Below are positions 1 to 51,032 of a DNA stretch of 51,032 bases, piece by piece (positions within the stretch are counted from its first letter, which is position 1; every line of letters begins with the position of its first letter). The notes beneath the pieces are model-generated. The model was not told where the DNA came from and ran no database searches. It worked only from the letters and a program-made list of their open reading frames with translations. The stretch lies in NCBI GenBank assembly GCA_037144095.1, contig JBAWXL010000001.1, positions 1 to 51,032 on the forward strand, read 5' to 3'. This DNA comes from Bacteroidota bacterium. Lineage in GTDB: Bacteria > Bacteroidota > Bacteroidia > Bacteroidales > CAIXTV01. A program made the position numbers and the translations under genes.

Positions 1-1905
1 CACCGACCGCAGGTAGGGGAACAGCGGTCCGGTTTTGGGCAATTGCTTCAAGGTATCGCTTTTGCTAAGCTCTGCTGCTTTTGCTGTTTGTAGGGCGAAA
101 GGGGTATGCACAGGCTCAAGTGCAAGGGGTTTCTTAAACGAAACATCCTCGAAAAATATTTTATTTCTCTTTCCGGTGTTGAGCAACTGTATGAGTTTAG
201 AATTTCTGAAATTGATATCCTGTTCCTGAACATCATATTGATAATCAGTAATCGGAAAATTGTGAACATAATAACTATAATGAGTTGTCGTATCTACCGA
301 ACTTATCGTGCTGTCGATTTTTGAAAAATAGCGATTATAAATACCAGTACCATTACTTAAAAAACAAATCTCATTGTAGCCAACACTTAAGGGGCGGGTT
401 TCATCTACGTTTGGAGTATTTGTGAGATTGAGCAGAACGTCGTTTTTCTCCGAAAAGCGATACATATAAATATCGTGAAATTTCGACAAGGTTTGCCCAT
501 TATAAGGCTCCGATTTTTTCAAGGTATCATTCGTTCGATTCGACGAAAACACTATGTCTTTTGAATTATTGATAAAACGGGGATTCAAATCATCGTAAAT
601 ATCATTGGTTACAGGGAAAAAAGTGCGGGAAGCCAAATTATAAACCACAATATCGGTTTGTCCTTTCATATCAACCGACATCACAATGTTTTTGGCATCT
701 TGCGAATAGGATAAATCCAACACTTTATCGAAATATTCCATTGTGAATTTTTCCCTCTTGCGGGTTTGAATGTCGTAAAAATACATATACAGTCCCCCCT
801 TTTCTTCGGTCACATACATGATGCCGGTTCCAAAGGGATGCCATGCCAGCACAGGATAGCTGTAATCAATCTTTTCTTCGAGGCTTTGTCCTCTTTTGTA
901 GATTCTCTTCTTTTTAGCCTTTTCAAATTGATAAAGCCATATTTTATGTTTCCCCGACTGATTGGTTGTATAGGCCAACTGTTTGCCATCAGGACTAAGT
1001 TTCAAATTGCTATACACCCATTCGGTATTTTTCCTGGTTTTAAATATCCCCATATTATTCAATGCAGTGGAATCGCCCGCGTAATTCGTGAATCTTTTTG
1101 TGTAGTAGTCAATCCAATCCGAAATTAAAGTCTGAAACGAAATCCCCAATACATACAAAAATCCGCTTTCGATGTTGCGGCTAACTTTGGTCATATACAC
1201 CAGATTGGGGATGGTTTTTTCGCCATAAGTGTCACTAATATATTTCCATAATGAATGACCTGCCAACAGGGCATCTTCACCTGTGAGTTGATTAAACTTT
1301 TTGAATTTGCCGCTTTCGATGGCAATTCTCAACTTATGTTCCAATTCGGTCGACCAACCCTGCGAAACATAAGCCGTAAGCCCATCCACCCACCAATCGG
1401 GGATATTGATGATGGCATTATTTTTTATTTTGGAAGCTATAGTGGCTCCATACACCAACTGATTGATTAATATACGTGTTAAGCCCGCCCTGATTTGTTG
1501 TTCGAAATGCTGTAGTTCGCCATCATAATAAATGAAAACTTTATTTTCGAGAATGTGCGTGATGCCTCCTACATTATATTGTTCGTCGCTCACAAGTCCA
1601 ATGTTGGTTTGCTTTAAATCAGAAAGGGTGTTGAAAACGATGAATTGTATTTTATCTTTTGCTTCAAAATCGAGCAGCGATTCAATCTCTTTCATGTGGT
1701 CGGTGCAGTAGCGTGAGGCAAAAGCGGCCAATTGTTTTCCGCCTGTGTAGAAATAAACATCAAATTTATCGAAGCGATAATAGGTCCAGAAATTATTTTT
1801 ATACTGAACCCTGTTTTTCCCAAACGACATTTGCATGCCATTATAGAACTGGGCATCGGTACGATAAGGCTGTGATAATATCAGCATTAACAAGCCAAAA
1901 TACAT
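1..1905 (-). CDS. PD40/TolB-like beta-propeller repeat protein, N-terminal about 635 aa; the 3' end lies outside the window
   Basis: It is not in the ORF track because it runs off the window edge. My reverse-complement translation from ATG 1905 (alternative GTG 1929) stays open to base 1, starting MYFGLLMLILSQPYRTDAQFYNG. It has PD40-type motifs (LSPDGKQLAYTTNQSGKHKIWLY, KDIVFSSNR). The + strand ORFs at 766-1907 are its antisense shadows. Confidence 0.7.
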   Translation of the reverse strand, partial: MYFGLLMLILSQPYRTDAQFYNGMQMSFGKNRVQYKNNFWTYYRFDKFDVYFYTGGKQLAAFASRYCTDHMKEIESLLDFEAKDKIQFIVFNTLSDLKQTNIGLVSDEQYNVGGITHILENKVFIYYDGELQHFEQQIRAGLTRILINQLVYGATIASKIKNNAIINIPDWWVDGLTAYVSQGWSTELEHKLRIAIESGKFKKFNQLTGEDALLAGHSLWKYISDTYGEKTIPNLVYMTKVSRNIESGFLYVLGISFQTLISDWIDYYTKRFTNYAGDSTALNNMGIFKTRKNTEWVYSNLKLSPDGKQLAYTTNQSGKHKIWLYQFEKAKKKRIYKRGQSLEEKIDYSYPVLAWHPFGTGIMYVTEEKGGLYMYFYDIQTRKREKFTMEYFDKVLDLSYSQDAKNIVMSVDMKGQTDIVVYNLASRTFFPVTNDIYDDLNPRFINNSKDIVFSSNRTNDTLKKSEPYNGQTLSKFHDIYMYRFSEKNDVLLNLTNTPNVDETRPLSVGYNEICFLSNGTGIYNRYFSKIDSTISSVDTTTHYSYYVHNFPITDYQYDVQEQDINFRNSKLIQLLNTGKRNKIFFEDVSFKKPLALEPVHTPFALQTAKAAELSKSDTLKQLPKTGPLFPYLRSV

Positions 1906-2176
1906 AATGTATCTGTAAAAAACTCTCACTTTTTTTGATTGGAAATTGAGTTGTAAAAGTAATACTTTTTAGCGAGATAGAAGTTCAGCAATTCCAAATT
2001 TCAAATTTGCCTTAGAGCCAATGTATTCCAAGACCCAAAGATGGAATACTGAAACAAGATGGACTAGACGGTTCTTAAATGACATTTGAACTTTAAAATG
2101 AGCCTATGGTTGATCTTGTCGAAACCACATTGTAACACCCACTTGCTTCAACAGGCACAGCAACCTCTGTTAAAGT

Positions 2177-2221
2177 ATAATTGCAAATTATCCTCAGTTC
2201 AAAGCCGAATTGCAAAATCGG
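2177..2221. repeat. Dual-hairpin intergenic element, copy 1 (40/45 nt identical to 44998-45042)
   Basis: ATAATTGCAAATTATCCTCAGTTCAAAGCCGAATTGCAAAATCGG lies just 3' of the minus-strand gene that ends at 2240. Confidence 0.6.
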
Positions 2222-2239
2222 TGTAGCTGCGTTTCAATT

Positions 2240-2617
2240 TTATGAAGTTTTAAGTGCCGATTTTTTTAACCACCAATATAATAAATATAAAATGGATGGG
2301 AGAAAGAATATTAAAAGTACAGGGCTATATCTGGCATCCGGATTAGGACTCATTGCAGCAAGAATGTTGAAAACTATAAAGCTAAGCAATGAAATTAGGC
2401 CTCCTATTCCAGGTTTCCATATAGCCAAAATAAGTCCGGCAAGTCCGATACCCCATACTGTAAATGTAAATATGGTATGATTGTCAAGCCCGGGACCGGT
2501 CTTATTACTCCCCTCAATTGCATACCCTATAGCGAATAATAGTACAAATGCAACTATTAATGTTCCTAAAATGATAGCCGTCCAGTGAATGGTGTTGATT
2601 AATTTTGTGTTTTTCAT
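2240..2617 (-). CDS. Small integral membrane protein (about 4 TM helices), paralog A
   Basis: 125-aa ORF with four hydrophobic stretches. It is about 85 percent identical to the 2912..3289 product. Confidence 0.7.
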   Translation of the reverse strand: MKNTKLINTIHWTAIILGTLIVAFVLLFAIGYAIEGSNKTGPGLDNHTIFTFTVWGIGLAGLILAIWKPGIGGLISLLSFIVFNILAAMSPNPDARYSPVLLIFFLPSILYLLYWWLKKSALKTS

Positions 2618-2786
2618 TTTTTTTAATTTTTAAATTTACTTACTCGTAAGGCTTTTCAGTTCCGCCCCGTTTTTATGGTGGTTTCTAGTCTCCACTTTTA
2701 TTTTTTTCTTTTATTAAATTTAATCATGAACTTTTAAAGCATTTCTTCGGTGGTTCTTGTTTCTAATGTTTCTTTTTAATGTTTGA

Positions 2787-2909
2787 TTACAACAAGTACC
2801 TCCCACTATTATCGTGGGCAACGCCCTGATAATTGATAGCTTGGGGGGCTTGTGCAAACAGTGCACTGCTGAATAATAAGACTAAGATTAAGGGGAAAAG
2901 TTTTTTCAT
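2787..2909 (-). pseudogene. 5' remnant (40 codons) of a collagen-like/tail-fibre-like surface protein gene
   Basis: My translation is [40 protein letters not shown]. This matches the signal peptide plus first conserved block of the 3461..5695 and 5717..8794 products, then stops. Confidence 0.65.
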
Positions 2910-2911
2910 TT

Positions 2912-3289
2912 TTATGAATTTTTAATTCCCGATTTCTTTAACCACCAATATAATAAATACAGAATGGATGGAAGTAAGAATATTAAAAGTATAGGGTGAT
3001 ATCTGGCCTCAGGATTAGAACTAATTGCAGGAAGAATGTTAAAAAGGATAAAGCTAAGGAATGAAATTAGGCCTCCTATTCCTGGTTTCCATATAGCCAA
3101 AACAAGTCCGGCAAGTCCAATCCCCCATATTGTAAATGCAAATATGGTATGATTGTCAAGCCCGGGACCGGCCTTATTACTCCCATCAATTGCATACCCT
3201 ATAGCGAATAATAGTACAAATGCAACCATTAATGTTCCAATAATGATTGCAGTCCAGTGAATGGTGTTGATTAATTTTGTGTTTTTCAT
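2912..3289 (-). CDS. Small integral membrane protein (about 4 TM helices), paralog B
   Basis: The ORF is 2912..3298. The start equivalent to paralog A (MKNTKLINTIHW) is the Met at 3289. Confidence 0.7.
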   Translation of the reverse strand: MKNTKLINTIHWTAIIIGTLMVAFVLLFAIGYAIDGSNKAGPGLDNHTIFAFTIWGIGLAGLVLAIWKPGIGGLISFLSFILFNILPAISSNPEARYHPILLIFLLPSILYLLYWWLKKSGIKNS

Positions 3290-3460
3290 ATATTTCATTT
3301 TTAATTTGCTTACTCGTTAGGCTTTTCAGTTCCGCTCTGTTTTTATGGTGGTTTCTGGTCTCCACCATTATTTTAGTTTATATTAAATTGTATGAACGAT
3401 AGAAATATTTCTTAGTTGGAGCTCATGTCTGATTGCTTTCGCTTTCTTAAACTTGAATTC

Positions 3461-5695
3461 CTACTTTGTATATTGAGCAGTCATTGAACAATTTATAAAC
3501 ATATCATTTGCATCCTGCCCTGCATTCATTTCACCATTCAGGTAATATGTATAGGTGCCGGCAGACACTGCAAATGTCCTATGCACGTATATGGAATTAT
3601 ATACATAACCGGCAGCCCAACCATTGGGTATAACATAATGTGCCTGGTCCCAACTATTTCCGCTATCTGTAGTAGTGGTTCCAATCACTAAGAGTAAACC
3701 ATCATTGCTTGTATTGGCATGATTTATTCCCACCTGAACACTTGCCTCAACCGTTATTACGCCAGCCATAGGTGCCGTTATGGTGATCGTACCGCCTGGA
3801 TAATTAGCCCACGAACTTGTAATGGTGGTATTTCCGGTCGAATGACTTGACACAGTCCCCACAGGAAATGGCTGCCAGGAGGCGTTTCCGCTTCCATCCG
3901 AAGTAAGCAGGTTTCCGCTAATGGCTCCATTGGTCACTTGCAAGCTCGTAGTTTTTATTTTTCCATTAGCTTCTATCGCATTTCCTGTGCCATTGGTGGT
4001 TACATATAAGGCATTGGCCGAGTTTGATGGGTTGTTAATCTCAAAATGCCCTGCCTTGCCGATGCCATTAGTGATACCAAATAAGGAAGTGCCAAAGTTG
4101 GCTGGATTATCTATATAAAAATATCCTGCACTACCGTAGGCTCTGGTATAAGAGACTAAAGCCGAGTTATTGCTGGATCCAGTAGTACAAAAATATCCTG
4201 CTCTGCCATTTCCATTGGTAGTAGCAGATATAACATCTCCCGAACTGACTACATTGTTTATCTGAAAAACTCCATCCGAGCCCATACCGGAGGTTGTGAC
4301 CTGAATAGCAGGGTTGAGGTTTGAAAAATTTGACAGATTAAAACTACCGGCCTTTCCATTATTACCCGAGTTTTCCACAGAAAGTGCATCAGTTCCATCT
4401 GTGATGTCAGCAATATGTAGCTGAGCACTGGGCGTGCTTACTCCCACACCCAGCCTTCCGTTCGTATTATCCCAGAAAAGATTACTGCTAGATGAAAGAG
4501 ATGAAGTGCCATTCCAAAAAGCAATTCTTGTTGCTGTGCCGCTGCCGGTAATTCCTGCTGTGGGTGCTGTCCAGCTTGCATTTCCGACGGCATCGGAAGT
4601 GAGTATATAATTAGCTGTTGCACCATTTGTCATTTGCAGGTTAGTAGTTTTGGTGGTACCGTTTACCTCTAAAGTAGTAGTTGGGGCCGAAACGCCAATA
4701 CCCACATTAGCATTGTTGCCAAGCACCAACGAATTGCTTGCGCTCACGACAGCATGAGCACCAATAGCAGTAGCATTATTCAAATTATCAGCGGCTACAT
4801 CTGCTCCGAAACCTATAGCCGTATTGTTTGTCCCATTATTATTATAAAGGGCTCCATAACCCAATGCTGTATTCTGATAGCCTGAGCTGTTTAGACGCAG
4901 GGCAAAAGTACCCACAGCCGTATTATTTTGCCCGCCATTATTGCCCAATAGAGCACCTGAACCAAACGCTGTGTTCTGATAACCTGTTGTTGTAGCGGCA
5001 CCACTGAATAATCCGAAGTAAGTATTGTTAGAAGCATCAATCTTTCCGGCCTGTGTATTATTCATCTTAAAGGTAATCGGAACATTATCGGTGGTACCGA
5101 TAAAATTTGTACCGCTAAGCGTACCGGCGTTTCCGCTAAGACTCCAGGCATTCAAAGCCCCATCAGCACCCGTAACACCCTGTATCCCTTGTGCCCCTGT
5201 CGAACCCGTAATGCCATTACTTCCTGCCAAACCCTGTGCCCCAGTGGCTCCGGTAATACCTTGAATCCCCTGAGCTCCTGTGGATCCCGCAGTTCCGCTC
5301 TGCTCCGCATATAAGGCATAAGGAACCGAAACAAACTGATTTGTACTAATCAATTGAAAATTGTTGCCTCCCGTAGGATCAATTTCTACTTTTAAATAAT
5401 AACTATTAGCACTCCAGTTTATTGAACTGAAAGTGCCTGAAACTACACTACCTTGACCAATTTGTAATGAAATCAAACCAAACCCATCTGTTGTTTTGGC
5501 ATGAGTTTCCACATATACGGCAGTTCCGCTTGGGCTGCTGTTAAGTATGCTCAGTTTTAATTTTACTGCCTGGCTGGCAAGTACATTCCCACTATTATCG
5601 CGGGCAACACCCTGATAATTGATTGCCTGTGGGGCTTGGGCAAATATTGCACTGCCGATTAATAAGGTTAAGAAAAAGGCAAAGAGCTTTTTCAT
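3461..5695 (-). CDS. Secreted collagen-like (GXY repeat) / tail-fibre-like repeat protein with a C-terminal globular beta domain
   Basis: 744-aa ORF with signal peptide MKKLFAFFLTLLIGSAIFAQA. It has a GXY tract ([43 protein letters not shown]) and repeated NTA[IVL]G..AL motifs. Its N-terminus is paralogous to the 5717..8794 product. Confidence 0.85.
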   Translation of the reverse strand: MKKLFAFFLTLLIGSAIFAQAPQAINYQGVARDNSGNVLASQAVKLKLSILNSSPSGTAVYVETHAKTTDGFGLISLQIGQGSVVSGTFSSINWSANSYYLKVEIDPTGGNNFQLISTNQFVSVPYALYAEQSGTAGSTGAQGIQGITGATGAQGLAGSNGITGSTGAQGIQGVTGADGALNAWSLSGNAGTLSGTNFIGTTDNVPITFKMNNTQAGKIDASNNTYFGLFSGAATTTGYQNTAFGSGALLGNNGGQNNTAVGTFALRLNSSGYQNTALGYGALYNNNGTNNTAIGFGADVAADNLNNATAIGAHAVVSASNSLVLGNNANVGIGVSAPTTTLEVNGTTKTTNLQMTNGATANYILTSDAVGNASWTAPTAGITGSGTATRIAFWNGTSSLSSSSNLFWDNTNGRLGVGVSTPSAQLHIADITDGTDALSVENSGNNGKAGSFNLSNFSNLNPAIQVTTSGMGSDGVFQINNVVSSGDVISATTNGNGRAGYFCTTGSSNNSALVSYTRAYGSAGYFYIDNPANFGTSLFGITNGIGKAGHFEINNPSNSANALYVTTNGTGNAIEANGKIKTTSLQVTNGAISGNLLTSDGSGNASWQPFPVGTVSSHSTGNTTITSSWANYPGGTITITAPMAGVITVEASVQVGINHANTSNDGLLLVIGTTTTDSGNSWDQAHYVIPNGWAAGYVYNSIYVHRTFAVSAGTYTYYLNGEMNAGQDANDMFINCSMTAQYTK

Positions 5696-5716
5696 GATTT
5701 AATTTATAGTTTATTA

Positions 5717-8700
5717 TTACCACGAAATTATAATAACACCATCGCCATTTCTACCTTCCCCATCAGTTGCTAATACAGTTGTTAAACCTCCAATATAATC
5801 ACTGCCAGCTCCGCCACCTCCAATGTATCCGGCCCCGCCACCATAATAACCACCACCACCACCACGACCACCAATAAAAGTAGATCCTCCTAATCCAAAT
5901 GTACCTGAAGTTGAACTGCCTCCTGTAGCTCCAGCACCCCCTGCTGAACTTATTCCTGCTCCTCCAATATGAGTTAAGTCACCGTCTAAACCATGATAAG
6001 AACCATAAGCACTAGCTGTTTGAGAATTAGGAGTTCCTCCCCTTTCATTATCATTTGGTATAAATAAATTAAAATCATATTGAATATCCAAACCAGCACC
6101 ACCGCCTCCAGCTGCAACAGCTAACCTGTTTGTTAAAGCTGTCCCTCCAAATCTGATATCAGACGCTCCACCTCCACCTCCATCACCATTTCCACCTCCA
6201 TTAAAACCAGCCTTGTTATGTTGATTTCCTGCACCACCAATATAAAGATAATAAACCTGCCCAGGTATAACAGAAATTGTTCCTTTTACTCTTGATCCAA
6301 AACCTCCATAACTTCTGTATGCTGGTCCAAAATAATTATCTCCTCCTTTAGCACCATATAAATCAACTGTTATAGATGTTACTCCAAGTGGAACAGTAAA
6401 AGTTTGAACACCTCCGGTATAATTAAATACTATAGGAGGATTAGGTGCCGAAACCAATTGCTTCCATTTTGTTCCGTCATATAAATATAAATTTTTATCA
6501 TCAGTATCAAAAATCATTAATCCTGCCGGTGGTGATATTATTGCCATTGCTTGTGCAGAAGTCATTCGTGGTGGTAAAAATCCTTTTGTCGTAGAAGAAA
6601 CATCTAATGCTGCAGAAGCATCTGGGTTTATAGTTCCTATCCCAACATTTCCAGAAACGATCAAACCATTAGTTGGTGCAGTATTTACCCCTGCATAAGT
6701 TCCAATAGCAGCAGAACCATTTATATCCAGCTTACTATGTGGGGTTGATGTCCCTATTCCAACTCTACCTGTTCCTGTTATTCTCATTCTTTCATCAATA
6801 GTTATCGCTTCATTGGCAGCATGAATATTCTGGCTCGATGTACCAAAAATAAGTCCTCCAATACTTTGATCAGTACTAATAAAAGTAGGATAGCCAAAAT
6901 GTCCCATTGCTTTTGCTCCCCCATTCCAATAGCTGTTAAAATAAATACCTGGATCGTCTGAAATGATAGAAACCCCTTTTGAAACACTATCTTTACTAAA
7001 ATAGGCTACCGTATTTCCAACAGAACCCTGCACCTGTAAAGGTGCAAGAAGTGGTGAAGAAGTCCCTATACCTACATTTGCTCTGTTGCCTAACACCAGA
7101 CTATTATTTGAGCTTACAATAGCATTGGCACCAATAGCTGTTGCATTGGTTAAATTACTTGAGCCTACATTTGCATCACTTCCTATTATTGTATTAAAAG
7201 TTCCTGTCGGATTAGTATTCCCTGATTGATAGCCAAAATAAGTATTGCTCGAATTGGCATCAATTATTCCGGCTTGTTGATTGTTTACTTTAAAGATTAA
7301 AGGTACATTGTCGGTTGTGCCAATAAAATTTGAGTCTGGATTCGTAGCAGCATTTCCCTTTATACTCCATGAATTTAGCCCCCAAGATGCATCTTGCCAA
7401 CTTGCTACACCATTAGGGTCTGATGTAAGCACTTTATTTGCTCCCTGCGACCCATCTTTAATACTTAAGGTCCCCCGGATATCCAAAGTAGCTGAAGGGC
7501 TTGTTGTCCCAATTCCAATCTGACCCGTCTCAAAATCTCCATAAATTAAGGGAGAGCGCCCAATGTACAGTTTATTAGAACGTTGTTCATATAACCCGGC
7601 TTGAGATCCAATAAAAACATTACCCGAACTGTTGGTGAACCCATCTTCATTATTACCTCCCATACCTGCTTCATAACCGATGAATACATTTTCTGAACCT
7701 GTGTTGTTTCCTCCTGCTCTTGTTCCGATGGCAGTATTAAAACTTCCAGAATCACTAAAAGCTAACACTTGTGTTCCAATTGCCACATTTTCGTGTCCTG
7801 TTGTGTTAATTTCAAGTGCCAAAACTCCAATAGTAGTATTATTATACCCTTCTGTATTACGATTTAATGATACAGCTCCTAACGCAATATTATTATAGCC
7901 TGAAGTATTCATACCCAGACTATTATTTCCAATAGCTAAATTATAATAACCAGAGTTTATAGCTAAATTATATTGACCAAAAGAGATATTATCAGTACCT
8001 GTATTATAGGCTAAAGAAGATAAACCAAATCCAATATTCCTATTAATGGGATCAATAATTCCACTTGGCTGATTATTTACTCTAAAGTTAAGAGGAGAAT
8101 TATCAGTTGTACCAATAAAATTAGAAGCATCTGTGCCTGAATTTCCTGTCAGTCCCCAGGCATTTAAAGCTCCATCTGCTCCTGTGGCACCTGTCGCTCC
8201 TATTTCCCCTGCCAATCCTTCTGCACCCGTTGCCCCAACTTCTCCTTGAATGCCTTGGGCCCCTGTTGCCCCAACTTCTCCTTGCATGCCTTGTACACCA
8301 GTAGCACCCACATCTCCCTGAATGCCTTGCAAACCTCTGATTCCCGTAGCTCCTGTGGCACCTGTAGCGCCAGTAGTTCCTCCTGTCCCACTCGTTTCAG
8401 CATATAAAGCATAAGGGACAGAAGCAAATGGACCGAAACTTACCCATTGATAATTTGATCCTCCACTTGGATCCATTTCAACTTCTAAATAACAAGCTTG
8501 TATGCCCCAATTTATACTGGCAAAATTCCCTTGTAGAACAGTTCCTTGTCCTATTTTTAATGAAAACAAACCAAAACTATCGGTGGTTTTTGTTTGGGTT
8601 TCAACATACAATTTGGTATTACCTAAAATTCCCCCGGTTACGGTTAATTTTAGCGAAATGGTTTGATTTGATAGTACATTCCCACTATTATCGCGGGCAA

Positions 8701-8794
8701 CGCCCTGATAATTGATGGCTTGAGGGGCTTGTGCAAACAAGCCATAGCTGAACAATAAAGATAAGACAAGAGTAAACAACTTTTTCATGAGCAT
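5717..8794 (-). CDS. Secreted collagen-like / tail-fibre-like repeat protein ending in a glycine-rich (GlyR-like) module
   Basis: 1025-aa ORF. The likely start is the Met at 8788 ([21 protein letters not shown]). It has a long GXY tract ([37 protein letters not shown]...). The C-terminal module runs [29 protein letters not shown] ... [11 protein letters not shown] ... GDGVIIISW. It lies 21 bp upstream of the next gene, so the two are likely an operon. Confidence 0.85.
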
Positions 8795-8904
8795 TTAATT
8801 TTAATGGTTTAAGATTTTGGATTAATGAAAACCTATTTCCCTCACATCAAATTACTCATCTAAACATAAAAATTTAATGCTTTTGACGATTTAGGTTCAC
8901 GCAG

Positions 8905-8935
8905 CAAAAATATAACAAGCTAAAGCAAAAAGCAA
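8905..8935 (-). promoter_or_regulatory. Bacteroidota-type promoter for the collagen-like gene pair
   Basis: On the minus strand the sequence reads TTG-N20-TATTTTTG (a TAnnTTTG -7 box at 8905-8912), about 110 nt upstream of the ATG. Confidence 0.45.
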
Positions 8936-9324
8936 TACTTATTAACAATTATACTGATAACAATACATGATGTATTTACAATAAATATTTTCTCATAACA
9001 TTGTATTTCAATACCTATAATTATTTTTTGTAATCAAAGCCCCGTATGTTAATAATTCTTAATTTGAAATTAAATTAACAATTATCATCCTTGTAAATAT
9101 CTCAATGAAAGTTAAGCGTAGCGTCTCGCTACGCTTTCACCAACAGCCATCCTGCCTAATTTCAAAATCACAAATATCATATTAATCAAATAAATCACAG
9201 TTCAGACAACCCCCCAAAGCATAATAAATATTCATTCCAACCCTAAAAATCAGCCAATTTCAACCAAAATAAAACATTAACCAAAGATTAACATATGGAA
9301 TGATGCTATATCGGAAAAAATATA

Positions 9325-9332
9325 TACTTTTG
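9325..9332 (+). promoter_or_regulatory. Candidate -7 box (TACTTTTG) driving transcription into the 21-bp array and the gene at 9998
   Basis: It matches TAnnTTTG exactly. No clear -33 TTG is present. Confidence 0.35.
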
Positions 9333-9517
9333 CAGGCACATGATACGAACATCACATTAAAAAATTTAAAGCCATGTTTAATAAAACAGCCACTTCCTTC
9401 CCCTCTCTTCAACCCACACATGGCTGTGCTTTCAATTCTATAAATCCCTGCTCCACTACCCCCAATCAAACTCTTCCTTTCATTCCTCATTTTTCCCCCT
9501 TTTCTTTTCTGGATAAC

Positions 9518-9838
9518 ATCGTCCATTCACTTGCTAATTCCGTCAATAATCTTTTTTCTTCCGGCAGTCGTCTTGCTGAGTCCGTCAACTCACTTACTGA
9601 ATCCGTCAGTCGACATTTTAAATCCGTCGCTCAACATTTCAATTCCGGCAGTCGTCTTTTTTCTTCCGTCATTTCACTTTTTGAATTCGTCACTCATCTT
9701 TTCGATTCAGAAAGTCGTCTTTCTTATTTCGTCAATTCACTTGCTGAATCTTTCACTCATCTTTTCGATTCCGTCACTCATCCCTATGACTTCGTCACTC
9801 AACTTTATGACTCCGTCACTCATCTTTTTTATTCAATT
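9518..9838. repeat. Tandem array A: 15 units of exactly 21 bp (consensus TCCGTCACTCATCTTTTCGAT)
   Basis: The TCCGTC-like unit starts fall at 9518 + 21n without a single indel. Two + strand frames stay open across it (track ORFs 9374..9925 and 9531..9962). Confidence 0.9.
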
Positions 9839-9997
9839 CCTCTGCATCCTAATGCTGACAAGGCTTTCCGAAGTATTTCAAATTGGTCATCTTCTCACAA
9901 TAAGGAGTTTTCTTTCACTAACTAAAAATATAAAGCAATCAATTATAAAATATAATTACTAGAATATCAATCAATTAATCATTTAAATTTAATTATC

Positions 9998-11008
9998 ATG
10001 GAAGCAAAACTTCAACGTCATTTCGATTCCAAATTAAAATTACAGGATTTTTGCGTCATTAACGACGATCCCCTCTCACTCCTTATCGAATATCCTGTAT
10101 TAATCATTCTTCTGAATCTGATCATCAACAAAATTCATGCAGCAGTTGCCATTAACAAAGCCAATCTAAAGCACTTTGCCACCAACAAAGAAATCCTTCA
10201 AAGAGTTATGGTCGATATCGTTTGGCGCTATCAACTCCGCGCCCGTGTTTTCGCACGCAATAACAATTTACCCGATATCTATCAGTCGCTTAAATTCGAA
10301 AAATCATATATGTTAGATAACGACGATGCCACAGTTATCGATAGAGCTAAAGAAATCATGAAAATCATGAAAACTCACCTTTCACTACTCACAAACCTAA
10401 CTCAGGCAAATATCACCGAAATGGAAGCAAGCATAGCAGCTTGCGAAGAAAATCTCTTAAGTCCCGAAGAAGCTATTAAAGACCGCAAAGCCTATGGCAC
10501 CGATCTTATCCCCGGTTTATTAAAAGAAGCAGATGTCGTCACCGACGATATTGGCGATTTAGTAGAATCCTATCTTGAAGACCTTTATCCCGATTGGCTC
10601 GTTAGAGCAAAGATTGGCAAAGCCACCGGCACACGCCATCAATCCATTTCAATTAAATATCTTGATGCCGCTACTAAAGCTCCTCTTAAAAAAGTAAAAA
10701 CAACTATTACAAACGCCACTGGCACTATCACCCAAGTATTCTACAGCACAAAAGCCGGATGCGTAACCATCTACAGCCTCGAAACAGGCAATTGGACTAT
10801 TACTTCAGAATATCAAAACTATATAACCGACACCAAAGCCAATGTAGGCGTATTCGATAAAAAAGTTGCCAAGTTCGAAATCAAACTCCAACTCCATACA
10901 GCTCCCACCCCTCCCGAATCCACAGCCGAGCCCACACCCCCAACTTCTGAAATCACCCCAACCCCCGAACCTTCCCCAACCCCCGAACCCACTCCCCCCA
11001 GCGAATAA
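9998..11008 (+). CDS. Hypothetical protein: helical N-terminal region, beta-rich C-terminal region and a Pro/Thr/Glu-rich tail
   Basis: 336-aa ORF ending in the low-complexity tail TAPTPPESTAEPTPPTSEITPTPEPSPTPEPTPPSE. It is followed by a strong terminator. I recognise no family. Confidence 0.65.
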   Translation: MEAKLQRHFDSKLKLQDFCVINDDPLSLLIEYPVLIILLNLIINKIHAAVAINKANLKHFATNKEILQRVMVDIVWRYQLRARVFARNNNLPDIYQSLKFEKSYMLDNDDATVIDRAKEIMKIMKTHLSLLTNLTQANITEMEASIAACEENLLSPEEAIKDRKAYGTDLIPGLLKEADVVTDDIGDLVESYLEDLYPDWLVRAKIGKATGTRHQSISIKYLDAATKAPLKKVKTTITNATGTITQVFYSTKAGCVTIYSLETGNWTITSEYQNYITDTKANVGVFDKKVAKFEIKLQLHTAPTPPESTAEPTPPTSEITPTPEPSPTPEPTPPSE

Positions 11009-11046
11009 CACCAATCATAAATCCTAAATCTCAAATCTTAAATTCC

Positions 11047-11072
11047 AAAAGGCTTACGCAAGTAAGCCTTTT
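11047..11072 (+). terminator. Rho-independent terminator
   Basis: AAAAGGCTTAC-GCAA-GTAAGCCTTTT lies 39 nt after the stop at 11008. A second hairpin, CCTGAC-TGCC-GTCAGG, sits at 11149-11164. Confidence 0.75.
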
Positions 11073-11191
11073 CCTTTGTGCAGCTTTGTGCAAAACCTTA
11101 GTGAAACTTTGTGTCCCAGCCTTCCTTCTTAATTCTTGGAATTTGAAACCTGACTGCCGTCAGGCAAGTTTTGGGGCTTGGGTCTTTTTTC

Positions 11192-11247
11192 TAAAAGCCT
11201 AAATGTCTAAACAGCTAAATGCCTAAAAGCCTATTAGCCTAACTACA
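11192..11247. repeat. 8-bp microsatellite, 7 units (TAAAWGCC-like)
   Basis: The units are TAAAAGCC TAAATGTC TAAACAGC TAAATGCC TAAAAGCC TATTAGCC TAACTACA. The last unit overlaps the stop codon of the gene at 11243. Confidence 0.7.
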
Positions 11248-11980
11248 GCTTATTATTTACAAGCGTATTGGTGCTAAGCAGCAGTTCGAAGGATTTGGTT
11301 TGCACCGCTACTTTCAGCCCTTCGAGATAATTGTTGTTGTGCATATCGCTTCCCACCAAATCGTAGAATTTTAGTTTAACCAATTGCTCTGCCATTTTTC
11401 GCACGGCAGTATCGTAATACCCTCCCAGAGAGTTCACATTCAGTTGAAGCAGCATCCCGCGATCTTTGAGTTCTTCAAATTTATCAAACTGATTGAACCA
11501 ATAGGAATAGCGTTCGGGATGTGCCAACACAATGTTATAGCCTTCTAACTGCAGATTGAAAAGTACTGTGGGCAAATTAGGATAAGGCATATAATAAGAC
11601 AGCTCAATCAAAACAAAGTTGTCGCCAAAGGTGAGGAGCTTTTCGTTTTTGAGTTTATATTCAAAACCTTCGTCGATGAGATATTCGGCAGCGGCTTCAA
11701 TTTCGATGTCGATTTCCGCCTCATGCACGGCAGCTTTTAATTCATCTAAACCTTTTAGGATGATTTCGGGCGTGTTTTTGAAAAAATCGTGTTGTATGTG
11801 AGGCGTGGTAATAAGTTTTTGATAGCCCATTTGCTTCATCTCGCGAATCAAGCTGAGGGATTCTTCAATTGAGTTTACACCATCATCAATTCCCGGAATG
11901 AAATGCGAATGGATGTCAGCTTTCAGAACAGAGAGATCGATAGGCGGTTTTGGTTTCGAATGCTTGCTGAAAAATCCCAT
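11243..11980 (-). CDS. CpsB/CapC-type PHP-family protein-tyrosine phosphatase (capsule/EPS regulation)
   Basis: It has the motif DIHSHFIPGIDDG near the N-terminus plus later His/Asp motifs (TTPHI, LAHPERY, GSDMH). The ORF extends to 12052, but the Met at 11980 (MGFFSKHSK) avoids overlap with rfbB. Confidence 0.85.
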   Translation of the reverse strand: MGFFSKHSKPKPPIDLSVLKADIHSHFIPGIDDGVNSIEESLSLIREMKQMGYQKLITTPHIQHDFFKNTPEIILKGLDELKAAVHEAEIDIEIEAAAEYLIDEGFEYKLKNEKLLTFGDNFVLIELSYYMPYPNLPTVLFNLQLEGYNIVLAHPERYSYWFNQFDKFEELKDRGMLLQLNVNSLGGYYDTAVRKMAEQLVKLKFYDLVGSDMHNNNYLEGLKVAVQTKSFELLLSTNTLVNNKL

Positions 11981-11985
11981 TAGGT

Positions 11986-13041
11986 TTATCTTTTGACGTA
12001 CTGCTGATCGTAGTATGACTGATAGGCGCCCGAAGTTACATTGTGGAGCCAATCTTCATTGTTCAGATACCATTCAACAGTTAAGTCGAGCCCTTGTTCA
12101 AATTGGAGCGATGGCTCCCAGTTTAATTCGTTTTTTATTTTTGTGGCATCAATGGCATAACGCATATCATGTCCGGCACGGTCTTTCACGAAAGTTATCA
12201 AACTGGCAGAAGTGCCTTCAGGGCGATGCAAATGCTTGTCCATTAGCTTGCAGAGAAGTTGAACAAGGTCGATGTTTTTCCATTCGTTGTTGCCGCCAAT
12301 GTTGTAAGTTTCGCCTGTTTTACCTTTATGGAAAATCAAGTCGATGGCTTTGGCGTGGTCAATCACATACAACCAATCGCGGATGTTTTCGCCCTTTCCA
12401 TACACGGGCACGGCTTTCATGTTCTTGATATTATGAATGGCAAGTGGAATGAGCTTTTCGGGAAACTGAAACGAGCCATAATTGTTGGAACAATTGGAAA
12501 GCACCACAGGCAATCTGTAGGTGTGATAAAACGCACGAACCAAATGGTCGGCACTGGCTTTGGAGGCTGAATAGGGGCTGCGGGGCGAATAGGCAGTGGT
12601 TTCGGTGAATAAACCTTCGTCGCCCAGAGAGCCATATACTTCGTCGGTCGAAATCAGATAAAAACGCTTAGAGTCGGAATTGTCTTTCCATTGCTTGCGT
12701 GCAGCATTCAGTAAATTGACAGTTCCGATGATATTGGTGAAAATAAATTCGTTGGGATTGCTGATAGAGCGGTCGACATGCGATTCGGCAGCCAAGTGTA
12801 TGATGCCATCGAAATGGTATTTCTCGAACAAAGAATTAATATAAGTTTCGTCGACAATATCGCCTTTTTCGAAAACATAATTCGGATAGTGTTCAATGTC
12901 TTTCAGATTTGCAAGATTTCCGGCATAGGTGAGTTTATCGAGATTCACTACCAAATAATCGGGATATTGCTGAACAAACAGGCGTACCACATGAGAGCCG
13001 ATAAAACCGGCTCCACCTGTAACTAAAATTGTTTTTTTCAT
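11986..13041 (-). CDS. rfbB: dTDP-glucose 4,6-dehydratase
   Basis: 351 aa, with the GGAGFIGS Rossmann motif, YSASKA catalytic motif and end-to-end RfbB-like sequence. Confidence 0.93.
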   Translation of the reverse strand: MKKTILVTGGAGFIGSHVVRLFVQQYPDYLVVNLDKLTYAGNLANLKDIEHYPNYVFEKGDIVDETYINSLFEKYHFDGIIHLAAESHVDRSISNPNEFIFTNIIGTVNLLNAARKQWKDNSDSKRFYLISTDEVYGSLGDEGLFTETTAYSPRSPYSASKASADHLVRAFYHTYRLPVVLSNCSNNYGSFQFPEKLIPLAIHNIKNMKAVPVYGKGENIRDWLYVIDHAKAIDLIFHKGKTGETYNIGGNNEWKNIDLVQLLCKLMDKHLHRPEGTSASLITFVKDRAGHDMRYAIDATKIKNELNWEPSLQFEQGLDLTVEWYLNNEDWLHNVTSGAYQSYYDQQYVKR

Positions 13042-13044
13042 AAA

Positions 13045-14037
13045 TTATTGAATCGGGTAATATACTTTGGTCAGCCACTTATTGGTATCGGGCACCGATT
13101 GAGGATCGGTAACATAGACTTCCCATGGGAAACCTATTACCAGCTTGTTTTTTGCACTAAGCCATTTGTTGATTGCCTTATGGGCGACACCCACTTTTTC
13201 GTAAGCACCATAATAGTCGGCAACCACCACTTTTCCGGCTTTTAATACATGGCATTTTACTTTCCCTTTCGAGGGAATTGCTTTTTCAATCGGAATGCCT
13301 GCTTCAAACACTATCTTTTCGGGAGTATAGACTGAATAAATTGCCAAAGGAGCGCCTGCAACTTTGATTTTGTTTTTTTCAATTGTGGACATGATTTCTG
13401 CATACATAGGGCCAAATTTCTTTCCAATCTCCTTGTCGGAGCATGAATCGGTGATGCCTAAATAATAAGATTGATTGACGGTTGATTCTTCGATGCTTAG
13501 TTTGGGTAATTTTTCGCAAAGGGTTTTTAAAGTGGAAAGACCTTTTTCATAGTCGTTTCCGATAAATTTATCCATAAATAAACCGAAATACTTTGCAATA
13601 GGGTTCCAACCCAAATCTAACTTCATCCACCAAATCACATCCACAGTTTCCATTTTCTGAACAAAATTGAAACCCGCTTTTGCATTGCCCTTATCGCCAA
13701 AATTGATGTCCATTTCGATGCTTTCGCAGGGCTTGGAATCGGTAATAAGAAGTCCACCGTTTCCGACATTTTTTTGTTTACTTTCCCAATGATAGGTAGC
13801 CCCTTTGCCCGAAGGAATTTCGTTGAAGCTAAGCTTCATGGCGGTATCTAATTTAAACCAGGGCGACCACTTATTCCAGTTTGACAAGGTGTTTATTTGT
13901 TCGAAAATAACTTCCTTAGATGAAGAAATGGTGATTTTACGTTCTACATATACTTTTGAAGGCAGAAAGAGAGAAACCACCACAATCAATATCAATAGGA
14001 TGGCTAAAGCTAGAAAGATTCTTTTAATGATTTTCAT
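13045..14037 (-). CDS. Membrane-anchored SRPBCC (START/polyketide-cyclase-like) plus GyrI-like ligand-binding fusion protein
   Basis: 330 aa with an N-terminal TM helix. The N-terminal half is SRPBCC-like (SNWNKWSPW) and the C-terminal half is GyrI-like (YYGAYEKVGVAHKAINKWL). Confidence 0.6.
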   Translation of the reverse strand: MKIIKRIFLALAILLILIVVVSLFLPSKVYVERKITISSSKEVIFEQINTLSNWNKWSPWFKLDTAMKLSFNEIPSGKGATYHWESKQKNVGNGGLLITDSKPCESIEMDINFGDKGNAKAGFNFVQKMETVDVIWWMKLDLGWNPIAKYFGLFMDKFIGNDYEKGLSTLKTLCEKLPKLSIEESTVNQSYYLGITDSCSDKEIGKKFGPMYAEIMSTIEKNKIKVAGAPLAIYSVYTPEKIVFEAGIPIEKAIPSKGKVKCHVLKAGKVVVADYYGAYEKVGVAHKAINKWLSAKNKLVIGFPWEVYVTDPQSVPDTNKWLTKVYYPIQ

Positions 14038-14136
14038 AAATTTAAAATTTTAACTAAGGTAAATAATATTTGTTTATGGGCAATCTTTTTCTCCTATTCC
14101 AAAGAAGCGATCAGGAATAAATTCAAAGAAGTTTTC

Positions 14137-15432
14137 CTATAAACTCCAGTAAGTGTGATTTTTTATTTTGCCTCTGTAGATACCTTTTACATCCACAATA
14201 ATTGCTTTTTCTGATGTAATAGAAGCGAAATAATTTTCATCCAATTCCAGATAGGGTTTATGATTCACTGCAATTATGATAGCATCATAATTGGTCCCGA
14301 CTTTTTCAATTAATTCAAATCCGTATTCGTGTTTTAACTCTTTTGATGAAGCGTAAGGGTCAACTACTTCAACGTGGATGCCATAGGATTTCAATTCGCT
14401 GATTACATCTGCTACTCTTGAGTTTCGGATGTCGCTGACATCTTCCTTAAAAGTAGCACCCATGATTAACACTTTTGCATTTAATACGTTTTTCCCGGCA
14501 GCGATAATTTTCTTAACGGTTTGTTTTGCAACATAAAATCCCATAGAATCATTTACGAAACGCCCTGAATTGATAATTTGAGCATGATAACGGAATTCTT
14601 TTGCTTTAAAAGTGAGATAATAGGGGTCAACGCCGATACAGTGTCCACCCACAAGTCCAGGGAAAAATTTGAGGAAGTTCCATTTGGTTCCTGCGGCTTC
14701 GAGCACTTCATAGGTATTAATCCCCATCTTGTTAAAGATAATTGAAAGCTCATTCATAAGGGCAATATTTACATCGCGTTGTGTGTTTTCGATAATCTTT
14801 GCCGACTCGGCAACTTTTATTGAAGAAGCCCTGTGTACTCCGGCTTTTACCACCAATTCATATACTTTAGCAACGATGTCTAATGATTCGTCATCGCAAC
14901 CTGAAACCACTTTTGTAATAGTAGTAATGGTATGTTCTTTATCGCCCGGGTTTATTCTTTCGGGAGAGAAACCCACTTTAAAATCTTTGATGAATTTTAA
15001 ACCTGAAAGCTCTTCAAGGATTGGAATGCAGTCTTCTTCGGTGCATCCGGGATAAACCGTTGATTCGTAAACTACATAATCACCTCTTTTTAATACTTTG
15101 CCTACCGTGCGAGTAGCCGCAAGCAATGGGGTTAGGTCAGGAAGATTGTGCCCATCAATAGGCGTTGGTACTGCCACAATGTGAAAGGTAGCATCTTTTA
15201 AATCTTCGAGTTTTGCAGTGAAAACGATATCGCAGTTTTCAAATGCTTCTGATGAAAGTTCTTCACTTGGGTCGATGTGATTCTTCATCATTTCAACGCG
15301 ATCTTCTTTAATGTCAAAACCGACTACCTTGATTTTTTTAGCAAATTCAAGTGCAATGGGTAAGCCCACATATCCTAAACCGATAACAGACAGCTTGGTT
15401 TGTTTATTAATTAGTTGTTCATAGAGATTCAT
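14137..15432 (-). CDS. UDP-N-acetyl-hexosamine 6-dehydrogenase (WbpA/TviB-family nucleotide-sugar dehydrogenase)
   Basis: 431 aa with the VIGLGYVGLP NAD motif and GGHCIGVDPYY catalytic Cys motif. Confidence 0.88.
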   Translation of the reverse strand: MNLYEQLINKQTKLSVIGLGYVGLPIALEFAKKIKVVGFDIKEDRVEMMKNHIDPSEELSSEAFENCDIVFTAKLEDLKDATFHIVAVPTPIDGHNLPDLTPLLAATRTVGKVLKRGDYVVYESTVYPGCTEEDCIPILEELSGLKFIKDFKVGFSPERINPGDKEHTITTITKVVSGCDDESLDIVAKVYELVVKAGVHRASSIKVAESAKIIENTQRDVNIALMNELSIIFNKMGINTYEVLEAAGTKWNFLKFFPGLVGGHCIGVDPYYLTFKAKEFRYHAQIINSGRFVNDSMGFYVAKQTVKKIIAAGKNVLNAKVLIMGATFKEDVSDIRNSRVADVISELKSYGIHVEVVDPYASSKELKHEYGFELIEKVGTNYDAIIIAVNHKPYLELDENYFASITSEKAIIVDVKGIYRGKIKNHTYWSL

Positions 15433-15442
15433 AGTATATGAT

Positions 15443-16399
15443 TTATATGTTTTTTAATATTGGGTGATATTCTCCTATTAAGCCTATTGCCTCGGCATTT
15501 CTTATTTGATAGACTGTTTCAATACTTTTTCGGGCATCTTCTAAGCCAAAACCTTTTCCTGATAAGATGTGTTGATAACTTAAGGTATGCAAGTCGGTAA
15601 ATCCATCACTAAATTCTATTTCGTTGTTTTCAATCATAATAGAGCGGAAGGTTCGTTGTTTTTTTTCTAATGCTTCTTTGGGTAAAGTATCAGCATCAAT
15701 TGATAAAAACCATCTTACGCGAGCTTTTTCTAATATAAGATATCCGGCTGCTTTATCGGCAGTTGAAACATGAACTTTGCTTTCCTTCATTTCTCCGAAT
15801 ATCCATTCGAGCATATCAAAGAAATGTACGCCAATGTTGGTGGCAACACCACCCGATTTGCTGTTATCTCCTTTCCATGAAGTAAAGTACCAGCTTCCTC
15901 TTGAAGTAATGTAAGTTAAATCAACATCAAATATTTTTCCTTCAGGGGCTTTTTCAATCTCTTCTTTTAATTTTATTATAGAAGGATGAAGTCTTAATTG
16001 CAGAATAGTATAAATTCGTTTTGCTGTTTCTCTCTCAATGGTTTGTAATGCATCAATATTCCATGGATTCAAAACAATGGGTTTTTCACAGATGGCATGG
16101 GCATCATTACGCAAAGCAAGACGTATGTGAGAATCGTGAAGATAATTGGGAGAGCATATACTTACAAAGTCTATTTTATGATCCCCTTCTCGTTTTAATT
16201 TATCAAGGTGACGGTCAAAGCGTTCAGGTTCAAGGAAAAAAGAAGCATGTGGGAAATAAGAATCAATAATACCAATACTATCAAATTTATCGAGGGCAGA
16301 AACCAGATTATTTCCTGTATCTTTTATGGCTCTCATATGCCTGGGGGCAATGTAACCGGCAGCACCAATCAGCGCGAAATTATATTTGTTGTTTAGCAT
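15443..16399 (-). CDS. Gfo/Idh/MocA oxidoreductase, WbpB-like (UDP-GlcNAcA 3-dehydrogenase)
   Basis: 318 aa with an N-terminal FALIGAAGYIAPRH Rossmann fold. Its operon context lies between a WbpA-like and a WbpD-like gene. Confidence 0.8.
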   Translation of the reverse strand: MLNNKYNFALIGAAGYIAPRHMRAIKDTGNNLVSALDKFDSIGIIDSYFPHASFFLEPERFDRHLDKLKREGDHKIDFVSICSPNYLHDSHIRLALRNDAHAICEKPIVLNPWNIDALQTIERETAKRIYTILQLRLHPSIIKLKEEIEKAPEGKIFDVDLTYITSRGSWYFTSWKGDNSKSGGVATNIGVHFFDMLEWIFGEMKESKVHVSTADKAAGYLILEKARVRWFLSIDADTLPKEALEKKQRTFRSIMIENNEIEFSDGFTDLHTLSYQHILSGKGFGLEDARKSIETVYQIRNAEAIGLIGEYHPILKNI

Positions 16400-16404
16400 T
16401 ATGT

Positions 16405-16983
16405 TTATGAGATTTTATTTACATGATTATCATTTAGCAGATATTTTTCTTTGCTTTCAGGGCATATTGCTATTCCTTCAGGATTAAAATGTAAACGATG
16501 ACCATATTCGCTCATCCAACCGGATTGCCGAGCCGGATTGCCCACCATCAAAGCATAGGCAGGGACTTCTTTTGTAATGACTGCTCCGGCTCCAATAAAA
16601 GCAAATTCACCAATTTCGTGACCACAAACGATAGTAGAATTGGCCCCAATAGTTGCTCCTTTTCTGACAATTGTTTTCAAATATTGACTTTTGCGATTAA
16701 CTGCGCTGCGAGGATTGATAACATTGGTGAAAACCATTGAAGGTCCCAAAAAAACATCGTCTTCACATATCACTCCGGTATAAATAGAAACATTGTTCTG
16801 AATTTTTACGTTGTTACCCAACACAACTTCCGGGGAAATCACAACATTCTGGCCGATATTGCAGTTTTCGCCAATAACACAATTGTTCATAACATGCGAA
16901 AAATGCCATATTTTAGTGCCTTTTCCTATTTGGCATCCCTCATCAACATAAGACGATTCATGAACAAAATATTCTTTTTCCAT
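16405..16983 (-). CDS. Hexapeptide-repeat N-acetyltransferase, WbpD-like
   Basis: 192 aa with left-handed beta-helix hexapeptide repeats ([26 protein letters not shown]). Confidence 0.85.
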
Positions 16984-16985
16984 AA

Positions 16986-18116
16986 CTATTTATTGATGAA
17001 TTCTAATATCGAAGAAGTGATAAATTCCAATTGTTCATCATCCAGTTCCGTATGCATGGGCAAGGAAATTACAGAATGGCTTAACTTTTCGGTTATGGGA
17101 AAATCGCCTGCTTTATTTCGTGGGTCGAGATAGGCTTTTTGTAAATGGAGGGGGACCGGATAATAAATCATGGCAGGAATACCTTTCGCACCTAAATAAT
17201 CAATGAGTTTGGCACGGTCGATGCCATTTGTAACCAGAGTATACTGATGGAAAACATGATCGGTATAAGAAGCTGTTACAGGGGTTTTCAGGTTTGAGCA
17301 ATTTGCAAAAGCGTTATTATAATATGTGGCAGCATAATTTCGTGCTTTGGCATATTCGTCGAGGCGTTGGAGTTTTACTTTCAGAACGGCAGCCTGAATG
17401 CTATCTAATCTTGAATTCACCCCTACAAGGTCGTGATAATAACGAACAACCATGCCATGATTCACAATAATGCGCAATTGTTTGGCAAGTTCATCGTCAT
17501 TTGTGAAAATTGCACCTCCATCACCATAGCATCCCAAATTTTTAGAAGGGAAGAAAGAAGTGCAACCCACATGACCGATGGTGCCTGCTTTTTTGCGACT
17601 GCCATCCATGTAAATATAATCGGCTCCTATTGCCTGACAAGTATCTTCAATTACAAAGAGATTATGTTTTTCGGATATTTCCATAATCTGTTCCATGTTG
17701 GCACATTGCCCAAATAAATGAACCGGAACCACAGCTTTTGTTTTAGGAGTTATCGCTCTTTCGAAAGCTTCAGGGTCAATATTGAATGTGCCTTCTTCAA
17801 CATCTACTAAAACCGGAGTAAGCCCAAGCAAAGCAATTACTTCGGCAGTAGCGATAAAAGTAAAAGAAGTGGTAATGACTTCATCGCCTGGCTTTAGATT
17901 TAATGCCATCATAGCTACCTGCAAGGCATCGGTGCCATTCGCACATGGAATTACATGTTTTACATCTAAATAAGTTTCTAGGTCTTTTTGAAATTGCTGA
18001 ACTGCGGGGCCGTTGATAAAAGCAGTGTTGTCTATTACATCCTGGATAGCTGCGTCAACTTCGAGTTTTATTTTTTGGTATTGGCTCTTAAGGTCAACCA
18101 TTTGTATTTTTTTCAT
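16986..18116 (-). CDS. DegT/DnrJ/EryC1/StrS-family PLP aminotransferase, WbpE-like
   Basis: The ORF extends to 18188. The likely start is [13 protein letters not shown] at 18116. Family motifs are present, including FFPSKNLG (PLP lysine). Confidence 0.9.
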
Positions 18117-18285
18117 ATAAGTTAAGCTTGAGTGAAATTTAGATTTTTTGCAAAGATAGAAGTTTCTAATAAATATCAGAAAATTCAATAAGCTTTTAGT
18201 AGAAATGGGAGGGCTGAAAGCTTGAAAATATTGTTCGTTTTTACTTCCTTTCTATCTTATAATTTATTGATAATAAAATTAATGT

Positions 18286-18325
18286 TAGAAAAAGAGGCTG
18301 TCATCAATTTGTTGGCAGCCTCTTT
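18286..18325 (-). terminator. Rho-independent terminator of the 992-aa adhesin gene
   Basis: On the minus strand this reads AAAGAGGCTG-loop-CAGCCTCTTT followed by TTTTC, 22 nt after the stop at 18347. Confidence 0.7.
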
Positions 18326-18346
18326 CGCTATATAAATCTAATATTT

Positions 18347-21325
18347 TTAGTGTATTAAAGTAACATGCCCTGTATAGCTATGTTTAAGCCCTGCAATTTG
18401 GCGAAGATTAATCAAATATACGTATACCCCGGGAGTTAATTCGATGCCGGTGTTATTCTTTCTTCCGTTCCATCCTTCAAATAAATTAGTGGTTTTAAAA
18501 ACTAATTCTCCCCATCTATCATAAATGACCATTTCATAGCTATTAACATCAATCCCGACACCAGTTGGAAGAAAAATTTCATTTCCTCCAATATTATTAG
18601 GTGAAAAAGCATTTGGAATATATACCGTAAAAGGATTTTCGACAGTGACATTTCGAACAGTAGAATCTTTACAGCCAAAATCACTTTCAACTATTAACCA
18701 AACTGGAAAATAGCCATAACTGGAAAAAGTATGTGAGGGGGAAATTTCAAAAGAGGTATTTTCGGGTGAATTTAAATCGCCAAAATCCCAAAGCCAGGAA
18801 GATCCTCCGGTGGAACTATTATAAAAACTGACTGTCGGGTTATCAGTAGTCGTTACCGTTGGGTTAGGCTGAAAACTTGCAACAGGTTTTGGATACACAG
18901 ATAAAAGAGCACTATCTGTACCAATACAGCCATTTAGGTCGGTTCCGGTAACATAATAAATTGTAGTTGCCGAAGAACTTACGACCAAAGGATTTGAGGT
19001 AGCATTTGTACTCCAGTGATGGGTGTTGGCTCCTGAAGCCATAAGTGAAGCGGTTCCGCCAATACAAATTGATTCCGGGTCAACAATAACAACCGGGTTT
19101 GGATGCACAACAACAGTTGCAGAATCGACATTAACACATCCGTTCGCGTCTGTTCCGGTAACATAATAAGTTGAAGTTATTGTTGGATTAACATTTCTTG
19201 GATTAATGGTAGTGAAATCTTCCCAAACATAAGTAACCCCATTTGCCGCTGTAATCTGAGCGGTGAAACCTTCGCATATTGCATCATCATTTACGGAAAT
19301 TGCAGGTAAGGGGTTCACAATAACTGTTGCTGAGGTAGTATCTAAACATCCGGAGGCAGTTCCAATAACGGTATAATTGCTTGTTGTAATAGGATTAACA
19401 GATATTGGGTTTGCTGTGTCGCCAGTTGGGACCCAAATATAGGTAGTCCCGGGAGTATTAGAAAATGCGGTAACGGTACCGGTGTCGCCTAAACATATTG
19501 TACTTCCTGTTGCGGTTAATATAGGTTGTGGCAAAATAGTTACTAAAGCTGTGTCGGTTCCAACGCATCCATTTTGGTCGGTTCCGGTAACGGAATAAAT
19601 AGCTGTTGCCGGTGGGGTAATGACTAATGGGTTGGTGGTGGCTGTGGTGTTCCAAACATAGGTTAGCGCTCCGCTTGCAGTGAGCGAAGTGGTAGCCCCG
19701 GCACAAATTGTAACCGGATTAACGGTGATTGTTGGATTATTATTTACAATCACCATTGCAGTGTCTTTGTTTTTGCAGCCATTCGCATCGGTTCCGGTAA
19801 CATAATAAGTTGAAGTAATAATCGGGCTAATATTTCTTGGATTTACCGTTGAACTGTCTTCCCAAATATAAGATACCCCATTTTGAGCCGTAAGCTGCGC
19901 AGTGAAACCATTGCAAATGGTATCATTGTCAACATGAATTAAAGGTAAAGGATTTACCGTAACCGTAGCTGTGGTAGAGTCTTTACATCCGGCTGCAGTT
20001 CCAATCACTTTATAACTAGTCGTAGCTGTTGGGGATACCGTAAGTGGATTGCTTGTTGACCCTGAGGGCGACCAAACATAAGTAGTTCCCGTTACACTTG
20101 AAGATGCCGTTACCGTCCCTGAATTACCCGTACAAATAGTACTCCCGGTTGCAGTAATAACAGGATGCGGACTCACAGTAACGAATACGGTGTCGGTTCC
20201 GGTGCAAACTCCATTTGAGCCGGTAACAACATAATTGGTAGAAACCGTTGGACTCGCTATTACGGTAGGCCCCGAAGTGGTATTTAAACCGGTTGAAGGT
20301 GTCCATGTGTAGTTGGTGGATGAACCTGAAGCTGTAAGCGTAACGCTTCCTCCCTGACAAAATGTAGGGTGAGTAGGAGTCACAGAAAGGCTATAGCTCA
20401 AATTGGGTGTAACCACCACATTGTCGGTAACTGTAACTACATTTCCGTTGCAGCAAGTATAAACGGCTTCAGCGGTATAGGTTGTAGTAGTGGTGGGGCT
20501 TACAGAAATAGATGTTCCGGTTCCAATGGTATTGATTCCCTGAAGCCAGTTAACCACCACATTGGAGGGGCCGGTAGGGGTAAAACGCCAAGCTTCGTTG
20601 GCGGCTGACCATGAACCTGTATTTCTTCCAGGTGCAGCCAAACCTGCTGTGCCTGAAGCATTTTCTATGCCAATTATCGCATTCCCACTATTCCATGTTG
20701 AGCATAGTGCTTTATTTAAAATATAAACTTCAATAATATTCGTGCTTTCATAAATTACAATTTGGCTGGTACTTATTTGGGTCGTACAACTAAATTCAGG
20801 TATATGATCATAATTTACAACAAAGGTTCTACAAGGGTAAGCACCCAGGAGAGCATAGCGAATATTTCCTACAGAGGTTGGATAATAATCATGATAAGGA
20901 CCATAAATTGAATTTAAAGGCAGACTGGCTGATGGGCAACTTGCCGTAAACGACCAGGGACAAAATGCACCTGCATAGGCTGTATTAAAACTGATTAGTC
21001 CATTCGAGCCAACCACAATTTGGGAATAATTATTATTATAAAAACAGAAATTAAATGGGAGGGTAATCAAGGCACTCCAAATATCATCTGTTCCCACATT
21101 AATCAGCGTACCCGTATTATAAGCATAAGGCGGAGCATAAGGAATGGCGGTTACTGCATAAGAGGCGGTAGTTCCATTGGCAACCACAGAGGCATTAAGG
21201 GTAGTGGAAGTTTGGTTACAGTTGAGTGTGACGTCGGGGCCGGCATTCACACTCGGACAACCCGATTGGGCAAAAGACCATTGTGCACAACAGATAAGAA
21301 TAAGAAGAGAATAGATATTTTTCAT
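18347..21325 (-). CDS. T9SS type-B sorting domain (gliding-motility-associated C-terminal domain) surface protein with about 9 Ig-like repeats and a PKD domain
   Basis: 992 aa with signal peptide MKNIYSLLILICCAQWSFAQ and repeated Ig-like units of about 75 aa. The C-terminus (YIPNAFSPNNIGGNEIF ... VIYDRWGELVF ... WNG ... PGVYVY) is typical of the CHU_C/type-B CTD. Confidence 0.9.
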   Translation of the reverse strand: MKNIYSLLILICCAQWSFAQSGCPSVNAGPDVTLNCNQTSTTLNASVVANGTTASYAVTAIPYAPPYAYNTGTLINVGTDDIWSALITLPFNFCFYNNNYSQIVVGSNGLISFNTAYAGAFCPWSFTASCPSASLPLNSIYGPYHDYYPTSVGNIRYALLGAYPCRTFVVNYDHIPEFSCTTQISTSQIVIYESTNIIEVYILNKALCSTWNSGNAIIGIENASGTAGLAAPGRNTGSWSAANEAWRFTPTGPSNVVVNWLQGINTIGTGTSISVSPTTTTTYTAEAVYTCCNGNVVTVTDNVVVTPNLSYSLSVTPTHPTFCQGGSVTLTASGSSTNYTWTPSTGLNTTSGPTVIASPTVSTNYVVTGSNGVCTGTDTVFVTVSPHPVITATGSTICTGNSGTVTASSSVTGTTYVWSPSGSTSNPLTVSPTATTSYKVIGTAAGCKDSTTATVTVNPLPLIHVDNDTICNGFTAQLTAQNGVSYIWEDSSTVNPRNISPIITSTYYVTGTDANGCKNKDTAMVIVNNNPTITVNPVTICAGATTSLTASGALTYVWNTTATTNPLVITPPATAIYSVTGTDQNGCVGTDTALVTILPQPILTATGSTICLGDTGTVTAFSNTPGTTYIWVPTGDTANPISVNPITTSNYTVIGTASGCLDTTSATVIVNPLPAISVNDDAICEGFTAQITAANGVTYVWEDFTTINPRNVNPTITSTYYVTGTDANGCVNVDSATVVVHPNPVVIVDPESICIGGTASLMASGANTHHWSTNATSNPLVVSSSATTIYYVTGTDLNGCIGTDSALLSVYPKPVASFQPNPTVTTTDNPTVSFYNSSTGGSSWLWDFGDLNSPENTSFEISPSHTFSSYGYFPVWLIVESDFGCKDSTVRNVTVENPFTVYIPNAFSPNNIGGNEIFLPTGVGIDVNSYEMVIYDRWGELVFKTTNLFEGWNGRKNNTGIELTPGVYVYLINLRQIAGLKHSYTGHVTLIH

Positions 21326-21427
21326 AACATATAATTTTAAGCGTTTTTCTACAGTTTATACAAGACACAATTTTTGATGCGAAAGTTGCCTGTAAAAATA
21401 ATAAATTTTACTATTGCTCATATAAAT

Positions 21428-21469
21428 AAAAAAAAAGCTTTCTTGAATGCGCTCAAGAAAGCTTTTTTT
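21428..21469. terminator. Bidirectional-looking terminator hairpin
   Basis: AAAAAAAAGCTTTCTTGA-loop-TCAAGAAAGCTTTTTTT lies 22 nt after the stop of the minus-strand gene ending at 21491. Confidence 0.75.
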
Positions 21470-21490
21470 AATCCTAAGCAATAATAGTAT

Positions 21491-22483
21491 TTAGAGAGGT
21501 GGTCGGGGAACTATCGTAATAGAAACTTCGCCATCTTCGTTGGGATCTTGGTTCACAAGATAGAAATAAGGATTGCCATGTGCTCCTAATTCTAATGGAT
21601 TAATAATTACTTCTTTGCCTGCCTGAAAAAGGTAAGTAGTAGCAGGTGTAGGGTGGTCGCCAGGGGTAGCCGACGAATACCCTTTTAGGTCTACTGTGCC
21701 ATTGTTGGCAACAGCTAAATAATAATCAGGAGTGTACTGAAGATTCATATCAGCCTTAACAGTGCTCAGCTTAGGAATCTCTAAAATATAACCTTCATTG
21801 TCATCAATAGTAGTACGTTTTCGGCTGCGAACCAGCGATAAATCGAAAAATGCAAGGCCTTTTGCAGGTTCGGTTAGGTATTCTTTTGCAAGATCATGAA
21901 TATTACGACAAATTTGTAATTCGAGGGCAAGACGTTTTTCTTCAGTAGTGTTAATAAAATCAGTCACATCTTCAATTTTTTCAAGTTGCACTCCGCGGAC
22001 GCTGTTGTATTGAGTGGGAAGATTATTAATTTTAGTCACAAATGCCGGTGTAAATGAAGCGGAATATTTATTGACAGCAGTCTTTAAACGGTTAAACAAA
22101 GTTTCAGCAGTAGTTTTGTTCATAGTGCTATATTCAGTATTACCGTGAGGGTAGAATTCAAGAATTTCAGCAGTGTTCAAATCAAAAACACCTTCTATTA
22201 CCACATGAATTTTATGACTATCTGCGTGAAAATTTGTCAAAAATAAATCCACAGCATGGGTAAGCGATTTTTTAAGGGCTTTGTCCACATCCTCGTCATG
22301 AATTTCGCCATAGTAGTCTTCATACAAAGTTTGGGTGGAAGTGATAAGCTGGCTGTATTGCCCACTTGTGTTGTAATGAGCAGCTCTAACTAAATGTCGT
22401 AAAACAAACTTACGGAAATCTTCTTCCGACATTCTTTCTCCAGAGGAAAAGAAGTTTCCAAATAATCGAATTAATAGAATCAT
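21491..22483 (-). CDS. Hypothetical protein (helical N-terminal part, beta-rich C-terminal part)
   Basis: 330-aa ORF with an alternative start at MSEEDFRKF (22432). It is followed by a strong terminator. I recognise no family. Confidence 0.6.
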   Translation of the reverse strand: MILLIRLFGNFFSSGERMSEEDFRKFVLRHLVRAAHYNTSGQYSQLITSTQTLYEDYYGEIHDEDVDKALKKSLTHAVDLFLTNFHADSHKIHVVIEGVFDLNTAEILEFYPHGNTEYSTMNKTTAETLFNRLKTAVNKYSASFTPAFVTKINNLPTQYNSVRGVQLEKIEDVTDFINTTEEKRLALELQICRNIHDLAKEYLTEPAKGLAFFDLSLVRSRKRTTIDDNEGYILEIPKLSTVKADMNLQYTPDYYLAVANNGTVDLKGYSSATPGDHPTPATTYLFQAGKEVIINPLELGAHGNPYFYLVNQDPNEDGEVSITIVPRPPL

Positions 22484-22670
22484 TGGGTTTTTGTGTTTAA
22501 AATTTAGACTGTAAAAATAATACTATTTCTGCAATTATTATATTTAGTTGTCAACAAATATTTTCATTTAATAATCAATGAAGAATAATTGCATACATAA
22601 TACATTGTAATATAATATTATATGTATAATTACAATTTCTAAAAATAAGTACTTTTTTTTCTTCAAAATG

Positions 22671-22678
22671 TAGGTTTG
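22671..22678 (+). promoter_or_regulatory. Candidate -7 box (TAGGTTTG) immediately upstream of the 42-bp array
   Basis: It matches TAnnTTTG exactly, 14 nt before the first array unit. No clear -33 element is present. Confidence 0.3.
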
Positions 22679-22691
22679 GGAGCAAAAATCT

Positions 22692-23045
22692 TACTTTGTG
22701 TAGCTCTGGAAAGTCCGAATTGGGCAAAGTATATGCTTTGCCCTACCTGGCAGATGCCGAATGCCTCAAATCACTTGCTTTGCCCAATATGGAAGATCAC
22801 AAATAGCTTCAGGGCACATGCTTTGCTTTATATGGAAAATGCCAAATTGGGCAAAGCATTTGCTTTATGCCCTCCGGAAGTTGACGGATACGTCCAGGCA
22901 TTTACTTTTACCTATTTGGAATATCCGGGCAAAGGCAAAGCAATTGCTTTGCCCTATCCGGCAGATGCCGAATGCCTCAAAGTATTTGCTTTGCCCTACC
23001 CGGAAAATGCCAAAAAAATCAAGGCAAAAGCCTTTTTCAGAAAAA
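22692..23045. repeat. Tandem array B: 8-9 units of 42 bp (one of 43) with palindromic unit junctions
   Basis: The TGCTTTG-like unit starts fall at 22692, 22734, 22776, 22819, 22861, 22903, 22945, 22987 and 23029. A perfect 20-bp palindrome, GGCAAAGCAATTGCTTTGCC, is at 22933-22952. Confidence 0.85.
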
Positions 23046-23282
23046 CTCAGCTTGTTTAATGAAAATTATATAATTTATTGCTTTGCTGAAAAATAGAAAT
23101 ACTTATATTATCGATGCAGCGGCATGTAAAAAAACGCGCAGAATTATGCGTTTTTAGCAGTTCAATCTATTTATAATAAAGGATATGTAGATTTATCATA
23201 AAATTGAGTATAAATTCTGTTAAGCGAAAATAATTTTATTTCTTTGATTAACAGCTAAATATTTACAGAACTCGAAATTTTA

Positions 23283-23313
23283 TTTGACTTTCATGATATT
23301 TCAATTATCTTTG
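23283..23313 (+). promoter_or_regulatory. Bacteroidota-type promoter of the giant gene
   Basis: TTTG-N19-TATCTTTG matches the consensus TTTG-N19-21-TAnnTTTG. It lies about 100 nt upstream of ATG 23412. Confidence 0.5.
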
Positions 23314-23411
23314 TCTGTTGTTTTCTTTATCACCTTATGAGAAATGGGCTTTGGGGAAAATCTATCACATTAAAACAGAAACTAATTTCATCAAAATTAA
23401 AATTTACTATT

Positions 23412-26400
23412 ATGAAAAAACTTTTATTTTTTTTAATTTTTGCATTTGCTTTGAATGCATTTTTAAATCGCACAGTGAATGCACAAAGCTGGCAAAATGT
23501 TGGCTCTATTGTTGGATTCTCAGATAATAATACTCCAACTCATATAACTCTTGATACCAATGGAGTTCCGTATGTAGTATACAATGATATTGCCAATGGT
23601 AACAAAGCAACCGTTAAGAAATTTGATGGTACGAATTGGGTGCCCGTGGGAGTTGAAGGATTTTCTGCCGGAGTTATAGTAAGTGAAAAAATAGCAATTG
23701 ATCATAACGGGACACCTTTTGTTGCTTATTCGGATTTGGCGAATAGTGGTAAGCTAACGGTTATGAAATTTGATGGGACTAATTGGGTGTCGGTTGGTTC
23801 AACTGGGTTCTCTACCGGACCGACTGGAGATATAGATTTGAAAATAAGCAATAGCGGAATACCTTATGTTGCATTTGTGACAAGTAGTGGCATAACAGTT
23901 AAGAAATTTGATGGTACAGATTGGATAAATGTGGGTTCTGCTAATTTCAATACAACAGCAGGTGAGACATGTTTTGCATTTGATAATAATGAAATTCCAT
24001 ACGTTTCTTTCTTTGATGGCAGTGATGTACAAATCAAAATAATGAAATTTGATGGCAGCAATTGGATTTATGTTGCATCAGGTTTTGGAGGCGGAATGGA
24101 ACTCTTTCCTACTATAGCTTTTAATAGTAGCAATATCCTTTATGTGGCATATTTGAATAAATATCAAGGTTGCGCTACTATGAAAAAACTGGAAAATAAT
24201 AACTGGGTTACGGTGGGTCAACCAAATATTTCTAATTCTATTTATGTTGAGGAAGTAACAATGGCAATTGATAATCATGATATTCCTTATGTGTGTTATC
24301 ACGATTTTTATCAAGACCCTTGGACTGTATTGGACAAAGCTTTTGTAAAGAAATTTGATGGTTCTAATTGGGTAAGTGTTGGAACGGGTAGCATTTCTAT
24401 TGCTATATGGTACCCAAGAATGGTAATAAATAGTAGTGGAACACCCTATATGTGTTTTGTTGATGATGGCGATGGTAATACATTAAAAGTAAATAAATTT
24501 AGTTGCGTCCCCCCATCAATTGCCAGCCAATCAACAGATGGTCAAACTCAATGTATTGGAGGTATATTTAATCCAATCACTGTCGTGTCCAGCGATACAA
24601 ATTTAACTTATCAATGGTATAGCAATTCAGTTGCAAGCAATATAGGAGGCATTTCGCTTGGCACAGATAATGGTGCACAAAGCAGTAGTTATACGCCTCA
24701 ATCTTCTATGGCAGGCACCTTATATTATTATTGTGTAGTAACCGGCGATTGCGATTCTGTTCTAAATAGTGCTGTTTCGGGAGCTTTTATTGTGACTACC
24801 TTACCCAATGCCCCAACCAATACTACTCCACCAGCCAATCAGACAATTAGTAGTGGAACTTCTACCAACCTTTCGGCAAGCGGCATAGGCACTCTTGGCT
24901 GGTATGACGCAGCAAGTGGAGGAAATCTTGTTGGTACAGGAGCTAATTTTACAACTCCTGTGTTGGCAGCCAATACTACTTATTATGTTCAAGACAGTGC
25001 CGATTGCGGAGCAAGTTTAACCCGAACTGCAATTACGGTAACAGTAAATTGCATTGTAAACATCCCCGATGCAAACTTTAAGGCTGCATTATTAGCAATA
25101 CCCGGGCTTGATGCCAACAGCGATGGTGAGATTCAATGTTCAGAAGCTGCTACTTTTACTGGACAACTTATTGTTTCAGGAAAAGGCATTTCGGATTTAA
25201 TGGGGATCGAAGCGTTCACACAAATTTGGTATTTAGATTGCAGATCTAATGCATTAACAAGTTTGGATGTATCAGGCAACACAGCTCTTACTATGTTGTA
25301 TTGTGGCTACAATTCATTAACAAGTTTGAATGTTTCAGCCAATACTGCTCTTCAGTTTTTGGATTGTAGTCCGAATTCGTTAACAAATTTGAATGTATTA
25401 TCCAATATTGCTCTTACTGATTTGATTTGCGGAGGAAATCCATTAACGAGTTTGAATATTTCATCTAATATTGCTCTTACTCGTTTGATTTGCGACCATA
25501 ATCTATTAACAAGTTTGGATGTTTCATCAAATACATCTCTTATTCATTTGTATTGTAACTTCAATTCATTAACAAGTCTGGATGTTTCATCCAATATTGC
25601 TCTTAGTAGTTTGTATTGTGGAGACAATTCATTAACAAGTTTGGATGTTTCATCTAATACAGCTCTTAATCAGTTGGATTGTCACAACAATCATTTGACA
25701 AGCTTGAATGTTTCATCCAATCATGCTCTAACTGATTTAGAATGTCAGTTCAATTCATTAACAAGCTTGGATGTTTCCAATACAAATCTTACTTTTTTAT
25801 TATGTTCCGATAATTTATTGGCAACATTGGATGTTTCGTCTATTCCAACTCTTACCTATTTTAATTGTTGCCAAAATTCATTAACAAGTTTGGATGTGAA
25901 AAATGGAAACAACACAGCCCTGACTTATTTTTATGCATCAAACAATCCTGACTTAACCTGCATTAAGGTTGATGACGTATCATGGTCAAATGCAAACTGG
26001 ACAAATAAAGACTATACCGCAAGTTATAGTATAGATTGCATTTGTGAAAATCCATCCATCACCAGCCAATTAACAGATGGTCAATCCCAATGTATTAATG
26101 GTACATTCAATCCGATTTCAGTTTCAGCCACGGGTACCAATTTAATGTATCAATGGTTTAAAAATAATAGTAATAATTACGATGGGGGCATTTCGCTTGG
26201 CATAGATAATGGGGCACAAACCAATACCTACACTCCTCAAGCTTCTGTTGTTGGCTCCTTATATTATTACTGCATTGTTAGCGGCGATTGTGGCAGTCCG
26301 CAAACCTCTGCCGTGTCAGGTGTTTTTGAGGTAGTTGGAGCCATAGTAACTACAGATGAAATTACGAATATATCGGAAACCGGCATGACCTATGGTGGTA

Positions 26401-29400
26401 ATGTGGTTTCTGATTGTGGATTGGAAGTTACCGCAAGAGGTATTTGTGGAAGCACTTCTCACAATCCTACCTTAGCAGATCATGTTACGGTGGATGGTTC
26501 AGGTACAGGAGCTTTCACTAATAGTTTAACAGGGATTACTGGAGGTTTGACCTATTATGCAAGAGCCTATGCAACGAATAGCGCAGGAACAACTTATGGT
26601 AATGAAGTTACTTTTACAATTCCCTGCACTACCACAGCAATCACCGGTCAATCCATCGATGGTCAGGTACAATGTTTAAATGGCACTTTCACTCCTATTT
26701 CTGTGTCAGCTGTAGGTACTAATTTAATCTATCAATGGTATAAAAACACGATGGCAAGCAATAGTGGAGGCACATTAATAGGTGGGGCACAAAACAATAG
26801 TTACACGCCACAAGCCTCTTTAATCGGCAATGCATATTATTATTGTGTGGTTAGCGGTGATTGTGGAATAGCTCAAACGAGTGCTGTTTCAGGTGCATTT
26901 GAAGTGAAACCTAATACCATTATTACAGGTCAATCCACCAATGGTCAATCCATGTGTTTAAATGGAACTTATTCCGAAATTCATGTGTATGCCGATGGCT
27001 TTGTGCCAACTTTTCAGTGGTATAGCAACACAATTGCAAGCAACACCGGCGGTACTTCACTTGGTTTTGCAAATGGTGCACAGACCAATACTTATACCCC
27101 TCAGGCAAATGTTGTAGGCACACTATATTATTATTGTGAAGTAGGTAGCGGTTGCGGTTTAATGAAAACCAGTGCTGTTTCAGGTGCATTCATCACCAAC
27201 TCAGGCACCCCTCCCGATATGCCTACAAATGTAACAGCTACCCCATCTTCACTGTGTCAAGGTAGTCAAACTCACCTGAATGCAACTTCACCTGGGAGTG
27301 TAATCTTTTGGTACACTTCGCCCACAGGAGGCATGCCAATTGGCAGCTCTGCAAGTGGTGTTGATTTCCCAATTAGTGTAGGTTCTACTACAACTTATTA
27401 TGCTGGAGCATCAACTAATTTTGTGGGAAATCAGACATTTAATTATACGGGCAGTCAGCAAACGTTTATTGTTCCTGCAGGTGTTACAAGTATGGATGTA
27501 ACTTTATATGGTGGTCAGGGCGGACTAGGCATTTTTTCCGGAACTCAAGCAGGAGGACTTGGTGGTATGGCTACCGGAACATTGGCGGTAACCCCTGGAC
27601 AAACATTATATATAAATGTTGGTCAGGGCGGTGTTTCGAGCTCAGGATCTGTTGACTCAGCATATAATGGTGGGGGTGCAGCTTACGGAACTTCAGGCAA
27701 CAACCGTGGTGCCGGAGGTGGAGCTTCCGACATACGTATTAATGGTTCCAGTCTAACAAATAGAGTGATTGTTGCTGGTGGAGGTGGTGGTGCTTGTGGA
27801 CCCTCATATGCAGGAGCTGTCGGAGGTGGTCTTAATGGTGGCAATGCCATAGGTGGCATACCCGGTTTAGGTGGTACACAAATTTCAGGTGGAAACTCGT
27901 ATTCAGGATATGGCTTAACTAACGGATCTTTAGGGCAAGGAGGAGGAGTAGTGGGTACTTCATATACAATAGCTGGCGGTGGTGGTGGCTATTATGGCGG
28001 TGGTGCTGGAAATGGCGCTGGTGGTGGCTCAAGCTATATTGGTGGGGTTATTAATGGAACTACAACCTCAGGGGTTCATTCCGGTAACGGGCAGATAATC
28101 ATTTCATGGAGTGTAGTAGGCTGTACAAGTGTATCACGAACACCAGTTGTGCTAAATATAAATTCTGTTCCTGTTGCTTCAGCTTCCAACAATAGTCCAA
28201 AATGTGCCTCCGATACAATTAATCTCATTTCCGGAGGAGGAGTATCCTATTCTTGGTCTGGTCCTAATGGATTTAATTCCTCAGAACAGAATCCAAGTAT
28301 CAATAATGTTACTTTAGCAAATGCGGGAACTTACACCGTAACAGTAACAAATGAATTTTCGTGTACTTCAATAGCTTCAACCAATGTTATTATTAATGCT
28401 GCACCTACAGTTATAGCAAGCAACAATAGCCCTGTATGTAATGGGAGCAATCTTTTGCTTGCTTCAAGTGAAGGAGTATCCCATTCTTGGATTGGCCCGA
28501 ATGGGTTTAATTCTTCAGAACAAAATCCTTCTATAATAGGCGTGAGTTCTGACGCAGCAGGAACCTATACCGTTTCTGTGATGAATTCTGAAGGATGCAT
28601 TGGTTTAAATACTACGTTGGTTACTTTTAATCCCATCCCCGATCTTGCTTCAAATGTCACGGCAACCCCATCCTCTGTTTGTGCAGGCAGTACCACAAAT
28701 TTGAATGCAACAGCACTAAATCAAACAATATTTTGGTATACTTCACCTATTGGTGGAATTCCTATTGGAAGTTCTCAAAGTGGTGTTGATTTCACGATTA
28801 CTCCTGATTCAACAACCACCTATTATGCTGAGGCATCTTCCACCAATATAGGTAGCCAAACATTTGAATATACCGGTAGTCAACAAACGTTTACAGTTCC
28901 TGCAGGAGTGATGTCCATTTCAATTGACGCTTATGGTGCTCAAGGAGGTGGTAACAAAAATGGAAGTACAGGAGGATTAGGAGGTCGTATACAAGCATCT
29001 TCTGTTCTTGTGACTCCTGGAAGCACGATATACGTTAATGTGGGTGGAGCTGGTGTTATTGGGAACTCTAACGGAGGTTTTAATGGCGGTGGACATAGTA
29101 GCTATTATAATTATACTGGAAGTGGGGGCGGAGCCTCAGATGTAAGAGTTGGAGGTGCAGGTTTATATAATAGAGTAATTGTTGCTGGTGGTGGTGGTGG
29201 GGCCGGCTTAAATTGCTCAGGTAGCAATGAATGGGGAGGAGCTGGAGGTGGCTCTATTGGAGGAACTGGTTGGCAATGTGGTTCGCAAAATTATTATGTT
29301 GGTTACGGAGGCACGCAATATGGAGGTGGAGCTTATGGCACTAATTATGGACAGGGTTGTGCAACCAATGGTAGTTTAGGTCAGGGTGGAAATGGAGCAT

Positions 29401-32400
29401 GCACTTATGGTGGCGGTGGCGGCGGCGGCTATTACGGCGGCGGTGGCGGCGGTTATGGTGGCGGTGGCGGCGGAAGTAGTTATACTTCAGGTAGCCTAAT
29501 TGACGATTTACAAGGTGTAAGAAGCGGAAATGGACAAATTATTATTTCATGGAGTGCACAAGGATGTGCAAGCTTATCCCGAACACCTGTAGTAATAGAT
29601 ATTAAGCCAGTTCCAGTAGTATCAGCTTTGAGCAATAGTCCATTATGTGGAACTTCAACACTTAATTTAACAGGAGAAGGCGGAGTTTCATATTCTTGGT
29701 CAGGTCCGAATAGTTTTAGTTCTACTGAACAGAATCCAATAATTACCAACGTTACTACTGCAAATGCAGGACGTTATTTTGTAACAGTTACAGGTGAAAA
29801 TGGCTGCACAGCAATCGCTTATACCGATGTTATAGTAAATTCATTGCCTTTGTTAACTTCAACGAGCAACAGCCCGATATGCGAAGGATCAACCCTTAAT
29901 TTAACTTCAAGTGAAGGTGTTTCTTATTCATGGACAGGTCCCAATGGTTTTTCTTCCACTGACCGAAATCCTACTTTAAATAATGTAACGCTTGGAGCAT
30001 CCGGAATTTATTCAGTTTCAGTAATGTTTGCAAATGGATGTTTAGTTTCAGTTTTTGATACAGTGTTGGTTCAACCATTATTTGACCCTATTTCCAATAT
30101 TACAGCTACTTCGCCTATTTCTTGTGGACAATCCTCTAGCCTCAATGCCACATCTTTAGGCGGTTCTATTAATTGGTATACTGATGCAATTGGAGGAATT
30201 CCTATTGGCAACTCCAATAGTGGTGCTGATTTCTCTGTATCTCCTACAGTAACAACAATCTATTATGCTGAATCACACAACACATGTTCAAGTGCTATCA
30301 GGACTTCAGTGACAGTTATTGTAAACAGTATAGAAGCTCCTACCAATGCTAATGCATCATCCCCTTCAATTTGTAGTGGAGATTCAACTAATTTAAGTGC
30401 TATTTCAACAGCAAATCTCATATATTGGTATTCATCACCTGTTGGTGGTTCAATTGTTGGAATTAGCAATAGTGGGTCTAATTTTAATGTTAAACCAGAT
30501 TCAACAACCACTTATTATGCGGAAGCAAATAATGTTTTGGTCAATGGAGGACTAGATAGTTTAACTTTTAATTATACAGGCGGAGAACAAACATTTACTG
30601 TTCCTATGGGCGTTAATACTGTTACCATTGAAGCATTTGGAGCTCAAGGCAGCGGAGGCAATGGAGGCTATGGTGGTTTTGCAAAAGGAACAATGAGCGT
30701 TATTCCAGGTCAGGTTTTAAATGTTTATGTTGGAGGTCAGACAGGCTACAATGGTGGTGGTAACGGATGGGCAAGCACTATTAGAAATGGCGGTGGGGCT
30801 TCGGATGTTCGATTAGGTGGAACTGCTTTAACAAATCGCATTATTGTTGCTGGTGGCGGTGGATCCAGTTCTGGCGATGGTAATTATCAAGGAGGAGTAG
30901 GTGGCGGTGGAGTACCTATTGGACTTAATTTTGTTGGTGGAGGCGGAGGAATAGGCTATGGTGGATACGGTGGTGCTGGTTCAATTGATGGCGGCACAGG
31001 AAATACTTCTTGCCATGCAGGAGGAGCAGGTGGTGGTGGAATGAATAGTGGTGGAAGCCCCTCTTGTAATACATGTTATACAGGTTCGTGTGGAACGGCA
31101 GGAACATTAGGACAAGGTGGAAATGGAGATACCTGGGAGAATGGATATTGCCATAATTCTGTTGGTGGCACTTCTGGTGGTGGTGGTGGTTATTTTGGTG
31201 GTGGTGGAACATCAACAGGAAATTGCGGTGGCGGTGGTGGCGGTGGCGGTTCCTCTTGGACTGGAACCCTAACCAATCCTTCTTTTATTGCTGGCTCACA
31301 AAGTGGCAATGGACAAGTGGTGATTTCATGGAATTCAATGCCGGTTACTTGCCCTTCTTCTTCTCGTACTCCTGTTACAGTTACAGTAAATCCAGCATTT
31401 ACAGTAATCGCATCAAGCAATAGTCCATTATGTGTTGGAAATACACTTAATTTGACTTCAAGTGATGGAGTTTCTTATCTTTGGACAGGTCCTGACAACT
31501 TTACATCAACAGAACAGAATCCATCAATTCCCAATGTTAAATGGTCTGCAAGTGGAACCTATACAGTCACAGTCACAAATGAATTTGGTTGTTCAAAAAC
31601 AGCAACAACAAATGTGATTATAGATAATTTTAATGGAACAATTATACCTCAAGGGTCTACAACTTTTTGTATGGGAGGAAGTGTATTATTATCTTCTACC
31701 ACAGGAAATGGATATTCTTACCAATGGAAACTAAATGGAAACGAAATTCCTGGAGCTACAAATTCTACTTATAGCGCAGATTCTTCAGGAGATTACACAG
31801 TATTTGTTACCAATTCAAATGGATGCACAGCTACTTTTGGTAGTGATTTAGTATCAAGTGCTGGTGGATATAGTATTCATAAATTTCTTTCAAATGGCAC
31901 TTTTGTTGTTTCTTCTGACATAAATGCCAAAGTTTTAGTGGTTGCTGGCGGTGGCGGCGGTGGTACCAATATGGGCGGCGGCGGTGGCGGTGGCGGTGTT
32001 ATTTATGACACTAGCTATGCAATTTCTCCGGGCTCATATGCAATAACTGTTGGAACGGGAGTAGCCGGAGCACCCGCAGGCACAGGTGGTCATCCTAATA
32101 TTCCCGGAAGTAATGGTGGGAATTCAATATTCAGCACACTAACTGCTATTGGTGGTGGATATGGTGGTACTTCACCTAATAGTATGGGAATTCAAGTTGG
32201 GAATTCAGGAGGATCCGGAGGTGGTACCTCAGGATATAACGATAATTGGGTTTCCCCTGGTTATTATGGTTCAGGTGAAGGAACTCTAGGTCAAGGCTAT
32301 CGGGGCGGATACCAAGGCAACCAATATTATTCCGGTGGTGGTGGAGGTGCTGGAGGTGCTGGAGCTGATGGAAATAATCAGGCAAATGGCGGGCCTGGTC

Positions 32401-35400
32401 TTTATTGTGATATCCTTGGCACAAGTTACTATTGGGGTGGCGGCGGCGGCGGTGCAGGTTATAGCATTGGCGGTGGCAATGGAGGCATTGGCGGCGGCGG
32501 CGGCGGTGCCATTGGAATAACCACAGGCGGTGCAGGTTATAATAATGGATTACCTGGAACAGATGGATGCACAAGTTGTCAGGCGAATGTACCTGGAGGA
32601 AACGCAGGTGCCAACACTGGAGGTGGTGGCGGTGGCGGTTCACATTATAATTATAATAATAAAGGTGGTGATGGTGGTTCAGGTATTGTTGTTATTGCTG
32701 TTCCAAATTCGATAGATTCTGGAATAAGTTCTCCAGTATCAGTTGTTGTCAGACCATTCCAGACGCCTAATCCTATGATTACAGCAAATGGACCAACTAC
32801 ATTCTGCTCAGGAAATAGTGTGACTTTAGATGCAGGCTCATATAGTTCATATATTTGGAGCTCAGGAAGTATAAGTGAATCAATCAATGTTTCAAATGGT
32901 GGAGTTTATTCTGTAACGATAACAGATGAAAATGGATGTATTGGCTCAACCTCTCAAAATGTTACCGTTAATCCTAATCCAACTTATCCATACATTAGCC
33001 TCAATGGCTCTGCAACATTTTGTGAGGGAGGATCTTTAGTGATGGATGCAGTTGGAGGTTTTTCTTCGTTTGTTTGGAGTAATGGTGTTACATCAGAAAC
33101 AGATACAGTGACATCAACAGGATATTATGTTGTAACTGTAACCAATGAATTTGGATGTGTTAATTCTGCTTCTATTTATATTCAGGTTAATCCTAATCCT
33201 ATTGTTAATATTAGTGCAAATGGACCAGTTGTTTTCTGTCCTGGTGGTTCAGTGGCTTTAGATGCTGGTAGTTATGCTTCTTATTTATGGAATACAAATG
33301 AAGTCACTAAAACAATTACAACATCGAATACTGGAATATATTCGGTGACTGTTACTGATGGAAATGGATGTACTGGTTCTGCTTCACAAGAAGTGACCGT
33401 TAATGGTGTTAAACCGATTGTTACTTGTCCTTCTGATCAGATATTAATTTCAAGTTCTGATCAATGTGGAGCGAATGCTTCATTTACAGCTTCAACAGAT
33501 TTCGGAACTCTTTCTTACTCTTTATATTCCGGAGAAATCACATCTCCATATTTTTTCCCTGTAGGAAACAATATTGTAACTACGATTGCTACTAATGGAA
33601 CTTGTTACGATACATGTATTTTTAATATAACAGTTAATGATACTACTGCCCCTGTTATTTCTGATTGTCCTTCAAATATTGTTCAGACCTGTCAGGGTGC
33701 TGTTTATTATACTGTTCCAACAGTTACTGATAATTGTAATTCCAGTGTTTCAGGAAGTCATACATTTAATTACACAGGATCTCCTGAAACATTTATTGTT
33801 CCAGATGGTGTATTCTCAATAACTGTTAAAGCGTGGGGAGCTGGTGGTGGCGGAGGAGGTCATGATGGACGATTTGGTGGAAATGGAGGTGGTGGCGCTT
33901 TTGTAAAAAGCAACATTCCCGTTAATCCAGGTGAAGTTTTAACTTTATATGTTGGTGGTGGTGGGACATTTGGCGTTGGATGTAATTCCAATAGTGGCCA
34001 TGGAACAGGTGGTTTCGGATTTGGTACTGGAGGAAACGGAGGTGACCCGGGCCCTTGTGGTTGTTCTGGAGCTGGCGGTGGCGGTGGCGGTGGATCTGCA
34101 GTAGTTCATGGAATAACTCCTTTGCTTGTAGCAGCTGGCGGTGGCGGTGGCGGTGGTGCAGGAAATGATGTTGATGCTGGCAATGGCGGCGGAGGTAATG
34201 TAAATGGATATGGTACTAATAATTCATCAGGAGGAAATTTTGGCGCAAATGGTATTAATGTTGGGACTAATGGAGAAAACAGGAGCAGTTCATTATGCGA
34301 TGGAGGTTCTGGTGGTGGTGGCGGCGGCGGTTTCCACGGTGGATTAGGCGGAAGCTCTCCATTTAATGGCGATGCATCTGGTGGTGGTGGTGGTGGTGGA
34401 TCCAGTTTGGGCGATTCCATTGCTAACGGAATTGAAAAAATTGCTGGAAATTCCTTTCTTCTTAGTGCGTTATGCCCAACCTGCTCAACTGGTGGAAGTG
34501 GACAAAATAATGGTAGTTATGGACAAACATCTGGTGGTGATGGATTGCTGGTAATATCTTATGATGCAGTTTTTCCAAAATTAATTCAAACCGCTGGATT
34601 AAATTCAGGAGATGTATTTCCAACAGGAACAACGACAAATACATTTTTAGCTATTGATGGATCCGGAAATACAACAACTTGTTCATTCACTGTAACAGTT
34701 CAGGATAGTATTTTGCCAAAAATAATAACCAACGGAAACACTACTTTCTGTGAGGGAGGTAATGTTGTTTTAGATGCAGGCTCATATTTATCTTATGTTT
34801 GGAATACTGGAGATTCAACAGAAACAATTACTGCTGTTACTGGTGGCGTGTATTCTGTTACAGTTACTAATGGAAATGGTTGTGCTGGTGTAGCTTCAAT
34901 CACACTTATTAGAAACCCAAAACCTGCTCCAACTATTACTGGTGGATCTATGTTCTGCACAAGTGGGATTATTGATGCTGGGATATATAACTCTTATTTG
35001 TGGAATGATGAATCCACACAGGAAACATTAACCGTTACCAGTACAGGGAACTATTCTGTTACTGTAACGGACGGAAATGGGTGTATAGGGACTTCAAGTT
35101 TGGGTGTGGTCGTAAATTCATTACCATCAAATGCCCAAATGATTTCTGGTGCAAACATTGTTTGTCAAGGTCAAAGCGAAACTTTTTCTGTTCCTCAAAT
35201 TAACAATGCAGATTATTATGTTTGGTCTTTGCCTTCGGGTGCAACAGGGTCAAGCTCTTTAGATTCAATAATTGTGAGTTTTAACAATTCTGCAATTTCC
35301 GGAAATATTTCTGTTTTTGGTCATAATAGTTGTGGAGATGGTCTTTCCTCCTCATTATATACTGCAGTAAATCCCCTTCCATCTGGTATTATTACATCTC

Positions 35401-38400
35401 AAGGTTCAACTACTTTTTGTCAGGGAGGAAGTGTTTTATTATCAACTACTTATAATTCAGATTATTCTTATCAATGGACAAATAATGGAAATAATATACT
35501 CGGAGCGACAAATTCAACTTATATTGCCGAATTTGCAGGTATCTTTTCTGTTATTGTAACTAATAGTAATGGTTGTTCATCAACAATTGGCAGCGATTTG
35601 CCGACAGGAGGGACTTTGACTAATATTGGTGGTTATCGAATTCATACATTTACTTCTGATGATACCCTAAATGTTCCTTTTGGTTTTAATACTAATGCAA
35701 GAGTATTAGTTGTTGCTGGTGGTGGTGGTGGTTGTACTGCAGGAGGAGGAGGTGCAGGTGGTTTTATTGAAACAATGGTACCTCTTTCATCCGGTATTAT
35801 TCCTATAACTGTTGGTGCAGGTGGAAATGGCTCTGATGGGAATTCCCCGACAAATGGAGGCAACTCTGTTTTTCAATCATTAATTGCAATCGGTGGCGGT
35901 GGCGGTGGTGGAGCAAATGGTACTGCAACCGCAGGACATGCTGGAGGATCTGGCGGTGGCGGTGGTATGAACTCAAGTATTTCAATTGAAAACGGATATG
36001 GAGGTTCAGGAACTCCAGGGCAAGGTCATGACGGTGGAACTATTGCAGGTCAAAGTTGTAGTCCATGTGGTGGTGGTGGTGGTGCCGGAGGTCCTGGTGG
36101 GGCAGGTGCATATGGTCAAATGTTTGGTGGCCCTGGTTTACCATCTTCTATTTCTGGAACTACAGTTTATTATGCCGGAGGTGGCGGTGGCGGATCATAT
36201 TGTGCTGGTGCAGGACAAGGAGGAATCGGCGGAGGTGGTGCAGGTAATGGAGGATATGGAAGTCCTGGTAATTCTGGAACTCCAAATACCGGAGGTGGCG
36301 GAGGTGGTGCTAATTGGGGACCAGGCGGTGGTGCAGGAGGCTCTGGAATTGTCATTGTAGCTTATCCTGATTCTATAACATCATCAATAACCGTTACAAT
36401 AAATACCGACTCTCCTGTTCCTGGATTTATAGTTTCTGATACTATTCCAGTTGTTGGAGAATTAGTTGCTTTTACTGACACGACACATGGACTTGGAAAT
36501 TCAAGGTTTTGGAATTTTGGGGATGGATCAACTTCAACTGATTTAAACCCTATCCATGCTTATACTCAAGGAGGAATTTTTAATGTAAAACTGATAGAAT
36601 CTAATTGTGCAGGTTCAGATTCAATATTTGAAATTGTACATGTTACTTACCAGATGTGTACAAATTCATCAACTACTGATTCTTATGGAACATTATATGA
36701 TTCTGGCGGCCCCAACAATAATTATAATAGCAATGAAAATTGTTCTTTCCTGATTAATCCGGGTTGCTTAGCAATACTTTTAGATATTACTTCTCTTAAT
36801 ACCGAAAACGGATATGATTATTTGAATTTATATGATGGTGACAATTCAAGTGCACCATTGTTATTACATGCTACTGGAAATATATTGCCGGGCGTTGTGA
36901 CTGCAACTTCAGGAAAATGTTTTGTAACTTTCCATAGTGACGGCTCTGTTGTTGGAAGCGGCTTTACACTTAATTGGACAACTGCCCCACTTACAATTCC
37001 AAGTTCAGCATTTACAATTTCAAATCCTAACCCAATAGCAGGACAATCCGTTGCTTTCATAAATAACACTTCTGGTACCAATACCCAATTATGGCATTTC
37101 GGAGATGGATCAACTTCTACTGATCTTAACCCAACTCATACTTATAACACAGGAGGAATATTTGATATAACATTGGTTGAAATGAATTGTGCAGGCTCAG
37201 ATTCCATAACCCAAACTATAACTGTTGTGCCTCAAGGAACCTATTACCGTATTTGTGCCGATGCATCCAGTTCAGATGCTAGTGGAACATTATTTGATAT
37301 TGGTGGACCTAATCTGAATTATGAAAACAATGAAAACTGTAATTTCCTAATTAACCCAGGTTGCTTAGCAGTAACGTTGAGTTTAACATCTCTTAATACA
37401 GAGAACGGATATGATTATTTGAACTTGTATGATGGAGATAATTCAAATGCTCCATTGTTATTACATGCTACAGGAAGCACATTGCCTGGTGCTGTAACTG
37501 CAACATCAGGAAAATGTTATGTGACTTTCCATAGTGATGGTTCTGCGGTGGGAAGCGGCTTTACACTTAATTGGACAACTGCTCCACTTGTAGTTTCGCA
37601 ACCAGGATTTATAATTTCAAATACAAGTCCGATTGTTGGCCAACCGATTGCTTTTGCTGATACTACTCATGGAAATGGAAATACAAGGTTATGGGATTTT
37701 GGAGATGGAAATATTTCTATTGATTTGAATCCTACGCATTTTTATTCGGACGGTGGAACATACAATATAAAATTGATTGAATATAATTGTTCAGGTTCAG
37801 ATTCTGTGACAAAAACCATCAATGTTCAGAATAACTCTGTTCAGGTTCAGGATGTGACAATCTGTGAAGGAAATTCAGGCGTACTTGCAGCACATTTAAC
37901 CTATGAATGTGCTTCAAGTTATTTGTGGAATACAGGTGAAACCACGGGATCAATAGATGTAACATCAGGTGGAATATACTGCGTGACTGTAACAGACTGT
38001 TTTGGAAACTCTGATGTAACTTGCGCTTCTGTTAATATGAATTTATTGCCTGAAGCTGCAGGATTAATTACTGGATCAGCTTTTGTTTGTTCTGGCCAAA
38101 ATGAAGTTGCTTATATTATTGATACCATACCTAACGCAACAAGTTATATTTGGACTCTTCCTAACGGAACCACAGGAGTAAGCAATAATCGTTATATTGT
38201 TATTAATTATACTGATAATGCTGTTTCTGGTGACATTACGGTTAAAGGTTTAAACAGTTGTGGTGAAGGTATTACTTCAACTTTGCATATTACAGTGAAA
38301 CCACTACCTGTTATTAGCTATACTTCAATTCCTTCATTAAATGTCTGTATAGGTGATTCTATAACTCTAAATGGAACGGGAGCATCTTATTATAGCTGGT

Positions 38401-41400
38401 CGAATGAAATTAATGATGGAGTAACATTTGTCCCAATTAATTCTTCAACGTATTATGTTACAGGAACAGATTCTACCGGATGTTCAGCGATTGCACAGGT
38501 TCATGTCACAGTTGGTGGAACTTTTGATCTTTCGACATCTTTTGTTGATGCTACTTGTGGACAAACTAATGGTAGTGCCTCAGTAATGGCTTTGGGCGGA
38601 AATATTGGAAGTAGTTCTCCTGAAACATATAATTATTTGTGGGATTCCAATGCAGGAAATCAAACTACCGCCACAGCAAATTCAATTGGTGCTGGCTCTT
38701 ATTCAGTTACTGTAACGGATGCTAATGGATGTTCAAAAACGACATCTGTTTCTATATCTGATATACAGGATACTTTAGGAGGTCATATACAAGGGAGTAC
38801 AACTGTGTGTGCAGGGACAAATTCTACCTTGCTAACCTTAAGTGGGTATTCAGGTAATATTATTAAATGGCAATCCTCTCAGGACAACTGGAATACTTTT
38901 AACGATATTACCAATACATCCAATACTTTTACTGTGGAAAACCTAATTAATACTACCCAATATCGTGCAATTGTTCAAAATGGTATGTGTAACCCTGTTT
39001 ATTCAACAATTGCGACTATTACCGTTCATTTATTAGTTGAAGCTGCAGGGGAAATCACCGGACCCATTAGAGTATGTCAGGGCCAAAGCAATGTTTTATA
39101 CAGCGTACCTCCAATAATAAATGCTACTTCTTATATTTGGACTTTACCAAATGGAACGATGGTAAGCACTGTTAAGGATAGTTTGTTTGTTAACTTTACG
39201 AGCAATTTGATCTCTGGAAATATTGCCGTTAAGGGTCATAATGATTGTGGAGATGGAGTTGGGTCAGTTTTGGCAATTGATGTAAATCCATTGCCTGGAC
39301 AACCTGGTTCAATTTCAGGAAATGCCAATATATGTCTAAGCCAGAATCAGTATATGCAAACTTATTCTGTTGCGCCTGTTACAGATGCATTGACTTATAT
39401 ATGGAGTCTCCCCTCTGGAATAATGGGTTCAAGCGATTCAAGTTCTATCAATGTGTATTTAATTTCAGAAGCAAATGGCTATATTACTCTAAAGGGAGAG
39501 AACTCTTGTGGGTTTGGGCCTTCCTCACAATTCCATGTTGTAATAAATTCACCTTCAATTGCTCCCACTGAAATAAGTGGTGAAATTTCCAAATGCATTG
39601 GTTCGAGTGCAACACTTTATGTTAACGGTGGATTTTTAGGTTCAGGAGCTACCTGGCACTGGTATTCTGATAATTTAGGTAATAATCCTTTAGGTACAGG
39701 GTCATCCATTAGTCTTATCCCTGTGTTGAATGACATGCTTTATGTTAGAGCAGAAGGTATTTGTAATAATACTGATTTTGCTGTTAGAACAGTAACCGAG
39801 CCTATCAATCATCCTCCTACATTATCATATACTGGAAATCCAGGATTTACAAATCATTTTGTTGATCCTACCGATGGTCTTCCTTCAGGTCATTTTATTT
39901 TTAAGGTTCGATATACAAATGTTGATGGATTAATGCCTTCTGCAACTTACCCAAGAGTAATGCTTGATTTTGAAGGTAATGGTGTTTACACAAATCCAAA
40001 TGACAGAATGTTCTATATGAACCCTGTTGACCCAAATGACTTAGATGTAACCGACGGAAAAGATTACTATTATGATGCATTTACTCTTCCTGAATCTGCA
40101 AACTGGACAACAACTTTTGTAGCAAGTGATGATTCAACTTGCTCAACATCAACTAATACTTTGGTTGAACCAATGGTAATGACAAAAGCTGATATCACTA
40201 TTTTCGCAAATGATATAACTTTCTCAAATTATCATCCGAATCCTAGTGATTTTATAACCGTTAATGCTACAGTTCATAATTATTCAGGACGTTCAGCCGA
40301 TGAGTTTATTGTTCACTTGAGAAATCAATTTGATACAACAGTTGTTTTCCCGGATATTCTAATTCATCATCTGGGTCCTTATAGTTCTACTAATGTTTCC
40401 TGGGATATTCAAACACCGGATCTTCCAGCATGGTGTCCAATGCAGGTATTTATTGATTATACTAATGTTATTGATGAACCTAATGAACTCGATAATCAGG
40501 CAATCCGTCCATTCACAAATGGGCATTATACTTTACCGGGAAAAATTATGATAACCGCTTATCCAAGTCCTACCGTTGCACCTCGGTATTCCAATGTAAC
40601 TATTAGTGGAAGCGCTTGGTACGTGGGTACCGCTGTACATTTGACAGATTCTTCCTGTGCTGGAGCTACTGTTACATGGAATGTTGTTGAAACTGGGGCT
40701 ACGGGAAGCACTTATTCAAATTCATTAGGCAACTATAGTTTTGGTATTTGGGCACCTTGGAGTCCGAGTACATATCATGTGAAAGTTCACATTACAGACT
40801 ACACTTTAGATGGCGATACTGCAACTCAATTTGATATAACTGAGTCTGTATGTATTGCTCCTGATCTGGTTTCTTCAATAAACATTGGACCTGCAACTGT
40901 TTGGCCCGGATGGTGTCATTGGAATAGCTGCGTTAATATTCTTTTAAATCAAGCTTTAAGCGGAACAGTCACTGTTACAAACCAAGGGAATGCCCCAAGT
41001 GGTCCTTCTACATTAAATATCGATGCCAATGGTTGTTTACCTAATCCTTCGGGAAATTATCCAATACCAGCATTAGCAATTGGAGCTTCTTTTGTTGTTA
41101 ATCTACCTCCAGCTATGACATATAATACCCTAGGAGGCTACGGTATTTCGTCAACAGCAGATGTATTCGGAGTTGTTCCTGAATGTTATGAATACAATAA
41201 CAGCAATTCGGTGTGCATCATGGTTCATCCACCTATGCCTGATATTGTTTCATCAGGCTATCTATATAATGAATACAATGAATGTCAGTTTAACAATATT
41301 ACATTTAATTTGGATAATCAAGGTGGTGTAGCTACAGGTCCTTTTGAAAACTCATTAGATATTTATCTGGGAGGTATTTATCAGACGACTCTTTACAATA

Positions 41401-44400
41401 CGGTTGATAACATTCCACCACTTACCTGTACAAGCACAACTTTTTACTGGTCTTCACCGCATCCTGTAGGATTTTACACTTTTGTTTTTAAAGCTGATTA
41501 TAATAATCATGTTGCAGAAATAAGCGAATTCAATAATAATGCGACGGTTTCTACCACATTAATTAGTTGTAAACCTGACTTGACTGTTTTTGGATGTCAA
41601 AGTTTGGTTGTTGATCCAACCGATCCATTACATCCAGGAAACATTAAACTTACTGCAACTATAGCAAATTATGGTTTAATATCTGCAAGTAATTTTATCG
41701 TTAGATTTGATGTTGATGGAACCCCTTACGATTACAGCTTCACAAATACACTGAATTCAGGACAAACGCAAACCATTGACACTGTTGTTCCTTCTCCGTC
41801 TTATGGTTGTCATCCTTACAGCGTCACTGCTGATTACGGGAATATTATTAACGAATCGAACGAGTTAAATAATGAAGCTACTGGCGATTTAAGTTGGGAC
41901 TTCTACTTAAGTGATGGATGTTGGGGTGGATGTTTTTGGGATTATACGCAAACTAAAGGTCAGCCCGTTACTCTAAATGTGGCTGTCAATAACCCAGGGC
42001 TTTATAGAGCTTCCAATTTATTTGTGAAATTTGAGGTTCAGGGTCCTGGATTACCTGCGGGTTGGACAAACTTAGGAAATGCTCATACTTTCTGTGGAAG
42101 TACCTTCTGTAATTGCCCCTTTGGAATCAACCTTCCTACTCCATTTGCATTCCCTCTAGCAGGAGATTATCTTGTTAAGATGACTGCAGATCCCGGGCAT
42201 TTGTATCATGAGTGTAATGAATTTAACAATGAACTTATTGTTACAGTTCATGTTACAGATTTACCAGATTATAGAGTACTATCACAATATATAGCTCCAT
42301 CATGGTTGAATCCTGAACTAAATGATTCAATCTCTATTGATTTGACTTATGAAAATATCGGAATGTCGAGTATAACTCCAATTGTACTATACTGCCGAGT
42401 AGATAACACCTTCCTCGATGCATTTACGGTTCCTGGTTTGGCTCATGGCACATTTACTACGTTCCATGTAACAAAAAAATGGGCTTCTAATATTCGGGGT
42501 ATACATATAATTCGATCTATCATTGATTATACTCATGCTGTTACTGAAACTGATGAACTTAACAATGAAGCTACTAGAGCAATAATTGTTGGTAAAGCAC
42601 CTAATTTAGTGCCCGTGCCTTATAGCATGACATTCAGTGATAGTGTGCCTTCTTTAGGTGAACAAATTTTAATAAGTACTAGCATTAAGAATGTTGGTTA
42701 CGACTCATGTCGAGCCACCTATTCATTGTATTATTTGGATGATTCACTTGTTGAACACCCAATTGGACACCAAATTTTTACTTGGGATACATCACAAACC
42801 AGAATTATCACTATCCCTTGGACGGTTGTCGATACTAAAACAACAATTATTGGTAGAATCTCAGACGGTGATCCTGTTGAGTATGACATTACAGATAATG
42901 AAATTAGCAAGGATTTAGGAGGTGCAATGCATTTAAGTTTTGTTACTACTCCTGCCTCTTGTTATGGAAGTACCGATGGAAGCGCCAAAGTAATTATTTC
43001 TGGTGGGCAGTCACCGTATAATATTTTATGGAGTAATGGACAAACTAATGATTCCATTTCTGGTGGTGCGGGGACTTATACACTCGTTGTTACTGATGTT
43101 AACGGATTAACTCTTAACGGACTTGCAACGATATTACAGCCGCCACCGCTTTATGCCGGTATTAGTATTTCCAGCTCAGCTACTTTTAATTGTGTGAATA
43201 CTCCGGTGACTTTCACAGCCATACCAACCAATCAGGGTCTTCATCCTGAAATTCAATGGAAGAAAAACGGGCTTAATGTGGGTAGCAATAGTTTAACTTA
43301 TACTTATATACCTAATGAAGGCGATTCGATTTGGTGTACTTTAGCATCCAGTGAATCCTGCATTTTTGATAACCACGCAACCAGTAACGTGAAGGTAATT
43401 CATATTACTCAAACTCCAGACCCCGCTGGTCCAATTTTCGGATTAAGCACTGTCTGTCAAGGACAAATGGAGGTAGTTTACCATATTGATTTAGTTCCCA
43501 ACGCTTATCAGTATCAATGGTCTTTACCTAGTGGTGCTCATGGCTTGAGCTCGTCTTCTTCTATTACTGTGTATTTTGATAATTCCGCAACTACTGGTAA
43601 TATTACTGTGAGAGGAATGAACTACTGTGGTATTGGTGATTCTTCAACTAAGATTGTTGTTGTAAATCCAAAACCTCTTGTTCCTGATACTATCACCGGC
43701 TTAGCCACAGTTTGTCAGGGTCAAACAGGTATTAGCTATTCTGTTCCTGATGCAACCTATGCTACTTCTTATGAGTGGACTTTACCTTCGGGAGCCACTG
43801 GAGCAAGTACAACTACTAATATAATTGTTGACTATGGTTTTGCTGCTGTTTCAGGAAACATTTCTGTAAGAGGTCATAATGATTGTGGACTTGGTCCGGT
43901 TTCAAACCTTTTCATTAATGTCAATCTTACACCATCAACTCCTCTTACTGTAACCCTATCTGGTTCTACCAGTTTTAATGCTGGCGACACAGTTCAATTA
44001 ACTGCTTTAATTACCAATGGCGGAATTTCTCCAACTTATCAATGGTATTTAAACGATGTGGCTGTTGGAGATAATAACCCTGTGTTCAGTTTTATTCCTC
44101 AGGATTTAGATAGTGTTTATTGCAGTGTAATTTCTTCTTTAAGTTGCATACCTGTTAATACAGCAAGATCTGATGTGGATATTTTCCATATTAATTTCTT
44201 TAGAACTATTAAACTGAAGCTCTTCTTAGAAGGATTGTTTGATGATAACACAAATACAATGTTTGAAGCAAATGATATTAATTGGACGAATGGCAATGTA
44301 TTTCCTAAATTTGGAGCGGGCATAGCGGATAGAATTAGTATCGACCTGTTCAGTGAAAATTCTCCTTTTGATCCAATTGGTGTCAGTTTAACAGGCGTTG

Positions 44401-44837
44401 ACTTAGCCACAACCGGTTGGGCAAGTGTTCAGATTGCTGATACCCATCACGGAAACTATTTCATTAGGGTTCGCAATCGAAACCACTTAGAAGTTTGGTC
44501 TTCCATTCCAGTTCCATTTAATACGAATCCTGTTGTTTATAACTTCACTAATGATGCATTAAGGGCATACAAAATCTATGGAGGCATCGACCCACAAGCT
44601 CAGGTTAATCCAAATGTGTATGCTTTATATGCCGGCGACTTTGATCAAAATCTATTAGTTGACTTTGACGACTTCAATATTTTTAATCCCTACTTAAGCG
44701 AAGGGGTTTATGGATTTACTGATGCTGACCTTAATGGTAATGGGTTAGTTGATTTTGATGACTTCAATATTTTTGAACCAAGACTTATTGAAGGTCCATT
44801 TTCACAATATCCGGGAATGCCCTCCGGAACTCCTTAA
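23412..44837 (+). CDS. Giant secreted multidomain surface protein (about 7,141 aa from this Met; the ORF opens at 23337)
   Basis: The track shows a single uninterrupted ORF, 23337..44837. The Met at 23412 starts a typical signal peptide (MKKLLFFLIFAFALNAFLNRTVNAQ). The domain series is described in the sub-features and findings. Confidence 0.9.
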   Translation: MKKLLFFLIFAFALNAFLNRTVNAQSWQNVGSIVGFSDNNTPTHITLDTNGVPYVVYNDIANGNKATVKKFDGTNWVPVGVEGFSAGVIVSEKIAIDHNGTPFVAYSDLANSGKLTVMKFDGTNWVSVGSTGFSTGPTGDIDLKISNSGIPYVAFVTSSGITVKKFDGTDWINVGSANFNTTAGETCFAFDNNEIPYVSFFDGSDVQIKIMKFDGSNWIYVASGFGGGMELFPTIAFNSSNILYVAYLNKYQGCATMKKLENNNWVTVGQPNISNSIYVEEVTMAIDNHDIPYVCYHDFYQDPWTVLDKAFVKKFDGSNWVSVGTGSISIAIWYPRMVINSSGTPYMCFVDDGDGNTLKVNKFSCVPPSIASQSTDGQTQCIGGIFNPITVVSSDTNLTYQWYSNSVASNIGGISLGTDNGAQSSSYTPQSSMAGTLYYYCVVTGDCDSVLNSAVSGAFIVTTLPNAPTNTTPPANQTISSGTSTNLSASGIGTLGWYDAASGGNLVGTGANFTTPVLAANTTYYVQDSADCGASLTRTAITVTVNCIVNIPDANFKAALLAIPGLDANSDGEIQCSEAATFTGQLIVSGKGISDLMGIEAFTQIWYLDCRSNALTSLDVSGNTALTMLYCGYNSLTSLNVSANTALQFLDCSPNSLTNLNVLSNIALTDLICGGNPLTSLNISSNIALTRLICDHNLLTSLDVSSNTSLIHLYCNFNSLTSLDVSSNIALSSLYCGDNSLTSLDVSSNTALNQLDCHNNHLTSLNVSSNHALTDLECQFNSLTSLDVSNTNLTFLLCSDNLLATLDVSSIPTLTYFNCCQNSLTSLDVKNGNNTALTYFYASNNPDLTCIKVDDVSWSNANWTNKDYTASYSIDCICENPSITSQLTDGQSQCINGTFNPISVSATGTNLMYQWFKNNSNNYDGGISLGIDNGAQTNTYTPQASVVGSLYYYCIVSGDCGSPQTSAVSGVFEVVGAIVTTDEITNISETGMTYGGNVVSDCGLEVTARGICGSTSHNPTLADHVTVDGSGTGAFTNSLTGITGGLTYYARAYATNSAGTTYGNEVTFTIPCTTTAITGQSIDGQVQCLNGTFTPISVSAVGTNLIYQWYKNTMASNSGGTLIGGAQNNSYTPQASLIGNAYYYCVVSGDCGIAQTSAVSGAFEVKPNTIITGQSTNGQSMCLNGTYSEIHVYADGFVPTFQWYSNTIASNTGGTSLGFANGAQTNTYTPQANVVGTLYYYCEVGSGCGLMKTSAVSGAFITNSGTPPDMPTNVTATPSSLCQGSQTHLNATSPGSVIFWYTSPTGGMPIGSSASGVDFPISVGSTTTYYAGASTNFVGNQTFNYTGSQQTFIVPAGVTSMDVTLYGGQGGLGIFSGTQAGGLGGMATGTLAVTPGQTLYINVGQGGVSSSGSVDSAYNGGGAAYGTSGNNRGAGGGASDIRINGSSLTNRVIVAGGGGGACGPSYAGAVGGGLNGGNAIGGIPGLGGTQISGGNSYSGYGLTNGSLGQGGGVVGTSYTIAGGGGGYYGGGAGNGAGGGSSYIGGVINGTTTSGVHSGNGQIIISWSVVGCTSVSRTPVVLNINSVPVASASNNSPKCASDTINLISGGGVSYSWSGPNGFNSSEQNPSINNVTLANAGTYTVTVTNEFSCTSIASTNVIINAAPTVIASNNSPVCNGSNLLLASSEGVSHSWIGPNGFNSSEQNPSIIGVSSDAAGTYTVSVMNSEGCIGLNTTLVTFNPIPDLASNVTATPSSVCAGSTTNLNATALNQTIFWYTSPIGGIPIGSSQSGVDFTITPDSTTTYYAEASSTNIGSQTFEYTGSQQTFTVPAGVMSISIDAYGAQGGGNKNGSTGGLGGRIQASSVLVTPGSTIYVNVGGAGVIGNSNGGFNGGGHSSYYNYTGSGGGASDVRVGGAGLYNRVIVAGGGGGAGLNCSGSNEWGGAGGGSIGGTGWQCGSQNYYVGYGGTQYGGGAYGTNYGQGCATNGSLGQGGNGACTYGGGGGGGYYGGGGGGYGGGGGGSSYTSGSLIDDLQGVRSGNGQIIISWSAQGCASLSRTPVVIDIKPVPVVSALSNSPLCGTSTLNLTGEGGVSYSWSGPNSFSSTEQNPIITNVTTANAGRYFVTVTGENGCTAIAYTDVIVNSLPLLTSTSNSPICEGSTLNLTSSEGVSYSWTGPNGFSSTDRNPTLNNVTLGASGIYSVSVMFANGCLVSVFDTVLVQPLFDPISNITATSPISCGQSSSLNATSLGGSINWYTDAIGGIPIGNSNSGADFSVSPTVTTIYYAESHNTCSSAIRTSVTVIVNSIEAPTNANASSPSICSGDSTNLSAISTANLIYWYSSPVGGSIVGISNSGSNFNVKPDSTTTYYAEANNVLVNGGLDSLTFNYTGGEQTFTVPMGVNTVTIEAFGAQGSGGNGGYGGFAKGTMSVIPGQVLNVYVGGQTGYNGGGNGWASTIRNGGGASDVRLGGTALTNRIIVAGGGGSSSGDGNYQGGVGGGGVPIGLNFVGGGGGIGYGGYGGAGSIDGGTGNTSCHAGGAGGGGMNSGGSPSCNTCYTGSCGTAGTLGQGGNGDTWENGYCHNSVGGTSGGGGGYFGGGGTSTGNCGGGGGGGGSSWTGTLTNPSFIAGSQSGNGQVVISWNSMPVTCPSSSRTPVTVTVNPAFTVIASSNSPLCVGNTLNLTSSDGVSYLWTGPDNFTSTEQNPSIPNVKWSASGTYTVTVTNEFGCSKTATTNVIIDNFNGTIIPQGSTTFCMGGSVLLSSTTGNGYSYQWKLNGNEIPGATNSTYSADSSGDYTVFVTNSNGCTATFGSDLVSSAGGYSIHKFLSNGTFVVSSDINAKVLVVAGGGGGGTNMGGGGGGGGVIYDTSYAISPGSYAITVGTGVAGAPAGTGGHPNIPGSNGGNSIFSTLTAIGGGYGGTSPNSMGIQVGNSGGSGGGTSGYNDNWVSPGYYGSGEGTLGQGYRGGYQGNQYYSGGGGGAGGAGADGNNQANGGPGLYCDILGTSYYWGGGGGGAGYSIGGGNGGIGGGGGGAIGITTGGAGYNNGLPGTDGCTSCQANVPGGNAGANTGGGGGGGSHYNYNNKGGDGGSGIVVIAVPNSIDSGISSPVSVVVRPFQTPNPMITANGPTTFCSGNSVTLDAGSYSSYIWSSGSISESINVSNGGVYSVTITDENGCIGSTSQNVTVNPNPTYPYISLNGSATFCEGGSLVMDAVGGFSSFVWSNGVTSETDTVTSTGYYVVTVTNEFGCVNSASIYIQVNPNPIVNISANGPVVFCPGGSVALDAGSYASYLWNTNEVTKTITTSNTGIYSVTVTDGNGCTGSASQEVTVNGVKPIVTCPSDQILISSSDQCGANASFTASTDFGTLSYSLYSGEITSPYFFPVGNNIVTTIATNGTCYDTCIFNITVNDTTAPVISDCPSNIVQTCQGAVYYTVPTVTDNCNSSVSGSHTFNYTGSPETFIVPDGVFSITVKAWGAGGGGGGHDGRFGGNGGGGAFVKSNIPVNPGEVLTLYVGGGGTFGVGCNSNSGHGTGGFGFGTGGNGGDPGPCGCSGAGGGGGGGSAVVHGITPLLVAAGGGGGGGAGNDVDAGNGGGGNVNGYGTNNSSGGNFGANGINVGTNGENRSSSLCDGGSGGGGGGGFHGGLGGSSPFNGDASGGGGGGGSSLGDSIANGIEKIAGNSFLLSALCPTCSTGGSGQNNGSYGQTSGGDGLLVISYDAVFPKLIQTAGLNSGDVFPTGTTTNTFLAIDGSGNTTTCSFTVTVQDSILPKIITNGNTTFCEGGNVVLDAGSYLSYVWNTGDSTETITAVTGGVYSVTVTNGNGCAGVASITLIRNPKPAPTITGGSMFCTSGIIDAGIYNSYLWNDESTQETLTVTSTGNYSVTVTDGNGCIGTSSLGVVVNSLPSNAQMISGANIVCQGQSETFSVPQINNADYYVWSLPSGATGSSSLDSIIVSFNNSAISGNISVFGHNSCGDGLSSSLYTAVNPLPSGIITSQGSTTFCQGGSVLLSTTYNSDYSYQWTNNGNNILGATNSTYIAEFAGIFSVIVTNSNGCSSTIGSDLPTGGTLTNIGGYRIHTFTSDDTLNVPFGFNTNARVLVVAGGGGGCTAGGGGAGGFIETMVPLSSGIIPITVGAGGNGSDGNSPTNGGNSVFQSLIAIGGGGGGGANGTATAGHAGGSGGGGGMNSSISIENGYGGSGTPGQGHDGGTIAGQSCSPCGGGGGAGGPGGAGAYGQMFGGPGLPSSISGTTVYYAGGGGGGSYCAGAGQGGIGGGGAGNGGYGSPGNSGTPNTGGGGGGANWGPGGGAGGSGIVIVAYPDSITSSITVTINTDSPVPGFIVSDTIPVVGELVAFTDTTHGLGNSRFWNFGDGSTSTDLNPIHAYTQGGIFNVKLIESNCAGSDSIFEIVHVTYQMCTNSSTTDSYGTLYDSGGPNNNYNSNENCSFLINPGCLAILLDITSLNTENGYDYLNLYDGDNSSAPLLLHATGNILPGVVTATSGKCFVTFHSDGSVVGSGFTLNWTTAPLTIPSSAFTISNPNPIAGQSVAFINNTSGTNTQLWHFGDGSTSTDLNPTHTYNTGGIFDITLVEMNCAGSDSITQTITVVPQGTYYRICADASSSDASGTLFDIGGPNLNYENNENCNFLINPGCLAVTLSLTSLNTENGYDYLNLYDGDNSNAPLLLHATGSTLPGAVTATSGKCYVTFHSDGSAVGSGFTLNWTTAPLVVSQPGFIISNTSPIVGQPIAFADTTHGNGNTRLWDFGDGNISIDLNPTHFYSDGGTYNIKLIEYNCSGSDSVTKTINVQNNSVQVQDVTICEGNSGVLAAHLTYECASSYLWNTGETTGSIDVTSGGIYCVTVTDCFGNSDVTCASVNMNLLPEAAGLITGSAFVCSGQNEVAYIIDTIPNATSYIWTLPNGTTGVSNNRYIVINYTDNAVSGDITVKGLNSCGEGITSTLHITVKPLPVISYTSIPSLNVCIGDSITLNGTGASYYSWSNEINDGVTFVPINSSTYYVTGTDSTGCSAIAQVHVTVGGTFDLSTSFVDATCGQTNGSASVMALGGNIGSSSPETYNYLWDSNAGNQTTATANSIGAGSYSVTVTDANGCSKTTSVSISDIQDTLGGHIQGSTTVCAGTNSTLLTLSGYSGNIIKWQSSQDNWNTFNDITNTSNTFTVENLINTTQYRAIVQNGMCNPVYSTIATITVHLLVEAAGEITGPIRVCQGQSNVLYSVPPIINATSYIWTLPNGTMVSTVKDSLFVNFTSNLISGNIAVKGHNDCGDGVGSVLAIDVNPLPGQPGSISGNANICLSQNQYMQTYSVAPVTDALTYIWSLPSGIMGSSDSSSINVYLISEANGYITLKGENSCGFGPSSQFHVVINSPSIAPTEISGEISKCIGSSATLYVNGGFLGSGATWHWYSDNLGNNPLGTGSSISLIPVLNDMLYVRAEGICNNTDFAVRTVTEPINHPPTLSYTGNPGFTNHFVDPTDGLPSGHFIFKVRYTNVDGLMPSATYPRVMLDFEGNGVYTNPNDRMFYMNPVDPNDLDVTDGKDYYYDAFTLPESANWTTTFVASDDSTCSTSTNTLVEPMVMTKADITIFANDITFSNYHPNPSDFITVNATVHNYSGRSADEFIVHLRNQFDTTVVFPDILIHHLGPYSSTNVSWDIQTPDLPAWCPMQVFIDYTNVIDEPNELDNQAIRPFTNGHYTLPGKIMITAYPSPTVAPRYSNVTISGSAWYVGTAVHLTDSSCAGATVTWNVVETGATGSTYSNSLGNYSFGIWAPWSPSTYHVKVHITDYTLDGDTATQFDITESVCIAPDLVSSINIGPATVWPGWCHWNSCVNILLNQALSGTVTVTNQGNAPSGPSTLNIDANGCLPNPSGNYPIPALAIGASFVVNLPPAMTYNTLGGYGISSTADVFGVVPECYEYNNSNSVCIMVHPPMPDIVSSGYLYNEYNECQFNNITFNLDNQGGVATGPFENSLDIYLGGIYQTTLYNTVDNIPPLTCTSTTFYWSSPHPVGFYTFVFKADYNNHVAEISEFNNNATVSTTLISCKPDLTVFGCQSLVVDPTDPLHPGNIKLTATIANYGLISASNFIVRFDVDGTPYDYSFTNTLNSGQTQTIDTVVPSPSYGCHPYSVTADYGNIINESNELNNEATGDLSWDFYLSDGCWGGCFWDYTQTKGQPVTLNVAVNNPGLYRASNLFVKFEVQGPGLPAGWTNLGNAHTFCGSTFCNCPFGINLPTPFAFPLAGDYLVKMTADPGHLYHECNEFNNELIVTVHVTDLPDYRVLSQYIAPSWLNPELNDSISIDLTYENIGMSSITPIVLYCRVDNTFLDAFTVPGLAHGTFTTFHVTKKWASNIRGIHIIRSIIDYTHAVTETDELNNEATRAIIVGKAPNLVPVPYSMTFSDSVPSLGEQILISTSIKNVGYDSCRATYSLYYLDDSLVEHPIGHQIFTWDTSQTRIITIPWTVVDTKTTIIGRISDGDPVEYDITDNEISKDLGGAMHLSFVTTPASCYGSTDGSAKVIISGGQSPYNILWSNGQTNDSISGGAGTYTLVVTDVNGLTLNGLATILQPPPLYAGISISSSATFNCVNTPVTFTAIPTNQGLHPEIQWKKNGLNVGSNSLTYTYIPNEGDSIWCTLASSESCIFDNHATSNVKVIHITQTPDPAGPIFGLSTVCQGQMEVVYHIDLVPNAYQYQWSLPSGAHGLSSSSSITVYFDNSATTGNITVRGMNYCGIGDSSTKIVVVNPKPLVPDTITGLATVCQGQTGISYSVPDATYATSYEWTLPSGATGASTTTNIIVDYGFAAVSGNISVRGHNDCGLGPVSNLFINVNLTPSTPLTVTLSGSTSFNAGDTVQLTALITNGGISPTYQWYLNDVAVGDNNPVFSFIPQDLDSVYCSVISSLSCIPVNTARSDVDIFHINFFRTIKLKLFLEGLFDDNTNTMFEANDINWTNGNVFPKFGAGIADRISIDLFSENSPFDPIGVSLTGVDLATTGWASVQIADTHHGNYFIRVRNRNHLEVWSSIPVPFNTNPVVYNFTNDALRAYKIYGGIDPQAQVNPNVYALYAGDFDQNLLVDFDDFNIFNPYLSEGVYGFTDADLNGNGLVDFDDFNIFEPRLIEGPFSQYPGMPSGTP
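23490..24500 (+). other. Domain region: about 7 beta-propeller-like blades
   Basis: A unit of about 45-50 aa recurs with the motif [KM]KFDG[TS][ND]W[VI].VG (KKFDGTNWVPVG, MKFDGTNWVSVG, KKFDGTDWINVG, MKFDGSNWIYVA, KKFDGSNWVSVG). Confidence 0.55.
25050..26040 (+). other. Domain region: about 14 leucine-rich repeats
   Basis: A 22-23 aa period reads LTSLDVSSNTALT.L.C..N.LTSL.VS.N. It has an N-terminal cap (IPDANFKAALL) and a C-terminal cap (NPDLTCIKVDD). Confidence 0.8.
27432..28109 (+). other. Glycine-rich module, type I, copy 1
   Basis: QTFNYTGSQQTFIVPAGVTSMDVTLYGGQGG ... [26 protein letters not shown] ... SGNGQIIISW. Confidence 0.8.
28857..29552 (+). other. Glycine-rich module, type I, copy 2
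   Basis: QTFEYTGSQQTFTVPAGVMSISIDAYGAQGG ... GGGASDVRVGGAGLYNRVIVAGGGGG ... SGNGQIIISW. Confidence 0.8.
30561..31341 (+). other. Glycine-rich module, type I, copy 3
   Basis: LTFNYTGGEQTFTVPMGVNTVTIEAFGAQGSGG ... [25 protein letters not shown] ... SGNGQVVISW. Confidence 0.8.
31863..32705 (+). other. Glycine-rich module, type II, copy 1
   Basis: GGYSIHKFLSNGTFVVSSDINAKVLVVAGGGGGG ... GGNSIFSTLTAIGGGYGG ... GGDGGSGIVVIAVP. Confidence 0.75.
33757..34563 (+). other. Glycine-rich module, type I variant, copy 4, nested in a HYR domain
   Basis: SHTFNYTGSPETFIVPDGVFSITVKAWGAGGGGGG ... LLVAAGGGGGGG ... GGDGLLVISY. Confidence 0.7.
35628..36368 (+). other. Glycine-rich module, type II, copy 2
   Basis: GGYRIHTFTSDDTLNVPFGFNTNARVLVVAGGGGG ... 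GGNSVFQSLIAIGGGGGGG ... GGAGGSGIVIVAYP. Confidence 0.75.
36400..37830 (+). other. Domain region: PKD-CUB-PKD-CUB-PKD
   Basis: The PKD motif is F.D.S.G....W.FGDGSTSTDLNP.H.Y...G.F.V.L. The CUB-like blocks read GTLYDSGGPNNNYNSNENCSFLI ... YDYLNLYDGDNSSAPLL ... FHSDGSVVGSGFTLNW, twice. Confidence 0.75.
40188..42920 (+). other. Domain region: about 7 CARDB-like repeats
   Basis: The units start [AKLM]PD[IL]... and close with E[LF]NN[EN]A-type motifs (NELDNQAIRPF, EFNNNATVS, ELNNEATGD, EFNNELIVTV, ELNNEATRAI). Confidence 0.65.
44634..44800 (+). other. C-terminal dockerin-like pair of EF-hand-type Ca-binding loops
   Basis: GDFDQNLLVDFDDFNIFNPYL and DADLNGNGLVDFDDFNIFEPRL form a duplicated D.D.NG...VD..DF segment. 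Confidence 0.55.
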
Positions 44838-44861
44838 GGTAGGAGAACTATGAAATGAAAT

Positions 44862-44890
44862 CTGTGAATAGTTAATTTAACTATTCACAG
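44862..44890 (+). terminator. Terminator hairpin after the giant gene
   Basis: CTGTGAATAGTTAA-T-TTAACTATTCACAG forms 14-nt complementary arms, 25 nt after the stop. Confidence 0.65.
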
Positions 44891-44904
44891 ATACATATAT
44901 AACG

Positions 44905-44946
44905 AAGGAGACAAAGATATTTTGTAAATCATATCTTTGTCTCCTT
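44905..44946. terminator. Second strong hairpin (16-bp stem), possibly a bidirectional terminator
   Basis: AAGGAGACAAAGATAT-N10-ATATCTTTGTCTCCTT followed by CTTAATTT. Confidence 0.6.
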
Positions 44947-44997
44947 CTTAATTTATGCTCTTGATAGACAACATTTAATTTACGGAGAGGAGGGGTG

Positions 44998-45047
44998 ATA
45001 ATTGCGAATTATCATGTGTTCAAAGCCGATTTGCAAAATCGGCTTTG
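44998..45047. repeat. Dual-hairpin intergenic element, copy 2
   Basis: ATAATTGCGAATTATCATGTGTTCAAAGCCGATTTGCAAAATCGGCTTTG. The second hairpin has a perfect 12-bp stem. It lies 3' of the minus-strand gene ending at 45093. Confidence 0.6.
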
Positions 45048-45092
45048 AATGGTTGCGTTAAATAAATATATGAAGCTTAGGGGGGGGTAGTC

Positions 45093-45287
45093 CTAGGCTA
45101 TTTCATATTCTACCTTATTTATGTTTTTCATTTTCTTTGAAGCATTAAGAACTTCAATCCCAACAATAGAACCTTCATTATCATAATCTAATATGATACC
45201 TGATTTTTCCTCATCACTTTCATTGATTTTATTATCGCTGAACTGAATATAGAGCACATCTACTTCTTTATCATATTTTACCTTCAT
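45093..45287 (-). CDS. DUF2283-family small protein (antitoxin-like), with no partner gene
   Basis: MKVKYDKEVDVLYIQFSD ... GIILDYDNEGSIVGIEVLNASK is the typical DUF2283 pattern. The ORF extends to 45335, but the Met at 45287 fits the family N-terminus. Confidence 0.7.
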   Translation of the reverse strand: MKVKYDKEVDVLYIQFSDNKINESDEEKSGIILDYDNEGSIVGIEVLNASKKMKNINKVEYEIA

Positions 45288-45420
45288 TGTATTTTTTATT
45301 TTAGATGTTTTGTAAACGGTTAAGAATAATAGCAAATAACTCTGAGTTTAAAGTAGAAATGCAATTACTTAGTAACTGCATTACATATATTTATATTTAG
45401 TGATCAGAGGGGGGCTCATT

Positions 45421-46233
45421 TTATAATTTTGTAATCCAATTAAAATCAAGAATTTTAAAATGTTTAAATTCGTATTTATCATCTGTTTGTATGAAAATGA
45501 AATAGTTTTTCCCATGAGGGTCTTTCAACGGAATCCAATCATTATTTTGATATATAAGAGGTTGAACTAAATAATATTCTTTATAATGAGACATTAGGCT
45601 ATTTTGCTTTTTTGTAAATGTACCATTAAATGATATTCTATCAAGTTGACCATCATTGTTTATATCGCAATAGATATCATGTGGAAATTGCAAGCCTTCA
45701 ATTATCTGATATTCAATTTTATTTCCTTTAATGCAAAATATTTGATCATATTCAATTAGACAAAAGCTTCCATTACATTTTGGGGCATATGAATGAAGTA
45801 TTATATAAGTTATCCCATTTAGATTATAAATTGAAGCGTTTGTAATTTCAAGTCCCCAAAAAAGATTATTCGAATCAGGTAATAATATTTTATCATTTAT
45901 TTGAATATATGAGTTTGAATAATAATTTGGCAAACTCCAAATTGGATATTTTGTTGTGTCGTAAAACGAAATGAACTTTATTGTCCAGTTTTCTAACCTA
46001 ATGTTTTTAATCTCTTTAATAGTGTCATTCGAAATCTTTATAGTTGTTGATGAAGTATCTAAAATTGAATATGGTAATATTCTGCTAGAACTATTAATAT
46101 ATATGAAATTATAAAAATCATAAAAAGACTTAAAGTGATTTTTTGAAGTTGATTGACCAGAAGATAAATTAATTATAAATATTACAAATAGAAAAATAGA
46201 AAATATTGATTTTGTTATTTTTTTTATTGGCAT
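45421..46233 (-). CDS. Hypothetical secreted protein, very AT-rich gene
   Basis: 270-aa ORF with signal-anchor-like KSIFSIFLFVIFIINLSSGQS and a DINNDGQLD Ca-binding-like motif. I recognise no family. Confidence 0.6.
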   Translation of the reverse strand: MPIKKITKSIFSIFLFVIFIINLSSGQSTSKNHFKSFYDFYNFIYINSSSRILPYSILDTSSTTIKISNDTIKEIKNIRLENWTIKFISFYDTTKYPIWSLPNYYSNSYIQINDKILLPDSNNLFWGLEITNASIYNLNGITYIILHSYAPKCNGSFCLIEYDQIFCIKGNKIEYQIIEGLQFPHDIYCDINNDGQLDRISFNGTFTKKQNSLMSHYKEYYLVQPLIYQNNDWIPLKDPHGKNYFIFIQTDDKYEFKHFKILDFNWITKL

Positions 46234-46488
46234 AGTTTTTTTATTTTCAATTCCGTTTTTTTATGTGGTTTCCACCTCCACCTTAATCCACTGTAAAATT
46301 ACATATATTATAATTCTAAACATCATTATTGAAAAATATTTCTGATTATTCCTTCCAAAAACAACCAAAAATTACTCCCCTAAAAAACCATTTTTTTCCT
46401 TCCAAAATCCCCTAAAATCCCACCATTATGATCACCTTTTCAAGTTTTACTTACATTTAATTTTAATTTAGTATCAGGAAATTAAGAT

Positions 46489-46761
46489 TTAATATCACTA
46501 AATTAAAATATATTGACAGTAAATTTAAAGTTAGTAGCTATTTTTCTTTTCTTATTGTTAGTAAATCTAAATTAAATGTCCATAAATCTTTGGTCCTGTA
46601 CATACTATTTAGATTTTCTGTTCTTAAATCTTTTTTGTTGGATAGGAAATTTAGATTTGTGGCCAACAAATCAAGATACTATGACCACAAATCTAGAAAA
46701 CTTGTCATGAAATCAAAAAAATATGTCAATAAATCTAGATTTATTGACATATTTTAGTCTT
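46489..46761. repeat. Tandem array C: 13 units of exactly 21 bp (core AAATCTAGATTT), ending in a perfect 32-bp palindrome
   Basis: The AAAT[CT]... cores fall at 46489 + 21n for every n from 0 to 12 (units 4 and 7 are degenerate or inverted). The palindrome ATATGTCAATAAATCTAGATTTATTGACATAT is at 46731-46762. Confidence 0.9.
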
Positions 46762-46866
46762 GGTAATTAACTTGAATTCAGCACCATACAGAACGTTTAC
46801 TTTATTTTAACATTTCAAACGATGAAAATATGGCTGATTTGAGGAGGCTTATAAGTAGGTATCAGC

Positions 46867-46874
46867 CAAAAATA
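46867..46874 (-). promoter_or_regulatory. Candidate -7 box (TATTTTTG on the minus strand) pointing through array C toward the gene at 46233
   Basis: The + strand reads CAAAAATA, which is the reverse complement of TAnnTTTG. Confidence 0.3.
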
Positions 46875-46998
46875 TTAAGGCAATTAAAAGCGGCTCAAAA
46901 ACAAAAGTCGGCAATCTGCAATTACCCAAATGTGTGAATTTTGGTTTTGCTGACTGCCGACTGTAGACTGCCGACTTTTAATACTTTAAAGTCAGATA

Positions 46999-47637
46999 TT
47001 ATATCGCCATAAAGTAAATATATTGGCTCCAATCGCTTTTCCCTGCACCCGTTGTTGCACGATAACGGAAATAATAAGCAGTACCCGGAGTCAAGCCTTT
47101 AAGCAAATATTTGCAATGCATAGTCCCTTCGATTTCCGTCCAGGTATGACCATCGGTGCTCATTTGCCTTTCGTAGTAAGTATGTGGTCCCTTCGATTTA
47201 ATAATAAGATTAACTGTTCCCGAAACATCATGACGAGCTTCAAAGTCTTTTTTGCTGGAAACATACACTTTTTGAGTTCTGTAGCCATGTGCTTCAATAA
47301 TAGCAATGGCTTGAAGAGGATTTTGATCTGCAGTCCATTGAACCAGGGCAGCCCAACAGTGTAAAGCAGATTCTACCGGTAATTTAGCCAAATCGCGTTC
47401 TGAGGCAAGACCAATAGTACGTTGTGAAACTTTAGATTGTGCGGTCGAGTAGGTGCCTAAAAGACCTGTTACGACCAGAATGGTCGGAATGGGCGAAGTA
47501 ATCCATGTGGATGAAGTAAATAAATTAATTTTTCCGTGAGCATAAGTTATTAAATCATTGTCCTTTGAAGGCATTTCTTCAATAACTAATGGTCGGGTTG
47601 GTTTAACTTTTTCTTCGCTAACAACTTGTTTTCCCAT
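46999..47637 (-). CDS. Hypothetical protein with a C-terminal fibronectin-III-like domain
   Basis: 212-aa ORF whose C-terminal part is Fn3-like (GLTPGTAYYFRYRATTGAGKSDWS). Confidence 0.6.
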   Translation of the reverse strand: MGKQVVSEEKVKPTRPLVIEEMPSKDNDLITYAHGKINLFTSSTWITSPIPTILVVTGLLGTYSTAQSKVSQRTIGLASERDLAKLPVESALHCWAALVQWTADQNPLQAIAIIEAHGYRTQKVYVSSKKDFEARHDVSGTVNLIIKSKGPHTYYERQMSTDGHTWTEIEGTMHCKYLLKGLTPGTAYYFRYRATTGAGKSDWSQYIYFMAI

Positions 47638-47757
47638 AAGTTTGATTTTAATAATTAATAATTTTTTTTTGTAGATAAAACGATTTATTGTTTTTCATAC
47701 CACAAGACAATTTTTTTCATCAAAAGGTTGCCTGAGAAATGAAAAAAATTGAAATAT

Positions 47758-47777
47758 TTTTTGCCTTGTGGCAAAAA
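47758..47777. terminator. Weak hairpin downstream of the AlkD-like gene
   Basis: TTTTTGCC-TTGT-GGCAAAAA has only three GC pairs. Confidence 0.3.
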
Positions 47778-47870
47778 TTATTAATTTTCAATAATTTACA
47801 AATAAAAAATTTTTCTCACATTATTTGATTTTCCGAAATAAGCTCTGAAAGGCTAGCTACATCAGTGCTT

Positions 47871-48557
47871 TCAGTGTTTAATATTCTTCAGAATCGAAGG
47901 ATTGATGAGTTCCCGATAAGCGTCTTTTCCAATCCATTGAACCGTTTTGTTTTCCGATTTCATCAATATTTCGGCTATTTCAACGGCTTTTAAATTCAAG
48001 AGCCTACTCCTTTTCCCGATTTGACGTAAAGCCCAATTCACAGCTTTTTTCACGAAATTTCTCTCATCGGTCGAATAGGTCAAAATATAATCGAAGAAAG
48101 GCATGAGTAGGCTGTCGTCAGCTTTTTTATCCCCAATAGCAATGCCCGCCATCATTACAAAACCAGCCCGCCTGACATATTCGCGCTCATCTTTTGCCCA
48201 TTCGAAAGCCTTTTCCCATTTATAAGGGGTGTTTCTGAACAAATTACCACAACACTGATCGCAAATATCCCATGAATAAAAATCCTTAACCCATTGGTCC
48301 ATTTGTGATGGGCTTACTTTTGAAGGATCATCAATGATGGTGGCAAGAATTCGCGCTTCGTGAAATGCTGTTTCCCACAACGCTAAAGCCAATTCGTGAT
48401 TGTTTTTATACAGTCTGGCTTGCTTTCTGAGGATGGGAAGGGAAACACCAAATGCCGTAGTGGTAACAATACCAAATCGTTTCATGCCTTCAATAGCAGC
48501 AGTGTTTTTGTTTTCATTTAAGAAACAAAGGATTTCTTCAAGAAGGGGATTTTTCAT
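47871..48557 (-). CDS. DNA alkylation repair protein (AlkD-like HEAT-repeat family)
   Basis: 228 aa. The pattern LALALWETAFHEARILATIIDDP ... WDICDQCCGNLF ... VRRAGFVMMA ... FVKKAVNWALRQIGKR is typical of the family. Confidence 0.8.
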   Translation of the reverse strand: MKNPLLEEILCFLNENKNTAAIEGMKRFGIVTTTAFGVSLPILRKQARLYKNNHELALALWETAFHEARILATIIDDPSKVSPSQMDQWVKDFYSWDICDQCCGNLFRNTPYKWEKAFEWAKDEREYVRRAGFVMMAGIAIGDKKADDSLLMPFFDYILTYSTDERNFVKKAVNWALRQIGKRSRLLNLKAVEIAEILMKSENKTVQWIGKDAYRELINPSILKNIKH

Positions 48558-48594
48558 CAGAAAGAAAATTTTAAAAGTAAACTTGCCTGATTTC

Positions 48595-49512
48595 TTATTT
48601 CAAAGCAGAGGAATAAGAAATTGGAATGGGCTTAATGCTGTAACCTTTCGAGCGGAGTAATTGAAAAACCCCTTTCTCACCCATCAAATTTGCTGCTGCT
48701 AAAACAATAAAAGTAGATTGTTGCTTTATATTCATAATGATGTTGTTGCAAATCTTTTCGTTCCTTTCCGAGAAAAAACATTCAATAAATTGGGAAGGTA
48801 TTAGAGTCGTGTCAGTGGTAAGTTTAAAAACGGTGTTCATGTCTTTTTGAAGATAAGCATCTAAAACATCTTCGAAATTTTTCTTAATCAGGTTCGGATT
48901 TTTTAATCCAAAAAGCAGCATGTGTGCTTGTGTTTGAAGCGGGATTTTATCAATGGATTTTACCTGATTATTAAACTCCTCTAATTCAATTATTCTCTTC
49001 TTGTTTTTTTTAGCAAAGGCAAGCAACTGAGTGTCGAATGACTCTTTGTAATCTTTCGGGAATTCATATTTCATGAGTTGAGCATACAGAAAAAAAGGTT
49101 TCATTTTCGAGAAGGCACCCAGGCTCAAACCTGTATAGAGTTTATATTTTTTTTGGACAAAACTAAAATCTTCTTTTGTGAGAATCTTTTCAAGATTATT
49201 GTTCTGCATTAATACAAGGCTTCTTAACACAGCAGGAGGCACCAAATCAACGATTACTTCAAGAGCAAAAGCGTTGCATTCCAATATCTTTTGTTCTGCA
49301 ATGCTGTCAAATTGCTTGATACTCTTATCCTGAACCCTTATGGTTGCAAATAGATAACTGGGGTTTTTAATTCCCTCTCCTTTTATTTCCCACAATATAG
49401 TCTTTGTAGAATCCTGGTTTTCAGAGTATGAAAGAAACACCGAACCTGAAAAAAACAGGAGCATTATGAGTTTTAGGATTTGGAGTTTTACCATAATAAT
49501 TGCGTTAATCAT
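48595..49512 (-). CDS. TraB/GumN family protein
   Basis: 305 aa with a signal peptide, then LWEIKGEGIKNPSYLFATIRVQD (the family motif LW.I......SYL.GT.H in variant form). The start may be the Met at 49494. Confidence 0.65.
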   Translation of the reverse strand: MINAIIMVKLQILKLIMLLFFSGSVFLSYSENQDSTKTILWEIKGEGIKNPSYLFATIRVQDKSIKQFDSIAEQKILECNAFALEVIVDLVPPAVLRSLVLMQNNNLEKILTKEDFSFVQKKYKLYTGLSLGAFSKMKPFFLYAQLMKYEFPKDYKESFDTQLLAFAKKNKKRIIELEEFNNQVKSIDKIPLQTQAHMLLFGLKNPNLIKKNFEDVLDAYLQKDMNTVFKLTTDTTLIPSQFIECFFSERNEKICNNIIMNIKQQSTFIVLAAANLMGEKGVFQLLRSKGYSIKPIPISYSSALK

Positions 49513-50284
49513 TATGATTCATTTCGTTTCGTCGAAATTCGTTGAGAACTAATGCGGTGGCAATGGAAGCATTCAACGATTCAGGACCAACGGAAGTTTG
49601 ATGGCGAATATAACGTGGAATACTGATGGGATGGTTTACATAAGCTGCCAATTCATCAGAAATGCCTTTAGCCTCACTCCCAATAATAATCATCCCTTTT
49701 GAACTTAAAGGTGTTTTGTAAATTGAAGGAGAATCAATGAAAGCACCATAAATCGGTGTTTCCGATGGAGCCGAACTGATAAATTGCGCTAAATTTAAAG
49801 GGATTACTTTAACTCTTGTAAATGAACCCATGCTTGCCTGAATAACTTTTGGATTATAAAATTCAACCGTGTTCTCTGAACAAAAAACATGCCCAATTCC
49901 AAACCAATCTGCCGTGCGTATAATGGTTCCTAAATTTCCCGGGTCGCTAATATGATCCAAAATCAGAATAAGTTCATTATAAATAGAAACAACTTCATAC
50001 TGAAAATGTTTCATTTTCACTAATGCAATAACCCGGTTAGGAGTGCTAAGTCCCGACATCTGATCCAATTGTTTTTGAGAAACCATCTGTACAGGAATGT
50101 TCTGAATTGAGGAGGCATTTTCATTCATCCATTCTTCCAAAGCATACACTTCAATGATTTCAAAAGGTCCACTCATCAACTCAATCACCGACTTATCACC
50201 CTCAACAATAAATTGTTGATGCAATTGTCTGAATTTAGATAATTGCAGCGATTTTAAATGTTTTATAGTGTTTTTTGAAACCAT
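49505..50284 (-). CDS. TrmH/SpoU-family RNA 2'-O-methyltransferase
   Basis: 259 aa with motifs DPGNLGTIIRTADWFG, IIGSEAKGIS and ESLNASIATALVLNE. Confidence 0.88.
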   Translation of the reverse strand: MVSKNTIKHLKSLQLSKFRQLHQQFIVEGDKSVIELMSGPFEIIEVYALEEWMNENASSIQNIPVQMVSQKQLDQMSGLSTPNRVIALVKMKHFQYEVVSIYNELILILDHISDPGNLGTIIRTADWFGIGHVFCSENTVEFYNPKVIQASMGSFTRVKVIPLNLAQFISSAPSETPIYGAFIDSPSIYKTPLSSKGMIIIGSEAKGISDELAAYVNHPISIPRYIRHQTSVGPESLNASIATALVLNEFRRNEMNHND

Positions 50285-50290
50285 AATAAG

Positions 50291-50318
50291 AAAAAAAAAC
50301 CTGCCAGGGATGGCAGGT
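50291..50318 (-). terminator. Rho-independent terminator after rplI
   Basis: On the minus strand this reads ACCTGCCA-TCCC-TGGCAGGT followed by T9. Confidence 0.8.
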
Positions 50319-50344
50319 AAAAAAGATATATTTTATTTAAGAAT

Positions 50345-50794
50345 TTATTCGCCGAAAACTTCTAACGAAATTTCAACTTTTGATTCTTTATGAAGGTTGA
50401 TCATAGCTTTATATTCACCAAGCTCTTTAATATGATCGCCCATAATCGTTATTTTTTTACGATCTACTTCAATATTATGCTGTTCTTTAATAGCTTCAGC
50501 AATTTGAATAGTATTAACCGAACCAAATATTTTTCCTGTTGCTGCAGCTTTTGCGCCAATTTTAACAGTAATATTTTCTAATCTCTGAGCCAAACTTTGA
50601 GCTTCTTTTCTGATTTTATCATCTTTAAAAGCTTTTTGTTTAAGGTTTTCAGCAAGAATTTTACGATTGCTTTCGGTAGCAACGATGGCAATTCCTTGAG
50701 GTACTAAATAATTACGAGCGTAACCATTTTTCACTTTTAATATATCGTTCGTATAACCTAAGTTATGAACGTCTTGTTTTAAAATTATTTCCAT
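50345..50794 (-). CDS. rplI: 50S ribosomal protein L9
   Basis: 149 aa starting MEIILKQDV..LG......VKNGYARNYL.PQG.A, directly downstream of rpsR. Confidence 0.93.
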   Translation of the reverse strand: MEIILKQDVHNLGYTNDILKVKNGYARNYLVPQGIAIVATESNRKILAENLKQKAFKDDKIRKEAQSLAQRLENITVKIGAKAAATGKIFGSVNTIQIAEAIKEQHNIEVDRKKITIMGDHIKELGEYKAMINLHKESKVEISLEVFGE

Positions 50795-50811
50795 GGTATA
50801 TTATCTCCTGA

Positions 50812-51032
50812 TTATTTTAATAAATCTGCTACATAAGGCATTAATGCAAGATGACGGGCTCTTTTAACTGCTTTAGCAACTTTACGTTGATATTTAGTAG
50901 AAGTTCCGGTCAAACGACGGGGGAAAATCTTACCTTGTTCGTTAACGAACTTTAATAAGAACCCAGCGTCTTTATAGTCAATGTATTTAATTCTGCTTTT
51001 TTTAAAGCGTCAATATTTTTTCTTTTTAATAT
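50812..51032 (-). CDS. rpsR: 30S ribosomal protein S18, 5' end outside the window, with an in-frame TGA at the conserved Cys codon
   Basis: My translation is ..[71 protein letters not shown]. The TGA is at 51010-51012. It is absent from the ORF track because there is no ATG in the window. Confidence 0.85.

What the first reader, a model, noticed from the sequence alone, without database searches (positions are those of the whole stretch)
27432..31341. Type I glycine-rich modules (FNYTG..QTF.VP.GV ... GGGASD[IV]R ... NR[VI]IVAGGGGG ... GNGQIIISW) reused in two separate surface-protein loci
Three near-canonical copies lie at 27432-28109, 28857-29552 and 30561-31341. A divergent copy is at 33757-34563. 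A fifth forms the C-terminus of the collagen-like protein about 17 kb away (5720-6445, minus strand). Each is about 225-270 aa with the same order of conserved anchors separated by poly-Gly runs.

This pattern matches what I know as the bacterial/protist 'glycine rich protein' family (Pfam Gly_rich). That family is the one related to the GlyR domain of the ALK/LTK receptor ectodomains, where poly-Gly-II helices pack into a lattice next to a TNF-like fold. No function is established for the bacterial members. Here they sit as repeated, clearly extracellular modules, which would make this locus a good entry point.
Basis: partly seen in the sequence, partly recalled or inferred. Interest (0 to 1): 0.7.

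Follow-up and report, generated by a model that had tools for sequence, protein, structure and literature searches.

The report
ALK-type glycine-rich domains on bacterial surface proteins
Five copies of a known, very common glycine-rich domain (the fold that human ALK and LTK receptors use to bind their ligands, also found at phage tail-fibre tips) sit on two surface proteins of an uncultured Bacteroidota bacterium, probably as binding heads, which has not been tested.

Summary
Five modules of 224-266 aa share the same ordered anchors. Four lie in one 7,166-aa ORF (23337-44837 +). One forms the C-terminus of a collagen-like protein (5717-8794 -).

The interpretation also holds. Four modules pass Pfam PF12810 (ALK_LTK_GRD). 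The divergent fourth copy fails Pfam but scores 51 bits, full length, against an HMM built only from bacterial homologues. The AlphaFold2 model of module 1 has pLDDT 97.5. Its 21 best PDB matches are all ALK/LTK ectodomains, followed by phage tail-tip and tail-fibre proteins.

The family is large: 31,564 clusters at 50% identity, many of them giant proteins with up to about 10 copies. This is a new member of a known kind.

Two points are new here:
- All four copies in the giant protein are nested inside Ig-like domains (three Ig_7, one HYR). Removing the module in silico restores a full-length host domain.
- The fifth copy sits in the swappable tip position of a collagen-like fibre. A paralogue and more than 4,500 relatives carry other tips there.

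Identity between copies is 48-70% in the scaffold and 13-23% in the loops between glycine runs, where 15 of the 17 cysteines lie. Best reading: rigid scaffolds presenting variable binding loops. The binding function is inferred, not shown.

The parts
23337..44837 (+). Giant surface-protein ORF of 7,166 aa. The probable true start is the ATG at 23412 (MKKLLFFLIFAFALNAF...NAQ signal peptide). It is a mosaic of Ig_7, LRR, PKD, PKD_6, CARDB, CUB and HYR domains, four PF12810-type glycine-rich domains and two PF21722 glycine-rich domains.
   Evidence: ORF. Pfam domains. No T9SS C-terminal domain was found.
27210..28172 (+). Nested unit U1: Ig_7 N-part (27210-27437), glycine-rich domain M1 (27438-28109, aa 1368-1591), Ig_7 last strand (28110-28172).
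   Evidence: PF12810 at 70 bits. 225 bits against the bacterial HMM. AlphaFold2 pLDDT 97.5. Excising M1 raises the Ig_7 hit from profile 1-65 at 40.6 bits to 1-83/84 at 55.2 bits.
28635..29615 (+). Nested unit U2: Ig_7 N-part (28635-28862), glycine-rich domain M2 (28863-29552, aa 1843-2072), Ig_7 last strand (29553-29615).
   Evidence: PF12810 at 78 bits. 199 bits. Excision raises Ig_7 from profile 6-67 at 42 bits to 6-84/84 at 59.4 bits. The model of the whole unit has pLDDT 88.7 and pTM 0.80, with beta strands on both sides of the junctions.
30330..31400 (+). Nested unit U3: Ig_7 N-part (30330-30566), glycine-rich domain M3 (30567-31331, aa 2411-2665, with long Cys-rich loop insertions), Ig_7 last strand (31332-31400).
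   Evidence: PF12810 at 25.7 bits, partial. 111+23 bits. Excision raises Ig_7 from profile 3-66 at 41.9 bits to 3-84/84 at 60 bits.
33639..34718 (+). Nested unit U4: HYR N-half (33639-33764), divergent glycine-rich domain M4 (33765-34562, aa 3477-3742), HYR C-half (34563-34718).
   Evidence: No Pfam PF12810 hit, but 51 bits over profile 22-267/289 of the bacterial HMM. The HYR halves score 19.5 and 33.5 bits alone. Joined without M4 they give profile 2-81/81 at 43.7 bits.
5717..8794 (-). Collagen-like fibre protein of 1,025 aa. It has a signal peptide, a conserved N-terminal domain (about 8420-8794), a collagen G-X-Y tract (about 8129-8389), a repetitive shaft and a C-terminal glycine-rich domain. 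NCBI calls it 'collagen-like protein'.
   Evidence: Translation. Pfam Collagen at 44.5 bits and PF12810 at 51.6 bits. The shaft hits PHROG tail-fibre, tail-spike and virion-structural families. The N-terminus weakly matches Bdello_MAT_N. NCBI name.
5720..6427 (-). Glycine-rich domain M5 (aa 790-1025). It forms the extreme C-terminal tip of the collagen-like fibre.
   Evidence: PF12810 at 56.7 bits. 169 bits. It ends at IIISW followed by the stop codon.
3461..5695 (-). Paralogous collagen-like fibre protein of 744 aa. It has the same N-terminal domain, collagen tract and shaft repeats as the 1,025-aa protein, but a different C-terminus with no glycine-rich domain.
   Evidence: BLASTP gives 42% identity over the N-terminal 470 aa and no match at the C-terminal tip. 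Pfam Collagen. Bdello_MAT_N at 36 bits.
31878..32702 (+). Second-type glycine-rich module T2a (PF21722 Gly_rich_2, aa about 2848-3122). It is not part of the finding but lies in the same protein.
   Evidence: PF21722 at 39.2 bits. Not matched by the type I HMM.
35643..36365 (+). Second-type glycine-rich module T2b (PF21722 Gly_rich_2, aa about 4103-4343).
   Evidence: PF21722 at 63.2 bits. hhalign against the type I profile is not significant.

Best explanation
The five modules are true members of the ALK/LTK-type glycine-rich domain family (Pfam PF12810). The fold is a compact TNF-like beta-sandwich whose inter-strand loops are drawn out into a lattice of polyglycine-II helices. This part is shown by sequence, profile and predicted-fold evidence.

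The modules are displayed outside the cell on two proteins that carry signal peptides.

1. In the 7,166-aa mosaic protein, each of the four copies is inserted into a loop of an Ig-like domain. Three are in the last hairpin of an Ig_7 domain and one is in the middle of a HYR domain. Each module would then project sideways as a knob from a rod of Ig-like domains. The insertion is shown in silico. The geometry is inferred.

2. In the collagen-like protein, the module is the distal C-terminal tip of what should be a trimeric fibre. In the paralogue and in thousands of relatives this position holds other swappable tip domains. The tip position is shown. Trimerisation is inferred from the collagen repeats.

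The mechanism I commit to is this. The invariant glycine runs and beta strands build a rigid scaffold. The eight or so variable loops between the polyglycine helices are rich in Cys, aromatic and polar residues, and they form the recognition surface. The modules therefore act as target-binding heads for a glycan or a cell-surface ligand on prey, host, particle or neighbouring cell. This is how the same fold works at the tip of the cyanophage Pam3 tail fibre, and more loosely how ALK and LTK use it to bind their cytokines. The binding function and the ligand are inferred, not shown.
For: Family identity:
- PF12810 hits for M1, M2, M3 and M5.
- The bacterial-only HMM scores all five copies at 51-225 bits.
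- The profile finds only ALK and LTK in the PDB, at E 6e-5 and 4e-3.
- The model has pLDDT 97.5 and pTM 0.93.
- The 21 best Foldseek PDB matches are all ALK/LTK. Next come the Bxb1 tail tip (9d93, E 4e-4) and the cyanophage Pam3 fibre (7ypx, E 1.5e-3).
- 144 viral models match at E<=1e-3, with TM up to 0.80. They include tail-fibre, tail-collar, virion-structural and megavirus collagen-like proteins.
- The conserved Gly runs align with all 14 PGII helices of ALK, and the large insertions fall between them.

Extracellular display: both proteins have signal peptides. The partner domains are Ig_7, PKD, CARDB, CUB, LRR and collagen.

Nesting: excising each module restores a full-length Ig_7 or HYR profile match with a higher score. 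The nested-unit model has pTM 0.80 and continuous strands through both junctions. The same split Ig_7 flanks occur in other genomes and in 42 of 513 copies in other giant proteins.

Tip position: the paralogue shares the N-terminus, collagen tract and shaft but not the tip. The shaft has 4,512 homologues. In the top 120 the precomputed Pfam domains besides collagen are mostly Peptidase_S74, and also PF07603, PF09603 or PF07484. Only this protein carries PF12810. In the Bdellovibrio MAT fibres, swappable C-terminal tips include TNF-like domains, one of which binds GlcNAc (PMC10769870).

Scaffold versus loops: identity is 48-70% in the scaffold and 13-23% in the loops among the five copies, and 15 of the 17 cysteines lie in the loops. 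In Pam3 gp24 the distal ends of the glycine-rich motifs are proposed as the receptor-binding site (PMC9608196).
Against: - No binding experiment or ligand exists for any bacterial member, as far as my limited literature search found.
- I could not read model coordinates. I therefore could not check that the variable loops cluster on one exposed face, or that the termini of the module are adjacent.
- The scaffold/loop contrast is partly circular. The loops were defined as the variable columns of an alignment that includes these five sequences.
The binding surface may therefore differ from the phage case.
- Structural similarity to ALK is moderate (TM about 0.55, rmsd 7-9 A). The phage PDB matches are weak (TM about 0.3).
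- The match of the N-terminus to MAT fibres is below the NCBIfam cut-off (30-36 bits against 60).
- Proteins with many tandem copies (up to about 10) would also fit a purely structural role.
Confidence: 0.55

Rival explanations
1. The modules are purely architectural. They would be rigid, protease-resistant bricks that stiffen, space or bulk out the surface proteins, with no ligand of their own. The variable loops would simply be unconstrained.
For: Related proteins string up to about 10 copies together, as structural repeats do. Glycine lattices are stiff. Most conserved positions are glycines or core hydrophobic residues. The giant protein already has many other candidate binding domains: LRR, CUB, PKD and CARDB.
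Against: Inserting a 225-aa domain into a hairpin of an Ig-like domain adds no length to a rod, so it is an odd way to build a spacer. The fifth copy sits exactly where related fibres carry swappable tip domains. The fold's characterised relatives, ALK/LTK and the Pam3 tail fibre, are ligand or receptor binders (PMC9608196). The cysteines in the loops suggest shaped, stabilised loops rather than drift.
Confidence: 0.25
2. The modules mediate self-association. The flat polyglycine-II faces would stack against one another or capture glycine-rich segments, driving cell-cell aggregation or matrix formation rather than recognition of a foreign target.
For: The giant protein carries six glycine-rich modules of two types. 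PMC13243192 reports a moderate-confidence AlphaFold prediction that a hexaglycine peptide docks onto a phage PGII bundle.
Against: Nothing in this window bears on it directly. The PGII helices of ALK pack within one domain. The evidence from the variable loops and the tip position points to heterotypic recognition.
Confidence: 0.08
3. The collagen-like genes are remnants of a prophage or tailocin. On this view the fifth copy is a phage tail-fibre receptor-binding tip, not a bacterial surface protein.
For: The shaft matches PHROG tail-fibre, tail-spike and virion-structural families. NCBI names many relatives 'tail fiber domain-containing protein'. The fold is abundant in phage proteins.
Against: Both proteins begin with typical Sec signal peptides, which virion proteins do not normally carry. 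No other phage gene was seen nearby. The neighbours are polysaccharide-biosynthesis genes, a T9SS substrate and housekeeping genes. The family has more than 4,500 members, which fits a cellular fibre class like the Bdellovibrio MAT proteins (PMC10769870).
Confidence: 0.05
4. The glycine-rich stretches are low-complexity, disordered linkers, and the anchor motifs recur by chance or by composition.
For: Glycine makes up 30-36% of the residues. A single-sequence phmmer search of the PDB gave only weak, composition-driven xylanase hits.
Against: The independent HMM scores are 51-225 bits. The model has pLDDT 97.5 with no low-confidence segment. Fold matches are specific to ALK/LTK. The family has 20,955 relatives at E<=1e-10.
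Confidence: 0.01

Closest known systems
Glycine-rich domain (GRD / TG supradomain) of the animal receptor tyrosine kinases ALK and LTK. Pfam PF12810; PDB 7LRZ, 7NX1, 7N00, 7NWZ, 7LIR.
   Same: Same Pfam family. Same predicted fold, a TNF-like sandwich with a polyglycine-II lattice. All 14 PGII segments have aligned Gly runs. Extracellular, with Cys-containing loops.
   Different: Sequence identity is only about 20%, and TM on the query is 0.49-0.57. The bacterial module is smaller: about 225 aa against the 279-362-residue ALK/LTK chains it matched. The bacterial-specific conserved motif GGGASD[IV]R...NR is absent from ALK and from M4. Pfam found no EGF-like or kinase domain in the giant ORF. 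Its ligand is unlikely to be an ALKAL-type cytokine.
Bacterial 'glycine-rich protein' / 'glycine rich domain-containing protein' family (NCBI names), including multi-copy giant proteins of Bacteroidota.
   Same: Direct homologues at 40-60% identity. Similar architectures: 2 to about 10 copies in proteins of 1-8 thousand aa. The same partner domains: Ig_7, PKD, and T9SS or IPTL-CTERM sorting signals.
   Different: Nothing essential. This window adds a documented nesting inside Ig_7 and HYR domains. It also adds a collagen-fibre tip context, which was not seen among the 270 sampled relatives.
Phage tail-fibre and tail-tip proteins with a TNF-like plus glycine-rich distal domain. Cyanophage Pam3 gp24 (PDB 7YPX/7YFW; PMC9608196) and the mycobacteriophage Bxb1 tail tip (PDB 9D93).
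   Same: Same type of fold. Predicted phage proteins match with TM up to 0.80 at about 30% identity, and PHROG families match at E 1e-22 to 3e-27. The Pam3 domain sits at the distal tip of a trimeric fibre, as M5 does. PMC9608196 describes a conserved glycine stem with a variable distal tip.
   Different: The window proteins carry signal peptides and are cellular. No fibre-chaperone gene was identified next to them, and I did not search for one specifically. Four of the five copies are internal insertions rather than tips.
Bdellovibrio 'mosaic adhesive trimer' (MAT) fibres (PMC10769870; NCBIfam NF053851).
   Same: A conserved N-terminal domain, a long trimeric shaft and a swappable C-terminal tip. 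In relatives the tips include Peptidase_S74. In Bdellovibrio they include TNF-like domains, one of which binds GlcNAc. Paralogues within one genome differ at the tip.
   Different: The N-terminal match is below the family cut-off (30-36 bits against 60). The shaft here contains a collagen tract. The paper does not mention glycine or collagen at all. The organism is a Bacteroidota MAG, and nothing is known about whether it is predatory.
Pfam PF21722 (Gly_rich_2), the second glycine-rich module type in the same ORF.
   Same: Similar size and glycine content, and it sits in the same protein. M1 gives a full-length but sub-threshold PF21722 match (22.5 bits against 24.3). Some homologues carry both Pfam labels.
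   Different: The type I HMM does not detect the two type II modules, and hhalign is not significant. Any homology between the two types is remote and was not established here.
C1q/TNF superfamily proteins (a collagen stalk with a C-terminal TNF-like head). This is an analogy from general knowledge.
   Same: The layout of the M5 protein: a collagen triple-helix tract upstream of a C-terminal head that contains a TNF-like sandwich.
   Different: No sequence relationship was tested. A long non-collagen shaft separates the stalk from the head. The head carries the PGII lattice, which C1q lacks.

Membership tests
Pfam PF12810 ALK_LTK_GRD (formerly Gly_rich) | Score at or above the Pfam gathering threshold (24.5 bits). 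| tested here: met
   M1 70, M2 78, M3 25.7 (partial; profile 11-127) and M5 56.7 bits. M4 gives no Pfam hit. M4 is accepted on the bacterial-only HMM instead: 51 bits over profile 22-267/289.
Pfam PF12810 ALK_LTK_GRD (formerly Gly_rich) | Fold: a TNF-like beta-sandwich interwoven with a glycine-rich lattice, as in the solved ALK/LTK structures. | tested here: met
   The AlphaFold2 model of M1 has pLDDT 97.5 and pTM 0.93. Foldseek ranks 1-21 are all ALK/LTK, with probability 1.00 and E 4e-7 to 4e-5. This is a predicted structure, not an experimental one.
Pfam PF12810 ALK_LTK_GRD (formerly Gly_rich) | Glycine runs that correspond to the 14 polyglycine-II helices. | tested here: met
   In an hmmalign of M1-M5 with ALK 723-961, every listed PGII segment of ALK aligns with a Gly-rich run in the modules (helix list from PMC13243192).
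Pfam PF12810 ALK_LTK_GRD (formerly Gly_rich) | Reciprocal search: a family profile retrieves ALK/LTK as the best solved relatives. | tested here: met
   The A2 profile against PDB sequences finds ALK at E 5.9e-5 to 2.2e-4 and LTK at 4.2e-3, over the whole domain. The next hits have E>0.1.
ALK/LTK receptor tyrosine kinases (the whole-protein family) | An EGF-like domain, a transmembrane helix and a tyrosine-kinase domain downstream of the GRD, with ALKAL cytokine ligands. | tested here: not met
   Pfam finds no EGF or kinase domain in the giant ORF or in the collagen-like protein. The transmembrane helix and the ligands were not tested. These proteins share only the domain, not the receptor.
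Phage receptor-binding fibre tips of the Pam3 gp24 type | [quoted passage not shown] | tested here: inconclusive
   The fold match to 7ypx is E 1.5e-3 with TM only 0.35. Predicted phage proteins match better, with TM up to 0.80. M5 is at the C-terminal tip of a collagen-containing protein. Trimerisation was not testable. The four copies in the giant protein are not tips.
Phage receptor-binding fibre tips of the Pam3 gp24 type | Virion association and a dedicated fibre chaperone. | not tested
   I made no specific search for a chaperone. The signal peptides and the non-phage neighbourhood argue against virion proteins.
Mosaic adhesive trimer (MAT) fibres, NCBIfam NF053851 | An N-terminal domain scoring above the model cut-off (60 bits). 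| tested here: not met
   30.5 and 36.1 bits for the two collagen-like proteins. They may work like MAT fibres, but they are not filed as members.
Mosaic adhesive trimer (MAT) fibres, NCBIfam NF053851 | A conserved N-terminus and shaft with exchanged C-terminal tip domains among paralogues and relatives. | tested here: met
   The paralogues share 42% identity over the N-terminus, collagen tract and shaft, with unrelated C-termini. The domains listed for relatives are mostly PF13884, and also PF07603, PF09603 or PF07484. PF12810 appears only in this protein among the top 120.
Pfam PF21722 Gly_rich_2 | Score at or above the gathering threshold (24.3 bits). | tested here: not met
   The type I modules score 22.5 bits (M1) and 11.1 bits (M5), with no hit for the others. 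Only the two separate type II modules pass, at 39.2 and 63.2 bits.
Collagen triple-helix repeat proteins (PF01391), for the protein that carries M5 | A G-X-Y repeat tract above the Pfam threshold (27.2 bits). | tested here: met
   44.5 bits at aa 163-221. The G-X-Y run is visible in the translation.

The most novel reading that the evidence does not exclude
The ALK-type glycine-rich domain may be an ancient prokaryotic and phage 'binder cassette'. On this reading it is a fixed polyglycine-II/TNF-like scaffold with eight or so diversifiable loops. Bacteria deploy it modularly, either plugged into hairpins of Ig-like domains to make multivalent adhesins or swapped onto the tips of collagen-like trimeric fibres. 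The animal ALK/LTK ligand-binding domain would then descend from such an adhesin head. This locus shows both deployments side by side in one genome, so it could serve as a compact system for finding the first ligand of a bacterial member.
Probability: 0.3. Interest if true: 0.6.

Novelty: new member of a known kind. Interest (0 to 1): 0.4.

Why it matters
The domain family is known and very large, but I found no report of a function for any bacterial member. This window supplies two pieces of context that turn 'glycine-rich protein' into a testable hypothesis.

1. The module is used as an insert that projects from Ig-like domains.
2. The module occupies the exchangeable tip position of a collagen-like fibre, a position held in related systems by adhesive or processing domains.

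The five paralogous copies have a conserved scaffold and divergent, cysteine-bearing loops. They form a natural loop-swap series for binding studies. A ligand for one of them would give the first function for a bacterial member of this family. It would also bear on where the ALK/LTK ligand-binding domain came from.

If no binding is found, the result is an ordinary annotation: five PF12810 domains in two surface proteins of a Bacteroidota MAG.

Tried and rejected
I corrected them to 33765-34562.
- A single-sequence phmmer search of M2 against the PDB returned only weak, glycine-driven xylanase hits. The profile was needed to reach ALK.
- NCBIfam has no model that matches the module.
- hhalign of the type II module T2b against the type I profile was not significant: probability 7.9%, 15 columns. 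I therefore do not claim that the two types are homologous.
- Excising the type II modules from their flanking Ig-like domains gave only small gains: 22.2 to 29.7 bits and 18.2 to 21.9 bits. Nesting of type II is suggestive only.
- Literature. 'PF12810' occurs in one unrelated fungal genome paper. The ALK/LTK/PXL/TNFL term search found nothing. The two ALK structure papers I requested (PMC9343967, PMC8639777) are not held. The ALK review does not mention bacteria. The Bxb1 search gave nothing useful.
- Relaxed Pfam searches of the giant protein's N- and C-termini, the collagen protein's shaft and the paralogue's tip gave only sub-threshold hits. A first attempt failed on a frame error.
- A search for collagen tracts among 270 sampled glycine-rich-domain proteins found none. 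I cannot say how common the collagen-plus-GRD layout is in bacteria.
- The disordered-linker and prophage readings were considered and rejected (see the rival explanations).
- Model coordinates are not exposed by the tools. Mapping the variable loops and measuring the distance between the module's termini could not be done.

Full report
**Source of the window.** The window is a 51,032-bp contig of an NCBI metagenome-assembled genome labelled 'Bacteroidota bacterium' (proteins MEI8201372 to MEI8201387). A near-identical contig occurs in ENA assembly ERZ4200879. G+C content is 38%.

**The observation.**
- A single ORF runs from 23337 to 44837 on the plus strand and encodes 7,166 aa. An internal ATG at 23412 opens a typical signal peptide and is the likely true start.
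- A motif scan of its translation finds FxYTG four times and [IV][IV]IS[WY] at matching distances. This places:
  - M1 at 27438-28109
  - M2 at 28863-29552
  - M3 at 30567-31331
  - M4 at 33765-34562
The exceptions are copy 4, quoted one base out of frame, and the end of copy 3, quoted 10 nt too far.
- The fifth copy, M5, is at 5720-6427 on the minus strand. It is the last 236 residues of a 1,025-aa protein (5717-8794) that begins with a signal peptide and contains a G-X-Y collagen tract.
- The modules are 224-266 aa long and 30-36% glycine. They share 53 invariant columns.
- An HMM built only from 55 homologues of other organisms scores them at 225, 199, 111+23, 51 and 169 bits. It finds nothing else in the six-frame translation of the window. 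The repeat is real and complete.

**What the modules are.**
- Pfam PF12810 (ALK_LTK_GRD, the renamed 'Gly_rich') hits M1, M2, M3 and M5 above threshold and misses M4. The bacterial-only HMM covers M4 from end to end, so M4 is a divergent member and not something else.
- A profile of the modules plus homologues, searched against all PDB sequences, retrieves human ALK (E about 6e-5) and LTK (4e-3) over the whole domain, and nothing else of significance.
- With a 60-sequence alignment, AlphaFold2 folds M1 at mean pLDDT 97.5 and pTM 0.93. It shows nine beta strands and a long central stretch without regular secondary structure.
- The 21 best Foldseek matches in the PDB are all ALK or LTK ectodomain structures (probability 1.00, TM 0.49-0.57 on the query). 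Then come the mycobacteriophage Bxb1 tail tip and the cyanophage Pam3 tail fibre.
- Against predicted viral structures there are 144 matches at E<=1e-3, with TM up to 0.80. They include cyanophage virion proteins, tail-fibre and tail-collar proteins and megavirus collagen-like proteins. PHROG families of unknown function match at E 1e-22 to 3e-27.
- I aligned M1-M5 and ALK residues 723-961 to the family HMM. Each of the 14 polyglycine-II helices listed for ALK (table in PMC13243192) falls on a conserved glycine run of the modules. The large insertions of M3, M4 and M5 fall between those runs.

**How common the family is.**
- The profile finds 31,564 cluster representatives (50% identity) at E<=1e-3 among 1.84 billion proteins, and 20,955 at E<=1e-10. 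The top of the list is made of proteins of 1,000-7,800 aa with 2 to about 10 copies.
- A scan of one genome per species confirmed at least 220 loci and returned 80. Most are in Bacteroidota. Others are in Acidobacteriota, Competibacteraceae, Myxococcota, Planctomycetota, Actinomycetota, Eremiobacterota and Bacilli. Up to seven or eight tandem copies occur in one Flavobacteriales ORF.
- NCBI already names such proteins 'glycine-rich protein' or 'glycine rich domain-containing protein'.
- This is a new member of a known and populous kind.

**New point 1: the four copies in the giant protein are nested.**
- The sequence before M1, M2 and M3 matches the first 65-67 positions of the 84-position Ig_7 profile and stops at '...TTTYYAxA'. 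The sequence just after each module ('GC.S.SRTPV.V.V') is the missing last strand.
- Joining the flanks without the module raises the Ig_7 score from 40.6, 42 and 41.9 bits to 55.2, 59.4 and 60 bits. Coverage extends to profile positions 83-84.
- M4 splits a HYR domain. The halves score 19.5 bits (profile 2-40) and 33.5 bits (profile 46-81). The joined sequence scores 43.7 bits over profile 2-81/81.
- A model of the whole M2 unit (327 aa) has pLDDT 88.7 and pTM 0.80. Strands run continuously from the Ig_7 penultimate strand into the first strand of the module. They run back from the module's last strand to a final Ig_7 strand. This suggests a two-stranded neck. I could not inspect coordinates to confirm the packing.
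- A regular-expression search finds the same split Ig_7 flanks in other genomes, including Taibaiella koreensis. It also finds them in 42 of 513 complete copies in other giant proteins. The arrangement recurs but is a minority.

**New point 2: the fifth copy sits in a swappable tip position.**
- The adjacent paralogue (3461-5695, minus strand) shares the N-terminal domain, the collagen tract and the shaft repeats (42% identity over about 470 aa). It has an unrelated C-terminus.
- The N-termini of both proteins weakly resemble the N-terminal domain of the Bdellovibrio mosaic adhesive trimer fibres, at 30-36 bits against a cut-off of 60.
- The whole protein has 4,512 relatives at E<=1e-10. Sources call them 'tail fiber domain-containing protein' or 'trimeric autotransporter adhesin'. 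In the top 120, the precomputed Pfam domains besides collagen are mostly Peptidase_S74, and also PF07603, PF09603 or PF07484. Only the window protein carries PF12810.
- In Bdellovibrio, such fibres have an invariant N-terminus and exchanged C-terminal tips. The tips include TNF-like domains, one of which binds GlcNAc (PMC10769870).
- The collagen tract implies a trimer. This is an inference from established collagen chemistry and was not tested.

**Likely mechanism.**
- Across 60 family members, conservation is concentrated in the beta strands and the glycine runs. Variable columns and insertion hot spots lie at M1 residues 32-40, 68-75, 85-92, 121-127, 142-144, 158-164 and 172-181. For the comparison I widened 142-144 to 134-146 and added 204-214.
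- Among the five window copies, identity is 48-70% in the scaffold and 13-23% in these loops. Fifteen of the 17 cysteines lie in the loops. The loops were defined from an alignment that contains these sequences, so the contrast is partly built in.
- The published description of cyanophage Pam3 gp24 has the same logic: a conserved glycine-rich stem with a variable distal tip, proposed to bind the host receptor (PMC9608196).
- I therefore favour rigid scaffolds that present variable recognition loops, used as lateral knobs on an Ig-like rod and as the head of a collagen-like fibre. The fold and the display are supported by computation. Binding and the ligand are inferred.
- Rivals:
  - A purely architectural role is plausible, given the long tandem arrays elsewhere.
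  - Homotypic association through the glycine faces is speculative.
  - A prophage origin for the fibre genes is argued against by the signal peptides and the non-phage neighbourhood.
  - Disordered linkers are refuted.

**Comparison with the known family.**
- The modules belong to the PF12810 domain family. They are not ALK/LTK receptors: Pfam finds no EGF-like or kinase domain in either protein.
- They differ from ALK in size and in a bacterial-specific conserved motif, GGGASD[IV]R...NR, which is absent from ALK and also from M4.
- They may work like phage fibre tips and like MAT tips. I do not file them in either family. The fold match to solved phage tips is weak (TM about 0.3), and the MAT N-terminal model is below its cut-off.

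**Verdict.** This is a new member of a known kind. Interest is moderate (0.4). A specialist would not be surprised by the domain itself. The nested architecture, together with the fibre-tip copy, offers a practical route to the first ligand for a bacterial member.

Noticed in passing
window 31878-32702 and 35643-36365 (+): The same giant ORF holds two further glycine-rich modules of a different Pfam family (PF21722 Gly_rich_2; 39 and 63 bits). The type I HMM does not detect them, and hhalign to type I is not significant. In-silico excision from the flanking Ig-like domains gives small score gains, which hints that they too are nested.
   Followed up: partly
window 3461-5695 (-) and homologues P0277-P0395: A paralogous collagen-like fibre gene lies directly downstream of the one that carries the glycine-rich tip. 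It is part of a family of more than 4,500 'tail fiber domain-containing' proteins with signal peptides. The domains listed for the top 120 are mostly Peptidase_S74, and also PF07603, PF09603 or PF07484. This resembles the Bdellovibrio MAT fibres, but in Bacteroidota.
   Followed up: partly
window 44085-44834 (+), C-terminus of the giant ORF: The giant protein has no recognisable T9SS C-terminal sorting domain, although the neighbouring 992-aa protein (18347-21325, -) has CHU_C. It ends instead in two dockerin/EF-hand-like repeats (GDFDQNLLVDFDDFNIF / ADLNGNGLVDFDDFNIF). Pfam detects these only at E 0.27.
   Followed up: partly
window 23412-24536 (+), N-terminal 375 aa of the giant ORF: About seven repeats of 45-50 aa (motif ...KKFDGTNWVxVG...) follow the signal peptide. 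No significant Pfam family matches them (only a weak BNR_4 hit). They could form a propeller-like domain.
   Followed up: partly
window 11243-18188 (-): A block of nucleotide-sugar and polysaccharide biosynthesis genes lies between the two surface-protein loci. It includes CpsB/CapC, a dTDP-glucose 4,6-dehydratase, a UDP-glucose/GDP-mannose dehydrogenase family enzyme, a GFO/IDH/MocA oxidoreductase, a hexapeptide acyltransferase and a DegT aminotransferase.
   Followed up: no
window about 36600-38600 (+), giant ORF aa about 4440-5090: The giant ORF contains two CUB domains (92 bits in total) and PKD domains. The translation shows three near-repeats of a PKD segment, and a CUB-like block follows each of the first two. 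CUB is mainly known from animal extracellular proteins, so bacterial copies next to an ALK-type domain are worth a look.
   Followed up: no
window 23337 versus 23412 (+): The longest ORF starts 25 codons upstream of the ATG that opens the signal peptide (MKKLLFFLIF...). The annotated start may be too early.
   Followed up: no
loci L025, L022, L026, L074 (genome contigs): Other Bacteroidota MAGs encode ORFs with 5 to 8 tandem type I glycine-rich domains. In L025 the copies follow each other about every 350 aa. These are much denser arrays than in this window.
   Followed up: partly

Follow-up and report, generated by a model that had tools for sequence, protein, structure and literature searches.

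Array C, an intergenic tandem repeat, adjoins a member of a 212-aa gene family, and arrays of this kind are statistically linked to that family. It lies in the window analysed here, a 51,032-nt stretch of contig JBAWXL010000001.1 from a Bacteroidota bacterium, and is part of a ~600-bp element with two paralogs in this genome (C367 and C54) and an ortholog in the sister species G001. Sequence comparison of the four copies indicates that the register of the array is maintained, while the unit sequence drifts. We tentatively propose, at less than an even chance, that Array C is a helically phased minisatellite that would act as a double-stranded DNA platform paired with the adjacent protein. A neutral minisatellite and an RNA partner are serious rivals to this reading.

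Structure and surroundings of Array C

Thirteen 21-bp units occupy 46479-46751 in perfect register, with starts at 46479+21n and the consensus AAATCTAGATTTnnTGnCAnn. AAAT opens 11 of the 13 (binomial tail 3e-17), a second conserved block, TGnCA, lies at unit positions 15-19, and the core AAATCTAGATTT is a dyad, of which decaying units have lost either half. The unit at 46542 is degenerate, and in the unit at 46605 the core is inverted. The first-pass annotation had the 13-unit register, the degenerate and the inverted unit and the dyad core right, but its array coordinates were 10 too high throughout, with unit starts given as 46489+21n. Self-match within the array was 0.50 at lag 21 compared with 0.29-0.36 across lags 15-27; set against the best lag from 5000 shuffles, the lag-21 signal had a z of 8.5. 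These values, together with the AAAT count, bear out the earlier view that the repeat is phase-locked and non-random. TRF, proposed at that stage as a check, saw the array but only as two fragments, 46465-46536 and 46689-46739, because the unit-to-unit identity is just 52%. The units run head to tail without spacers, within the 20-21 nt and at least four copies taken as the criterion. A genome search for AAATCTAGATTT, also proposed earlier, returned three matches in the 4.7-Mb assembly: two within the element family and a single one outside it. That a dedicated dimeric regulator recognises AAATCTAGATTT is conceivable but finds no support in these results.

One + strand frame stays open for 96 codons over the array, and the remaining five frames are closed. 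The frame had been reported at 46477-46764, but it runs from 46467 to 46754. That it encodes a small heptad-repeat (K-S-R-F-x-x-x) protein would fit the period of 21 bp, equal to 7 codons, and the persistence of 96 open codons in DNA of 23% GC. We give this reading next to no chance: the frame has no ATG and its sole in-frame start is a TTG, which would yield 55 aa; it is interrupted by two stops each in the G001 ortholog and the C54 paralog, the latter being open in another frame; the dyad core by construction puts no stop in two of the three + frames; and genome-wide, 36 of 176 arrays lack any open frame. Judged from these sequences, Array C is non-coding, because stops break the frame in ortholog and paralog and the open frame varies by copy. 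The doubt about this frame voiced in the first-pass annotation was justified.

At the end closest to the 212-aa gene, the last unit is followed by one inverted unit, forming a terminal 'turn-around'. This 38-bp palindrome (46718-46755, including A/T runs) contains a perfect 32-bp core, ATATGTCAATAAATCTAGATTTATTGACATAT, at 46721-46752. The palindrome had been recognised previously, and it is real, significant and kept in all four element copies, but its perfect core does not lie at 46731-46762. It is bordered by A7 at one end and by T4-7 at the other. The arms are 20 bp in G001 and C54, and arm sequences differ among the copies with complementarity kept. Folded as RNA, the window copy gave -16.7 / -16.3 kcal/mol (z about -6), and the G001 and C54 copies -24 kcal/mol. 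The hairpin would have U runs on both strands, the A/T runs also being part of the inverted unit. With fewer than three G-C pairs, it escaped a consensus terminator scan, and since the palindrome is symmetric, no strand can be read from it. Rfam gave no match to the Array C region at gathering scores; E-value mode gave chance miRNA-like matches to the palindrome. Only DNA metagenome runs covered the Array C locus; the sole RNA run from the same sample had no reads over the region.

Beyond the palindrome lies a 'tail' box (46753-46880), which includes ATTTTAACATTTCAAAC.ATGAAAATAT..CTGA and is alignable across all four copies. This ~120-bp tail is 87% identical to the G001 ortholog, compared with 66% at the fourfold-degenerate sites of the neighbour gene, and its conservation therefore exceeds the neutral level. 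Exact-pattern scans for the tail box in collections of genome contigs and metagenome contigs found G001 and chance matches only. On the other side of the array is a C/A-rich, G-poor spacer, or 'leader' (46330-46478), that contains short repeats of the CCCCTAAAA type and, at 46437-46478, two decayed pre-units; it is 77% identical to G001. A REP-like hairpin, GTCGGCAG...TGCCGAC plus a T run (46898-46985, minus strand), stands directly 3' of the stop codon of the 212-aa gene. It has copies on C367, C123 and C70, similar hairpins lie 3' of paralogs on C46 and C38, and it is missing from the G001 ortholog. It is a repeated element distinct from Array C and probably serves the gene as its terminator.

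The first-pass annotation had placed the array in a leader of about 625 nt running from a TAnnTTTG box to the 270-aa secreted-protein gene, as an operator-like array for a dimeric regulator. Its landmarks were all right as given: the exact box TATTTTTG (46867-46874, minus strand), the ATG at 46233 and the C/A-rich, G-poor flank at 46330-46440. The model can also draw on the dyad core, with every site on one helical face, and on the C367 copy, in which the array is likewise upstream of a gene (typA). The leader role did not hold up. It is unlikely because one copy, C54, sits between convergent genes, and we assign the model as a whole only a very small probability. The box, present in the window and in C367, is not conserved in G001 or C54, and a strong 14-19-bp hairpin with a U run, bordered by A and T runs in the DNA (-16.7 kcal/mol here, -24 in other copies), intervenes between box and array. 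The downstream gene changes in each copy and in the ortholog, G001 having a different gene on the 270-aa-gene side, and the 270-aa gene has its own DUF805-RNA-like hairpin (46225-46286) and a promoter-like site near 46307-46335. Genome-wide, arrays are spread equally over all four flanking-gene orientation classes, with no promoter-side preference, and the conserved neighbour of Array C is the 212-aa gene, not the 270-aa gene.

The adjacent gene family and the element copies

The 212-aa ORF (46999-47637, minus strand) encodes a protein with a four-helix N-terminal domain and a C-terminal fibronectin type III (FN3) domain. The protein has no signal peptide and belongs to no named family; Pfam returned fn3 alone, and NCBIfam gave no match. 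An AlphaFold2 model from an 11-sequence alignment had a pLDDT of 84.5, and the single-sequence model a pLDDT of 38. A Foldseek search of the model against PDB and viral folds matched the FN3 part only, with the N-terminal domain unmatched, and a PDB sequence search again hit only FN3. PHROGs gave weak tail-protein matches, mostly over the FN3 region. Pfam and fold searches did not find a ToxN/AbiQ-like or other RNase fold.

Array C starts 247 bp downstream of the gene end (46999). A gene and an array were counted as a pair when the family member was full-length (~200-215 aa) and a non-coding 20/21/42-bp array lay within about 300 bp, and the 212-aa gene with Array C is such a pair. An array follows directly downstream of 9 of the 11 family members in this genome (G000), where the base rate is about 8%, and of all four members in G001. 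The eight informative distant relatives, at 30-37% identity and some of them from GC-rich genomes, all have a 21/42-bp array at most 300 bp away. Altogether, a 20/21/42-bp array was present within 300 bp of 21 of the 23 informative members. These are drawn from this genome, the sister species, further Bacteroidota and metagenome bacteria with GC-rich DNA. G119, a 3-contig genome, has two gene-array pairs. In this genus the array is placed downstream of the family gene, in other lineages upstream. In the C95 paralog, the inverted unit is likewise at the array end nearest the gene. A pairing of a helical+FN3 gene with a 21-bp array was not found in the literature searched. Other array-linked orphan families in this genome encode proteins of about 307, 255 and 220 aa. 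With hhalign, the 255-aa family was weakly linked to the FN3 family (E = 3e-4), and the 336-aa and 220-aa array-linked families showed no homology to it.

The units of the four element copies match one to one, with 13 in Array C, 14 in C367, 14 in G001 and 19 in C54, and the copies differ in length by whole units alone. None of the 60 units is out of register, while the flanks gained small indels at similar divergence (seven in 165 bp of leader, three in 120 bp of tail). Array C is 68-75% identical to its G001 ortholog, and fourfold sites are 66% identical, indicating an about neutral rate. The leader and tail of the Array C element can be aligned with those of the C367, C54 and G001 copies. 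At C54 the gene is gone save a ~35-bp remnant; the array persists there and has recently amplified near-identical units. The C54 locus has no array in the sister species, a comparison that gave no exact boundaries, synteny being broken in both sister species. A BLAST search for the element among 40 relatives found the sister species G001 only.

Movement of the element by a transposase in trans, as a BrickBuilt-like non-autonomous unit of leader, minisatellite and tail, has to be weighed here. The same leader/tandem array/tail architecture, always intergenic, is found in a related order (PMC4596501); the element has three copies in this genome, one of them 93% identical; its presence differs between sister species; and assemblies break at these elements. 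We nevertheless consider this origin quite improbable. The ends of the 93% duplicate (46349 / 46982) show neither terminal inverted repeats (TIRs) nor a target-site duplication, as judged by eye on this one recent pair, and its right end is the REP hairpin. The fragment of the neighbour gene carried by the C54 copy points to segmental duplication. Furthermore, the ~176 arrays of the genome share short microsatellites only, without a common leader or tail, and their units are unrelated to one another, whereas BrickBuilt is a single 23-nt family.

The genome-wide array class and the proposed module

This freshwater genome carries about 176-180 intergenic arrays, nearly all with a period of 21, 42 or 63 and with unrelated unit sequences. 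TRF returned 224 rows at period 21, 107 at 42 and 18 at 63, compared with 9 each at 20 and 22; an autocorrelation scan gave 226 hits at lag 21 and at most 17 at any other lag from 6 to 45 except 42. Array length peaks at 10-11 units. Array density is about 37 per Mb here, about 54 per Mb in G001 and 5 per Mb in G002, and a 323-kb sample from 20 other families contained no array. Terminal inverted units occur at the ends of 26 of 153 arrays, compared with 4 of 300 random windows, and growth polarity toward the palindrome was marginal (12 of 17 arrays, p = 0.03). Internal dyads with arms of at least 5 bp were present in 34% of units and in 12% of shuffled units. C/A-rich 6-8-bp microsatellites flank many arrays, and the flanks show a strong strand asymmetry, with little G on one strand. 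A leader or tail common to all arrays was considered and rejected, since the clustering of flanks was driven by these microsatellites and by hairpins. In its unit length, non-coding nature and many families, the Array C class matches the published 'constant-size, variable-sequence' repeats.

A neutral or near-neutral minisatellite could account for these observations: a mutational bias of the lineage toward 21-bp steps, for instance through slippage or unequal exchange, would create and resize arrays in roomy spacers, and Array C would be old, decaying and functionless. The about neutral divergence of the array, the decay of units in either dyad half and the whole-unit changes in copy number between paralogs are consistent with this, as are the recent amplification in the gene-less C54 copy and the presence of arrays in every intergenic orientation class. 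So are the range in abundance within the genus (G001 vs G002), the lack of arrays in the other families sampled and the array-free C54 locus of the sister species; segmental duplication, moreover, made the copies and carried a piece of the gene 3' end along. However, a passive period should drift, yet period 21 is about 25 times as frequent as 20 or 22 despite replaced unit sequences; the 60 units have no small indels while the flanks gain them; and array length peaks at 10-11 units instead of declining steadily. The adjacency to the FN3 family would, on neutral grounds, reflect co-duplication of gene and array or shared variable regions. It is seen, with unrelated unit sequences, among paralogs that are 25-37% identical and in different phyla, and co-duplication therefore cannot explain it. 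On balance, we regard the neutral explanation as somewhat unlikely.

The dyads and hairpins also bear on the possibility that the partner is RNA. By analogy with type III antitoxins and sponge RNAs, a separately transcribed repeat RNA of hairpins and linkers might be bound by the adjacent protein, titrate it or be cut by it. With a U run on either strand, the terminal hairpin resembles an intrinsic terminator, and the excess of internal dyads and the strand-asymmetric, G-poor flanks fit such a transcript. Constant-size repeats of 52 nt in Bacillus coagulans are reported to be transcribed (PMC8625621), and BrickBuilt has bidirectional promoter activity (PMC4596501). On the other hand, Rfam gave no match, an exact period of 21 has no obvious need in single-stranded RNA, unlike in B-DNA, and two thirds of the units have no 5-bp dyad. 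The candidate promoter box is not conserved, the symmetric palindrome gives no strand, and the protein has no ToxN/AbiQ-like or other RNase fold. An RNA partner thus seems rather unlikely.

In the platform that we favour, the module would read, in minus-strand order, 212-aa gene, REP-type terminator hairpin, ~120-bp tail, inverted unit, thirteen direct units and G/T-rich spacer. We infer that the array works as double-stranded DNA and that one unit equals exactly two helical turns, so that each unit would present the same face. The small bend of each repeated unit would then add up in one plane, and the array would serve as a platform for protein oligomerisation. By analogy with Rep on iterons and with ParR/ParB on repeat centromeres, the protein most likely to oligomerise there would be the one encoded by the adjacent fast-diverging gene. 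The site of nucleation, or the boundary, may be formed by the dyad core with the terminal inverted unit, and the inverted unit may double as a two-way terminator hairpin.

The 60 units in register, the conservation of period and not of sequence, the conserved tail and the link to 21 of 23 genes argue for the platform. In a wedge model, whose values are approximate, the median end-to-end/contour ratio was 0.72 for 21-bp arrays vs 0.93 for random DNA, and curvature was far weaker at periods of 20 and 22 and absent at 19 and 23. Strong curvature is predicted for a C54-type array and mild curvature for Array C. Selection for intrinsic curvature was rejected, however: real units were not more curved than shuffled ones (p = 0.44), and there is therefore no sign of selection on curvature. 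Other observations also weigh against a platform. FN3 domains are not known to bind DNA, and no fold match was recognisable for the N-terminal domain. The arrays (about 176) far outnumber the family members (11), so most of them are not explained by this family. The position of the array relative to the gene varies between this genus and other lineages, its sequence evolves at about the neutral rate, and the C54 array has persisted and expanded though its gene is lost.

A bolder form of the platform is that the helical+FN3 protein and its array constitute a cognate, co-evolving module widespread across bacterial phyla, in which each paralog would recognise its own unit and polymerise on a track of DNA phased at two turns, or of repeat RNA. 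We hold this to be possible though doubtful. If true, it would give the 'constant-size, variable-sequence' repeats a first function and a first protein partner, and the ~307-aa, 255-aa and 220-aa array-linked families would be further partners of like kind.

Comparison with known repeat systems

Tandem repeats of constant size (20-21 nt) and variable sequence were reportedly described in bacteria by Subirana and Messeguer in J Bacteriol in 2020. The available part of a later article describes them as non-coding, with many families of the same length but unrelated sequence per genome, at 20-21 nt and in some cases 40-41 nt (Subirana & Messeguer, Int J Mol Sci 2021, PMC8161180). There they are patchy over taxa and described statistically, mainly in Bacillus and in other complete genomes; the unit is noted to equal two helical turns, and small RNAs or DNA-polymerising proteins are suggested. 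The arrays described here share the non-coding nature, the same unit length and the unrelated sequences. A linked gene family, terminal inverted units and unit-by-unit orthology were found here, and none of these is reported in the available part of PMC8161180. The density here, at about 37 arrays per Mb, is very high and was found in an uncultured freshwater member of the Bacteroidota, in contrast to the mostly Bacillus repeats covered there.

Within the Bacteroidota, the closest likeness is to the minisatellite elements of Porphyromonas gingivalis, BrickBuilt (23-nt) and MITE464/PgRS (41-nt) (Klein et al. 2015, PMC4596501). BrickBuilt is strictly intergenic, consists of a leader, a spacer-less array and a tail, occurs in tens of copies with variable unit number and is confined to one species or genus (PMC4596501). 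It has one unit sequence, a 23-nt period, IS5-like TIRs and 0-6% indels (PMC4596501). In contrast, units here are unrelated among arrays, the period is 21, no TIRs were found and the neighbours are specific gene families. The element has a conserved leader and tail, as BrickBuilt has, but not a single 23-nt unit sequence.

Iterons and repeat centromeres lie beside the gene of their binding protein, as in the Rep systems of R6K, pPS10, P1 and F, in R1 parC/ParR and in F sopC/SopB. Array C resembles them in its direct repeats of ~20-22 bp at two turns, in an inverted repeat made from the same unit, in a spacing that is kept while the sequence differs between systems, and in the diverging protein gene alongside. 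It differs in the lack of Rep, ParR and ParB-like domains, DnaA boxes and a partner ATPase, in the >170 chromosomal arrays per genome and in a helical+FN3 neighbour without a known DNA-binding fold. An iteron origin or repeat centromere was rejected: phasing and inverted repeat are present, but the neighbour is not a recognised DNA-binding protein.

Type III toxin-antitoxin systems (ToxIN, CptIN, TenpIN) have two to six copies of 34-45 nt units upstream of an endoribonuclease toxin. There, too, family-specific tandem repeats adjoin a protein gene with a terminator hairpin between them, whereas the arrays described here have 10-19 copies of a 21-bp unit, placed in this genus on the downstream side of the gene, and the protein is of FN3 type. 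The array position 3' of the gene terminator, the 21-bp units and the helical+FN3 protein led us to reject this assignment. A CRISPR array was likewise rejected, as the 21-bp units abut and the 9-bp variable part is itself repeated (TGnCA). Borg elements of Methanoperedens, which are archaeal and extrachromosomal, carry fast-evolving, locus-specific tandem repeats, both intergenic and genic (PMC9879509). Like the arrays here, these are many, independently arisen and locus-specific, and the abstract of that article mentions no single fixed unit length (PMC9879509).

Repeats of fixed 20-21-nt length and arbitrary sequence have so far been a bacterial enigma without known function, partner or mechanism. 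What is new here is that Array C adjoins a 212-aa gene family of which 21 of 23 informative members are array-linked. It is an old array that can be compared unit by unit over species and paralogs, its register kept while its sequence drifts, with a recurrent end structure in which one inverted unit closes the array. The gene link turns a descriptive puzzle into a question testable at the bench. A functional pairing would represent a novel type of protein-repeat module; without function, the strictness of the 21-bp period would point to an unknown mutational ruler.

Register and ends of Array C

Array C consists of 13 units of 21 bp that start at 46479+21n, all in one register. Eleven units open with AAAT; that at 46542 is degenerate and T-rich, and the one at 46605 keeps the opposite dyad half (CTATTTAGATTT). 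The information in the unit lies at positions 1–9 (AAATCTAGA) and 15–19 (TGnCA). Unit-to-unit identity averages only 52%. Self-match is 0.50 at lag 21 versus 0.29–0.36 at neighbouring lags, and the lag-21 value exceeds the best lag of shuffled sequence by 8.5 sd. TRF, one of the checks proposed in the first-pass annotation, recovered only two pieces of the array, owing to the strong divergence among units.

A perfect 32-bp palindrome occupies 46721–46752, or 38 bp (46718–46755) when the flanking runs of A and T are counted. Every copy of the element has this palindrome, with differing arms: ATATGTCAAT-AAATCTAGATTT-ATTGACATAT in the window, ...TGTGGGAAG-AAATCTAGATTT-CTTCCCACA... in the sister species G001 and ...TGGGAGAAG-AAATATAGATTT-CTTCTCCCA... 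in the copy on contig C54. In the latter two the arms reach 20 bp, indicating that the palindrome is one complete inverted unit abutting the array. The hairpin folding energy was −16.7 kcal/mol for the window and about −24 kcal/mol for G001 and C54.

Copies of the element and what they conserve

The assembly containing the window (G000) is a metagenome-assembled genome of 471 contigs, 4.7 Mb and 36% GC. It holds two further copies of the whole element (about 600 bp: leader, array, palindrome and tail). The copy at C367:54–706 is 93% identical and has exactly one unit more than the window; that at C54:10311–10950 is 65–74% identical. In G001 (record CAIXTV01, an uncultured freshwater bin), the ortholog of the element is split over two contig ends and adjoins the ortholog of the 212-aa gene (46999–47637, minus strand, in the window). 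When anchored on the terminal unit, the four copies matched unit by unit, with the degenerate and inverted-core units, as well as odd cores such as AAATCAAGATA and AAATCTTTGGT, at corresponding places; they contain 13, 14, 19 and 14 units (window, C367, C54 and G001).

We used the 212-aa gene as the neutral yardstick between G000 and G001. Its amino-acid identity is 79.7%, and its 80 fourfold-degenerate sites are 66% identical. The conserved tail of about 120 bp between palindrome and gene was 87% identical, the leader 77%, with seven small indels in 165 bp, and the array 68–75%, with net length changes of whole units only. Array identity is thus close to the yardstick and length changes only by units, so the sequence drifts approximately neutrally and the register does not. 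The C54 copy carries a remnant of about 35 bp of the 3′ end of the 212-aa gene; the copies thus stem from joint duplication of gene end and array. Four near-identical units (AAATCTGAAAGTGTTCCGAAG) without the second dyad half, at C54:10693–10776 in this gene-less copy, look like a recent local amplification beside the palindrome end.

The 96-codon open plus-strand frame reported in the first-pass annotation exists, but at 46467–46754: it, the array and the palindrome had all been placed 10 positions too high, while the positions given for the TAnnTTTG box (46867–46874), the C/A-rich flank and the ATG (46233) were correct. This K-S-R-F frame is broken by two stops in G001 and by two in C54, and C54 is open in another frame. 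Since the frame is interrupted or shifted among copies, it is a side effect of the dyad core, which is stop-free in two frames. The Array C element is repeated and conserved, and it is not a gene.

The array had also been read, tentatively, as operator-like and as part of a leader of about 625 nt, running from that box to the 270-aa secreted-protein gene. This reading is not supported: the TAnnTTTG (−7) box is not conserved among the copies, a hairpin stands between box and array, the neighbour on that side is different in every copy, and the 270-aa gene has proximal elements of its own. Immediately upstream of its ATG is a weak third match to the DUF805 RNA (46225–46286, minus strand; 28.8 bits, gathering score 51.1); the strong matches to this motif are at 2632–2700 and 3302–3370, both on the minus strand (79 and 68 bits).

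Genes paired with arrays

The 212-aa protein was modelled confidently (pLDDT 84.5) as a four-helix N-domain followed by FN3; its known relatives match the FN3 part only. A tblastn search showed that arrays follow its paralogs in G000, and a profile search gave 11 members of this helical and FN3 family in G000. For nine of them (C1, C154, C38, C11, C31, C95, C46, C12 and C127) a 21-bp array lies 50–300 bp downstream, past a terminator hairpin; no array lies beside the two members on C206 and C6. Of 3442 ORFs in G000, 272 have an array at the gene end, a base rate of about 8%. Dispersed REP-like hairpins of one family, GTCGGCAG(N)...TGCCGAC and then a run of T, occur at 46898–46985 in the window, at C367:60–140, on C123 and C70, and after the paralogs on C46 and C38. 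They stand directly past stop codons and probably serve as terminators; the 7-bp TGCCGAC repeats (TRF, 46948–46976) are part of this element.

All four members in G001 have an array directly downstream, with periods of 21, 20, 21 and 20, although three are paralogs only 25–27% identical to the window protein (ortholog, 80%). The rule is therefore 20–21, like that of the published class. The period-20 arrays, beside two FN3 paralogs at L069 (1–188) and L071 (1092–1375), have 9.4 and 14.2 copies with 93–95% match. An exhaustive HMMER search returned dozens of full-length relatives at 30–37% identity, and an array was present beside every one with enough flanking DNA. Among distant relatives, arrays lie 134 bp downstream of P0042 (21 bp × 15.6), 190 bp downstream of P0060 (21 bp × 10.8), 69 bp upstream of P0039 (21/42 bp), upstream of P0126 (42 bp × 13.8, on a GC-rich 4-Mb contig) and upstream of P0072 (42/21 bp, small). 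When 120 genomes were sampled evenly from the phylum, the family turned up in only two others, and its 3/3 members there had a 21/42-bp array 30–180 bp upstream. Overall, 21 of 23 informative members were paired, with unrelated unit sequences and the array on either side of the gene. We found no description of this pairing in the literature searched.

Other orphan families of G000 are likewise linked to arrays, each with a fixed polarity. An array lies upstream in 17 of 30 members of a family of about 307 aa (median 268 bp), and downstream in 5/5 of a 255-aa family (C48:378–1145 and four paralogs; median 64 bp), which is weakly related to the helical and FN3 family (hhalign E = 3e-4, 125 columns). 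The 336-aa orphan gene of the window (9998–11008) may belong to the former, judging by its position behind array A (9500–9835; about 16 units of 21 bp, an xSVTHLF-type frame and a 63-bp super-period). Array A lies upstream of this gene within a 183-aa ORF (9374–9925) that is probably spurious. Also encoded in the window (23337–44837) is a secreted giant protein of 7166 aa that contains LRR, glycine-rich and Ig-like repeats; by crude clustering, its family of 116 members borders 26 arrays, of which 20 lie downstream of the gene.

The class of 21-bp arrays and its possible working

An autocorrelation scan of G000 gave strong self-match at lag 21 in 226 regions, and in 17 at most at any other lag from 6 to 45 except 42. 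TRF rows numbered 224 for period 21, 107 for 42, 18 for 63 and nine each for 20 and 22. Merging yielded 176 arrays (median 207 bp; modal size 10–11 units), 36 of which lack an open frame in all six frames. Their unit sequences show no relationship to one another (ACGTATGTATGTACTGGCGCT, TACGGGGTTTAACCGGTAGCC and ATAATTAAGACCCAAGTAAGC are examples), and their host spacers are long (median 780 bp). Co-directional, convergent and divergent contexts are equally represented, so the arrays, as a class, are not promoter elements. Their flanks are strand-asymmetric (G-poor on one strand), with hairpins and C/A-rich 6–8-bp microsatellites. C/A-rich repeats of short period accompany the arrays, in the window at 10956–11049 and 11190–11233; they are of the types (CTCAAC)n, (AATCTTA)n, (ATCAGCAC)n and (CTAAATGC)n. 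TRF counted 47 period-8 and 44 period-7 arrays in G000.

Inverted units with arms of at least 12 bp stood at the end of 26 of 153 arrays, versus 4 of 300 random windows, and some arrays flip, in the same register, into a whole inverted array. At C15:14220–14500, direct units turn in register to inverted ones, forming a long head-to-head composite palindrome. Internal dyads occur in 34% of units versus 12% of shuffled units and are absent from most units. Among relatives, G001 has about seven arrays in 129 kb and G002 one in 200 kb; samples totalling 323 kb from twenty further families of the order yielded none.

We infer that the array acts as DNA. A length of 21 bp completes an exact number of B-DNA turns, which no shorter integral length does, and only multiples of 21 place every unit on one helical face. 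In an approximate wedge model, 21-bp arrays were strongly curved, the curvature being much weaker at 20 or 22 bp and gone at 19 or 23. Real units were no more curved than shuffled ones; selection is therefore more likely on phase itself. A mutational "21-bp ruler" with hitch-hiking is a live alternative. If phase is selected, it might provide a track for a protein oligomer, and the adjacent fast-diverging protein would be the obvious candidate, by analogy with the Rep/iteron and ParR/parC pairs. This proposal faces serious objections: arrays far outnumber the family genes, an array may stand on either side of its gene, and the C54 copy persists without the gene. FN3 proteins, moreover, are not known to bind DNA. 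An RNA partner for the array is a further live explanation.

The Array C element shares its leader, array and tail design with BrickBuilt of Porphyromonas gingivalis (PMC4596501), which differs in its single 23-nt unit and IS5-like inverted ends; no such ends were seen here at the boundaries of the 93% duplicate. Array C has the defining features of the constant-size repeat class. In PMC8161180, the authors of that class note that the unit equals two helical turns and propose small RNAs or proteins polymerising on DNA. Array C is real, and it adds a well-resolved new member to a repeat class that is published but unexplained.
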